The notes under the pieces: generated by a model
Seen by the model: the letters and a program-made list of their open reading frames with translations, nothing else
Told to the model about the DNA's origin: nothing
Databases searched by the model: none
Made by a program: the position numbers and the translations under genes
Assembly (NCBI RefSeq): GCF_001194135.2
Contig: NC_068999.1
Span: 47,540,881 to 47,604,880, forward strand
Source of the DNA: Octopus bimaculoides
Lineage: Eukaryota
DNA: 64,000 nucleotides
Direction: 5' to 3'
Part shown: piece after piece, positions 1 to 64,000 of the stretch
Position numbering within the stretch: position 1 is the stretch's first letter
How the letters are laid out: each line of letters starts with the position of its first letter

Positions 1-24
1 CAACCAAACTCATTTTGTGTCATG

Positions 25-182
25 TTCTGTGTAGCGCCACGTAAAAGTACCCAGTACACTCTGTAAAGTGGTTGGCGTTAGGAAGGGTATCCAGCCGTAG
101 AAACCATGCCAAATCAAATGGAATCAGTCACAGCCCCCATCGGCTTGCCAGCTCTGGTCACACTGTTCAACCCATGCCAGCG
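25..182 (+). mobile_element. Retroposon family D fragment
   Basis: ggttggcgttaggaagggtatccagccgtagaaacc...aacccatgccagc recurs many times in the window. Confidence 0.8.
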
Positions 183-291
183 TTTTAGGCCCCAGAACCA
201 CCTCCTATCTCTGTGTGATCAAGACAGAGATTGCCTTCTTGCGGAATATGACTCATGAGGTGAACTGGCTCCTTCAGCACACACCCACCTC

Positions 292-505
292 CATCATCAT
301 CATTATCATTATTGTAACCATTTAACATCCTTTTCCCATGCTGGCATTGATTGAGTGGTTTGACAGGCCACAATGAGCTACAGGGCTGTGCTACACTCCA
401 ATGCAAACATTGCCATGTTTTCTGCAGCTGGATACCCTTCCTAATGCCAACCACCACACAGTATAGACTGGGTGTTTTTTTTTTTTCTGTGCCACTGGCA
501 CTGTA
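292..505 (-). mobile_element. Retroposon family D 3' part with (CAT)n tail
   Basis: catcatcat...tttaacatccttttcccatgctggc...ggatacccttcctaatgccaacc. Confidence 0.75.
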
Positions 506-693
506 TTTACCATTTTGTCTGCTCAGACACTGAAAAATTTGCATGAATCGCTGTAACAAATTTAAATTCTTTCATCCGGCAACAAAAATGAATTTCAAAA
601 TATCCAATGAAAACAAGTTAAAAATAATTTACAAGTTGGACATCAAGATGGCTTAAATCCAAATAAATATGATTATAAATTCAACAGCTTTAC

Positions 694-801
694 CATGGTG
701 ACTACTTTATCAGGATCATAAATTTCTTTAGGGTACATAACTCCTGTCAGTGAGTCGTACTTCTGGTTTATCCTCCTGGTTAATAAATCTTCATCTGGAA
801 T
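694..801 (-). CDS. AK9: AK9 exon 6: IPDEDLLTRRINQKYDSLTGVMYPKEIYDPDKVVTM
   Basis: ttgttag acceptor, gtaaag donor, 108 nt, phase 0/0; similar to the AK9 LID-region segment. Confidence 0.88.
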
Positions 802-877
802 CTAACAAATGACAATAAACAATTCTTAATTACTTAATTACTCCATTCACAATAATATTTATGAGAAATACAACTAT

Positions 878-1085
878 TAATTTCAAATTTTGTCATAAGG
901 CTAGCAATTTTGAGGGAGAGGAGTCTAGTCAATTGTATTGACCCTTAACTGATACTTAATTTATCGACCCTGAAAAGATGAAAGGCAAAGCTGACCTTGG
1001 CAGAATTTGAACTCAAGACGTAAAGACAGATGAAGTAGCATTAAGCATTTTGGCTGGTGCGCTAATGATTTTGCCAGCTTGTCGT
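878..1085 (-). mobile_element. tRNA-derived SINE family A (Meta/MESC-domain-like)
   Basis: atcgaccctgaaaagatgaaaggcaaagctgacc...tttgaactcaag; reverse of the head with A/B boxes. Confidence 0.8.
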
Positions 1086-1898
1086 TTTGAAAAATACAAA
1101 TATTAAATGATATCAATATTAAAACTGAATTTGGTATGATGTCAACCCATAACAGTATCAGCAAAGTAAATGCCTTGAAGCTTTCTATCCTTCTTCAACC
1201 CTTTGGGATTGAGACAACTCTGTCAAATGTAACACTCACTTATTCACAATGTTTTGAATTAATCATGCATTATCTAGTAGCTTTGAGATTTCAGTGATAT
1301 GATTGTTTATTTTTAAAATGACATTGTAGGGTAGGTGCAAGAGGCCAGACATGGCCTGACTGAACATAACACAGGTAGAATATTTGGGCCAAATATGGCT
1401 GGTTTAGATTCTAATGAGCTAAGTCAATAAAATTTATTCACTATAACATTACAAAAGGTAAGACAAAATCAATATTTCAATAAGGAATAACATAAAAGCA
1501 ACAAACATTAAAAATGTTCCTCTTATTAAAAAATGGAACTTAATAATAACAACAGGACAGTTTCTTGTGGAAGATAAATCTTGACTTCTAAAAGTTTCAC
1601 CAGAGATTGGCACAATCCAACCAGACCAACAAAACTGGTTTCATCCAAGTCATTATTAGCGGATATTAATTCAAATTAGTGATCTGTGTAGATACACTGT
1701 TGAAAGCCTTCTCGAGAAAACATATCTTATAGATGTATAATGTTAAAAAGACTATTCCACTGCCACAGACAATTAGAGTTTAGTCATTTTTGTCCATGTT
1801 GCTTGAACTTTTGTCAAAATGAATTAAAACGGCGGGGCTTAATCTGCTTTAGGTTTATCATTTCTAAAAAAAGAGAACAGTTTGTAAACTGTACCAAC

Positions 1899-2011
1899 TT
1901 TCAAATTAAGAATGACATCAGGAGAGAGATCTCTTTTCTTTATCCAGTCTATCTGCTCAGTGGTAGTCATAAATTCTTGACTAATTGTTGGAAGACCATC
2001 AAGAATATAAC
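1899..2011 (-). CDS. AK9: AK9 exon 5: (G)YILDGLPTISQEFMTTTEQIDWIKKRDLSPDVILNLK
   Basis: ctttgcag acceptor, gttggt donor, 113 nt, phase 1/0; adenylate kinase GY(I)LDG(L)P motif. Confidence 0.92.
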
Positions 2012-2234
2012 CTGCAAAGATAAAGTTTCATTAAAACAAATACATTGACAATAAATCAAAAGAATTAAAGAAAAGCCAAAGAGGAAAATGCCAATTCTAT
2101 AAGTGAAAAATTGTTATAAAATAAAAAAAAAATTATGGAATATTTTGAAACTGAATTTAGATTCTCATTAAATCTTTGAGAGAAGGAAAAACTGTTTATT
2201 GGTGACAACGTTTTGAAGCTAATTTTCTCTATAA

Positions 2235-2510
2235 TGCTTATCCAGCCAGCAAGCCATCCATCTCTTCCCACAATTCCTGAGAAGGTTGTGGGAGTAGCAT
2301 CCTTGGGCACTTAATCCATAAGGTCCCATTAAAAGCAATTATCATTACACTTTCTGGCTGGATGCCTAAGCATGACCAAATGAGACAATGGATATTATCC
2401 AACGGTTTCATTCTTGGTCTGCCCCTAGGTCCCCTGCTGGTCAGTCCAGTTCGAAGAATCTGTTTTCTGATTCTTTCTGGTGACATTCTAATCACATGTC
2501 TGTGGTAACC
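2235..2510 (-). mobile_element. RTE-clade (Rex3/Expander-like) LINE 3' end relic
   Basis: RGRPRMKPLDNIHCLIWSCLGIQPE...MLLPQPSQE C-terminus with gatg tail; second copy at 20210-20440. Confidence 0.7.
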
Positions 2511-2589
2511 CAGACTGTGGCTCCCTCAATGGCATTCAAAGATGTTAAAACATACTCATCAAAGTAGGTTGTTAGATATATTTCTCCTT

Positions 2590-2765
2590 GGGTGGGACAC
2601 TGGTCTATCACACACAGGATTACTCCTTTTTTGCCAGCTGAGTGAACTGGAGCAACGTGAAATGCAGTGATTTATTCAAAAACAAAACACATCACCTAGT
2701 CCAGGAATTGAAACCACAATCTTACGATCATGAGTTCAATATCTTAACCACTAAATCATCCCCAC
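2590..2765 (-). mobile_element. tRNA-derived SINE family C
   Basis: ccagctgagtgaactggagcaacgtgaaat...ccaggaattgaaaccacaatc...aaccactaa. Confidence 0.75.
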
Positions 2766-3074
2766 TATAAAATCTGGCGAGGTCAACTTTGCCTTTCATC
2801 CTTTGAGGGGCAATAAAATAAAGCAGTAATCAAATATGATGGTGGTGGTGGTGGTGGTGGTGGTAGTGGTAGGGTGACATCATAATATAAGGGTTTCTAA
2901 TTTAAGGCATGGGGGCCAGTAATTTTGAAAGGAGGGGGATTAGTCAGTTCCAATGATCCTGGAACTGGTATTTTCTTTCATTGATTAGTAAAGGAGCAAA
3001 AGGCAAATATTTTTAACAAATGAAATGTCTTTTCAAAATATTTACTGAATTTTATGGTTGCAGATATTGACTAA

Positions 3075-3412
3075 ACACACGTGGGCCTGCCTACAAAGTC
3101 AGAAAACAACACAGCTCCCATGACTTTTGGGAACATTTTTCCACACTCAGAGTTGCTGAAGCATGGAACAAACTACCTGCATCAGTTGTTTGTTGCCAAG
3201 ACATTGCATCCTTTAAAACCTCCATGCTTCCTGAAATTCACCAATACTACACCTGATATCCCTGCTCCATACACATGCACACATGTATATCATGACTCAT
3301 ACACTGTTCACTTTCCTGACTTTTGTACATAATTCTATCTACTGTACATGCACCTTTGATGAGTTGTAGTGCACCTGAGTACTATACACAATAATTTCAT
3401 TATTATTATTAT
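3075..3412 (+). mobile_element. CR1-clade LINE 3' end with (ATT)n tail
   Basis: Frame reads ...FSTLRVAEAWNKLPASVVCCQDIASFKTSM..., the CR1/L2 RT C-terminal RVxxxWNxLP motif. Confidence 0.7.
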
Positions 3413-3487
3413 TGTTAAGTATCACATATTTGTTTTATACAAGTAATAAGCTTAATTAAAGACTAATGGTGATATTCAATTGCATAC

Positions 3488-3637
3488 CATGATGAGCAAC
3501 CTCAGGTGACTTCATTTTTTTCTCCAATATTTCAAAGGTGATCTCATCAAGGATTAATTCTCCTCTATTAATTATTTCAGAACACGTTTGTCCCAGAGGA
3601 GTCAGTTGTTCCAGTTCTTGGTTAATTAGTTCATGAG
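3488..3637 (-). CDS. AK9: AK9 exon 4: (P)HELINQELEQLTPLGQTCSEIINRGELILDEITFEILEKKMKSPEVAHH(G)
   Basis: tttttccag acceptor, gtatgc donor, 150 nt, phase 1/1; SPEVAHHG motif. Confidence 0.93.
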
Positions 3638-3789
3638 CTGGAAAAAAAATAAAAATAAATAAATAAAACAGGTGTGTATAGCATCTTTAGATAACACTAA
3701 TTAAGGGGCTGACATTTAATGCCAATAAGAAAATAATTAGTTTTTGATTAACCTTCATTTACTCCATATCATGTTTTCTGTGTTATTCA

Positions 3790-4045
3790 TAAACCAAGCA
3801 GACTATCTTTCAAATATGTGTATAAGCAACCATGCTGGGACAACGTATAAAGTACCCGTGCTGGTGCCACGTAAAGAGTGCCCAGTACACACTGTAAAGT
3901 GGTTGGTGTTAGGAAAGGCATCCAGCTAAAGAAACCAAGCCAAAACAGACTATATAACATGGTGTGACTCCTGGCCTTGCCAGCTCCTGTCAATATGGAA
4001 AACGGATATTAACTGATGATGATGAAGATGATTGTGATGATGATG
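3790..4045 (+). mobile_element. Retroposon family D with (GAT)n tail
   Basis: gtaaagtggttggtgttaggaaaggcatccagc...aacggatattaactgatgatgatg. Confidence 0.75.
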
Positions 4046-4541
4046 TAATTTGTTTATCTAATTATGATGTTACTATAACGGTCGACCCACTGTCTTAGTT
4101 TTCTCAGTGGGCCTAAGGCAAGGCACAGCTCTAAGGTAACTTAAAACATTTTAACAAATTTGAATGAATAAGAAATGAATTAAATGATTAAATGTAATGA
4201 GAGAATAACGGCGAAAACTGTGGTTAGTGAATGTTAAAATGAAAGACTAAAGATTGAGGAAAGAAACTTCATTAGTCAGGTAGTGCAATATCACGGTGAC
4301 TATACGGATTTACTTAAACAATGTAAGGACAATTTAACAATCAGAGCTGATCAAGAAAACAATAGTTACCTCCCTTAACATAAAACATTTTTTTTTTTAA
4401 TAAAGAATCGAATTTAGCATCACATTTTTGTAAGTACGAAAATTGCAAAAATTATAAAATTACAGTTATTATTACATAAAACTCAAATAAAAACATGGAA
4501 AAAAAAACTTCAACGTTGGGCAAACAAACTGAAAAAAACAT

Positions 4542-5013
4542 NNNNNNNNNNNNNNNNNNNNNNNNNNNNNNNNNNNNNNNNNNNNNNNNNNNNNNNNNNN
4601 NNNNNNNNNNNNNNNNNNNNNNNNNNNNNNNNNNNNNNNNNNNNNNNNNNNNNNNNNNNNNNNNNNNNNNNNNNNNNNNNNNNNNNNNNNNNNNNNNNNN
4701 NNNNNNNNNNNNNNNNNNNNNNNNNNNNNNNNNNNNNNNNNNNNNNNNNNNNNNNNNNNNNNNNNNNNNNNNNNNNNNNNNNNNNNNNNNNNNNNNNNNN
4801 NNNNNNNNNNNNNNNNNNNNNNNNNNNNNNNNNNNNNNNNNNNNNNNNNNNNNNNNNNNNNNNNNNNNNNNNNNNNNNNNNNNNNNNNNNNNNNNNNNNN
4901 NNNNNNNNNNNNNNNNNNNNNNNNNNNNNNNNNNNNNNNNNNNNNNNNNNNNNNNNNNNNNNNNNNNNNNNNNNNNNNNNNNNNNNNNNNNNNNNNNNNN
5001 NNNNNNNNNNNNN
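4542..5013. other. Assembly gap (N run); other gaps at 8744-8915, 12574-12633, 15042-15326, 18801-18835, 62692-62701
   Basis: Runs of n. Confidence 1.
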
Positions 5014-5029
5014 AACTCAGAACGTAAAG

Positions 5030-5270
5030 ACAAACAAAATACCTATTTCTTTACTGCCCACAAGGGGTTATACACAGAGGGGACAAACAAAGACAGACAA
5101 ACAGATTAAGTCGATTATATCGACCCCAGTGTGTAACTGGTACTTATTTAATCGACCCCGAAAGGATGAAAGGCAAAGTCGACCTTGGCGGAATTTGAAC
5201 TCAGAACGTAGCGGCAGACGAAATACCGCTAAGCATTTCGCCCGGTGTGCTAACGTTTCTGCGAGCTTGT
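5030..5270 (-). mobile_element. SINE family A, near full length
   Basis: High similarity to the copies at 21325, 25295 and 41518. Confidence 0.88.
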
Positions 5271-5284
5271 CACATTCGTCTATG

Positions 5285-5500
5285 TTTCTTTCTGTCTGTT
5301 TGTCCCCCAACACTGCTTGACAATTGATGTCGGTGTTTAACGTCCCTGTAACTTAAAAGTTTGGCAAAAAAGAACGATAGAATAAGTACCAGGCTTGAGA
5401 AAACATATAAGTACTGGGGTCGATTCATTCAACGAAAGTTCTTCAAGGTGGTGCCCCAGGATGACCGCAGGCTAACAACTGAAATAAGCAAAAGATTAAA
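5285..5500 (+). mobile_element. SINE family B 3' part
   Basis: gtttgtcccccaacactgcttgacaa...gatagaataagtacc...aactgaaataag. Confidence 0.75.
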
Positions 5501-5605
5501 AGAGAAAAGATGATTGACTGCAAAGCACCAAATCATCAAACCAATAAATTGTTTAAGCATTCAAATAGGATTTTAAAAAAAAAATTAATTAAAGCAATAT
5601 CTTTA

Positions 5606-5830
5606 GGAATTGAACTCACGTCCTTATGATCATGAGCTGAATACCCTAACCACTAAGTATTCAGCTCATGACTGTAAGGTCATGAGTTCGATTTCTGGTG
5701 AGGTGTTGTGTCCTTGAGCAAGACACTTCATTTCATGTTGCTCCAGTCCACTCAGCTGGCAAAAGTGAGTTGCACCTGTAATTCAAAGGGCCAGCCTTGT
5801 CATATTCTGTATAATGCTGAATCTCCATAA
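5606..5830. mobile_element. Head-to-head fold-back of SINE family C
   Basis: TCATGAGCTGAATAC (5630-5644) and GTATTCAGCTCATGA (5657-5671) form a perfect inverted repeat; the plus copy continues into cttgagcaagacacttcatttc. Confidence 0.8.
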
Positions 5831-5985
5831 GAACTACATTCATTGTAACCGATAGAGTGCCATTTTTTTTTTTTTTTTTGTAATATCAACAGATTCACCT
5901 TATAAAAGTATTAGATAACTCAGACTAAAATCAGAATTATCCTTTTAAAATATTTTCTGTCTTTAAACAATAAAAAAATACTTAC

Positions 5986-6106
5986 GATTGATAAGTTCGC
6001 AATTCCACTGTTGAGCAATTTGTTTCGCTAACTGAGTCTTTCCAGAACCAGGTTTTCCAAAGATTACAAAACATGTTGGCTTTGATTTCAAGAACTGTTG
6101 TTCACT
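5986..6106 (-). CDS. AK9: AK9 exon 3, P-loop: SEQQFLKSKPTCFVIFGKPGSGKTQLAKQIAQQWNCELIN
   Basis: atttcag acceptor, gtaagt donor, 121 nt, phase 0/1; Walker A GKPGSGKT. Confidence 0.95.
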
Positions 6107-6559
6107 CTGAAATTTGAAATAAATCATTTAGTTGATTAGTGATTCCTGGGAAAGCGGGTTTATCCCTTGGTTTCATTCTCATAATTGTTTCGCTAATCCG
6201 GTAACAACAATACAAAGTATGTAGCCCTTAAAACGGTTTTTGTGTATTTATTGAGAATACCAAACTGTCTTACAAAGGATCTTGTTTTTAGGAATTTCCA
6301 GTAAGTTATGAGTACACAAATTGTGAAGTCAGTTATGTAATAACATGAAATTAATTACCCTATAGTAAGAATTCGAATAAAGTAGCCCCGATAAGGGCTT
6401 TAATACATCCCCAGAGTATATAGATTTTAGGAGGAAATACTAATAAGGTATGTATACTAAAATCGTGAAACATGTTACGTAATAACAGGCTAATCAGATA
6501 TGAGATAATAACAATTCAAAGTAATTAACTGTAAAAAAAAGCTTTTGTGCATTCCCAGA

Positions 6560-7020
6560 GAATATTACCCTCAGTGGCGCTAGTGTTGGTATATTCGTGA
6601 ATAAATCACTAACTGAAATAAGTGGATCTATTGTTTAGGAGAATACTGTTTACTTGTTTAAGCGTTGTATTGGATAAATTGAGAAAAATAACTAAAATAG
6701 TTCAAATACTAAGAATTAAGCATACTGAAAATGAATGGGTTATTTCCCTTGGTGGATATTTCCAGGAAGGAATGGGTTACTTCCCTTGGTAGCTTAAAAA
6801 TCATTACTCCCACCGTTCACTCATGCCCAAAAGTTATTCCTCCTGCCGTTTACCTGAACTTTTTTTCGAAATCAATTTATACTTAAAACCTCCCCAGACA
6901 CATAAGCAATGTGCGTGTGAAGTTTAAGAAAAATTGGTCGAGCTGTTTTAGCACAAAACAAGGACATACTGATACACACACACACACACACACAGACATT
7001 TTCAGTTTTAATATGTAAGA
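6560..7020 (+). mobile_element. Putative non-autonomous Helentron/HINE-like element
   Basis: gtgtgaagtttaagaaaaattggtcgagctgtttt...acacacagacattttcagttttaatatgt pattern; internal 21-nt direct repeat at 6733 and 6770. Confidence 0.4.
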
Positions 7021-7468
7021 TACACACACACACCACACTTATAATTACTCAATTATCTAAAATAATATACAGTAAATCAATCATAAATATTTATTATCTA
7101 AAATTAACATCCATTTAAACACATTATTATCAGAGATTTATCTTAACAATGGACCACTTTCTACAGCAAATTCAAAACGACTGTATATCTCAAATAAATC
7201 TTAAACCTAATTAACCCATTATTTTATTTTTTTTTATCCATCACCCCTTTTTGGCCACCCTATTATTTCCCACTTTTTCTTCAATGCCCCTCTAGAGCTT
7301 TCCACTGCCCCTAGGGGGTGGGGCTGAACTGCCCAGTTTCAGAACTACAACACTAGATCACACACCCTCAAGGAGATAATATGAGAAACTATTTAATCTA
7401 TCGAATATCATGGCACACATCAATATTTCCAGGAGATAAGAAACATCATATCCTTCAACTCCACTTAC

Positions 7469-7647
7469 TTTTTCTTCATTGTAAAAATCTTGCTTGATTT
7501 TTGAAAATGATGGTTTCTCAGGTCTTAAAACGTCATGAAGTTTTTCCTTTGAAATTGTGTGGAACGCATGCACTGAACTTGAAGCAGGCCGTTTCAGTTG
7601 AGTAATTAAATCATTTAAAATGTTATTCTCTCCATCAGAAAGGGTTA
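7469..7647 (-). CDS. AK9: AK9 exon 2: TLSDGENNILNDLITQLKRPASSSVHAFHTISKEKLHDVLRPEKPSFSKIKQDFYNEEK
   Basis: catccag acceptor, gtaagt donor, 179 nt, phase 1/0; DFYNEEK joins exon 3 to resemble the AK9 DIFDEDETERNFLLSKP segment. Confidence 0.82.
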
Positions 7648-7717
7648 CTGGATGAAGGTAAAAAAGTGAATACAATTTACATCAAGAACTAAATTTAGTT
7701 TAGTAGAAATGTATAAT

Positions 7718-7878
7718 GTGTGTGTATGTATATGTGTGTGTGTTTATGTGTGTGTGTTTTTTTTTATGTGTGTTTGTGTGAGTGTGTGTATGCTTATGTA
7801 CATTTGTGTTTGTGTGTGTGAGTGAGTGTACGTATGTATGTTTTAATGTGTATGTATGTATGTATGTATGTATGTATG

Positions 7879-7921
<43 letters not shown>

Positions 7922-7922
7922 A
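7718..7922. repeat. Compound microsatellite (TG)n/(TATG)n/(TATC)n
   Basis: Directly visible. Confidence 0.95.
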
Positions 7923-8129
7923 TAAGTGTAGTTAACATGGTATAGTTATAATTTTAAGAATGAATGGTAGTGAAACGCAAAGTGGTTTTTATGTTTGCTA
8001 GTTTATAGATATTACATTTGAGCATAAATTGAAATAGGTTATTTTGATTATTTTAACAGATTATTTTAATTATTATTGCAGACAAGACACAGCTGTAATA
8101 AAACGTAAGATTCAATGAAGTTGGATTTC

Positions 8130-8620
8130 AGTACGTCTATGTTTGATGTAACACTGCACAGAAGAACTTCCTGTATGAATACATAAGGGTGCATTGGTGT
8201 TCTTCCAGCTGAATGCTAACCAAAAAGGGTGAAACTTTGCTGGATGGCACTTCTGTGTAGATGTTTTGTGCCATGGCCTCAGAGGAACACTCTCCCAAGG
8301 AAATATTATACAATAAACATCCTAAAAGCATCAGACATCATTAGAGAAAGAAGAGTTAACTCTGCTGGACATTGGTGGAGAAGTAAGGAGGGGTTGGTTA
8401 GTAATACCGTACTTATGGTGGTGGTGGTGGTGACAGTGGATGTGGTGGTGATGATGCTGGTTATAATTGGATTAATGGCCGTGTGAAGACATATAACAGG
8501 TAGTGTACAGATGAATCAGGATGTTATCATGAGAAACTACCTCATGACATGGAGGACAGTGATGGGTGGAGGCTCATGCAAATCTAAACAGGCTCTACCT
8601 AATGATGATGATGATGGTGG
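8130..8620 (+). mobile_element. RTE-clade LINE C-terminal relic
   Basis: IRERRVNSAGHWWRSKE and SGCYHEKLPHDMEDSDGWR match the RTE ORF C-terminus; (GAT)n tail. Confidence 0.7.
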
Positions 8621-8689
8621 TGAAGATGATGATGATGACGAAGTACTGAGTCATGTGATGTGTTGTTGCAATCATACTCATTATCACGA

Positions 8690-9185
8690 TACCATCACCA
8701 CCACCACCACCACCACCACCACCACCACCACAACCGCCACCACNNNNNNNNNNNNNNNNNNNNNNNNNNNNNNNNNNNNNNNNNNNNNNNNNNNNNNNNN
8801 NNNNNNNNNNNNNNNNNNNNNNNNNNNNNNNNNNNNNNNNNNNNNNNNNNNNNNNNNNNNNNNNNNNNNNNNNNNNNNNNNNNNNNNNNNNNNNNNNNNN
8901 NNNNNNNNNNNNNNNAACCACCACCACAACCACCACCACAACCACCACCACCGCCGCCACCACCACCACTACGATCACCACCACCACCACCATCACTACC
9001 AGAACAAGCACCAACAGCAGCACCATTATCATCACCACAGTTATTACTTCTACCCCCACCCTTCAGCATCATTACCACCAAAACCAGCAGCAGCAGCAGC
9101 ACCACCACCACCACCACCAAAACCACAACCATCATGAGCAATGCCATGACCACCATCACAATTACCAACATCACCATCACCACCA
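8690..9185. repeat. (CAC)n/(CAT)n/(CAG)n low-complexity tract spanning a gap
   Basis: Directly visible; explains the poly-H/P/T/V/G ORFs. Confidence 0.95.
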
Positions 9186-10573
9186 CATTGGAAGAATTTG
9201 ATCTAAGTTTGGCTGGATTACAAAAAAAAGTCGGTTATGTTCATCACTCATGCTAAAGCCCCCAGAAAACAACAAATGAAGGTTACAGACAAACCATCTT
9301 CATCTTGAAGGCAGAAAAAACAAAGATCATTGTTGCTGATAGGCTTTATAGGTTGTGATGCTATTTATAGCAGCAGCAGCAGCAGAACCTGCTCTAGTTT
9401 CTGATGAAGGAGCCTGAAAGTTATGTGATCAACTGCAGAAAAGACTGATATACCATCTTCACTTAGAAACTCTTTGTGGACGACCTCAATATACTGGAAA
9501 CATGATAAATATGAGAAATGTTGGTCCAGCAGGAGGATGTTTATCATCATCATCATCGTTTAACGTCCGCTTTCCATGCTAGTAATGAGAAACTCATAGA
9601 TTAGGACTTTTAATGTTTCTTTGCAGTCTCAGGGACACTTGGCTATATATCATAGCATGACTATTTCATACAAGCAGGAGTCATGAACAGATATGTAAAA
9701 ATGTGTTCTAAAAAACTTATCCCATAACATGTGTAGGTATTTATACACACAGACATAATTGTCAAGGCATATATAAACAAAATGACATGAAAAACATGTA
9801 CTTATAGATGTGTAAGCATATATGTTGATGTATATATATATATCTTTGTATACAGTTCATATGTGAGAATATATGCATAGCTATGTGACTATCTTGCTGT
9901 TTGAATTCCAGAGAAGGGCTTATATTTCTAAGTAGGTGGCTGATATATACTGAACTAGAGAAGTACTTTGAAGAAAAAACCAGCGGCACAGGCAAGCATT
10001 TCACCAGTAATTGCTATTCAAACTTAACCAAAGACTTAGCAAGATAAATGTAAAGAACTTAAAAACTGCTTAATAGCATTGGAAATATCAACATCAATGG
10101 AGATGTTGATATATTTCCAATACATGGAAGTAGCTGGCATCTTAAAGAACACATAGCTACAGAAATAGCCACGACACTGGGCCCAAACACTGTGCTGGGT
10201 GGCACACCCACAAATCTAAGTGTAGAGGGACAATACAGATTGAGTTAGCCTTGTCTGCCTCTGCTTTTAATACCATCAGAATCTATGGACATGTAAAAAA
10301 CAGTAAGGTCAGAAGAGAGTGTAATATGATCACCACAATGTCTGCATCCCATACAATTCATCACAGTGTGTCGTGGTGTGCAGTATGGCCTTATGCTAAG
10401 CAAAGACATAGTGTAACTTAAAAGAGATCTGTGGTGGGTTTGCTATTCATAGTTCAGAGAACTAGCTGAGGGTCATCCATAGGACTCGCTCCATCAGAGC
10501 TAACCTGTGCGCAATAAGACTTGTGGATCGGAGCTGATTAGCAACAACCACCCATCGTCTGGAAATTCTCCAA

Positions 10574-10835
10574 CCGAGTTTCTCAACCATATTTTTTTCT
10601 ACCTGTGAACCCCTTCGATTCCCTTTTTAAATAGGTGGACCCTCAAAGCCATTCGATGTTTAAAAAAAATTTGTTAAAATTTTTATAATGAAATTGTTTT
10701 AAAAAATTGTTAAAACATTTTGTGCATTATAGAAATATAACCAATTTATTGCACATAAATTTCAGCAATAAAGATCTCATGTGGACCCCATCACCTCACT
10801 CCAATGGTCGTATGGGCCCTGGTTGAGAATCACTG
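10574..10835. mobile_element. hAT-type MITE
   Basis: Imperfect TIRs ccgagTTTCTCAACC ... GGTTGAGAATcactg; TSD not clean. Confidence 0.6.
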
Positions 10836-11139
10836 CTCTAACGTATTGAATCAAACAAAAAAATATTGATACTTTGTTACTCTCTCGCTTGTATACTATT
10901 TAGAAGACTCTAAATAAATTTCAAGAGAACACAAACAATACAAACACACAAACATGTCTATGTATCCTCGTGCATGTGTCTGTTTATGTATGTAATCGTG
11001 TTTTAATGTTTTCCAGGATTTTAAAGAAATACAGAAATGAAAAAAGAAAAGAATTATTGCACTAAAATACCAACAAAACTACATGTGTTCTGTTACATTC
11101 ATTAAACTGCGTTTATGTAAACAAAACACCTTTACTCAC

Positions 11140-11167
11140 AGACTTCTAATGCCGAGTCGTCCGCCAT
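11140..11167 (-). CDS. AK9: AK9 candidate first coding exon: MADDSALEV(L)
   Basis: aaatATGGCG start, gtgagt donor, 28 nt, phase 1 matches exon 2 (T+TA=Leu); locally CpG-rich with an adjacent X-box-like motif; no homology support. Confidence 0.68.
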
Positions 11168-11174
11168 ATTTCTA

Positions 11175-11187
11175 GTTGCTAAGTAAC
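11175..11187. promoter_or_regulatory. RFX X-box-like motif GTTGCTAAGTAAC, 8-20 nt upstream of the AK9 ATG
   Basis: Reverse complement GTTACTTAGCAAC is close to the RFX consensus GTTNCCTAGCAAC; AK9 is a cilia/flagella-associated gene. Confidence 0.6.
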
Positions 11188-12551
11188 AAAAAACTGTTTT
11201 AATTTTTGTTATTTATTGACGCAGGTTATTTAGCTCCAAAACAATATTTTTACAAATTAATATATTGTTGTTATTTTAAATATTCTAATACTTCTCAATA
11301 TATTTTGAAATTTTTTTAAACCTTCAGTGGTATCAAGGCTAGATATTTAAACGCTGTAGGGTGTTTTATATTCGTTAGGAATTAAAGATTGATAAACAAA
11401 AGGTGATTGTCTCGCCTCTTGATCCTGTCAGCTAAGCCAGCCACATTATGACAATAAATGTGTGTAACACACCTGCTATTTATTTATAAATGTATATAGT
11501 ATATGCAGTAAATGTTCGTTTCTCACTAATCTTTCATATCAAATTTCTTGTTTTTTCATAGGATTTACCTGTTAGAAGTATCACGTTCACACATTTGGTG
11601 ACACAAAAGGCAGTAAAACTTTTTCACGTCTGTTTGCATGCATTTTATACACTTTTCTGTTTATGTTTTATCAAGGTGTAATGTACATTTCTTTTTTTCT
11701 GTATTCCAGGTTATAATACTCATGCTGTCAAGAGTGTAATGAATATGTTTTGAACCATCACTCGATTACTTATGAAATAAAATTACACCGTGGCGCTATC
11801 AGTTTGACCATCGACAGTCAAATAGGGGTGAACTTACTCAAGGTAGATAGTTATCTAGAAACTAATTAGAAATACTAATGTGATGACGAAAGGAGCTGAT
11901 CAATATCATTTTGATCATTATTTCGATAGGTACGGGAGACAACTCTAAACTTATTTTCGACCTTATAAAACCTGCACAGAGAAGCGTACATTTTATCGAA
12001 CTTGTCGAAGTAGTGCTAAAGGAAGCTATAAGAAAATACCCAGTTTAGTTATATAAACTGTCCATGACGTTTTGCTTTACAGTGCTGTAATTTCATTTGA
12101 TAATTTCCCCTATCACTATCTCGCTAAGTACAGTGCGGTTATGTTTTACTAATGAGGTCTAATATGACCAAACCATGTGGGGGATTGTCTCCCTTACTTG
12201 AAATAATTTTAAAAAATAACATTTTTACCAAAATAATAAATTAAATTTATGTGAAGATCAGTCAGCTTGTTTTGTCCCCAGAGTTGGTGCCCCTCTGTCC
12301 CTCTCACACCAAAGTCAGTCTATCTTTTTTTTTTTATTTCTCAGTAGTTTTAGGCATATGAAGCTTTAAAATGCCTTTTAAAAGGTTATGAAACAACAAA
12401 AGGCCAGGTGCAAAATAGCATCCCATCCACTCTTCCACAAAGAGCTGTTTGACTTCTGTAACAAGACCTACAAAGGAAACGAACCAACAGCCTTCTTGAA
12501 GTCTTCAGTTATTCCACTTTCACAGAAAGATGATCCTGTGAGCCAATTTGG

Positions 12552-12634
12552 TATATATATATATATATATATANNNNNNNNNNNNNNNNNNNNNNNNNNN
12601 NNNNNNNNNNNNNNNNNNNNNNNNNNNNNNNNNG

Positions 12635-12697
<63 letters not shown>

Positions 12698-12742
12698 GTA
12701 GGTAGGTAGGTAGGTAGGTAGGTAGGTAGGTAGGTAGGTAGG
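12552..12742. repeat. (TA)n - gap - (GATA)n(GGTA)n microsatellite
   Basis: Directly visible. Confidence 0.95.
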
Positions 12743-13129
12743 CAGACTTCGATCAGGTGATCGCAATAATCCTCCATAAGAAGTCAATGTTACAAAGTAA
12801 GGATGCCTTAGTATATTGTCTTCTTAGAAAATGGCCAGATGTTATGACTCATCATGTGTGTGTGTGTGTGTGTGTGCGTGTGTGTGTGTGTTTGTGAAGG
12901 TTTGAATAGCGCAATGATGTCATCGTCCTGTGATTGAAACTAAATGCCTGCTCGCTCCTAACCTATGAATGTTAGAAATTGTTTCCAACCGACATTTTAT
13001 TTCCGGTTTGTCCTCAAAACAGACATTTTTCTTATTGTTTGGCAAATTGCCGGGGAAAAAAAAAAGAATCCAGAAGAAACTTAAATCCTATTATGTGACC
13101 TTTGTTACTCGTTATTGTAACATTATTAC

Positions 13130-13950
13130 TGTTCATACAGCGCTCGAAGCATTGCTGCTGACTTGTGATGATATGTCGAACAGCTGTTGTCACATGCAGG
13201 AGAATCCGGCAGTTGACAGAATCCATCATGAAGATCGTACTGTCGTCTTCCTTTTGCCGGAAAGAGCAGGCAATTTTCCTCTGTCTGTGGCTATGGCGAA
13301 AGGGGTTGTGTGGTGGACGAGACGAAAACGACAAAAGAAAGACACTTTCCTCTTCGATCAAGGCCTCATTGATTTAAAATTTCCATTGGAAAAGGAAGGT
13401 GAGAGCTGAAAGAGATGTGATGTCTTCCAGCAGCTCAATCCCGTATCGTATAGATCCATCGCGTCAGTTTCCCGATTTCTGTGACGTATATATTCCCCAC
13501 TGAACGAGACGCCTGTCCATAGCAGGAATATTCATTTTTACTAGCTGTTTGGACTGGTGTAACATGAAACGAAGTATTTTGCTCAAGAACACAACGCATT
13601 GCTCAGTCCAGGAATCGAAACCACAATCTTATGATAATGACCCCAACATCCTAACCACTAGGCCACGTGCCTTCACTGTTTCCCAGTAAATTTGTTAAAA
13701 GATGGGTGAATGGGGAGAGGATGCTCCGAGTGAGTGAGCCTAACCTGGCGTTTGTAGGCTGGGGAATACGAAGAAGAGATGAGCACTTGCTATGGTACCT
13801 CTGGTCAGTAGAGTGGCTCGAGATCTTCGGGGTTCCATTGTTGCACTTGGGTGGTTTTTCACCCCTTTTTGGAGATTTTGTTTGAAAAGATTAAAAAAGA
13901 TATTTTTGCAAATTGTTATTGTTTTCTTGTTTACACGTTTAGAAGAAGCA
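13130..13950 (+). mobile_element. Tx1/L1-clade LINE ORF2 C-terminus and 3' UTR relic, interrupted by a SINE
   Basis: Frameshifted ...VAMAKGVVWWTRRK...FHWKRKVRAERDVMSS[SINE]KFVKRWV. Confidence 0.65.
13431..13680 (-). mobile_element. SINE family C inserted in the Tx1 relic
   Basis: Minus-strand head tgaaggcacgtggcctagtggttagg...ggtttcgattcctgg (A and B boxes); flanks TTCCAG / TCCCAG. Confidence 0.8.
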
Positions 13951-14727
13951 CTTAGAAAAGGCATCGCAACCGATGTGATGCCGACGAGATTGGCCCTGGA
14001 CCAAAACTTCAACGCTACACACGAAGGATGCATTGTCAGAGCTAAGACGCGTGTTCTAAGAAACGAGGGAACGATGACCCGCGAGTGGAAGAGGTGCAAC
14101 GTGGCAATAAAGCCAGTTTGGTCTTTGGTGGTTCTCAAACCGGAGTAGAGGTGTGCAATGTTTCAGCAGTATTTCGCCCAGCTGTTTGGGACGAATGGCA
14201 AGCCGGAAAGCAGGATGGACTCCAGTGCCTATTTCAATGGCATTTCACCACTCTCAGCAAGGGGAGTGGAGCGTTGTGAAATGTTGATAACAACCACGGA
14301 AATATGGGATGCGATGACGGGCACTATGGTGATCAAATTGCTTGGTTTAGATGGTCTGCCCTGTGAGATTTACTTTTATATGCTAGACTTGTTTGACAGC
14401 CTCTTAGCAGATATCTACCGCAACTCGTAGCAACTCCCAGCAGGATGGAAGAATTCCTAGCTCGGTAAGTCGAAGAGTGGTGGCATTGCTGAGAAAGGAC
14501 CCAAACAAGGGGGATCAAATAGAAAATTTTGGGCCCATAACGCTGCTGAACGCAGATTTAAAAATTTTAGCCATGGCGTTAATGAGGTTGGTGCTTGTCC
14601 TAGAGAAGTTTATTAGTGATGCTCAAAGTGTGCCATCCCAAGCAGATCAATCTACGATCACTTCCATCTCATGCAATACATCGTTGACAATGTGAATAAA
14701 GAAGCTGGCATGGGTGGGTCCCTGATC
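13950..14727 (+). mobile_element. Tx1/L1-clade LINE linker and reverse transcriptase N-terminal relic
   Basis: GLDGLPCEIY, VALLRKDPNKGDQIENFGPITLLNADLKILA and AIPSRSIYDHFHLMQYI, with stops and frameshifts. Confidence 0.85.
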
Positions 14728-15041
14728 TATTATTATTATTATTATTATTATTAATATTATTATTATTATTGAGTGAGAGAGCAGTGCATGCCATCAAAGT
14801 GACACTGGGGTAAAATATACGAAGCCCATTATACCCATCATGACTACCCGTCTGATAAGGGTACACCAGGCACATGCATCACAACCATATATGCGTGACA
14901 TAGCGATCTCATATCAAAATAAACAGCGCATGACCTTGCAGATGGGGCCCAGTTAGAATTTTCTTCAGGTCGAGTAGCCCATCCCGCTCAAAAGGTCCCT
15001 GAATAAGGTTTGTTTAAGGATGTTGAACGAAACACCCATGT
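14727..15041 (-). mobile_element. Retroposon 3' end with (TAA)n tail, truncated by a gap
   Basis: (TAT)n followed by GC-richer gagtgagagagcagtgcatgcc...gaaacacccatgt; cuts off the Tx1 RT relic. Confidence 0.55.
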
Positions 15042-15337
15042 NNNNNNNNNNNNNNNNNNNNNNNNNNNNNNNNNNNNNNNNNNNNNNNNNNNNNNNNNNN
15101 NNNNNNNNNNNNNNNNNNNNNNNNNNNNNNNNNNNNNNNNNNNNNNNNNNNNNNNNNNNNNNNNNNNNNNNNNNNNNNNNNNNNNNNNNNNNNNNNNNNN
15201 NNNNNNNNNNNNNNNNNNNNNNNNNNNNNNNNNNNNNNNNNNNNNNNNNNNNNNNNNNNNNNNNNNNNNNNNNNNNNNNNNNNNNNNNNNNNNNNNNNNN
15301 NNNNNNNNNNNNNNNNNNNNNNNNNNCGTCGTCATCG

Positions 15338-15383
<46 letters not shown>

Positions 15384-15834
15384 TATTATTATTATTATTA
15401 TTATTATTCAGACAGTCATCGACCAAAATTCATTTATAAAAGTGTAATATCTGATGACGGAACACAATGATATAAATGAAATATAATAGTGATAATAACG
15501 ATTAATGGGGGGTTATACTACACACGTGACATAACTGGAAACGTGACATACATAGCAGGCATATGACGGCTACATTCCTCACCCATCCCACAAGATTAGT
15601 TTTCCTCTTCATAATAAACTCGTATTTTAGTGCTTATCAATTACGAAACATTTAGGTCAATACTGCTGCTAAGAAACAACAAGAGAAATTTTAGGATATT
15701 TTCTCTTTGGCTGTCACTTTTCAATTCCTTTTTGTTCCAATTCATTTCAAATTTGGTGTATTTATGTAGTTTCGCATGCTAATTACGGAAAGGAAATTCA
15801 TTTTTGCCATAAATTTATAAGTAAAAAGTTAATA

Positions 15835-16000
15835 GGCGCAGGCATGGCTGTGTAGTAAGAAGCTTGCTTCCCAACTACATGGCTCCGGTTTCAGACCCAT
15901 TGCGTGACACCTCGGGCAAGTGTCTTCTACTATAGCCTCGGGCCGACCAAACCCTTGTGAGTGAACTTGGTACACGGAAACTGAAAGCTCATCGTATATA
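15835..16000 (+). mobile_element. SINE family B 5' part (tRNA head + CORE-like domain)
   Basis: ggcgcaggcatggctgtgtagtaagaagcttgcttccc...gggcaagtgtcttctactatagcc. Confidence 0.85.
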
Positions 16001-16003
16001 TGA

Positions 16004-16440
16004 TATAGTTAGTTTAGTTTGGCCGTCTTACCGGTCGCTTCAATGATTTCACATAAGCACGTCATCCACCATGGTCCCCCCCCCCATGTATGCTCTTAAT
16101 TCCTTAACATTTGCCATTCCACTGCCTTGAAGCAAATTGTCCACAGAGGTTAGACGTTTTCTTCCCCTATTGATTCATCCTTCAGTTGACTGCCATGAGA
16201 CCAGTTGACACAGGTTCTTCTGGACGCCTGATGCAATGACCAGCAATTTTCATTCTTCTCTACTGAATCTTGATCAGTCACTTCAGATAGATCTTGATAA
16301 AGCTGCTCATTAGTTAATTTGTCATGGATTGCTTAGTTTAATTGTTCATAGCGCTAAACCGGAGCTTGGGAGGTACGGGTTTCGATTCTCTATAGTATGA
16401 GACCAATATAATCTTAAACTCACTTAGAATTTTGACTTCT
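16004..16440 (-). mobile_element. RTE-clade LINE C-terminal relic
   Basis: Minus strand reads DKLTNEQLYQDLSEVTD... followed by a degenerate AGHCIR-like block. Confidence 0.55.
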
Positions 16441-16879
16441 AGTTGTTAATCATGGCTTACATTCACAATGAATGCAGGGAAGGCCATTATTCTGTTACAT
16501 AACAAATATTTATTGTGTATTTCAGATTCAAATTGGTAAAGTTCTTTTCTAAAACAACCCAATGTATCCTCACAAATCAGAATGGTAGAAACCACAAGAG
16601 AAAACAGAAAAAAAAAAAAAAAATAGATAGCCGATACTCTTCCAGGTAGAATTAATAACACTCAAACATTTCCTGCTGAAGGTTTCCAGGTTCCTCTGTT
16701 TTGGAAGAATTAGAAGAAACAATTGAAATCCCATTGTGTGATTTTTTTGGAGAAGAAGCTGAAATAATTATGGCTGAACCAAATAAATAGTACCAATAAA
16801 TAAATAAATGAATAAAATAAAATAAAATAAAATGTGACCCCCAGATCTAAAATCTGGCGACAAGCCTGCTTATGTCTAA

Positions 16880-17080
16880 TATATGCCACAGGTTTCCACG
16901 CAGTTTCCGCCTACTAAATCCATTCGCAAAGTAGCTGTTGACCCAAGGTTAAAAAAAGAAGACTTGCCCAAGTTGTCGCGCACTGAAGACTTGCCCAAGT
17001 TGTCGCGCACTGAAACTGAACCCGAAACCACATGATTACAAGGCCAGCTTCTTAACTACACAGCCATGCCTGCGTCTATG
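16880..17080 (-). mobile_element. SINE family B 5' part with an internal 27-bp tandem duplication
   Basis: gaagacttgcccaagttgtcgcgcact x2 at 16958-17011. Confidence 0.8.
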
Positions 17081-17314
17081 ATTTTAATTTAACTCTTCTT
17101 TTCTAAACAATAAGCGTTTACTGTACATTTAATTCTCACAATAAAAATGTAAGTTTAGTGCAAATTTAAAGATTAATTTTGCGCTTCGACTTCCTCAACA
17201 CGACACTTCGCACAATAAGTTTTCAGATTTATAATTTGTTATAATTTTTATATATTTTATTTTACTGAAACTGTGTTTTGAAATAGATTTTAAATTAAAC
17301 CTTTTTGGTAGTCC

Positions 17315-17535
17315 CTAATATTGGTTTCAAATTTTGGCACAAGGCCTGCAATTTCGGCGGCGAGGTTAACCCGATTACATCGACCCTCCGCCGCACTAGT
17401 GTTCAACTGGTATTTATTTTATACGACCTCGAAAGAGATGAAAAGCAAAGTGGACCTCGGCGGCATTTGAACTCAGGACATAAAGATGAAAGAAAGGTTG
17501 CTAAGCATTTTGCCCGCTCGCCGCCCTCGGCACGG
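17315..17535 (-). mobile_element. SINE family A
   Basis: caactggtatttattttatacgacctcgaaagagatgaaaagcaaagtggacctcggcggcatttgaactcag. Confidence 0.8.
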
Positions 17536-17780
17536 GCTACCGCTACTCAGGTTACGTCTAATCAAATGGTTAAAAATTAGTTTAAACTAAAAAAAAAAAG
17601 AAGTAAAGAGAGTAAAGAAAAGAAAAACAAAACTATTTGTGATGTGTAATCAGTGATTTTGTGTATTGTTGCTTTTCTGGTCTCGGGTTTTTGAAAGGAG
17701 CTTTATCATTATCAGTCAGTAGTCAGCTGGTTTCATTAATCAAACAGCAACTGGTTTTGTTCCTCTTTACACCGGAATTC

Positions 17781-17821
17781 ATGGAAAACATTAAAAGACG
17801 GGAAAATCCAAACGTTCCAAA
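17781..17821 (+). CDS. Candidate distal alternative first coding exon of malic enzyme: MENIKRRENPNVP(K)
   Basis: ATG, 41 nt, gtaagt donor, phase 2 in frame with exon 33938; TCAGTC Inr-like motif at 17712-17717; no homology support. Confidence 0.35.
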
Positions 17822-18514
17822 GTAAGTTTATCATTTAGACTAAGCTCAATCTGTCTACATTTATATAATACGTGGGTGGTGTATATGTTTATAATACGTG
17901 TGTATATTTATTGTTTTTATACATTCTGTGGGTGTGGACGGGGACCCAATATATTGAAAATTATTTTGTTAACGACCAGAATTACGTATTTTCTATGCTA
18001 TATCGGAATATTGAAGACAATTTACATTCTTAAATTGTCATTTGAGATTTCGTTTTCTTTTACTTTATACACACACACAAATATATATATATTTTTTAAT
18101 GATACATCTATCATTTAAAACTATTTCGACTTAAAATTTGCTAAAGATTTAAACTTAACAATTGAATATTAATTTTTACATACAAAAAAAAAAATAAATA
18201 AATTACGATTCTAGTGAATTTTCGTCCGCTAAATTCTCACAACTCGCCCGTAGTAATTTATGTAACAGTGGAAAGTCCGTTGCGACAATTTGGCATTAGC
18301 GTTGTGTCCTTCATTAAGAATGTTCGCTGACAAACGTCATGTAGCGCAACTAAAAGAAAATCGATGCACAACTGTAGACAAACAAGAGATTAGATTTTCT
18401 TCACATCACTCCCTACTGTCTAGAAACTGAATTAATGTAGTCTTTAGATACACAATGACTGAAAACAAAGGATGAGTTAGTTGTAGCTGGGTTGTTTTTG
18501 ATGACGGCTATTAT

Positions 18515-18720
18515 CGTTCAGCGGCGAGCTGGCCAGAATCTTTAACACGTCGGACGAATTGCTTAGCGGCGTTTCTTCCGGCTTTTTATGCTGAGTTCAA
18601 ATCCAGCCTTTCATCCCTTCGGAGTTGATAAAATAAAGTACCAGTGAAATACTGGAGTTGATGTAGTCGACGTGTACCCTCCCCTAAAAAAAAAAACATG
18701 TCCCTGATCCCTGCAACAGT
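18515..18720 (+). mobile_element. SINE family A
   Basis: gcggcgagctggccagaatc...gagttcaaatcc...tttcatcccttcggagttgataaaataaagtaccag. Confidence 0.8.
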
Positions 18721-19290
18721 ATTGTAACCTTGGTCACTTATAGGACATAGAAACTGGCTGACCAGCCTTATGAGTTCTAGGACGCGAGAGTAATATATAT
18801 NNNNNNNNNNNNNNNNNNNNNNNNNNNNNNNNNNNTATATATATATATATATATATATATATCGTTGATAGACGACCTGAGGCGAAATATCAATAATAAC
18901 AACAAAATAAAGTTACCACCTGTTACTTGTCAGTGTGTACAGTTCGTTACTGCGACAATCTCCAGCCATCATAGTCCACACACTTCATGCTCAATCGCTC
19001 CCACAAAGAAAAAGGAAAAAAAAAAAAAAAGAAACTACTATAAAAAACATACCAGGTTTCCCAATCAGTCAAGGTAAATATATAAAACACTTAAAAGTAG
19101 AAATACCACTAGCATAATTAGTTTAATTAACTCTCCCAACACCACCACCACCACCAAACATTATACTTGAATGTACACCATCAATGATAAGTGCAAAGTG
19201 ACCATAACCATTGTCCTATTCTCTAATTCCATTGTAACTACTACTAGAATTAATAGATGTACTAATGTATACTGTATAGATGGGTGACCT

Positions 19291-19507
19291 GTTAAGACTG
19301 TCACACTGGCCTTCATATAATTAATTAATGTAACCTGGAACGATATGTCTATTGGACTCATCTGGTCATTTAATCAACTCCCTGCATGTCAAGACTATCA
19401 CACTGACCTCCTTGCAATTAACTAGTGCATAGTTTACCTGCAATGATACATCTGTAGGACACACCTGGTCATTTAATCAATGACTTGTACGTTAAGACTG
19501 CCACACT
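19291..19507. repeat. Degenerate ~100-bp tandem repeat (about 2.2 units)
   Basis: Units start gttaagactgtcacact (19291), gtcaagactatcacact (19388), gttaagactgccacact (19491); the first two share ctggtcatttaatcaa. Confidence 0.75.
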
Positions 19508-20209
19508 ACACCCTCATACACATAATCATTCACCTACATGCCATAAGTTCCTTGATTGGGACTAAACCCAACAAGAACATCATCATCGTTTAACATCCGC
19601 TTTCCATGCTGGCATGGGTTGGACAGCTTGGCATGGAGCTGGTCAGCTTTATTTAGTCCAGAGTTATAGTAAAAGGCACTTGCTCAAAGTACTGCACAGT
19701 GAGACTGAACCCAAGACCACATGGTCATGAAACAAGCTTCAGTTCTGTCCTGACTAAACCCAGAATTTGTTGTTGACCTACAAAACTTGATAAATCACCA
19801 TTCACTAGTTTTTGACCCTGTCTCCCATTTGGTTGGTAATCTTAGTCAACAAAATCAACATTGGCAATTGTGAATTTAGTAGCTTCTGAATAATAGTAAG
19901 TGCTAATTTATAGGAATTGTGGTCTTGGCTTAAAATATCTACCAAACTAACTGCTTAACCAAGCTAATACTACAGTATTTGTCAGTTGACAACAAATTGT
20001 TAAAAAATTTTTTTATATATATTTTTTTGTTCTCATTGCAGCTGTTTGTATAAATGAAATAAAGTTTTTTGATCCAACTTCTGTAATACCATAGCAACAG
20101 TTTATGAATATAATAATACAACTCTACCTGGGTATTGATTTTTCTTTTTATAGTGGTGCTCCAGCTCAGGCCAACCCACCTGTAAAAGGAATAAAAATCA
20201 CGACTTTTA

Positions 20210-20440
20210 TTTATATGCAGATTCTTCAAGCTGAGCCAAATGGCAGGAGACCTTGGGGTAGACCAAGAGTGAGATGGCTGGATAACATCCATTGTCTCAG
20301 TTGGTCGTGTTTGGGAGTCTAGCAGGAATGTCTAATGACGATTGCTTTTGATACAACCCTATGGAGGAGGTGTCTAAGGGCTTTTCCTCCATGACTCTCC
20401 CAGGAATAGTGGATGGAGATGATGGATGGATGGATAAGCA
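20210..20440 (+). mobile_element. RTE-clade (Rex3/Expander-like) LINE 3' end relic
   Basis: AEPNGRRPWGRPRVRWLDNIHCLSWSCLG with gatggatgg tail. Confidence 0.72.
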
Positions 20441-20628
20441 ATTGTGAAAAGATGATATGATAGTGGATTGAGTGAGGGTCTTTATAGCACATCCATTTAA
20501 CATATGACAGCAAGGATGAATGCACTATATGATCAAAAGATACTTTTGATACCGTTAGAATTTAATGAAAGCATTCAGTTGTCTATATTGACCTCATAAC
20601 GATGGCAATGGGTACTGTTTTTATTAAT

Positions 20629-21770
20629 ATTGGTTTTGAATTTTGGCACAAAGCCAGCAAATTTAGGGGCAGGGTGGGGAGTCGATTTCATCAACCTCAG
20701 TATTCAACTGGTACTCATCTAATTGATCCTGAAAGGACAAAGGGCATAGTCAGCCTCAGTTGAATTTGAACTTAGAATGTAGAAGACAGGCGAAATACCA
20801 CATTTTGCCCAATGTGCTTCTGATTCTGCCATTTTGCTGCCTTCTATTAATATTAGTTGCAAGCTGGCAGAATCATTAGGATATTGGATGAAATGCTCTG
20901 TGGAGTTTCTCCTAGCTTGTTATGCTCTAAATTCAAAGTCTATCTAGGTTGACTTTGCCTTTCATCTTTTTCATCCTTTTGCCATTGATGAAATACTTAC
21001 CAGTTGAGCAATGGAGATTGATATAATCAATTTCCCCACCTTCCAAAATTGTTGAATTTGTGCCAAAATAAGAAAGAATTATTATAATTATTTTTATTAA
21101 GGCAACGAGCTGGTAGAAACGTTAGCATGCTGGCTGAAATGCTTTGCAGTATTTCGTTCGTCTTTGTGTTCTGAGTTCAAATTCTGACAAAGTCGACTTT
21201 GCATTTCATCCTTTCAAGGTCGATAAAATAAATACCAGCTGAGTACTGGGGTCGATGTAATCTACTATACCCCTCCCACAAACTTCAGGCTTTGTGCTTG
21301 CAGTACAAAGGATTATTATTATCAAGATGGCAAGCTGGCAGAAACGTTAGCACGCCGGGCGAAATGCTTAGCGTTATTTCGTCTGTCTTCACGTTCTGAG
21401 TTCAAATTCCGCCGAGGTCGACTTTGCCTTTCATCCTTTTGGGGGTCCATAAATTAAGTACCAGTTACACACTGAGGTCGATGTAATTAACTTAATCCCT
21501 TTGTCTGTCCTTGTTTGTCCCCTCTATGTTTAACCCCTTGTAGGCAATAAAGAAATAAGAATCGTTAGCACACTGGACAAAATGCTTAACGGTATTTTGT
21601 CTGCTGCTACATCTGACTTCGAATTCCACCCAGGTTGAGTTTACCTTTCATCCTTTCGGGGTCAATAAATTAAGTACCAGTGAAATGCTGAGGTCAAAGT
21701 AATCAACTAGTCCCCTGCTCACAAATTTAAGGCCTTGTGCCTCCAGTAGAAAGGATTATTATTATTATTA
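20629..21770. mobile_element. Cluster of five SINE family A copies (one minus, four plus)
   Basis: Copies at ~20629-20843(-), 20859-21075, 21099-21320, 21325-21558 and 21559-21770(+). Confidence 0.85.
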
Positions 21771-22243
21771 CTGCAGTTGATGTTGTTGTTGTTGTTGTTA
21801 TTATTAAACTGTCGTTTCACCAAATTGTGGAACTTTGGATTTATTTCTGCAACATCCATAGCAACAACATCTGTTAATGTTTTTTCCAGATTATTCGTCA
21901 GTGCTAGTTAGGTCAAAACAGAATAAAAAGGTCAGATATTTTATCGCACTGGAACATAAATAAGACAGTAACAGTCAAAGGTGTCAACCATGTGATATAC
22001 TTTCACTCACAAACAATAACAAAACACAGAAGTTTGTTGTGTTCTGTTGTGACATGCACAGCCATTGGCACAAGTTTACCAACATGTACACATAATCACA
22101 ACACACACACACACATAAAAAGAGTCTTGCCACTTTGTTAATGAGTAGTTTGAGTTCTGCAAAGGACAAAACTTAAAATAAACCCTAAAGAACATACCTG
22201 TTATGTACAGTATGTAATACAGTGTATGTGTTGTATGTAATAT

Positions 22244-22795
22244 TAATGTATGCATGTATATATGTAATACATGTCTGTATATATGTAATGCATGTATGTA
22301 TAAATGTAATGTAACGTATGTATATATGTAAGTATGTATGTAATGTATGTGTGTATGCATGTATGTAATGTATGTGTGTTTGTATGTAATGTGTGTTTGT
22401 ATGTATGCATGCATGTATGTATGCATGCATGTATGTGTGTATGCATGTATGTAATGTATGTATGTATGTAATGTATGCCTGTATGTATATATGCATGCAT
22501 GCAATGTATGCATGAATGTAATGTATGCATGGATGCATGAATGTCATGCATGTAATGTATGAATGTAATGGTATGTATGTATGAATGTTGTGTGTGTATG
22601 TATGCCTGTAATGTTATGTAAGTATATATGTATAATGTGTATATGTATGTATGTATGTATGTAAGTATATATGTTATGTACGGTATGTAATGTATGTATG
22701 TAACACACGTAATGTAATGTATGTAATATAATATAATATGTATGTATGTATGTATGTATGTATGAATGTATGTGTATGTATGTAATTTATGTATA
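22244..22795. repeat. Compound (TATG)/(TAATG)/(CATG) microsatellite
   Basis: Directly visible; explains the His/Tyr/Thr ORFs. Confidence 0.95.
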
Positions 22796-23264
22796 AACAC
22801 GACTGCTTATGAACAGGCTTTCATGCAATCTAAAAAGTCTGCTTGAGGTTGATCAAAGAGAAAAGAAACAACAGTAACAGAACAAACATGAAAAGGTGTT
22901 GAGACATAACTTTAAAAATCCTCAGAAAGATTTCTCTTAATGCCTAGTAACTTGTGTGTACATATGAGTAGGGTCGTTTAGAAAAGACACCACCAAACCC
23001 TAATTGTCTGGAAGAAGTTGTAGGTCACTCGTCAAATTATTAAGTTATCTGCCAGTGAAACTAAGATGAAAGTTCACAGGAAAATAAAAGATTTAGGGAA
23101 GAGGAAAATTGAAGTTCTGGAATATGTAAATGTCACTCCATAACTTGATGCTGTCATTCCAGTAAAAGGTGTGAAATGACAGCATTTTAGGTATTAAATT
23201 CTTCTTTTTCATCAAGATTTGGCATATTTCTTTGATTTATTTTTTTTACCACTTGTTTTTTTGC

Positions 23265-23570
23265 ACACACACACACACACACGTATGTACACACACACAC
23301 GTATGTACACACACACACACATGTATGTACACACAGACACACGTATGTACACACACACACACACTTATGTACACACACGCATGCATATATGTATGTACAC
23401 ACACGCATGCATATATGTATGTATACACACACACATATTTGTATGTATACACACACACACCCATACAAGCATATATGTACATACAAATATATACATGTAG
23501 GTATGTACACATTAACATACACATGTGCATATACACATATGCACATGCGTCTATGTATGCACATACATTA
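23265..23570. repeat. (CA)n/(TATG)n compound repeat
   Basis: Directly visible. Confidence 0.92.
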
Positions 23571-24950
23571 ACGTCAACTTTTGAGTATATTTGCACAAAC
23601 AATATTTACAGTGATAAATTGAAATAATGGAAGTGTCACAAATTGTTTAACTATGAGAGAAGATCGCAGGAATTTAATGCTATGTGACAACACACATTTG
23701 CCAGCAGTGCTCCAGCATGGCCAAAGCAAACAATGAATGCATTATCTAATGGCGGTACCATTAACAAACTTGTTCTAATTATATCAGTTCTTTAATTACT
23801 CAGCTAATGTTCATGTTGATTATCAGCCAAAGTAGACTTTGGCCAGTGAACTCACTTTTAAACAATGATAACAATCAAATTGTTGATAAAAATAATTTTC
23901 TAGGAATTTACAAAACAATCATATACATATGCTTCTAAAACATGCTTACATGTATGTGTGCCTGTATGTATAAACGGGGTGTGACGTACACATATGCATT
24001 TACCCATTTTTAAACATAATAATTTACTCCTTATTCAAACATAAAGGTAAAGGCTATAGTGAAAACAAAAGGAAGCCATTTTGAATTGTAAATATATTCT
24101 TTTATTCTTTTATTTGTTTCAGTCATTTGACTGTGGCCATGCTGGAGCACCGCCTTTATGTAAAATTTTGTCAAATAATAATGAGAATAAGAATCCTTTC
24201 TACTATAGGCACAAGGCCTGAAACAATCACACAGCAGCATGCGATGAAATATCTTGCTCAAGAACGCAACACACCACCCTGTCTAGGAACTGAAACCATG
24301 ATCTTGCAATTATGGGTACAACATCCTAACCACTAGGCCATCTGGTCTCACTAGTGTAGCTGGTGGTGGTGGGGTCATAGGGGCAGTCCGCCTTGTGCGG
24401 CACTTTTAAAGGGGCACCACTTTTGGGTCTGCTGTAGGCAATATGTGTTTTTTGTAGGGTCCAGGAGTGGAAAACAGAAGGGTCGCTAGTGTCTGGCCTC
24501 AGCACACACATACAGATAGACAGACATACATCATTATTTAACATGTCTTCTAAGCTGATGAAGATTGGATGGTTCAACTAAATCCACGAATTCAGAAGAC
24601 TGCATCATTGTCTGCTTCTCTATGGTTCCAATGGCTGGATGCCCTTCTTAATACCAACCATTTTACAGAGGGTGCTGGGTGGGTGCCTCTTTACATGGTT
24701 AGGTTTATCTATAATTTATCCGTGTGATGGCTGGGCATTTTTATCCAAGTTTTCACATTAAAATTTTGGGCTATTTGACTTTTTAATATCAATTAATGGC
24801 TTTGCAAGTCTAAAAAAAAAAAAAAAAAAGAAACCAAACATATATATATGTATGTTTATACACACACATACACACTTATACACACATACACTCACATACA
24901 TACATACATACACACACACAATCATACTTGTTGATACTCATTCATGTGCA

Positions 24951-24986
<36 letters not shown>

Positions 24987-25294
24987 GACACACACTTGCA
25001 CACAGACACACAGGCACACATCCGTACAAGCAACATACACATAGACACATACACACTCTTATACACATGCGTTTGCATTCCAAGGTGTATTGTGTCAGTT
25101 TCCTAGGAAGCTAACTTTAAACACTATTGTTTCTGTTTAAAGTTGTTTTTTCCTCTCTGTCTTACTTCCTCACTGCATTCTCCTGTACTGGACAATCCTG
25201 GTTGCTACTGCAGTTGCTGCTACTACTACTACTACTGCTGCTAGACATTTCCTGTTACTACTACTACTGTTGGTCAGTTGTCTAGGGAATTCAG

Positions 25295-25660
25295 GTATGG
25301 CGGCGAGATGGCACCAGAGACGTTAGCACGCCGGGCGAAATGCTTAGCGGTATTTCGTCTGCCACTACGTTCTGAGTTCAAATTCTGCCGAGGTCGACTT
25401 TGCCTTTCATCCTTTCAGGGTCGATTAAATAAGTACCAGTTATGCACTGGGGTCGATATAATCGACTTAATCCGTTTGTCTGTTCTCGTTTGTCCCCTCT
25501 GTGTGTAGCCCTTTATGGGCAATAAAGAAATAAGAAGCTTGCTTCCCAACCACGTGGTTCAGGGTTCAATCCCATTGTGTGGCATCTTAGGCAAGTGTCT
25601 TCTACTGAAGGCCTCAGGGCAACCAAAGCTTTGTGAGTGGATTTGGTAGACAAAAACTGG
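25295..25660 (+). mobile_element. Full-length SINE family A directly followed by a family B head
   Basis: ggcggcgagatggcaccagagacgttagc...gcaataaagaaataag then aagcttgcttcccaaccacgtgg. Confidence 0.88.
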
Positions 25661-26165
25661 CTGCTAGTTGGAATATTAAATTACTGGTTTATCATTAGTG
25701 TTATGTTTTATTTTTATATTCTACTCTAGAACAAATCTAGAGTTTTAACCAACACTGTATGTTATGATAAATGTAAACATAACATTCATATAGTTTAGAA
25801 TATAACACTTGGACACATGATCATCATGAACCCACTGGACAAGAGTTTTATCTGATACTGTCAGTTGTTTCATGATAGAATCATACTAGACATTTAATAC
25901 ACATAAGCACTTATATTTACTTATCATTTATAATTTTATACATGCTTTATTAACTCTTTACATTCTCATTCTATAAAGCTAAAAAGAAGTTTTAAGAAGT
26001 TATAAACTTTCAAGCATAACAGTAGTACCATCCTGTATCAAAATATTATAGTGATTATGCTAGAACAGAAAGTGTAGTGACTGGGTCATAAAAATGTGGT
26101 GAAGTGAAAAAAGAAAAGAAAAGAAGAAACAGGAATAAAACACAAATGAATATAACAATGTATAT

Positions 26166-26231
<66 letters not shown>

Positions 26232-26714
26232 AAATTATTAATATGATTCCAAGTCTGTGTTAGATTTTTTCCTATATTTGTTAAGGTCGAGCAACTAACA
26301 AGTAAATCTGTGGTATTGAGCAGAATTTTTGCAGTAGCCCAGATTTTATACAAAAACAAAACATGTACATGATAACCCTTCCAATCAGTTTAGATCAAAA
26401 GCCATGAGAACCACTGCCTAGTACTGTACCAGAGCATCATTTACTATTATTATTATTATTACTATTTGGCAGTTCAAGGGCAGCAAACTGCAAACTGAAA
26501 GTGACAGGTGTTAACTGTAACTGTTTCTATGTCTACCTGCATGTGGTATGTATAGGGATGTGTGTGTACTCGTGTTGAAGACCAAATTTGTTGTTATTTT
26601 CTTCCAATTTCTTGCCATGAAAAGTTTATTTCAATAATTAAAAGGGGGAAAAAAAAAACATTGAAGTAAAATAGATCAACCGCATTTTATGATTTAGTCC
26701 CTTTATTATTGATT

Positions 26715-27040
26715 TTCAACCTTCGGCAAGTGTCTTCTGCTATAGACCCGGTTCGAACAAAGCCTTGTGAGTGCATTTGGTAGACAGAAACTGAGAAAAG
26801 AAAACAAAAAAACGTCATACACACACACACACACATATGTGTGTGTCCACCACCACCTCTTGGCAACTGGTATTGGTTTGTTTGCACCACGTAACTTAGT
26901 GGTTCAACAAAAAGGGTCCAACAGAATAAGTATCAGACTTTAAACAAAAAAGTACTGGGATTGATTTGTGTTCAAATAAAACCCTTCAAGGGAGTGCACC
27001 TGTATGGCAGCAGTTCAATGACTGAAACAAGTAAAAAAAA
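26715..27040 (+). mobile_element. SINE family B, 5'-truncated
   Basis: cggcaagtgtcttctgctatag...gatttggtagacagaaactga...caatgactgaaacaagtaaaa. Confidence 0.8.
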
Positions 27041-27861
27041 AAATTGAAAATGCCAAAACTGAAAAATACCATTCCCACCAAACTTTTATTTTTATTTTAT
27101 TTCGCAGAATCGTAATCTACAATCGTTAAACATTTAAGAAATTGATTTTTTTTGTTTTTTTGTGCTTCAAATAATTTCCGACTCTATTGTACAGGGACGC
27201 CCAAACTTTCTCTCGCTGCTACTGTGAGGGTGTAGTTGTTGCTGTTGAGTCCTAGGCAACTGCGGACTAAGCAGACACATAACCAAAGACATTCCAAGCA
27301 TGACCATCTCGTCTTTTTATTATTTTTATCTAGTACTGCATTACCCAACATATTGTTTGTTTCTTTTTTAAGACTGCGAGGTATTATTTGAGATTTCTAT
27401 TTGCCGTTTCTAGCCAGAGACTGACCATATACAGATGGTATGTCGTTTGACCAGTCAAACAAGTAAAACGCATTACAGATTATACATTGTAAGAATATAT
27501 TATGTAAGATGATTGTTATATAATTAGGGGACACAAAATGTTGGAGATAATGCATAGGAAATATGAAATATTATTAAACGATGGAGAAGAATAGAGAGGA
27601 TACTGCCAGTGGTGGTGAGGAGGATGATGATGATGTTGATGGGGGTAGCAGTAGTAGTCATGTGACATGAAGGAAGCAGGGAAGACTTAGTCAGGCGTAA
27701 GTGGGGAGAAGAAAGAGGAAGAGACATAAAGTGGCATGAGGAGGAGAAGGAGGAGGAGAATTAGTATAACATAGTGTTTTGTGTGAAAGGCCAACGTGCT
27801 TTCGACTTTTCTTCGCAGCCAGGCAGCTCCAGGTATATAAAAATCTATTACAGCTGATACC

Positions 27862-27911
27862 ATGAGTTCCTATTTAACAAAGATATGGCCACTTTCGCAA
27901 CGAACTCTAAG
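27862..27911 (+). CDS. Candidate first coding exon of malic enzyme encoding a mitochondrial-presequence-like peptide: MSSYLTKIWPLSQRTL(R)
   Basis: accATG context, 50 nt, AG|gtacaa donor, phase 2 in frame with exon 33938; the resulting 30-aa leader has no D/E and is rich in S/T/L/K/R. Confidence 0.62.
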
Positions 27912-30900
27912 GTACAAAATTATTTGCTAATCTTCACTTTTCACTTATACTAAATTACTTTTCATTGTCTCCAATGTCTGTGACAGTCAATGACAAACGA
28001 AGATGACAGTCAAATTGTCAAATCTCTGATAACCGACTTCAAAATCTTAACGATTTATTCTTTATCCTAGTCATGCATTATTTATCTACACCATGTTTTT
28101 TTAATTTTTTTTTTCATGATTCTTTATCTAAATTTACCTCTGATGCTGATAAATTAACGATAACAACTTCATTCGAACTGTTGGTCTTCCTGTCATATTC
28201 TTTATTTTTCTGCGGTTTTCTTATACAATCAATAATGTCTATTTCATTTCACCCCCTTGTTTAATGTTGTCATTGATAAAACGGTTTTAATTATTACAGT
28301 TGTCTCAACACCCTTTCATTATTATGAATGTGTGGGCATCAAATCTTTCCATTATTTCTCAAATCATCTAAACAAAGGCTTTAGGAATCTGTGTTTGTTG
28401 TTTGTTAGAATATATTTTTGAGGGAAAGTATGGGCTTCACAACATAACAGACCTATGTCTAATTAATACATATATCTTAAGAAATATTCATACTTAAAAT
28501 ACTTATAATTGTCTTTTGTTTTTCCACGCGAGTTAATCAATGTTCCCTGCAGAATATATAATGTAACAGGAGTTACACAATAGCGGTCTTTGATGTATAT
28601 ATATTGTGCAATAGGGGTCGGTTAGGCAATATATACTTTAAAGTAACATTGCGAGAAAGACAAGACATTGGAAGTGTACATACACAAATCACAAAAATAA
28701 TAGCATCGCATTGAAATTTATGATTTATAATTTTAAAATGCGCATCAGATCACTATTTTTATTGAAATGAGATACAATAAAGCAAATAAACGGCATAGTT
28801 TCGTTTAAACTATTATTATTATTACTTCTATACATACTGAGTGTGGAGGTGGGAAATCTGTTTCTGTTATATTGATAGTTTCATTAATGATCCTCTAACA
28901 GGTTATTGAACTAAATAAATACATATGACCACTGAATTGTAGTCGTCCTTGCTGTTTCTAGCTTCAACCGTTCATTATCACCTCTGATATATTTCTTCCC
29001 TCTACGTCATTAGAGGAAATCCTTCGAGGTTAATTATAAATAGTATTTCTCTCCTTATTCCCCGGTAGCCTTCACCTAGAGTTTAATGTTTATTTCAAAT
29101 ATCCTTGCTACAACACATTTTAATTATGGCATTCTGCTGTTTACAATTCATTAGAAAGCTCTTTAAAAATAATCTGGTGAAATTTTAAGGCGCAAATTTC
29201 AAATGGTTTATATTTTGCTCTATTCTCGAATTGATGCCGATAAAGAAAGACGTATCGTTTTTTAACTCGAAGAACTAAGCGCACCATTTCATCAAGATAT
29301 CTATTCCTTGTCTATTTTAGTTTCCGCATGTTCCCTGCGGCAAATTTCTGATCTTTGAAGTGGAGAGGTACAACGTGTAATGATTATATTTATACCAGTG
29401 AAACACTACTTACTAAGTAGCCATCATAAAAAAATATTATCTGTTGCGTATTTAGGTGTTTGGACGATTTTCAGGGAGTGAAGAACCGATTGAGCTCTGG
29501 CGTAGTTAGAACTCAAAACGACGACACACTAATCTAGGTTTTCAATAATCTTTATATCCCTCTCCCCACAATTATTTATAACAACTAGCTGAATGGAATA
29601 TTTATCAAATAAGACAAAAGACTTGTGAAATATCTGCACCAAAAGAGTATAGTCATAAAAATAAAGACTGATAAAGAAATTGAGGTGGCTTTAACAGTTC
29701 GTGTTTAATATTAATATTTAATACATAAGAGGTTTCTGGATGTAGGAAGAAATATGTTCCAAAAAGAATTGGTGAAGAAAATGTCTTAAATGTTTTAAAG
29801 TATCATTTGATGTTGTACAATGTTCATCCAAATGCAGTATTTATCCAAATGAGGTTTTGTCAATCGTTTCATCAAACATGTGAAGGAATGCCTCCTCAGT
29901 TAATGGGATCTATGCCTGGAAAAGTTCCTGTCCATGGTACAAAATTGGACAAGATTTATTATGGAAAACAAGCACTTTCCCAAGTTTCTCTTCTCCATGC
30001 CAAAGGAAAGCAAGGACTGGTACAGCTTGGCACCCGTGTCATTGCAGGAATTGTCATCAAGACAATGAACCAGAAGCAGATAGTATTTGGTATCTTATCT
30101 GATGCTCTACAAATTCTGTTGAACCACTGCCATGGATTGGTTCTTTAATTATTAACCCCAAAAAGATGAAAAGCAAAATTGACTTCAGCGGGATTTGAAT
30201 TCAGAATCGAGAAAGCGAGAAGGAATATGGCAATACATTGCAACACTCTCCAACTCCATTAATAGATGCTGTCCCTTGCAAACACAAAGCTCATGCAATA
30301 AAATTGCATTACATCTCCTTTAATTCCTTCCATTATTTAAAGCTGTATCTTATAACAGTTGCAATAATCTTTATAGATAGAGTTACAATGATTATAATGA
30401 CAGTTTTCCAATTGTAACAGAGAAGTTTTGCAGTTATATTGACAAAGATGTTTTGTGTAAATGAATGAAGAACAATATTTAATTTCTTATTAAAATGACC
30501 TTTTATTTATTATATAATTATTGTTGTTACAGTATATAAAATGTATAGCCTCATCGAGTTGTTTGTATACACGTTGTTTGTAGATGCAGTAAAATATCTG
30601 CCTTTTGGTTCAGTTGTGTTTGCTAGTTGTTAGTTTCAACTCTGTGACTACCAGAGAGAGAGAGAGTTGTATTGTGAAGCGGAGAGTATATGCAGCATGT
30701 TATCCCTTTCCTCTCCATTGGTACTGGGAATGCTCATTGATCAGAGGCAGCAACCAAAGAGACTGAAAACTATTTGGTTTAAAATTTTATAATTTGCTGA
30801 TAACTGAATTAGGTCAGCTAAAGCAATAGAGTTCTTCATCCTTAATCAGATTTGACTGATGAATACCGCAAAAAAAAAAAAAAAGAGGTCAGTACATTCC

Positions 30901-32304
30901 CATTAATCTCTGAGTGCAAAAAGGCTAAAACAATTGACTGTGGAAATGTAAGAATTTGGTTTCAAATCCTAGCTCAGCTATTTTGTAGTTGTTTGCTACA
31001 GAGTCTGAAATATTCATAGCATCAGGGATTGATTCGGTATTTTGTTTGCTATCAATGTTTGTCAATTGTTTATTTGATCCACATGAGATAATATACTCTG
31101 TTAATCCTCAAGAATCACAGATTTGTTTTTCCTGCTTTAGATCTAAAATCTAGTTTGTTGTAGTCCATAATTTCATCTGCCTTGATACCAAACTGGACTG
31201 CTGTATAAGACATTGTTACTGAAGGATATTTGTCCTGATAACTCAAATCAGATATGCTCAGAATTTTGGACTAACTGAGGAATTGTTCCATAACTCAAAA
31301 TCATGCTGCTTAACATGTTAACTCCCATGATCTGTTACCAGTACTTACTGGTGATGCCACGTATTTTGTGCATTTACACTGCATACTGTTTAATTACAAG
31401 GAAATGTAATTTTTTGGCGTTTTCACAGTATTTCATAATTAAACTTCAATATTTGGCACTCATGTTATTTAAACATCCTCAAAACCATGTCAAAGATACA
31501 GAATAAAATATTTTCTCAAATTATAAAAATGTACCACTGGTGGTGCATGTGGTAGTTGTGTGAAGTTGGTGATGAACTGCTAGTGCTATTTGTGATGGTT
31601 AATGTGTTAAATATGCACTGTAATAGTAGTATATATAAAGAGTGCTTATGTATTACTATTACATATAAGCACTACTTATATGTAATAGTGAGTCCAACCC
31701 ATGCTAGCATGGAAAGCGGACGTTAAACGATGATGATGATGATGATGAGAGAGCTGTATTAATGGTCAGTTGGTTCTCATTATTACCTGAGCTGATGGCA
31801 GCTCTGTAAGATAAAGTGTTCTGATCAAGGACACAATGTGCTGACCTATCTGCCATTTGATCCCATGACCTTACAATTATGAGCCTGTCACCCTAAACTA
31901 CTTGGTCACATACCATTAAATAGTTTTTAACCCTATTGTTAAAAACAACCGATTTGGTTAACATTTGTTTTTTATTAGACATTTCAAGTAAGACTTAAAG
32001 AACACTCATTTGGAATGGTAAACAAAAATGCAATTATTTATTTGAAAGACTGTCAGAAGAGAAATTTATAGACTTGTATATCTGTCAGAGAGTAAGAATT
32101 AAACAAGATCAAAACGACCAAATATATATTATAACATATAATGATGTACAACAGTCAAGATAAATTAAAGTTGCAGTTTCTTGGCTGTCGTTTCATTTCA
32201 TCATAGCTCAGTAATTTGAAAATGTAAGAGATTCGTTTACTTAATTCACAGAAGCCAAGTTATTTTCTTTACATTCACCATTATTGTTGGTTTCATTTTT
32301 AATT

Positions 32305-32640
32305 ACATGGCTGTGTGGCAAGAAGTTTCCTTCACGACCATATGGTTTTGGTTTCAGTGTCTTCTACTGTAAGCCCTGGACCAACCAAAGCTTTATGAGT
32401 AGATTTGGTAGACAGAAACTGAAAGAAGTTGTGTGTGTCTGTTTGTCCCCCACCACCACCACCATCGCTTGACAACTGATGCAGGCGTGTTTACATCCCC
32501 GTAACTCAGCGTTTCAGCAAAAAGAGACCGATAGAATAAGTACTAGGCTTACAAAGAATAAGTCCCGGGGTCGATTTGTTCGATTAAAGGCGGTGCTCCA
32601 GCATGGCCACAGTCAAATGACTGAAACAAATAAAAGAGTC
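32305..32640 (+). mobile_element. SINE family B, full length
   Basis: tggctgtgtggcaagaag head to ccagcatggccacagtcaaatgactgaaacaaataaaaga tail. Confidence 0.85.
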
Positions 32641-32789
32641 AAAGAATGTTTCCTCTGATAAATATTTAGCAGATCTCGTGAAAGTTGAAAGCATTTTGAA
32701 ATATTAAAAATGATTGAAAGAACGTTAGCATCAGAATTAAAATGGTTTTCAGATATTTTTATTTTGTTTCCTGTTAATGTGTTTATCTT

Positions 32790-33145
32790 TTACTTGTTTC
32801 AGTCACTAAACTGCAGCCATGCTGGGGCACTGCCTTGAAGAATTTTATTTAAATGACTTCTGTACTTATTTTTTTAAAGCCTGGTACTCACTCTCTTTTG
32901 CCAAACTGCTAAGTTACAGGGATATAAACACACCAGTACTGGTTGTTAATAGGTAGTGGAGGATAATAAAGACACACACACACACCCGATGGGCTTCCAC
33001 AGTTTCCGTCTACCAAATCCACTTAAAAGGCTTTGGTCACCTCTAAACTATAGTAGAAGACACTTTCCCAGGTGCCACACAGTGGAACTGAACCCAGAAC
33101 CATGTGGTTGGGAAGTAAGCTTCTTACCACACAGCCACACCTGCC
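32790..33145 (-). mobile_element. SINE family B, full length, inverted relative to the 32305 copy
   Basis: tttacttgtttcagtca... to ...cttcttaccacacagccacacctgcc. Confidence 0.85.
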
Positions 33146-33937
33146 AGTCTGTCGTAAGATTATATATATAAAAAACAAACCTTTATGTTTGATGGGACAT
33201 TCAGATAGATAGAATGCTTGTTATACATTTCTTGAGTTTCACATACAATAGTAGAACAGATGAATAATGCAAAAGTATAAATTATTCATTGAAAAGCTAA
33301 ATCATTGCAAATTATATTGTTTAAATATTTACATCAATGCTCACTATAGAATCAATGATTATGGATCATATTAGATACAGTTTGTACATCAGAGTTCAAT
33401 AAAAGGGAAATCATTGATTAAACAACTTTATAGGCATGACTGTGTAGGCGTAGGTGTATGTTATATAGTGAAACTGTATACCCCTGCCGGTAAAAAGTGG
33501 TTATAAATAGACCAGTCTAGTCGGTGTCTTATGGATCTATCAACAATGGCAAGACAGAAGTTAGTGTATTACTATTCTGGCACAAAGATACAACAATATC
33601 CAATGACTAGTAACTACTATGGCTACTAGCATAAAACAGCAACTACAGTGCAACAGCAGTCGCACATCACACCAGTGGGAGGAACCCACTTTACAACTGT
33701 GTGTGTTTGTGTCTGTTCATCCCCCACCACTGCTTGACAACCAGTGTTGGTGTGTTTACATCCCCACAACTTAGTGGTTCATCAAAAGAAGACCAACTGG
33801 ATAAGTATCAGTCTTTAAAATAAAATAAGTACTAGGCTCTAGCAATATGCTAGAAAATGCAATATGTGAAAATATTTCTACTGAATCTAGACAAACATGT
33901 TTATTCATTGACATGCCCTTTTTTCCCTCTGTTTCAG

Positions 33938-34088
33938 AGCCAATTCTGTCTCTGTTGGAAATATCCATACCAAAACTATGGATATGTTCAAGACATCTGG
34001 GTTGACCTGGAAAGAATCTTCAGCAAAACATGTGAGCCAAGCAAAATCCCGAGGCATAGATATCATCCGCAACCCAAGAATAAACAAG
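33938..34088 (+). CDS. ME1: Malic enzyme exon: ANSVSVGNIHTKT-MDMFKTSGLTWKESSAKHVSQAKSRGIDIIRNPRINK (internal Met at 33978)
   Basis: gtttcag acceptor, gtatac donor; RGIDIIRNPRINK matches the malic enzyme N-terminal RGxDxxRNPxLNK. Confidence 0.92.
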
Positions 34089-34587
34089 GTATACATACAC
34101 ACAGATTTTGTTTATTTGTTGAATTTATGTCTATTTTCCTATACTAGCATGAGTTAGATGATTACTTATTTATTTGAGGCAGTATTTTACGGTCAGACCT
34201 CCCTTCCTGTTAATAACTCATACTTGGTTTTTTGAGTAAGGGAGTTTTGTTTTGTTCAATTGGTCTTTGAAAATGCAGAATTACAGGACATTGTTGATAG
34301 GAAATGTAAATAATGTACAATTGCTTTTAAATTTTGCTTTATCCAGAGAAAAGGAAGAAATTAAAATGTTCAGTTTTTAAAATGTAATGCAAGCAAATCA
34401 GCGGTCTGCCTTGTCCATTTAAATTGAAAACTAATTAATAAACAGTAATTTTTAACTATGCAAACATTTCAATCAAATCAAACTGGAAGAAGAGAGTAAA
34501 GGGATGGAATCAGCTGTGATGTTATTTCAAAACAACAAATCAATGGAATAACCTTTTGCTATTTTCATATTCTTCCCAAAGAATTAA

Positions 34588-34776
34588 TCCTTTCGCATTC
34601 AGATTATTCTGTCAAAGCTGTAGGATTTATTGCTTTGAAATTAATCCTGCATTATCTTCAAGATTTCGATGATGTGATTGTTTATTTCTAAAATGACCTT
34701 GTTAAATAAGAGTGAGAGGCCAGATCTGGTCAGTAGAATATTTCGGCCAGATATGGCAGGTTTTAGTGCTAAAGGG
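34588..34776. mobile_element. piggyBac-like MITE
   Basis: TTAA on both sides (34584-34587, 34777-34780); TIRs tcctttcgcatt / agtgctaaaggg; relatives at ~1195-1420, 46502-46722 and 60092-60472. Confidence 0.72.
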
Positions 34777-35099
34777 TTAAATGAGACTACCTTAGAGAAT
34801 TCGAGAGACTACAGTATAGTTAATCCGTCATGAATCAGCAATATCAAGTATCATCATTATCATCGACCTATCAGGGACAAACTGCAACTCATGGAACTTT
34901 CTGAATGGCATTGCCTAAATGAAAAATTAAATTTGATTGTATTTTAGTGGTGTGGCCCCACCTAATAATGAGTCATGTCTAATGTGGCCCATTTGTCAAG
35001 AAAGGTTGCCTATGCCTGGTTTATCTTATCAGTCATTACTCAAAATTTTCTATTTATCAGCACTTAAATGTGGATGTTCTTTAAGAATAAACTATACTG

Positions 35100-35470
35100 T
35101 GTTAGGTTGTTGTTTGCACTCCGTCGTTTTACAACGTCGAGGGTTCCAGTTGATCCGACCAACGGAACAGCCTGCTCGTGAAATTAACATGCAAGTGGCT
35201 GAGCACTCCACAGACACGTGTACCCTTAACGTAGTTCTCGGGGATATTCAGCGTGACACAGTGTGACAAGGCTGACCCTTTGAAATACAGGCACAACAGA
35301 AACAGGAAGAAAGAATGAGAGAAAGTTGTGGTGAAAGAGTACAGCAGGGTTCGCCACCATCCCCTGCCGGAGCCTCGTGGTGCTTTAGGTGTTTTCGCTC
35401 AATAAACACACACAACGCCTGGGAATCGAAACCGCGATCCTATGACCACGAGTCTGCTGCCCTAACCACT
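35100..35470 (-). mobile_element. SINE family C, long form
   Basis: gcaagtggctgagcactccacagacacgtgtacccttaacg...gggaatcgaaaccgcgatcc...ccctaaccact. Confidence 0.8.
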
Positions 35471-35882
35471 CTCATATTGGCTTTTTGGTGCAAAATCCAC
35501 TCTTGTTTATATAAACGAAATGCACTCTTATATAAACAAGATTGCATTTTGCACCAAAAAGCTAATATGAGAGTTTCTTTCTGGGTCTCTACCACATCAC
35601 AGTTTATTCTAACAGAACGCCAACCTTCAAACGGGGATAAATTTAACACGGTATTAACACTGTGTCTGTCTCTAATATGTATTTTTCAGAAGTTTCCATT
35701 AACTGAATTACTCTGGAGTGACAATAGGTGCGACATTTCTACTGCCTCTATTATTACATGATTAAATAAATGTTCTAATTTGTAAAGATATCTTAAGGGT
35801 CCACATTAGTTGTTTATGATTTTTTTTCGATTTTCCTAAATCCTTGTATACTGAGTTCTTAATTCATTGAATTCACTTGCAG

Positions 35883-36166
35883 AGCCTGGCTTTCACATTA
35901 AGGGAACGTCAGATAATGGGTATTCATGGCTTGCTGCCTCCCTGCATCATTACTCAAGATCAGCAAGCTTACCGAGTGATGGAAAATTTCCGACGCCGTC
36001 CCACTGATTTAGACAAATATATTTATTTGACAGCCTTACTTGATAGAAATGAGCGTTTATTTTACAAAGTCCTCACAGAACATGTAGAAGAAATGATGCC
36101 AATAGTATACACCCCGACTGTTGGGCTGGCCTGCCAGCAGTATGGGCTTTTGTTCAGGAGACCAAG
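35883..36166 (+). CDS. ME1: Malic enzyme exon: SLAFTLRERQ...MPIVYTPTVGLACQQYGLLFRRP(R)
   Basis: cttgcag/gtaact, 284 nt; contains the catalytic Tyr motif IVYTPTVG. Confidence 0.97.
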
Positions 36167-36221
36167 GTAACTTTAAGAAGGGTGCTTATATTGTTTGTTT
36201 GTTGTGTAGTCATAGGTCAGG

Positions 36222-36560
36222 TTAAGGTGCATGACTCAGTCGTTAGAGTGTCGGGCTCACAATCATGAGGTAGTGAGTTCAATTCACGAACCGGGCTGTG
36301 TGTTGTGTTCTTGAGCAAGACTCTTTATTTCACGTTGCTCCATTTCACTCAGCTGTAGAAATGAGTTGCGACGTCACAGGTGCCAAGCTGTATCGGCCCC
36401 TTTGCCTTTCCCTTTGATAACACCGGTGGTATGGAGAGGGGAGGCTGGTATGCATGGACAACTGCTGGTCTTCCTTGCCCAGACTTGTGCCTCGGAGGGG
36501 AACTTTCTCGGTGCAACCCCATAGTATTCATGACCAAAGGGGGTCTTTACCCTTTACCAG
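36222..36560 (+). mobile_element. SINE family C variant with long body
   Basis: gtgagttcaattc...cttgagcaagactctttatttcacgttgctcc...gccaagctgtatcggcc; degenerate antisense relative at ~29880-30150. Confidence 0.75.
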
Positions 36561-37740
36561 TCATAGGTCAATCCTGGTTGAGTACACCTATGATCAGAGG
36601 TCTTCCCGCCATGACCATCCCATCTTTTTGTATATCAGGGCCTACATTTTCAAGTGCCTTCTTAATTAGGACAGTGGACGAGATTTGGTTGCTCTTTCTG
36701 GCATGTCAAGTGACCTTGCAAACTCTCTTGTTAGCCCCAACTGTTTAACTGTTAGTTTCATACACATTGTTTTAATGTCCACTTTCTTATGCTTGCATGG
36801 GTCAGATGCAGTTTATTGATATCCTTCCTGTAGCTGATGCATGTTTGTTTCCAAACAAGGTAATATTTCCCCATCGCCAGACATGTTTGCACGGAATATG
36901 GGAAATGACACTGCTCGTATGACAGTGACACTCCTTTACAACTGTCATATAATGTCAAGGCAAAGAGACAAATATGCACTCGCATGTGTGTGTATATGCT
37001 TTTAACATGGCACCAGCATGGGAGCTTTTTATGTGGTGCCAGCATATACAATAATTTTAGTAATGTTATATTGAGATTCTAAAGTTACAATTAAGAAATC
37101 ATTATTAAAGTTACAGTTAAAGAAGTTACTGTTGTTATGATAATTCAATACATAACAATTTTAGTTAAGTTATATTGATTTTATATAAAATCTCTGTGCA
37201 AGAGGTAAACAGTAACAGTACAGAATCGTAAAATATATCTGCCAACTAAATGTGGCAGTCCTATAGAGGACAGTGTTACTGTTGTTTTTAACTCCAGGAA
37301 GATATCTCCTCCAGCTGGCTAATGACACACAATCTGTGTCTGATTAGTATTTGCGAGGGAGATCATTGCTCCCATGTCTAACCTCATGTGATACACACAG
37401 ACCTGGGTTTCTTGGCAGTTATCCATCTTCAGTGTGTGTCAGTCACTGGTAGTGATGAAGAATTCATTCCACTCGCAAAATATTATATCCTTTTTCTAGT
37501 AACACACTGTCGTTGATCTCGTAAAGAGAGAGATAAGTTATATTAAATCTCAGAGGGAGAGATAAACAGTAACAGTATAGAATATATTGATTTTCAAATA
37601 TAAAAATCATAAATGCTATACTATTTTGATGCATAATTTTTTTGCAATATTATATTGAGATTTTCAAGTGCATTTTTGAAAAAGTTTTGACCTATTTTAT
37701 TTCAAGAAACTTTGAAACATTCTATATTTTTCAACTTCAG

Positions 37741-37816
37741 AGGTTTATTCATCTCCATTAAAGATAAAGGCCATATATTTGATATCCTATGCAATTGGCC
37801 AGATAATAGTGTAAAG
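37741..37816 (+). CDS. ME1: Malic enzyme exon: GLFISIKDKGHIFDILCNWPDNSVK
   Basis: cttcag/gtatgt, 76 nt, phase 2/0. Confidence 0.96.
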
Positions 37817-37888
37817 GTATGTACAGTTCACTAAATAGATTGGAATTTCGAGAATTTTTATCTTGAACGTGTCTTAGACAGTATCTAA

Positions 37889-38086
<198 letters not shown>

Positions 38087-38406
38087 TAAAATTTAAAATA
38101 ATTTTTTGATGGAAAATATGTATCTTATGCCTTCAAACATGTACTAAATTGAAATCAATCAAAGTCATGCGTTTCATGCCATCAGGTTGCTCACACTTTT
38201 TCTATAAACTGCTTTGATTGTTATTGCCAACTTCCTTCACTTTCTGTACAAGACAAGACGGCACCGATCAGCTAGTCCTGAAGTGCATATCACAAGAATC
38301 GTATTAAACATTCTTGCATTCCCTTTGAAGGAAGTGAAGCGGCCTTTAATGTAAGGGAAAAAACTCTAATCTCTTCTGCCATTAATTTCTGTTCAGTAAA
38401 GATATT

Positions 38407-38620
38407 CTTTTCTACTCTAGGCACAAATCCCGAAATTTTGGGGGAGGGGACCAGTCTATTAGATTGACCCCAGTACGCAACTGGTATTTAATTTATCGAC
38501 CCCGAAAGAATGAAAGGCAAAGTCGACCTCGGTGGAATTTGAACTCAGAACGCAAAGACAGAAGAAATACCACAAAGCGTTTCGCCTGGCGTGCTAATGT
38601 TTCTGTTAGCTCGCTGCCTT
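38407..38620 (-). mobile_element. SINE family A, full length with perfect 17-bp TSD
   Basis: tgttcagtaaagatatt at 38390-38406 and 38621-38637. Confidence 0.93.
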
Positions 38621-39467
38621 TGTTCAGTAAAGATATTATTCCAGGACTGAGCTTTGACTTCGGAAATTTTCAACACAGTGTTAACAATTGGGGCCATTTG
38701 TCATGTCTTAACTAACGAGATATGTCATTTGTTTTTACGTCCATGCTAGCATGGGTCAGACGAATACATACTGGGACATTGTTTTACAGCTGAATGCTCT
38801 TCCTGTCTCTAACCTTTTTTGTTTTTCACCCAATCGCTTGTTCAGGTTTGCAAAAGCACTTTGAGAAAACCTATTTCAGTTGCCAGAAATATATTAAACT
38901 ATTAAAACTTTAGAGAAAGAAACCTGGCTGTTTCTTACAATAAATATATATCTAAAGCAAAATTCCTTTTTGTGAACCTTTAAAATAATATTGTGGATCT
39001 CCAGTTTACTACCTTGTTTGTGTGGATCCCCGAAAATGTTATATGAAACCCCAGGATCCATATGGACCCCAGTTAAAAACCACTGCTTTAGCAAGAGTAG
39101 ATAGCTAGTTGTTGTTTCATCCCAAGTTAGCCCTGATCAAGCTGTCCTTTGATCACAGGTATTCCATCCACAACCGACTTTTCATTTTCTAGACTGTATT
39201 TAGAACCCCATTACATAAATGTATCCTTTCTTTTTTTTTATAAGATGTGATTTGAAGGTCATGTTACAGGCTCATACTTAGAAGTTGCTCCCTTCTAACA
39301 TAGATACACTTCTCTCTAGAGTTAAACCAATCTGTTTCCAAATACTTTGATTCTTCAGTATTTTTCACAACTACTACTACAATCAGATATATATAACAAT
39401 TAATGTTTATAAAACTGGTTAGTATTTTTTGACAGTGTTTATGTGATGTTCATTCTATTTCATTTAG

Positions 39468-39571
39468 GTCATCCGCAATGACCCACTTTATATTGGACTG
39501 AATATGCCCCGAGCTACTGGAAAGGAATACGATGAGTTCATAGATGAATTTATGCAAGCAGTTGTTCGAAG
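39468..39571 (+). CDS. ME1: Malic enzyme exon: [34 protein letters not shown](R)
   Basis: catttag/gtacgt, 104 nt; DPLYIGL motif. Confidence 0.97.
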
Positions 39572-39687
39572 GTACGTGATGAATAAGCACCAGAAAATGA
39601 AAGATGAAGCCCATGAATTATCCTCATTGATGTCACTAATATCCCTCAATGCTGGATTTTAAATATTTACTTTATATTTGTATCATA

Positions 39688-40062
39688 TCATCATCATCAT
39701 CATCATCGTTTAACGTCCGCTTTCCATGCTAGCATGGATTGGACGATTTGACTGAGGACTGGTGAACCAGATGGCTACACCAGGCTCCAATCTGATTTGG
39801 CAGAGTTTCTACAGTTGGATGCCCTTCCTAACGCCAACCACTCCGAGAGTGTAGTGGGTGCTTTTACGTGCCACCGGCACGAAGGCCAGTCAGGCGGTAC
39901 TGGCAACGGCCACGCTCAAAATGGTGTATTCTACGTGCCACCTGCACAGGAGCCAGTCCAGCGGCACTGGAAACGATCTCGCACGAATGTCTTTACATGT
40001 GCCACCGGCACAAGTGCCAGGAAGGCGACGCTGGGCACAGGTGCCATCACGATTTTGCTTTA
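39688..40062 (-). mobile_element. Retroposon family D, well-preserved copy with (CAT)n tail
   Basis: catcatcatcgtttaacgtccgctttccatgctagc...; possible 9-bp TSD tgtatcata at 39679-39687 and 40063-40071. Confidence 0.85.
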
Positions 40063-40097
40063 TGTATCATAGTATGTATGTTATATATTTATTCTAG

Positions 40098-40346
<249 letters not shown>

Positions 40347-41109
40347 TAATTTGAGCTCAATCATAAAGCATTTATTAATTAACCTCGTCCATGGAAAGTA
40401 AGTATTGTCTCCTAGTTCTAGGACCCTTAAGGCTTGCATGATTCCCCCAGGTTCCATGATTCCTCATGAATGAGACATCAGATTTGTTACAAAGATGTCT
40501 ATTAGTGAGATACTGCTTTTGATAACTTTTTTGGATGCTACCTTGCTTGAATGAAGGATGTGGCCAGGGGTTAGGGTGTCGCATTCATGATTGAATGATA
40601 ACAGTTTCAATTCCCAGATCAGGTAGTGTGTTGTGTTCTTGAGCAAAACACTTCATTTCACATTACTCCAGTCCACTCAGCTGGCAAAAATGAGTAACCT
40701 CGCGATGGACTGGTGTCCCGTCCAGGGGAAGCCTTGTGATTTAATTCATATGTCATGGGACCTGGGTAACTAGTTCTATGGCTCCTAGAACTGGAGACAG
40801 TACTTACTTTCCATACTTAAGGTTAATTAATAAATGCTTTATGATTGAGCTCAAAATATTCATAGGAAATGTTTGGATATACAAGGGGTGTTCATTAAAA
40901 ATTTCCCTTGACCCACTTCCGGTTATTGCAGGAAAAGGAACTTGTACAGGTATAATAATACTTCTCTACATGTCACATTGTAAATTGCAGCTTTCCACTA
41001 GTATTTGTTTGTCTTTTACACCTGCTGAAATGGACTAAGGTGTTATAATGGGGGCAGTTTAATGCAGATCAGTGATCAGGTTCTTATACTTGAAAGGTTG
41101 CACACTAGA

Positions 41110-41320
41110 AGTGGCTTTCGATGGGATGAAAGAAGTTTACGTTGATGATGCAAAATGCTTGGCAGTATTTCGTCTGTCTTTATATTCTGAGTTCAAATTC
41201 TACCGAGATCGACTTTGCCTTTCATCCTTTCTGGGTTGATAAATTAAGTACCAGTTGCTTACTGTGGTCGATCTAATCGACTGCCCCCCCCTCCCCTTGT
41301 GCTTAGAATAGAAATGAATA
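41110..41320 (+). mobile_element. SINE family A
   Basis: gagttcaaattctaccgagatcgactttgcctttcatcctttctgggttgataaattaagtaccag. Confidence 0.82.
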
Positions 41321-41517
41321 TTAGGAAAAACAGTGACAGGAAGGGAGGTGAAGAGCTTTTATAACAGTAGGAAGATTAGAGGAAAGGATATAATGATATT
41401 CGGTTCAACTTCTAAAAGAGACTGGGCGACAGAGTTCTAGACAAAATACCTTAAAAAACAATGAGGGAGGTGAGTGCAGGTGGGGGAGATTTTATCACAT
41501 AGAATCGTGTCCATTGA

Positions 41518-41752
41518 AAGGTGGCGAGCTGGCAGAAACGTTAGCACGCCGGGCGAAATGCTTAGCGGCATTTCGTCTGCCGTTACGTTCTGAGTTCAAA
41601 TTCCACCGAGGTTGACTTAACCTTTCATCCTTTCGGGGTCGATAAATTAAGTACCAGTTACGCACTGGGGGGGCAATGTAATCGACTTAACCCCTTTGTC
41701 TGCCCTTGTTTGTCCCCTCTATGTTTAGCCCCCTGTGGGCAATAAAGAAATA
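41518..41752 (+). mobile_element. SINE family A, full length with 17-bp TSD (one mismatch)
   Basis: agaatcgtgtccattga (41501-41517) / agaattgtgtccattga (41753-41769); A-box-like tggcagaaacg and B box gagttcaaattcc. Confidence 0.94.
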
Positions 41753-41914
41753 AGAATTGTGTCCATTGATTGAATGACACTTTATAAGCAATGTTTTGTG
41801 TTGAGACAACTAAATACAATCTATCAAACTTTAAATTTTAAGAGTTGTGTTGTCTCTGTGTTTATACTTCTTTGTTTTTAATGTTGTTGTTGTTCTTTAT
41901 TTCTTATTTCTCAG

Positions 41915-42012
41915 GCACAGCAGCTGTTGCAGCGGCAGGAATAATCGCTAGTATGAGAATAACAAAACGAAAGTTAATTGATAATTTATTTTTATTTCAA
42001 GGTGCCGGTGAG
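41915..42012 (+). CDS. ME1: Malic enzyme exon: TAAVAAAGIIASMRITKRKLIDNLFLFQGAGE
   Basis: tctcag/gtacgt, 98 nt; Rossmann GAGE motif. Confidence 0.97.
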
Positions 42013-43013
42013 GTACGTATCAATTTCAACAAACAATTTTAAGTGTATCAGGTAAACTTGTGTTATTGTTTTTTTTTTTCTTTTATATATATATATATAT
42101 AAATCTTGGTTTAGTCATTATACTGTGGCCATGCTGGGGCACCTCCTTGAATTTTAATCAGACAAATTGACCCCAATACTCTTTTTTTTTTCTTTTTTTT
42201 TTTTTAAAGCCTGAAACTTATTCTATTAGTATTGCTAAACTGCTAAATTACAGAGATGTAAACACACCAACACCAGTTGACAAGTGGTGGTAGGGCACAA
42301 ACACAGACACATACATGTGTGTATGTGTGTGTATATATATATATACACATTGCTCCCTCTTCCATCACTCATTATTCACATATGTTTCTCCCTCTTCCAT
42401 CACTGTCTTGTCATGCCACTCATGCAGCTTTCCTATTCAATCTCCTTACCAACAACCAACATGTAACTGACTATCCTTGTCTCTCTCCCATTACTCCTTT
42501 CTTAATCATCCTCTTTTATCATTCTGTTTTCCCCATTTTACTTTCTTTTTCAATCACTTTCTCACTCTGATTCTTTCTCTTTCATCTCACTCTATTCTGT
42601 TCATTCCCTTTCACTTATTGTTCAAAACAAAAGGGGTCTATGAGAGCCAGAGAAGACTCTTTAGTCTTGTTGAGAACAAGAAAACCTCTTTGGTGTAGAG
42701 CACTATCATAGAATGTTCCCAGTATACTTTCTAAAAGAGTTGCTGTTAGGAACCATACCAAATTAAGAATATGATCATGACACATCTTTGAGAGCAGTGA
42801 TTCCAAATAAAAACTCACAGACTGTGACAATCCATCTAACCAATCTCTGTATGGAAAGTTGATGTAACTGAAAATGATAGGAAAAACTATTCGTAATGCA
42901 TTAACCACAAATGTCTCTTTAAAATAATGTTCTAAATTTCATCTTAGCAACTTTGAAGATTAAATCCCATAAATATTTTAAATATTCCTTTTGTCTGAGG
43001 CAATATATTAACT

Positions 43014-43483
43014 CAGGGGTTGCCAAAGGGGGTCTGATGGACCCCTTAGGGGTTGGCAAGGAATTACAGGTGGGTCGATGATAGCCAAGGGGTCGAATGA
43101 GAGTCGGCTTGTGAAAGACCAGCTCACCCAGATGAATTCACACATTGATGTTATCAATTTCAATAAAAGATATTCCAGCAATATGATGTGTTTTTCACTT
43201 TTTATAACTGTGAAAACAATTTCATAAAAACTGAAAGTTTAATACTGTATACTTGTATATGTAGTTTTAAATGTAAAAAGTGTCATCGTCAATAGAATTT
43301 CTTAATTTGTCATACATGTATATTTTAGCAAACAATTTAATTACCAGCATCAGTACCTGGTATGCATTTAAGATATGGTATGGTAGGGTAGGGTATTAAG
43401 ATATTTTAAACGAAGAGGGTGGTCGATGTGGAAGGAAAAGTGGCTAAAGGGGGTCGATAGTTGGAAAAGTTTAGCGACCCCTG
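43014..43483. mobile_element. hAT-superfamily MITE, intact ends
   Basis: TIRs CAGGGGTTGCCAAA / TTTAGCGACCCCTG; perfect 8-bp TSD TATTAACT (43006-43013, 43484-43491); subterminal GGGGTC repeats. Confidence 0.93.
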
Positions 43484-44112
43484 TATTAACTCTTACAACC
43501 CTATTGGATAATAAAAAAGGAGATTAGAATCCTCTCCCATTCATTAGAGAGCTCCTCCTTTCCTTCCAAATGAAAGTAAACAAGGTTGATACAATTCTTG
43601 TGATATTATGTATTTCAGGACTGGCTCAGTCAGACTGGCTGACCAACTAATGGAGTCCCATGTGGTCCTGTGCCGTACAGAAAGTCCAGACTTTAACATG
43701 AGAAAGCAACACATGGAGTAGTTAAGCTCAAGAATTAGGAAATTCAAATTTTTAATGATATCTAGATACATCTTTAAAACTTCATTTTGTTTTTCTGTCC
43801 TATTATATCTGGACAAACCTCCTTCTACTTGTTGTGACAATATTAAATTTATTTTCTTTCAGTTCACTTGATCTGACACTTATTCTAGCAGTGTACGTAG
43901 CCATTGGTACATTGTATTTGCCCTAAACCCTTAGTGCCTCAAGTCCCTGGATGAAATAGTTGTCTCCTAAATATATACGTTGATATTAAGTAAGTTTTAG
44001 CTATAATAATCAACTGTTTCAATATACTTCTAATTGGTGTTAGCATTTTAAAACGGGTTGTGGCATTTCCAAAGAATAAATGTAGTCAACGTTATGTCTC
44101 TCTTACTTTCAG

Positions 44113-44226
44113 GCTAATATTGGAATAGCTAATTTGGTAGCATTAGCTATGATTGAAGAGGGCAGCACTGAGGCAGAGGCCTTCTCTAAAATATGGATGG
44201 TTGACTCCAGAGGCTTGCTTGTAAAG
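44113..44226 (+). CDS. ME1: Malic enzyme exon: ANIGIANLVALAMIEEGSTEAEAFSKIWMVDSRGLLVK
   Basis: ctttcag/gtatgt, 114 nt; WMVDSRG motif. Confidence 0.97.
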
Positions 44227-44660
44227 GTATGTTTGTTTGTTTATCTATTTGATGTTGTTACTATTTGCAGTACACTTATTACATTAAGTGTACTTATGAT
44301 TGCAGTGTGAAGGCATACGGCTTGATGGTTAGAGCATTGGGCTCACAATCATGAAGTAGTGAGTTCAATTCCCAGACTAGGCTGTGTTGTGTTTTTGAGC
44401 GAGACACTTTTTCACGTTGCTGCCTGTTCTGTGGTGTAACGTGATACACAGGACATATTTCCTTTGTATCTATGCATCATATATGTGTGTATGTATTAGA
44501 GGTATCTACTTTGATTTACAAGGAAGGAAAATACTTGGCTGTATTGTATTAAAATGTGAAAAAAAATAATTTTTTTTTTTCTGTAATTACAAATTTAGTT
44601 TCTAAGAGAAATTTTTTTTTTTAATATCTTTTATGTATTTATTTTATTTTATTTTTGCAG

Positions 44661-44772
44661 AATCGACCATCTGGAGGTGTGACGGGCCACAAACTTGACT
44701 TTGCAAAAGACCATGCACCTGTTGACACTTTTGATGAAGCTGTTGAAATATTGAAGCCAACTGCTATTATTG
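44661..44772 (+). CDS. ME1: Malic enzyme exon: NRPSGGVTGHKLDFAKDHAPVDTFDEAVEILKPTAII(G)
   Basis: tttgcag/gtagga, 112 nt. Confidence 0.96.
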
Positions 44773-44947
44773 GTAGGAATTCTTGTTTGTTTGAAACTTC
44801 AGAAATTATTTTCAATAATCAATCAGTTGTTATTTCATTTAATTCATTAACACTATTTATGATAGTATTTTTTTTTTATTGTTTACAATAATATTTCTTT
44901 TTTGGAAATTGACTGTAAATTCATTTGGAAATGTAAAATGTTTTTAG

Positions 44948-45090
44948 GTGCTTCTGCAGTTGCTGGTGCTTTTACTGAAAAGATAATCCGAAATATGGCT
45001 AAATATAATGAAAGACCAATAATTTTTGCTCTGAGCAATCCTACTAGCAAAGCAGAATGTACAGCGGAACAAGCTTATACCTTCTCTGAG
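44948..45090 (+). CDS. ME1: Malic enzyme exon: ASAVAGAFTEKIIRNMAKYNERPIIFALSNPTSKAECTAEQAYTFSE
   Basis: tttttag/gtaaat, 143 nt; FALSNPT motif. Confidence 0.98.
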
Positions 45091-45254
45091 GTAAATAATA
45101 TACTTTTAACCTGCAAACACAAAAACTCATTCTTTCATTTACAGACATTAGTGTAAGTAATAAAAAGATATTGTAACAAATCTGTAACGGTTAACACTCT
45201 GAACTTTGAATCCAGTGATCAGAGTTCATATCTCAGTGAGACCTAACGTTTTAT

Positions 45255-45545
45255 AGGTGCAGGAGTGGCTGTATGGTAAGTAGCTTGCTTACCAATCATA
45301 TGGTTCTGGGTTCAGTCTCACTACGTGGCACCTTGGGCAATTGTCTTCTATTATAGCCTTATGCTGACCAAAACCTTGTGAGTGGATTTGGTAGACGGAA
45401 ATTGAAAGAAGCCCGTCATATATATATATATATTTATATGTATATGTTTCTGTGTCTGTGTTTGTCCTCCCATCATCACTTGACAACCAGTTTTGGTGTG
45501 GTTACGTCCCCGTTGGTGTGTTTACGTCCCCGTTGGTGTGTTTCC
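45255..45545 (+). mobile_element. SINE family B 5' two-thirds, ending in a 20-bp tandem duplication
   Basis: ggtgcaggagtggctgtatggtaag head; ttacgtccccgttggtgtg repeated. Confidence 0.85.
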
Positions 45546-45689
45546 ATCAATTACATCTCTGATCATAAGTCTACTCAGTCAAGGCTGATCTGGGGACTCA
45601 GCAACAAATATCAACCTTCATTATGTTGGGGTTTGGAAGGAATTTTTGAGTGGTTGGGTTTACCTCTAAGTTGTATTGACCTCTGTTGC

Positions 45690-46032
45690 TTGTTTTAGTC
45701 ATTGGGTTGTGGCCATGCTGGGGCACCGACTCGGAAGGCTTAGTTGGACAAATCGCTTCCCATGCCCATGCACTTGCATTTCTTTTTAAGTCTGGTGCTT
45801 ATTCCATCGTTCTCTTTTGCCAAACTGCTACGTTACAGGGACACAAACAAACCGATACCAGTTGTATGAGAGTAGAGACTATTACAAAGACATACACACC
45901 AGGCTTCCACAAAGTTTCTATCAAATTCACTCAAGGCATTGGTCAGCCCAGGCCTACAGTAGTAAAACACTTGGCCAAAGAGCTGTACGGTGGGACAAAG
46001 TACTAAACCACATGGTTGCAAAGCAAGCTTCT
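45690..46032 (-). mobile_element. SINE family B, degenerate, inverted relative to the 45255 copy
   Basis: gttttagtcattgggttgtggccatgctgg...ccacatggttgcaaagcaagcttctt. Confidence 0.75.
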
Positions 46033-46113
46033 TTCACTTTTAAAATTACTTCTTGATTCCAAAAAAAAATCCCCATTTCTTGATGTCCCTTTTATATTTC
46101 TTTCCAATTTCAG

Positions 46114-46284
46114 GGTCGCTGTGTATTTGCTAGTGGGAGTCCTTTTAACCCGGTGACACTCAATGGGAAGACCTATTACACAGGTCAAGGTAATAATGCC
46201 TATATCTTCCCTGGAGTGGCTATGGCTGTTCTCACTTGCGGAGCTCGTCATATTCCAGAAGCCATTTTCTTGCATGCAGCACAG
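46114..46284 (+). CDS. ME1: Malic enzyme exon: [57 protein letters not shown]
   Basis: atttcag/gtaact, 171 nt; FASGSPF and GQGNN motifs. Confidence 0.98.
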
Positions 46285-47140
46285 GTAACTTTTCCTTGTT
46301 TTTAATTATTATATTCTTTGATATATTACATCAAATAGTATTTATTGTATTAGAAGAATCTTTCTCTTTAGTTTTAAAATGTTTTTGCCTTAACTAGAAA
46401 TTTTATTTCAAAAATACATCAACATTTTTACTTTTATAGAATTTCCAAATGTTTTTATGTCTTTGAAATCTGGCAGAAATTTAATGATTGTCTATTGTTA
46501 ACCCTTTAGCCTTTAAACAGGCCATATGTGGCCCAAATATTCTAATGGTTTTATATTCAAACTGACCAGATTCGACTTCTCACACCTACCCTACAATGTC
46601 ATTTTGAAGGTAAACAATCACATCATTGAAATCTTGAAGCTACAAGATTATGCATGATTAATTCAAACTAATGTGAATAACTAGGTATTACATTTGACAG
46701 ATTAATCTGAATGGTAAAAAGAACATTTCCAAATGACAAACCATCATCATCATCATGTCCATTTTCCATGCTGGCATGGGTTGGACAGTTTGACAAGAGC
46801 TGGCAAGCCAGAAGGTTGTACCAAGCTCTATTGTCTGTTTTGGCATGGCTTCTACAGCTGGATTCTGCACTTCCTAATGACAGGCACCAGTACCACCAGC
46901 TCACCACCTTAATAGTAACAGATTTTCTTTCTAATTTTTGCACAAGGCCAGCAATTCTGATTGGAAGAGATAGTCGATTACATCAACTCCAGACCTTGGC
47001 TGGTATTTATTTTATTGACCCTGAAAGGATTAACGGCAAAGTGGACTTTGGTGGGATCTGAACTTAGAATGTAAATAGTCAGAAGAAATGCTGTTCTGCA
47101 TTTTGTCCAGTGTGTCAGCGGTTCTGCTATTTTATCACCT

Positions 47141-47518
47141 TAATAACAAATGCACTCAAAGAACGCAAACCTCTCCCAAGACAACACCACCGTCTTCTCA
47201 ACGATTAGCTGGAGATGATTTTTAAAATGAGAATATCTGAAATAAACTCGACTGCTCTCGCAAATGAGATTACTAAAAATGAACCTGACCGCTGTCAAAA
47301 ATTAAGTGAAAAAAACAGGAAAAATAATCTAGAATGCTTGTCCGGAATCGGATCAATCCCAAAATCTAATCAGTTTGTGCCAGTCACGAGGACAAACAAA
47401 CATCTCTGAAAGTTTCATCCAAATCCATTCAGCGGTTTTTGAGATATCTTGTCCATGGACAAACAAACAAACACAACTGAAAACAATACCTCCGCTTTCG
47501 CTAAGGCAGAAGTAATAA
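47141..47518 (+). mobile_element. Putative non-autonomous Helentron/HINE-like element
   Basis: 5' aacgcaaACCTCTCCcaag; 3' hairpin ACCTCCGC-tttcgctaag-GCAGAAGT; internal aaagtttcatccaaatccattcagcggtttttgagat; taataa at both ends. Confidence 0.6.
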
Positions 47519-47599
47519 TGATAATGTCCTCAAGAAGACCCATACTACACAACATAAGTGTTTAGGCTGGCCCCTTTGGTGAAGAGGATTGACCTTCAA

Positions 47600-47850
47600 G
47601 AGTCCTGTGTTGGTGCCACATAAAAGCACTTATGCCAGTGTCATGTAAAAGCACTCGTGTGGTGCCACATAAAAGCACCCAGCACACTCTGTAAAGTGGT
47701 TGGCATTAGGAAGGGCATCCAACCATAGAAGCCATGCCAAATCAGACGAGTGGAATTTGGTGCAGCGCTCCAGCTGGCCAGCCCTGGTCAAACCACCCAA
47801 CCGTACAGCATGGAAAACAGACATTAAATGATGATGATGATGATGATGCT
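47600..47850 (+). mobile_element. Retroposon family D with (GAT)n tail
   Basis: gtaaagtggttggcattaggaagggcatcc...acagacattaaatgatgatgatg; ends 55 nt before the last malic enzyme exon. Confidence 0.82.
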
Positions 47851-47905
47851 ATTTCAACACTTGTTTTCTCTAAAACTTTTTAATTTCTTTTTATTTTCTT
47901 TACAG

Positions 47906-48142
47906 AAATTGGCCGAACTAGTTAAAGATTCCCATTTGGAAGAAGGACGAGTTTATCCTCCATTAAATGAAATAAATGAAGTATCTACAGTAATTGCAGC
48001 ATCTTTAGCAGAATATATGTACCGTGAAGGGATTGCAACAACTTACCCAGAACCTGCAGACAAAGACGCCTTTATCCGTACATTTATCTATAATACTGAT
48101 TATGAAGATTTTGTACCCCCAATGTGGGACTGGAAAGAGTAA
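47906..48142 (+). CDS. ME1: Malic enzyme last exon: KLAELVKDSHLEEGRVYPPL...YEDFVPPMWDWKE*
   Basis: tttacag acceptor, TAA at 48140-48142; GRVYPPL motif. Confidence 0.97.
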   Translation, partial: KLAELVKDSHLEEGRVYPPLNEINEVSTVIAASLAEYMYREGIATTYPEPADKDAFIRTFIYNTDYEDFVPPMWDWKE

Positions 48143-50670
48143 TTGGAACAATAGCAACACTACTCCTATGTCTTTTGATTTCTATTTTTGCGTCTGACAA
48201 ATCTTGTAATCGACAAAAAAGCACTTCCTATTAATTATTTTAATTGTCCTTGTTTTAAATTAATTAAAAATTGTTTCAGTTGATTGTTATATAAAATGGT
48301 TAATGAATTGAAGTTATTGTATAAGTAGTTGCACCCTCAATAACATCAGTGTAGGAAGCAGCAGCAATAGCGAAATAAATGTAGGTGTTTATTGATAAAT
48401 CTATGCATGTCCACCTATTTAGACAGTAGCATTCAATGATTAAAATTGTTATTTTAATGTATTAATTAGTTTGCATTGGTTTTTTTTCCTGACAAATGTT
48501 TAACCTTATTTCCATCATTTACATTGAACGGATATGTGTCTTCATCTTGTTTGTTGCCTCATCAGACTCAGTTGGATTTTACTGTCTTGAAATCTTGTCC
48601 CTTTCAAGAGGGATTTGGTTTTTGCATCATTAGCTGTAGACTCTCAATTTGTCACCTGTTATGACCGCTTTCAAAAAAACTTTGCATCTTCCTTGACACA
48701 GTCAAGATCCTGCACAGCTGAAACTCAATCATTTTGAGACAACCACAAAACATCTCACTTAGAGTTCATGTGCGACAATGTTCAAGGTCAATCAGTGCCA
48801 AGTGGCTTCACTGTTTACTTCAGCTCTGTTACCATAGCAACAGTCCCAATACATTTTGATCAAACCTTGTTAGCTGTTTTATCAAAGATGGTTTACTCTA
48901 AGAAAATTATGCTGTTCTGGCGGTGGGAAAACTTATGGCTTTGTATTGTGAAGAGACATACTAAATACAGTTGCAGCTGCTTGTTTGGCCACTTTGAATA
49001 GGTTAAAGAAGTCAAGCAATTACAACTGAGGTTTTTTTGAAAACTAATTGAGTACCTGGACCTCACACACAAAGAAGCAGTAATAGACGAGATGGAAGTT
49101 TTCATTAATCACTTTATTTATCAAAGAAAATTACCAACAACGAAAGAAAAATAGGAAAAAAATAGGAATTTATGAAAAAAAAAAAAAAAACATATTTACA
49201 ATGGTGTTGGTGTTATTTTTCCTGAATATACAGAAAATTATAAAATATTAACTAATGAATGTGGTCCCTTTTTGAGATGAAATGAAACTAAAATCTCATC
49301 TTCAGACGATGTGATAAATATTGACACTGGACAGAGTCAGCTGTTAATTACAAATGACTTACGACAATTTAAAATTTGAAGCAAAACTTATTAACGAAGT
49401 GTATTACTGATTTTATCATTACACCTAAAACCGAAAAGGTCAAAATAAAATATCCACAGATTTGTTGCAGTTTCAGATAATCTTTGTTCTTAAAGATTAT
49501 TTTCTTTTGCAGTTTCTCATTGGTATTCAGACATAAAAACAATCTTGTGATTTTAGAGATGATCTATCAACATTTATAGAAAATATAAAGCATTTTTATA
49601 TTTGAGGAACTTTTTGAAAATTCTGTTACTGTATTTCACATTTTAAAAGAACTACTACAAATCCAGTAAGTTTTTAATTAATATCCATAATGAAGGGGTT
49701 CAGATGCATTTAAATGACTCAATATCTGCTAATTAGAAATTGTTTTTGTCAAACCAATTCAAAAAATTTAATAGGTTCTGCTTTGGTTTTCAATAAGATT
49801 CTGTATGTTAAGTTTTAAGTTCTACAAATTCTTTGAAATAAAAAAAATAATAAATAAATAAAACGATAAAGCAACCAGCTTTAGGAAGGAGAATGATGGC
49901 TGCATCAGGAGTAAGACTGCTCAAAGACCCCAGGAGGGAATTAAAAATCCTCGCCGTTACTACTGTTGCATTTTTGCTTCATTTCTGAAAAACAAACAAC
50001 AGGAAGTTATGGTGATAGGTTGAAATATTTCATTAAAAGAAAAATACAAGACTGAAGAATGCATCTGAATTACAATTAAATTTTAGGAATTTTGTCAAAG
50101 AAATTTTTTAAATTGGGATTCAGATTATTGGAATTTAGAGAAAAAGTCAAATTTTGAAGACAATATTTTCCCCAATTCTATTAGAATTTTCAAAAGTTAA
50201 CTACAGATTCCATAATATTTTTGTTTGTGGAACTCAAATGAATCAAACAAACTTTAGGCACCTCTTAAAAATTTAAATATAAAAACAGAAAAAAATTTTT
50301 AATGAAAACTAGAATTTTGTTCTAATTACAAACTTAGTTTGGTATGACAAACCTAAATGATTCAATGCAGAGTTGACACTGACTGATAAAATGTCACTTG
50401 GTCAAACATACAATGCAGTCCATTTAGTTTCGTTAGTTTTGAAAGTTCATTAGAGGTTTAAAACCTGTCTAAATGTCTCACTTCTCTGCAGCATGTCATC
50501 ACTGAGTACAAAATGTCTGCTTCATGACGATGATGAACAAGTAGCTCAGTTGTTGCACACAAGTTTCAATGAGTTAACGAGGACCATTGAATGGGAGAGT
50601 AGTAACATGTAGTTTGAGACTTGCTCTAAGTCAAGCTGTCTTTCCTCTATGGTGATTATAACATTGATGC

Positions 50671-50746
50671 CTAACTCTGACGAGCTTGCTGGGAAGGCTG
50701 CAAGGACTGAGTGTTTTCCTGCCCATTTGGACCTTGTAATGCAGGC
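50671..50746 (-). CDS. CCNC: CCNC exon 11: PALQGPNGQENTQSLQPSQQARQS*
   Basis: ctctctcag acceptor, TAG at 50673-50671; QGPNG resembles the vertebrate cyclin C tail. Confidence 0.85.
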
Positions 50747-51099
50747 CTGAGAGAGATTAAAAAGAACAAGGATCTTAATCAATAAACAAATTGTTGCTCT
50801 TTTCTAGAAAATATCTCACTCTTACCCAACATTTTTTCACAACTTTATCTTAAATAACACCCAACTCCACAATTATTCTCCTCCTATTTCTTCAGCCACT
50901 CCAGTTTTACAAAATAAATTAACTTTCAAACAGCATTAACAAGAAAAAAAAGAAAAAGAAAAGAAAACCGGAAAACATTGAAGGAACACCACTCCAGGAT
51001 TTCGATTTATTATCAAATATGAAAATCTGAGTATATTCTTCAACATAGCAAAAGTAGAGATCTTCTTAGCATTAATAATTTTGAAATGTAATAAGTAAT

Positions 51100-51310
51100 A
51101 ATGATTCCAAATTTTGGAACAAAACCAGCAACTTCGGCAAAGGCAGTAAGTTGATTACATCAGCCTCAGTGCGCAACTGGTACTTATTTCGTTAACCCTG
51201 AAAGAATGAAAGGCAAAGTTGACCTTGAGAGAATTTGAACCCAGAATGTAAAGACAGACGAAATGCCACTAAGCATTTTGCCCAGCATGCTAACAGTTCT
51301 GCCAGCCAAT
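51100..51310 (-). mobile_element. SINE family A (further copies at ~53490-53650 -, 54460-54590 -, 59720-59910 +, 61270-61420 +)
   Basis: caactggtacttatttcgttaaccctgaaagaatgaaaggcaaagttgacc. Confidence 0.82.
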
Positions 51311-52354
51311 GACACTAAATTGTTTTATTGTTTGTTCTTTTGTGAACCATGCCTGGCTCATAAGGACCGGTTTCCCGGTTTCATTGGCATATAGGTTCCC
51401 CACCTGGACAGGTGAGCTGCTAGATGCAAGAGGAAAGAGTGAGAGAAAGAGTCGGCAGAAGTGGAGTTTTGTATGGACATCTTTAATTTTCATGCACAAC
51501 TTACTGTGAGATTGAGGGAGGCTTAGTGAAAACCATTCAAATTAATAAAAATGAAAAATTCTGAATTTTTAGAAAATTACAAAAAAAAAAAAAACTTTCA
51601 CTCACATGAAAAAAGCAAAATTAAGTCTGAGAATGATTTAGAAATAAACCAAAATAAACCAAAATGAGGACAAAATCTACAAATTCAACAAAAGTTGGAT
51701 TCAGTAGTTGTAAAATTGCACTCTTAAATGAAAATAATTTTATACTGGAATAAAATTGAGTGAGAATAACAATGTCTATTTTGTTTAGATTAAAAGATTA
51801 TTGTGAGAAATATGCCAGATTAAATATCAGTGAAAGATTTAAAGAATACAAATGGAAAACTTGAGTTTGCAATTCCTTGATACCCAACAGAATAAATGAT
51901 ATAATTGAGGACCAATTAATCAGATGCAAACACAAATGATTTACTATATTTTCTGTCATACAAGTCAGCACAGTAAATAGTATAAACATTCAAGTATCAT
52001 TATTATCTTTACAAATTATCTTTACATTATTATCTTTACAAATCTTGTTGCATTTCACATGGAACATTTAGCCCTGCAAAGTTGTCTTGGTGTATAAGTT
52101 GACCTACCATATTTCGGTTGCGAATTTTGTTCTTAAAAATTCAACTTGTATGCTAGAAAATATGGTAAAAGAGGCAAGTACCCAGATATGTTTACATCCA
52201 CATTTAGAAATATAAACATGTACTCTATACAGAGTAGAAATATGGAAAATAATATAGACGAGCTATAAGGATATGAAAATTTGACCATAATATTTATATG
52301 AATAAATATATCAATGATTTTTAAAAAATAAATGAGACTGAAAACATCTCTTAC

Positions 52355-52473
52355 CTGGTTGGACTGGTCTTAGGTTTTGGCATTTTCACAAGAACTGCAA
52401 TAATTTCCTTTTTTTCTTCATAATTTTTCCACAGTTCATAAAACGCTAAAATTTGTTTTGTAATTTCAAGAAC
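52355..52473 (-). CDS. CCNC: CCNC exon 10: VLEITKQILAFYELWKNYEEKKEIIAVLVKMPKPKTSPT(R)
   Basis: tcatcag/gtaaga, 119 nt. Confidence 0.97.
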
Positions 52474-52593
52474 CTGATGAGAGAGGGGGAGGAAAAAAGA
52501 AAAAGTAAAAAAAAAAAAAAAAGAAACGAAATTATTTCTGAAGGTGTTGATTTAAATATTTATAAATTTGTATAGCTTCCAAAAAATACTTAC

Positions 52594-52673
52594 TTTATCC
52601 ATATCAACTGAAAGTTCTGCAAACCACTGTCGTCCATCTTTGTCTTGAATTACACATGCTATATGCAAACAAG
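52594..52673 (-). CDS. CCNC: CCNC exon 9: (A)CLHIACVIQDKDGRQWFAELSVDMDK
   Basis: tttcgaag (AAG) acceptor, gtaagt donor, 80 nt. Confidence 0.97.
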
Positions 52674-52799
52674 CTTCGAAAAAACAATGAGACATTAAAA
52701 GGTTCATAATCTCAAAATGTAGAAGAATTTCAAAACATAAATAGAAAAGCATAAAATTTGAAATCATTAATGATTATGAATATTACAAAAGTGTACTTC

Positions 52800-53265
52800 C
52801 ATAGCAAGTGTTTTGATCTGAGATTGTGTTGAAACTAAAATGACTGCACCACAGGAGACACAAGTTAGCCATTCAGAAACTCACAAAGACAATTAACTTC
52901 ACTTAAACATCTGTCAGGGACCAGGTCACAAAGATTGGGGAAAGTCACAGCTGCCTTCATGATGCTCAGAGACCTTGTTCTCTATCAACAAGGTGTTTGG
53001 AGTAGATGTCTCCAGAACATCCTTTGAGTGAGACGGCAATACAGACCCAAAAGCAAAAGCAGTAACCTATCGAAACCAAAATCAAGAGGATGAAATGGGG
53101 TTGGCTGGGACACACCTAATGGAAAGTGGTTTCCAACACTACAAGGCAAACCCTATGATGAACATTCCATGAGAAATGGAAGTGAGACAGACCAAAAACA
53201 ACATGGAAATGCCAAAGAACGAATGAGACAAATGGAGAAGTCTTGTTGATGCCCTATGTAGGGTC
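52800..53265 (+). mobile_element. RTE-clade LINE C-terminal relic
   Basis: IKRMKWGWLGH and WRSLVDALC motifs with frameshifts. Confidence 0.65.
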
Positions 53266-53719
53266 AAAGCAATTAACACACAATGGAAATGGTATTAGCC
53301 TCCTGAACAGAAGATTATAGTTCAAGTCCCACCACAATCACTGTTGTTGTTGTCCCAGGTTAAACCTGAATGAGCAGACTTAGGATCAAAAGTGTCCTGT
53401 CCATAACTATCCTATACAATTTTCAGGTTTCTAGGAGGTCCAGTGATTATGTAGAGGTTGGTGGTATTCCAGTATGACCACACTCCGTGACTGCCAGAGG
53501 CAAGTTGATTAAATCAACCCCAGTGCTCAACTGGTACTTATTTTATTGACACCCTTGAAAGGATAAAACACAGTCAACCCCAGCAGAATTTGAACTCAGA
53601 ATGTAAAAGAATGCTGCTGGTCTAAGGTGCTAACGCTTCGGCCAGCTCACTGCCTTCCCAACAATCATACAAAATTCTTTAAACTATATCTCTCTGAGAG
53701 TAATTTCCTTCTTTTTATC

Positions 53720-54090
53720 TTTTACATGTCTCAGTTATTAAACTGTGGCCATGCTGGGGCAAAGCCTTGGAGAATTTTTAGTCAAACGAACCAGCCCCAG
53801 TACTCATTTTTTAAAGCTTGGTACTTAGTCTATCAGTTACTTTTGCCAAACCACTAAGTTACAGGGATGTAAACAAACCAACACTAGTTGTCAAGTGGTA
53901 GTGAGGGACAAACATAGACATACACACATATATACGACAGGCTTCTTCCAGTTTCTATCCACCAAATCCACTCACAAGGCTTTGGCCAGACCAAGGTTAT
54001 AGTAGACACTTGCACAAAGTGTCACACAGTGGTATTGAACTTGGAACCATGCGGTTAGGAAGTAAGCTTCTTACTACACACAGCCACGCC
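53720..54090 (-). mobile_element. SINE family B, full length
   Basis: tgtggccatgctggggc...ccactcacaaggctttgg...gcttcttactacacacagccacgcc. Confidence 0.8.
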
Positions 54091-54289
54091 CAACATACAC
54101 AGTAGAATTTTGTGTTTACAAATATTTGTTGATAGGAATGAGAGAAATATCCTTTAAGAAACATATTTACGAAATAAAGGAAGATTACTAACAGATTGTT
54201 ATAACAAGGAATTTCTTCTATAGCAGACTTACAATGGAAATGAAGATATTGGCAGTAATAAGACTCTACAGAAATAAAAGGATACTTAC

Positions 54290-54357
54290 CTAGGGCTATA
54301 AGATATGGTGGGTACATGAGACAGACGTCAGTTCTAAGACTATCATTAACTATTCTC
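54290..54357 (-). CDS. CCNC: CCNC exon 8: RIVNDSLRTDVCLMYPPYLIAL
   Basis: attatag/gtaagt, 68 nt. Confidence 0.98.
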
Positions 54358-54652
54358 CTATAATGACAGTTAATGAATAAAATAATAATAACAGTTAAAA
54401 CAGCAGAAGTTCATTGACAATAAAACATTTATTTACATGATAAATACTGCTACAATAATTCTTTCCACAATAGGTACAAGGCCTGAAATGTGGGGAAGGG
54501 GGTTAGTTGATTTCATTGACCCCAGTACTCAACTGGTACTTATTTTATCAACTTCGAAAGGATGAAAGACAAAGTCAATCTCTGGTGTATAAGCTGACCG
54601 ACTTTTTTTTTGGTTGTAAATTTTGGTTTGAAAAATTTAACTCATATACCTG

Positions 54653-54930
54653 AAAGGCACATGGCTAAGTGATTAGGGTATTCGGCTCACAACCACAAGG
54701 TTGCGAGTTCAATACCTGGCAGCACATTGTCTCCTTGAGCAAAAGACACTTTATTTCATGTTGCTCCAGTCCACTCAGCTGGTAAAAACGAGCTGTACCT
54801 GTTTTTCAAAGGGCCAACCATGTCACATTCTGTGTATGCATGTCTGTGGAGCACTCAGCCACTTGCATGTTAATTCCACGAGCAGGCTGGACATCAACTG
54901 AAACTCTTGTCATCATAATCAACAAGAGTG
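54653..54930 (+). mobile_element. SINE family C, apparently inside a Tc1/pogo-like MITE end
   Basis: Head tgaaaggcacatggctaagtgattaggg; flanks rejoin to resemble 52085-52166 (tggtgtataag...gaaaatatggta). Confidence 0.65.
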
Positions 54931-55509
54931 CCAGTTATGCTGGAAAATACAGTAAACATCAATTGAAAGAACACCTGTAATACATAAGAGCTAAATGTGT
55001 GTCTTCATGTTTCAACACAGACTTATAATAGAAATGAATATAATAGGGAAATAGCCTCATCTAAAAACTTTTGTTTAATCTTTTTTTAAAATTTTATTTG
55101 TCCCATCCACTTGTTGATAATTTCTGTCAAAGTAATTGCTTTTCCAGTTGGGTGACCTTCCTACTTGCTAACCTACTTAACCATCAAAAAGACAGTGCAA
55201 ACCTGTCTTAATGTCAGTCAAGCTATCTAGAACAGAGTCAAGCCGCAATGATTCTAGTTGTCAACTTTGAAAGTATAAGCATGTGCTCAGTAATCCAGCA
55301 TTCTAAACTGACAACCAGTCACTGTTATATTCAATAGAAAGTTAGCCTTTTCATTTTCAAAATGACTAACTTGTTATTGAATAGAAAAAAATATTTTAAG
55401 GCAACCCCGCCCCCAAAATACCCATTCAGCTTTTAACTCTTACATCCTACTTTAAACAACTACTTACTCCACCAATATCACCATATTTAAATAATATAAT
55501 ATATACCAT

Positions 55510-55740
55510 GGATAGAAGACACATGGTTTAGTGGTTAGGGTGTTGGACTCATGATCATAAGATTGTAGTTTCGATTTTTGGACTGGACAGTGTGTTGTGT
55601 TCTTGAGCAAAACACTTCGTTTTATATTGCTCCAGTCCATTCAGCTGGCAAAAATGAGTAATTCTCCAACGGATTGGTGTCCCGTCCAGAAAAGAATATA
55701 GATATCCCAAGGAAACCAGGAAACTGACCCTATGCCCATT
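55510..55740 (+). mobile_element. SINE family C
   Basis: tggtttagtggttagggtgttggactcatgatc...cttgagcaaaacacttc. Confidence 0.82.
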
Positions 55741-56306
55741 ACAGAGTGATGTAGACTTGCCATATACAATAGATCGATTCTTTCTCAAAATGTTAACAGT
55801 ATGTCTTGCCACCAAAGACTTTATATTTACTTTCCCCATACTAGTACAGCATGAACAAGAGACAACTTTCTTCATGCTCCAGTTTTTACAGTGTGAGCTC
55901 AAATGCTATCACAACTGGTGATCCCTACCCCAACCTTGTACAAAGATGTAAAAAAAAAATATATATATATATATATATATTAATAGTTTAATTAAGTTTA
56001 AGTTTTATTTGTGAAATACAGTTGTTTTGAATTTGCTGTAGAAAGTGGTCTACATTTGTGGTGGGGAGTGGGGTGCTAGGAATGTGGCCTGAATGCCAAG
56101 TAGGCAGCAGCCTGAAAGAGTTTGGGAACTACAGGTTTGAATGATAAAAGTTTAAAATGTTTCTTGACTGAAATTCGTTATTTTTACATGTTATCTCTCA
56201 AGAAAGGATTGTACATTCATCACACACTGACATTGAATCCTACTGAATGTGTACAAAAGATGTTTATTATAAGAGAAACCAAACGCAAGAAATAGTGAAG
56301 CCTTAC

Positions 56307-56398
56307 CATGCTACAGGTAGTAGGTTGTCATCTTGTCCAAGGTCAGCACAATATTGTATGAGAGGTCGATACGGATGATAAAGAACCAAACAGCAATC
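56307..56398 (-). CDS. CCNC: CCNC exon 7: DCCLVLYHPYRPLIQYCADLGQDDNLLPVA(W)
   Basis: atcctag/gtaagg, 92 nt. Confidence 0.98.
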
Positions 56399-57493
56399 CT
56401 AGGATAAAATAAACATACATATATGTGCATGTGTGTGTATGTATGGTTTTATATGCGTATCCCCCTCTCATTCTTTGGGAGAGAGGCACAAGCACATACA
56501 CAGACATATACACACACGGCAGTAACTTCCACCTACCAAATTCAATCACAAAGTTTCAGTCGGCTCGGGGCTATAGCAGAAGACACTTGCTCAAGGTGCC
56601 ACGCGGTGGGACTGAACTCGAAACCATGTAGCTGGGAAGCAAGCTTCCTAACCACACAGCCATGCCCTGTGTGTATGCATGTATACCGTAAAAACCCATG
56701 TAATTTACGCACTTCTTTCACAAAAATAAACTTTAGGGGGTTGCATAAATTACATGAGTAGATCGTTTCCAGAATTTTTTTTTTGAAATTTTTTTGTTGA
56801 AATAAGACATACAAGACATAAAAATTCATACCAGAAGTTGGCTCATTTAATGTCAGAATAGGTTTTTACAGAAAAAATAGGTTTGACAGGGACTGGCCAG
56901 CTGGAGAGCCAACTGGGTTCTATTCTGCCTGTTTTGGCATGGTTTCTATGGCTGGATGCCCTTCCTAATGCCAACCACTTTGCAGAGTGTGCTGGGTGTT
57001 TCTTATGTGGCACCAGCACAAGTGGTTCAGGCATAAGCGCTTTTTATGTGGCACCAGCACGAATGTATATAGAAGTACAGTAGAGGACATTTACTTGTGG
57101 TGCTACACAGTGGGACTGAACCTGAAACTACATGGTCGGCAAGCAAACTTCTTAACCTGCACAACCATATACACAATTTTTAAACTGTGCAACCAGCTAA
57201 ACAGAAAACTCTAGCAACATCAGTCACTGACAAAACACTACGTCATGGCTGCAAGATGAGGCTGGCATGCAGTTACCAGACACCTGCCAGTGAGGAAGTC
57301 CAGTAGATTAAAATCACATGATCTGGCAGTTCCAGTGCCCATAACAGACGACTCTCGTCTGCTATGATATATATCTATGGTTTAATGCACCCTGTAAACC
57401 ATATGGGGAATCTTAAGGCTAATACCAGAGTATTACAAGACACACACGTTTAAGATGGATATAAAGATGTGAAAATAAAATAATTTTACTCAC

Positions 57494-57585
57494 CATCATT
57501 TCTAATAAATAAAACTCACACTCTAAAACACTATTTATACGATAAGGATATTCTTGGGTATAAGCATGAGAGAACTTGGTTTTCA
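57494..57585 (-). CDS. CCNC: CCNC exon 6: (V)KTKFSHAYTQEYPYRINSVLECEFYLLEMM
   Basis: atttcag/gtgagt, 92 nt. Confidence 0.97.
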
Positions 57586-58246
57586 CTGAAATAAACAATT
57601 AAATAAATTGGCAAAATTTTTTTTTAAATATTTGATAATGATTAAAAACGTGAAGTTTGATCAACGGCCAGGCTGTATTTCAACTATTGAGCCCCCCACA
57701 AAACTGTTGACTACTAGCATCTCACAACATTGCACTTCTAAACAATATCCCATGCACTCTCCATATTCAACAGCCTCTCATAATAGCCTTTCCATAACGC
57801 ACTTTCTTGCCTTCCATTTCAATGGAAAGTATACCCCCATCAATTTGAATACACTTCTCACCAATGACATCTTGGTTTTTTTTCTCAAATACTGTCTCAA
57901 TCAAAGAAATATTTTAACTATTTTCTTGCTTTTGAAAATACAATTTTCAATACCAACGCATCTAAAAGCATCTCTGGCTCCATGATACATAGCTGTAGGT
58001 TTAAAACAATATTTACATTAAAAGCCAGCTTTAATTTTATAAAAGAACCTTTTGATATGTTCTAAGAATCAGCTGAATAAAGAAAAGTTATTTAACTAAA
58101 TCCCACAAAATTCTTGATATGTTTTCAAAATTAATTAAAACATTTAAAGTATTTCATTAAAAATGTGATCTCAACATAGTTAAAACATATTTGAAACAAC
58201 TCTTATCTGTTGAATAAGTAATTTGCAATGGTTTCTCTATACTTAC

Positions 58247-58298
58247 CAACATTTTGACAAGTAGTCATTAGCTTGTTATTTGATATTACTCCAAATTC
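58247..58298 (-). CDS. CCNC: CCNC exon 5: EFGVISNNKLMTTCQNV
   Basis: ttattag/gtaagt, 52 nt. Confidence 0.97.
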
Positions 58299-58419
58299 CT
58301 AATAATTGGAGGAAGAAGAAGAAAAAAACAGAATTTAGCAAAGATATTTTATAATTATCAAAACAAAACAGTTTCCTAAATTTCAACATTTCTTTGTTTT
58401 ATTTTCCTTTGTTTTTTTC

Positions 58420-58987
58420 TGGACCGGTATCAGTTGAAGGGATCACACTAGGAGACTCCTATTTCATCACACCATCTTCTGATCAATTTTTAAGTTTGTT
58501 TAAAAGTCTTTTGGATCTGATTAAACGGTTTTCTTTTGTCTTTTCTAACATGAATTAACCTCTCCTCATCACGTAAGATTTGTATATGATGTCTTCATGC
58601 ACAACATTTCTGATTGTTTTTTTCTGACACACAAAATATTTTTGCAATTGACCTCATTGATTTTCCTGGATTGTTTTCAATGTTTTGCTTAACTTCCTGA
58701 ATAAATTCAGGTGTCCTGATAAAATCAGAGCATTTGGAATGTTTTCTATGTTTTGATACAGGTAATACACTTCCATCTGCTTTCTCTAACTTACACCGAA
58801 TCTTGTAACTTTCAGAAAACAAGAAATTTCTAAATCCCCATGCTTAGCCTCCAAAGCCACAATCGCAGCATGGCTTTTCATTTCATTACTAAGCAGAGGG
58901 CCTGTCACTGGTATTTTCTGAAATAGAAGTTCAATAAAAATAATGACTAAAAATGCATGTGTCCTCAAATACTGTCTGCACCCTGTA
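58420..58987 (-). mobile_element. Tc1/mariner (maT/DD37D-like) transposase 5' relic
   Basis: RTPEFIQEVKQNIENNPGKSMRSIAK...VHEDIIYKSYVMRRG...NRLIRSKRLLNKLK with frameshifts; TA-CAGGGTG terminus at 58987-58979. Confidence 0.75.
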
Positions 58988-59170
58988 GTATCACTAAAAC
59001 CAACTGCACCTCTTTTCTCCACCAATGATCACCAAAGCTAATTTTCCTTTCTCAAATGGTGTCTGATATTTTAGTAAGTTTATTGCAAAATTATTTTTCT
59101 TTGATAGAGTATACTTCCTAGGTCACATTCCAAATGAGAAATTAATGGAATAATTGACAAGGTCACTCAC

Positions 59171-59240
59171 CTCAACTTTGGAAGCTAAAAAAATACATGT
59201 TGGAGCCATTAACCATGGATCAATAGACCGGAGGGAATTC
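59171..59240 (-). CDS. CCNC: CCNC exon 4: NSLRSIDPWLMAPTCIFLASKVE
   Basis: tttccag/gtgagt, 70 nt. Confidence 0.98.
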
Positions 59241-60091
59241 CTGGAAATAAAAATAGTAAAAGACACAACTGAAAATTGTCCTAAATGTCTATGGAATCTA
59301 TTCTAGTAATCTAGGAAAGCTGATTAAATCTGATTTATTTTTTCAGAAAAATATTCAGAAATGTTCCTTGTTTTGCTATGCTGCTCACCAAATATATCTA
59401 TTCTTCAGACAATTTTTCTTCTATTTAATGAAATATTTAAAACAGAACTTAATTCTTTACTTTATTGAAGTGACAATTTTTATTCCTGATTTCACAATAT
59501 AACAATTGTCAATCTAGAACCATTATCTTGCAATGCTCCAATCATTCATACATCTTATCTTCTGCCTCTTGCTTACCATTGTTGACTCTCAGGAATGAAC
59601 ATTATTAGGTCAGTATTTCATTTTAATATAATATCAACATACTGGCTTTTCCTCCCAATTGTAGTGCCACATAAAAAGCACTCAGTACACTCTGTAAAGT
59701 GGCTGGAATTAGAAAAGGGATCCAAAGGTGGAAAGCTGGCAGAATCATTAGCACGCTGGATGAAATGCTTAGCGGTATTTCGTCTGCTGCTACGTTCTGG
59801 GTTCAAATTCCGCCAAGGTTGATATAGCTTTCATCCTTTGGGGTTGATGTAATTGACTTAATCTCTCCCACCAAATTTCAGGCCTTGTGCCTATAGTAGA
59901 AAGGATTAGGAAAGCTGTAGAAACCTTGCCAAAACAGACAAGTGGAACCTGGTGCAGCTCTCTGGTTTGCCAGCTCCTGTCAAATCATCCAACCCATGCC
60001 AATATGTCAATAAAATTTGTATGCAGCTACAAAAAATGATTTTGTGAATTTTTCAAAAACGTCCATCCTATCTGTCCCACCCTGTACTTAA

Positions 60092-60221
60092 CTCTTTAGC
60101 ATTTAAACCGGCCACATCCAGCCAAAATACTCTACCTGCTTTATATTCAAACTGGCCCCCCTCACAGCTACTTTACAATGTCGTTTTAAAAATAAATTAT
60201 TTTGCAGCTTCAAGAGTTTAC

Positions 60222-60261
<40 letters not shown>

Positions 60262-60472
60262 GTTTAACGTCCGCTTTCCATGCTAGCATGGGTTGGACGA
60301 TTTGACTGAGGACTGGTGAAACCGGATGGCAACACCAGGCTCCAATCTAAATTTGGCAGAGTTTCTACAGCTGGATGCCCTTCCTAATGCCAATGTGGTA
60401 GTTTATGATTAATTCCAAGCAATGTGAATAAATAAGCATTACATTTGACAGAATAATCAAAATGCTAAAGAG
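60092..60472. mobile_element. piggyBac-like MITE carrying a nested family D retroposon (~60223-60393)
   Basis: Perfect 12-bp TIR CTCTTTAGCATT / AATGCTAAAGAG; flanks TTAA / TGAA. Confidence 0.8.
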
Positions 60473-60530
60473 TGAAGTCTAAACACAGAAAAGAAGTTAT
60501 GCCATAAAAATATGAGAGTGGAAACCTTAC

Positions 60531-60615
60531 CTCGCATAAAATCTCTTGAAATACACAGTCGCTGAAGCTATCACTTGTTGGCGCATCTTCAGTTGTTCTC
60601 CTAACGCTTGGATAA
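60531..60615 (-). CDS. CCNC: CCNC exon 3: IQALGEQLKMRQQVIASATVYFKRFYA(R)
   Basis: attttag/gtaagg, 85 nt; cyclin box. Confidence 0.98.
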
Positions 60616-61490
60616 CTAAAATATAAAATATATAATGTCTAGATTGTTATATATCAGTATTTCAGGTTTGTGGAGGAGGTAGACCTAGGAAGGTGTAGAA
60701 TGAAGTGGTGAAAAGGAATCTTTGCATGCTGGGCCTCAATGAGGAAATGACAAGGGGCTGGGAGTTGTGATTTCCTGTACTTGAGATGTGCCAATTTAAA
60801 TAAAACAGTCTTCCATACATACAGGCTTGTCCTTTACAGGTGCCAGTTCCACATAAAATGCACTCGTGCCAGTGCCGCATGAACGCTCCTGTGTAGTGGG
60901 ACATCATAAAAAGCACCCAGCACACTTTGTAGACTGAACAATGAAATAAAATGTTCTACTCACAACATTGTCTGGTCTCGAAACTGAAACCACAATCTTG
61001 CAGTTGTGAGTGCAACAATCTAACCACTAGGCCACACACACACCACCCAACACATAAATATACTAATGTAGTTTCCAACTATTACCAATGCTTTCAACAG
61101 ATTTGGTTTTTCAAACCAGTACAAAAAGTGTGGGAAATATCTTGTAATGATTAATAAGGAAACTATTTAAAATTACAACTGTAAGCAATTCCTGATGAGG
61201 ATAAATGGATTGAAAGCACACAGAGTTGTTGTTCTTGGCCTAATAGAAATATTTCAAAGTTACAACACCATATTCTAAGTTCAAATCTTGCCAAGATCAA
61301 CTTTGCCTTTCATCCATTCAGGGTTTACAACATAAAACAAGAGTCAAGTACTGGGGTAGATGTAATCGACCTATCCCTTTCCTTCCCCCGAAATTGCTGC
61401 CTTTGTGCCAAAATGAGCAAGACTTATTCTAAAGAAAGGATAAATATGTTTAACCATGCAATAAGCATTCAGTTTTCTCGCAAAACTCAC

Positions 61491-61597
61491 AATTTGAGTA
61501 AAAAACCATGATTTTCTGATATTCATCTTCACTGAGGACTTTCAGATCAGCTTGCCTTTCTCTGAGGATGTCTTGTCGATCCAGCAGCCACTGCTGA
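61491..61597 (-). CDS. CCNC: CCNC exon 2: QQWLLDRQDILRERQADLKVLSEDEYQKIMVFYSN
   Basis: ttattag/gtgagt, 107 nt. Confidence 0.97.
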
Positions 61598-62539
61598 CTA
61601 ATAAGGAGAAAATGTAAGCAATTAGAATTGAATATAAATACAGCAAGATGAAACTAATAAGTATAAAACTCATTCAAAGTTTCACAGGATAAAAGCGGTG
61701 TAGAATAAAGGTTGCCTTTCAAACAAAATTTACAAATTTTAATAAAATTATCACATTATGCAATTAATTTAGCTGACCAAAGATGACAAAACAGAACCTA
61801 TAAAATGTTATGTTCTGACTTCATTTACTGCATTTACTAATATATAACTTGCACCCCTAATTCAGTGTTAAATCTTGATACAAATTTTTTTTCCCATTGT
61901 AGTTTTGGTTTTGCCCTCTATGCAAGTCACATCCCAGCTAATTCAGTTAAAAATCAAGTATAAAATAGAGCAACTTATACACGAGCAAATATGGTATACT
62001 TGAGAATGCAAGATGAGCGACAAAAGAGGGGAACAACTTAAATACAGAGGACCCAGTGCATCTACGTAACGATGCTACAGTGCACACTCGGTAGGGTTAG
62101 GGTTACATAGATGCGTCGGAACCTCTGTATTTAAGTAATACCCAAAAGGAAGTGTTTCCAAGGAGAGGCATGGTGCAGTAATTAGTAGAGCAAGAGAGGC
62201 AGGGGAAGGGAGATGAGTTGTGGGGAACGCTTCAAAGGGACAGACTGAACGCAGGGGAATAGACATAACCGATATGCCTTTGTGCCTGCGTGTTTTATCT
62301 ACTTGTCTTGACATCGTTTGATAGCAGTAAACAAGCGTCACCCTATAACCGGTGTCGTTCTTTTCCCAATCGCTATGAAAATATGTCTGCTTATGGGGAA
62401 ATAACATCTTGCCTAGTAACAGGAGAGGGTTGGCGACACGAAGAGCATCTGTCTGTAGAAAATCTACTCCAGTTTCCGTATGACAGATGCAAGCACAGGA
62501 AAGTAAGTAGACGTTAAAAGGTAGACGATTTTTTTACAC

Positions 62540-62657
62540 ACACATACATATTAGACACATGTATGCGTGTATGTATGTGTATGTACTTATTACACTCACG
62601 CACGCATATAAATTCACACGCGTTATATATATATATATACGTATGTATGTATGTATG

Positions 62658-62691
<34 letters not shown>

Positions 62692-62701
62692 NNNNNNNNN
62701 N

Positions 62702-62735
<34 letters not shown>

Positions 62736-62745
62736 GTACACATAT
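62540..62745. repeat. (CA)/(TATG)/(TA)n microsatellite in CCNC intron 1
   Basis: Directly visible. Confidence 0.92.
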
Positions 62746-62927
62746 GTTATAAGCATACCAAATAGACATATATACCGTTGGCTTGCGAATTAGCTAAGCC
62801 GATTATATCCATAGATATAAATATATATTAGCAGTATGGACATATGAAAAGGTACATAGTGAGCTATCTACAAAAGGTAAAAAACATAAATTACAGATGA
62901 AGGCAAAAAATGTAAGGGTATACTTAC

Positions 62928-62959
62928 TAATGAGAACTTTGCCAGAAATTACCGGCCAT
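62928..62959 (-). CDS. CCNC: CCNC exon 1: MAGNFWQSSH(Y)
   Basis: acaATGG start, gtaagt donor, 32 nt. Confidence 0.97.
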
Positions 62960-64000
62960 TGTGCATTCTAATGGAACTCTTTTAAGATAAAGGGAATAAT
63001 CGTCCCCTGCCTATTCTTATTTATCTCCCTCTTCTTGCTCACTCTTTATTTCTCTCTTTCGTTCTCTATCCTCTATTGTCTATTTCACTTTCTCTCTCTT
63101 TCACACACACACACACTCTCTTTCTCTCTCTCTCTTTCTTTCCATCTTGTTTGTTTACCATTTCACTTTCTGTGAAAGATCTTCAGTTTTAATTCTTTTT
63201 ACCGTTTTTCTCTTTATGTAGGCTTTTTTTTTCAACAGATCCCTAACGTTTTTTTCTTCCAAATATGTTTAGAACCCGAATTTTAAAAAAATGTCTTGAA
63301 AATCAATAACATGAAATAAAATACTGCGTTTCCCAACGAAACATTTTCTGGCTGTTAATACTGTTCAAAATTCAATTGCTTTACTATCAATGTCAGTAGA
63401 TATATAATGGTTCTCTACGGACGTGTTTTGCTCTATTCCTGTAAAATAAGATTAAAGAATTATGGCATATTCAAGTCTCAGACTTTCCATTTCGTTCGTT
63501 GATAATAAAATGCACCTCTCGGAAAAGACAAATGCATAAATTTTGGAATCAAAACGTCTCTTTTCACGACAGATGTCACAATATTGTTTATTGAAAGAAG
63601 CGGAAGAAAATTCCACAATCGTCTACAGAATTAACGGTAAATACAAATGGAATAAACTGAAAATATTCTGCATAAATTGAAAAATATCTGCCGATAGTGA
63701 TATTGCTTAGATATGAGAAAACAAGAAAACATACATCAAGCTATTATTGTTGTGGGAGATGGCTTGTAGCAAAAAAAAAAAAAAAAAGTAATATTGTTTT
63801 ATTTTTATTTTTCAAAAATCCTTGAGTAAAAAGGAGATAATCGGTTCATCTTGGGGGCTGAATTTACAACACTGAAAGTTAGACATGATGTTTAAGATTA
63901 GATTCTATCCCTAAGATACGTTTGAAAGTTTTTGAATGAATGAAAAACTCCATTTTAAGTAAGTTTGTTAAAGAAAGTAGGACAGAGACCGTAGCTTTCT

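Follow-up and report, generated by a model that had tools for sequence, protein, structure and literature searches.

The exon at 27862-27911 of the analysed Octopus bimaculoides window (the whole stretch of 64,000 nt, to which all positions refer) is best explained as the first coding exon of isoform X1 of a RefSeq-annotated malic enzyme gene, whose residues 1 to ~30 probably target the enzyme to mitochondria, while X2-type forms would most likely be cytosolic, such that one gene would serve both compartments. We give this reading a probability of roughly 0.75. An RNA contig contains the exon joined to the acceptor at 33938, which demonstrates both its transcription and its splicing. Given their N-terminal sequences, it is plausible that the two isoforms reside in different compartments.

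The gene model comprises 13 exons, and every intron is canonical (GT..AG). The respective features, including both alternative first exons, are as follows.

17781..17821, + strand: alternative first coding exon, isoform X2, encoding MENIKRRENPNVP plus two bases of Lys14, donor gtaagt (model, XP_014767933.1)
27763..27861, + strand: 5' UTR of the X1 first exon, minimum extent (RNA contig SRR32601320_9169, O. sinensis conservation)
27862..27911, + strand: X1 first exon, coding part, Met1-Leu16 plus two bases of Arg17 (sequence, transcript, XP_014767925.1)
27912..33937, + strand: intron from the X1 first exon to shared exon 2, gtacaa...tgtttcag (junction in transcript SRR32601320_9169)
33938..34088, + strand: shared exon 2 (model and transcript)
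35883..36166, + strand: exon 3 (model and transcript)
37741..37816, + strand: exon 4 (model and transcript)
37913..38074, + strand: exon 5, with the catalytic Lys in GIPVGKL (model and transcript)
39468..39571, + strand: exon 6 (model and transcript)
40148..40257, + strand: exon 7, with the metal and substrate motifs QFEDF and FNDDIQG (model and transcript)
41915..42012, + strand: exon 8, with the dinucleotide-binding motif GAGEA (model and transcript)
44113..44226, + strand: exon 9 (model and transcript)
44661..44772, + strand: exon 10 (model and transcript)
44948..45090, + strand: exon 11 (model and transcript)
46114..46284, + strand: exon 12 (model and transcript)
47906..48142, + strand: last coding exon, stop TAA at 48140-48142 (model and transcript)
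48143..48461, + strand: 3' UTR, minimum extent (nt 1675-2234 of the RNA contig, corresponding to window 47902-48461)

The model yields products of 603 aa (from ATG 27862), 600 aa (from ATG 17781) and 573 aa (from Met31, ATG 33978). These lengths and the in-frame splice from 27911 to 33938 had been proposed in a first-pass annotation and are borne out by both the gene model and the transcript. That annotation had also called the exon unannotated, which is not the case: the 603-aa product is identical (100% identity over 100% length) to RefSeq XP_014767925.1 (isoform X1) and UniProt A0A0L8IG73, and the 600-aa product is identical to RefSeq XP_014767933.1 (isoform X2). The names of the two RefSeq records are silent on targeting or compartment. 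When used alone as query, the 67 N-terminal residues gave no match owing to a word-index limit; with the full-length query, the identical protein was retrieved. RefSeq also lists an X1/X2 pair for O. sinensis, as does the annotation of O. vulgaris. The identical database protein carries Pfam PF00390 and PF03949, i.e., the N-terminal malic and the NAD(P)-binding domain, and the translated model contains VYTPTVG, GIPVGKL, QFEDF, FNDDIQGT and GAGEA, the conserved malic enzyme motifs for catalysis and for metal and dinucleotide binding.

Both first exons have phase-2 ends and are in frame with exon 2 when spliced to the acceptor at 33938. For X1, translation starts at an accATG (27862, A at -3) with an in-frame TAA upstream at 27838. 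The exon ends in ...CTAAG at 27911, followed by the donor gtacaa, and the acceptor ...tgtttcag directly precedes the A at 33938, so that AG+A forms Arg17. Across this junction the N-terminus reads MSSYLTKIWPLSQRTLRANSVSVGNIHTKT-MDMFK. Shared exon 2 holds the remaining presequence-like region ANSVSVGNIHTKT and, further on, the first part of the conserved core, RGIDIIRNPRINK.

As a chance background, we identified all ATG..GT phase-2 candidates in the 16-kb interval 17830-33900. Among the 332 such candidates, 7 equal or surpass 27911 in donor quality, and 2 of these 7 are acid-free with at least two K/R, namely the X1 exon and a poly-K run. The sequence pattern by itself is suggestive. The large number of candidates is what would speak for the exon being an unused chance ORF with a chance donor. 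This is refuted by the spliced transcript containing the exon, by the RefSeq/UniProt identity and by orthologous N-termini among three species of octopus as well as decapodiforms, and we give it practically no weight. We thus regard the exon as real because of the transcript and database evidence.

The respective transcript is the Logan RNA contig SRR32601320_9169, the only X1 transcript available. Its nucleotides 5-153 match window 27763-27911 with 100% identity, it codes for the exact 603-aa protein, and it is colinear with all 13 exons. It thus crosses the junction 27911>33938, for which the first-pass annotation had called for reads. The same annotation had taken an acceptor-like ttttcttcgcag (27807-27818) as a sign of a non-coding exon further upstream; this part of the proposal fails, since the element lies inside the 5' UTR and the transcript reads through it, colinear with the genome over 27763-27911. 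At its 5' end, the contig starts with four nucleotides (CCGG) that differ from the genome, which is too short a stretch to tell a further upstream exon from an assembly artefact. A candidate acceptor for splicing from any such exon, ttag, is found at 27761-27764. A TATA-like GGTATATAAAAA at 27832-27843 also lies within the 5' UTR. We rejected it as promoter of the observed transcript because the latter contains the element and begins at least 70 nt upstream of it. One mismatch between contig and genome occurs in the BLAST segment of exon 6; judged by the alignment coordinates, it most likely falls within the few bases by which the alignment runs beyond the exon end, and is less likely to be an RNA-editing site.

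Compared to O. sinensis, the X1 exon and its UTR form a conservation island, i.e., they align without gaps at 94.9% identity, and the flanks reach 83-89%. Within the coding part, we find one non-synonymous and two synonymous changes. No ATG occurs in the 5' UTR (27763-27861), such that a ribosome scanning the known leader would first meet AUG 27862; together with the good context of this AUG, this leads us to expect the 603-aa protein. These observations also bear on the explanation that dual localisation, if any, arises from a single X1 mRNA, either by leaky scanning to Met31/Met33 or by inefficient import, which are well-known modes of dual targeting. In its favour, Met31 (ATG 33978-33980) lies in a strong context (-3 A, +4 G). 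Nevertheless, the first AUG of the transcript itself has A at -3, and dedicated alternative exons are present in two lineages, which renders this explanation quite improbable.

Next, we studied whether or not the X1 N-terminus resembles a mitochondrial presequence. Its first 30 residues contain no D/E, four K/R and nine S/T (net charge +4), and the first acidic residue is D32; the N-terminal sequence and its acid-free, four-K/R composition are as initially described. At residues 7-17, the hydrophobic moment reaches 0.68, which is within the top 5% of shuffled sequences (z = 1.8, p = 0.05). The amphipathicity signal is thus modest and borderline. A phi-x-x-phi-phi motif (TOM20-type) is found at residues 5-9 (LTKIW; LTKLC in Sepia). 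Concerning MPP cleavage motifs, R14 and R17 are loose R-2 candidates, and R-3 and R-10 motifs are absent. The IHT motif, which had been noted near a plausible cleavage point, corresponds to [LFIV]HT[ST], which is conserved among the long-form malic enzymes of molluscs. An N-terminus of the presequence type is likewise seen in two further octopus species, in cuttlefish and in molluscan L-type enzymes, such that the peptide type, whose conservation in other coleoids had been in question, is indeed present there. Its individual residues are poorly conserved, with about 5/17 identical between octopus and Sepia.

With its coding part, the X1 exon would provide the N-terminal half of a putative mitochondrial presequence. 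The lack of a canonical cleavage motif would fit a 17-residue extension that is no targeting signal, with X1 being cytosolic with a neutral extension or carrying another (ER, secretory) signal. A hydrophobic core of the signal-peptide type is absent, however, both composition and amphipathicity are as usually seen in presequences, L-type orthologues bear the same kind of extension, and the nearest solved relative is mitochondrial ME3. We therefore consider a non-targeting extension very improbable.

For isoform X2, the picture differs. The N-terminus carries E2 and E8, has a hydrophobic moment of 0.41 and lacks the phi-x-x-phi-phi motif. It begins ME and has three acidic residues among its first 30, and the form starting at Met31 begins MDM. 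The X2 peptide is of mixed acidic/basic character and is not presequence-like. The exon at 17781, where the NCBI gene span begins, rests on RefSeq and O. vulgaris gene models, and no X2 transcripts were found in Logan for O. bimaculoides, O. vulgaris or O. sinensis. Its coding stretch is 78% conserved with respect to O. sinensis, which is below its flanks (94%), such that the X2 peptide may be unimportant or untranslated.

In cuttlefish, both kinds of 5' ends are found among transcripts. The 603-aa presequence form of Sepia is present in 127 index blocks, and an alternative 5' exon is found in 2 contigs from two runs, spliced in right at the exon 1/2 junction. This alternative exon is non-coding with an in-frame TAA, such that the internal Met would give a 572-aa protein without presequence. 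We rejected a retained intron as the source of the alternative sequence, since it ends in ...GTTGTCG without AG or pyrimidine tract and since it diverges precisely at the exon 1/2 boundary. A DNA comparison of the octopus exon at 17781 with the alternative exon of Sepia revealed no homology.

To place the gene among its relatives, we computed distance-based NJ trees (567 trimmed columns, without bootstrap). Here, Octopus and Sepia fall inside the molluscan L-type clade, and a separate clade of short, cytosolic-type (S-type) enzymes contains the annelid Owenia. By this placement and the N-terminal features below, we take the octopus gene as orthologous to the molluscan long, presequence-bearing L-type malic enzyme, which it represents in cephalopods. 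The molluscan L-types (Acanthosepion pharaonis CAE1265250.1, Aplysia, Pomacea, Patella, Mizuhopecten; ~596-612 aa) are 65-87% identical to the octopus protein, and in all of them, as in octopus, the N-terminal extension is S/T-rich, basic and initially acid-free. The L-type extensions span 46-59 residues with the first 25 acid-free and an HT[ST] motif around position 27-35, whereas S-type proteins start MAE... and have acidic extensions of 19-27 residues. Gastropods and bivalves possess a separate S-type gene, and their S-types score at least 1034 bits in an S-type profile search. Among the best 120 protein matches listed per search, there is neither a cephalopod S-type nor a more divergent malic enzyme paralogue of cephalopods, and the only cephalopod matches of the S-type profile are L-type clusters. 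Within these lists, the paralogue count favours the single gene that the first-pass annotation had suggested.

The best match among solved structures is human mitochondrial ME3 (PDB 8E76; 789 bits), followed by ME1 (765) and ME2 (717), with alignments covering residues ~49-603 and E-values down to 1e-236. Since the gap between the ME3 and ME1 scores is small, the octopus gene is not thereby a specific ME3 orthologue. The lengths of human ME3 (604-aa chain) and cytosolic ME1 (572-aa chain) parallel the octopus 603/573 aa, with the same two-domain architecture; the presequences of octopus and ME3 are not homologous, as the ME3 alignment starts at about residue 49. Database names as well as the scoring of ME3 and ME1 above ME2 bear on the putative NADP preference. 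In vertebrates, cytosolic and mitochondrial NADP-malic enzyme are provided by separate genes.

Taken as a whole, the data on X2, Sepia and paralogues have to be weighed against the possibility that the enzyme is purely mitochondrial. In that case, the alternative exons would reflect alternative (e.g., tissue-specific) promoters, and X2 or Met31 products would be imported or be minor forms without a role. X2 retains the shared acid-free ANSVSVGNIHTKT with its conserved HT motif, such that some X2 import is possible; likewise, the fast evolution of the X2 peptide, the missing octopus X2 transcript in Logan and the ratio of 127 index blocks to 2 contigs in Sepia are in favour. Still, a presequence is normally needed at the extreme N-terminus, where X2 is acidic and the Met31 form starts with MDM. 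Furthermore, an alternative 5' exon arrangement is present in both octopus and cuttlefish, and a separate cytosolic-type gene was not found in cephalopods among the matches listed. We consider a purely mitochondrial enzyme unlikely, though the least unlikely of the alternatives.

Under the preferred reading of one gene serving two compartments, residues 1 to ~30 of X1, i.e., exon 1 and the start of exon 2, would act as a matrix-targeting presequence recognised by TOM20/TIM23. The processing peptidase would cut between R14 and the conserved IHT motif to give the mitochondrial isoform. Use of the mutually exclusive upstream exon 17781-17821 would swap out the first 17 residues and yield X2; in the cuttlefish analogue, the non-coding 5' exon would force the start at the internal Met. 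X2 and the Met-start forms of cuttlefish most likely stay in the cytosol. In this way, both compartments may obtain their NADP-malic enzyme from one gene, the S-type paralogue being apparently missing from this lineage.

It is well known that a targeting peptide can be gained or omitted through the choice of the first exon; human DUT-M/DUT-N and UNG1/UNG2 are examples of dual targeting of this kind. Like these, the octopus gene shows two mutually exclusive 5' exons, one common exon and one presequence-like N-terminus, such that its dual targeting would be of the same type. Several annotated N-termini per malic enzyme gene, some of them presequence-like, are also given for Cotesia glomerata (X1/X2/X3) and Daphnia magna (X2/X4), and bivalve S-type transcripts show a presequence-like extension ahead of MAE. 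These protostome cases belong to other clades with independent exons and are known from database models or assembled transcripts. A search for literature on malic enzyme in cephalopods or octopus, or with an alternative first exon, returned nothing relevant.

A tentative evolutionary scenario, which we consider possible but rather less than probable, is that coleoids lost the ancient S-type gene, which is still present in gastropods, bivalves and one or more annelids, and then rebuilt a cytosolic enzyme from the mitochondrial-type gene via a presequence-skipping first exon. Both lineages would have retained this arrangement since octopus and cuttlefish diverged. The alternative exon of this scenario is coding in octopus and non-coding in cuttlefish, with the start at the internal Met.

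As a genome feature, little is added here, since the X1 exon, its junction and both isoforms are already part of public annotation. The added value is interpretive and modest: the gene, next to which the matches listed contain no second cephalopod malic enzyme of this family, sits in the mitochondrial-type clade, and in both octopus and cuttlefish the putative targeting peptide is lost through a 5' exon switch. If true, this would be a clean case of paralogue loss offset by isoform-level subfunctionalisation. It would also be a caution that names like "NADP-dependent malic enzyme" conceal the compartment, and it would bear on the cytosolic NADPH supply and the mitochondrial malate/pyruvate cycling of cephalopods.

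The 603-aa malic enzyme isoform X1, whose first exon carries the ATG at 27862, is genuine and present in public annotation. Searching with the full-length protein returned it at 100% identity and 100% coverage as RefSeq XP_014767925.1, and also as UniProt A0A0L8IG73 and in EukProt, i.e., the first-pass annotation was mistaken in calling the exon unannotated. Isoform X2, 600 aa long, is XP_014767933.1. The window belongs to chromosome CM046619.1 of GCA_001194135.2, where the recorded gene spans window positions 17781-48142. Reconstruction of the full gene, guided by motifs conserved in malic enzymes and by canonical splice sites, confirmed the protein lengths claimed earlier. The gene comprises 12 shared exons plus one of two first exons:

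17781-17821: X2 first exon, donor gtaagt, phase 2 like the X1 exon; 600 aa, N-terminus MENIKRRENPNVPK
ATG 27862: start in the X1 first exon; 603 aa
33938 to stop 48140-48142: 12 shared exons
ATG 33978: internal start (Met31 form) in shared exon 2; 573 aa

The exon, splice and peptide described in the first pass are borne out by the window sequence. That is, ATG 27862 has an A at -3 and is preceded in frame by a TAA at 27838, the reading frame stays open up to CTAAG at 27911, where gtacaa follows, and exon 2 begins with the A at 33938 after the acceptor tgtttcag ending at 33937. Joining 27911 to 33938 in frame gives MSSYLTKIWPLSQRTLR-ANSVSVGNIHTKT-MDMFK. As a chance control, we counted ATG..GT phase-2 candidates across the 16 kb that lie between the two alternative first exons and exon 2. 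Only 7 of the 332 candidates equalled or exceeded 27911 in donor quality, and only 2/7 were acid-free and basic, one being the X1 exon.

The junction 27911>33938 was also checked in transcripts. The Logan RNA contig SRR32601320_9169 (2236 nt) codes for exactly the 603-aa protein and aligns all 13 exons in order at 100% identity, this junction included; a single mismatch in the exon 6 segment appears to fall in alignment overhang beyond the exon boundary. From 27763 on, its 5' end follows the genome without a break and runs across the acceptor-like ttttcttcgcag at 27818, so the non-coding upstream exon proposed from that acceptor is unsupported. Since 27763-27861 contains no ATG, no start codon precedes AUG 27862 in this transcript. 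The contig's nt 1-4 (CCGG) differ from the genomic AATT at 27759-27762; they may be an artefact of assembly or of adapter sequence, or may be the end of another exon further 5', spliced to the ttag acceptor 27761-27764. Within the observed 5' UTR, about 20-30 nt 5' of the ATG, lies a TATA-like GGTATATAAAAA (27832-27843), fully conserved in O. sinensis. If it drove a second start site, that site would land at or just beyond ATG 27862.

Other features of the window are:

~49960 to beyond 51142 (minus strand): neighbour gene with Cyclin_N and Cyclin_C_2 matches and only a faint CycT2-like_C match, hence coding for a cyclin-family protein
21324-21562, 25315-25536, 41518-41757 (plus), 5044-5261 (minus): dispersed repeat of ~220-240 bp in malic enzyme introns and flanks, copies 87-92% identical, probably a SINE-like element
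~39688-39744, ~60242-60298: short (CAT/CAC)n tracts coding His runs
4542-5013, 8744-8915, 12574-12633, 15042-15326, 18801-18835, 62692-62701: assembly gaps (N runs), that at 18801-18835 lying in the intron just 3' of the 17781 exon

Sequence features and orthology together support well the earlier reading of the X1 N-terminus as a putative presequence. Residues 1-30 include 4 K/R and 9 S/T and are free of acidic side chains, which first appear at D32. Residues 7-17 form an amphipathic 11-residue window (hydrophobic moment 0.68, top 5% of shuffles), and the motif phi-x-x-phi-phi occurs as LTKIW. The only cleavage candidates are loose R-2 sites at R14 and R17. In X2, the N-terminus includes E2 and E8, the moment is 0.41 and the phi-x-x-phi-phi motif is absent; the Met31 form starts MDM.

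By their N-termini, mollusc malic enzymes fall into two classes. L-type proteins (~596-612 aa) have an extension of 46-59 residues with an acid-free start and [LFIV]HT[ST], which the octopus IHT fits, while S-type proteins (~572-594 aa) have an N-terminus that starts MAE and contains acidic residues. In NJ trees, the cephalopod gene lies within the molluscan L-type clade, apart from the S-type clade; the latter includes one annelid, which makes the L/S split older than molluscs. Among solved structures, the best relative is human mitochondrial NADP-ME3 (789 bits; ME1 765, ME2 717), with the alignment beginning near residue 49 of the octopus enzyme. An unusually long malic enzyme model from Iphiclides podalirius (P0002, 1039 aa), which had the top score in both searches, is probably a product of annotation that merged two tandem genes.

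The X1-type N-terminus recurs in the other coleoids checked. O. sinensis and O. vulgaris have the same isoform pair (X1 MSSFLTKIWPLSQRTLR, X2 MENDKKRTSPNVLK), and transcript-sized Logan contigs give 603-aa proteins in the cuttlefish Acanthosepion pharaonis and another decapodiform (N-termini MALRLTKLCRVLTPSSANILSSNTVHTSS and MALKLTNMCRALTPLSANILASNPVHTSS); the Sepia 603-aa form alone is indexed in 127 Logan blocks. Compared with O. sinensis genomic DNA, the X1 exon is a conservation island (UTR 94.9%, CDS 94.0% identical, no gaps; flanks 83-90%) with 1 non-synonymous and 2 synonymous coding changes. The X2 coding stretch 17781-17821 is 78% identical (9 of 41 nt differ, nearly always altering the amino acid), whereas its 100-nt flanks (17681-17780, 17822-17921) are 94% identical, an unusual pattern for coding sequence. 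The ORF is still open. The X2 peptide may thus be unimportant or unconstrained, or translation may begin at the internal Met as in Sepia.

There, transcripts from two independent runs (SRR8281687, nt 1-105; SRR9970004, nt 1-46) carry an alternative non-coding 5' exon that departs from the presequence form precisely at the point homologous to the exon 1/2 junction. It has an in-frame TAA 4 codons upstream, and the internal Met gives a 572-aa protein. A retained intron was rejected as its source because the junction has neither AG nor a pyrimidine tract.

One gene supplying two compartments, as first proposed, is plausible, and some of the comparative support is new. It is favoured by the two mutually exclusive first exons annotated in 3 octopus species, by the Sepia exon skipping the presequence, and by a paralogue check with a profile of 12 S-type proteins, which found only L-type clusters in cephalopods (1006 and 995 bits) and no cephalopod S-type among the best 120 protein matches listed. 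Many gastropods and bivalves gave S-type orthologues at at least 1034 bits, and all unnamed high-scoring transcripts nest in gastropod or bivalve subclades of the NJ tree. Against this reading, no octopus X2 transcript was found in Logan, the X2 coding stretch is less conserved than its flanks, and X2 retains the shared acid-free segment.

Alternative first exons adding or omitting a presequence are a classical mechanism, e.g., in DUT and UNG; no paper on malic enzyme isoforms of cephalopods came up in literature searches. In insects, Daphnia and bivalves, too, malic enzyme genes have alternative N-termini in database models. Cotesia and Daphnia genes (P0090/P0088/P0092, P0104/P0105) have 2 or 3 annotated N-termini, and three Logan proteins of the bivalve S-type clade (P0039, P0053, P0149) carry a presequence-like extension before the usual MAE start. 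Among protostome malic enzyme genes, N-terminus switching seems to recur.
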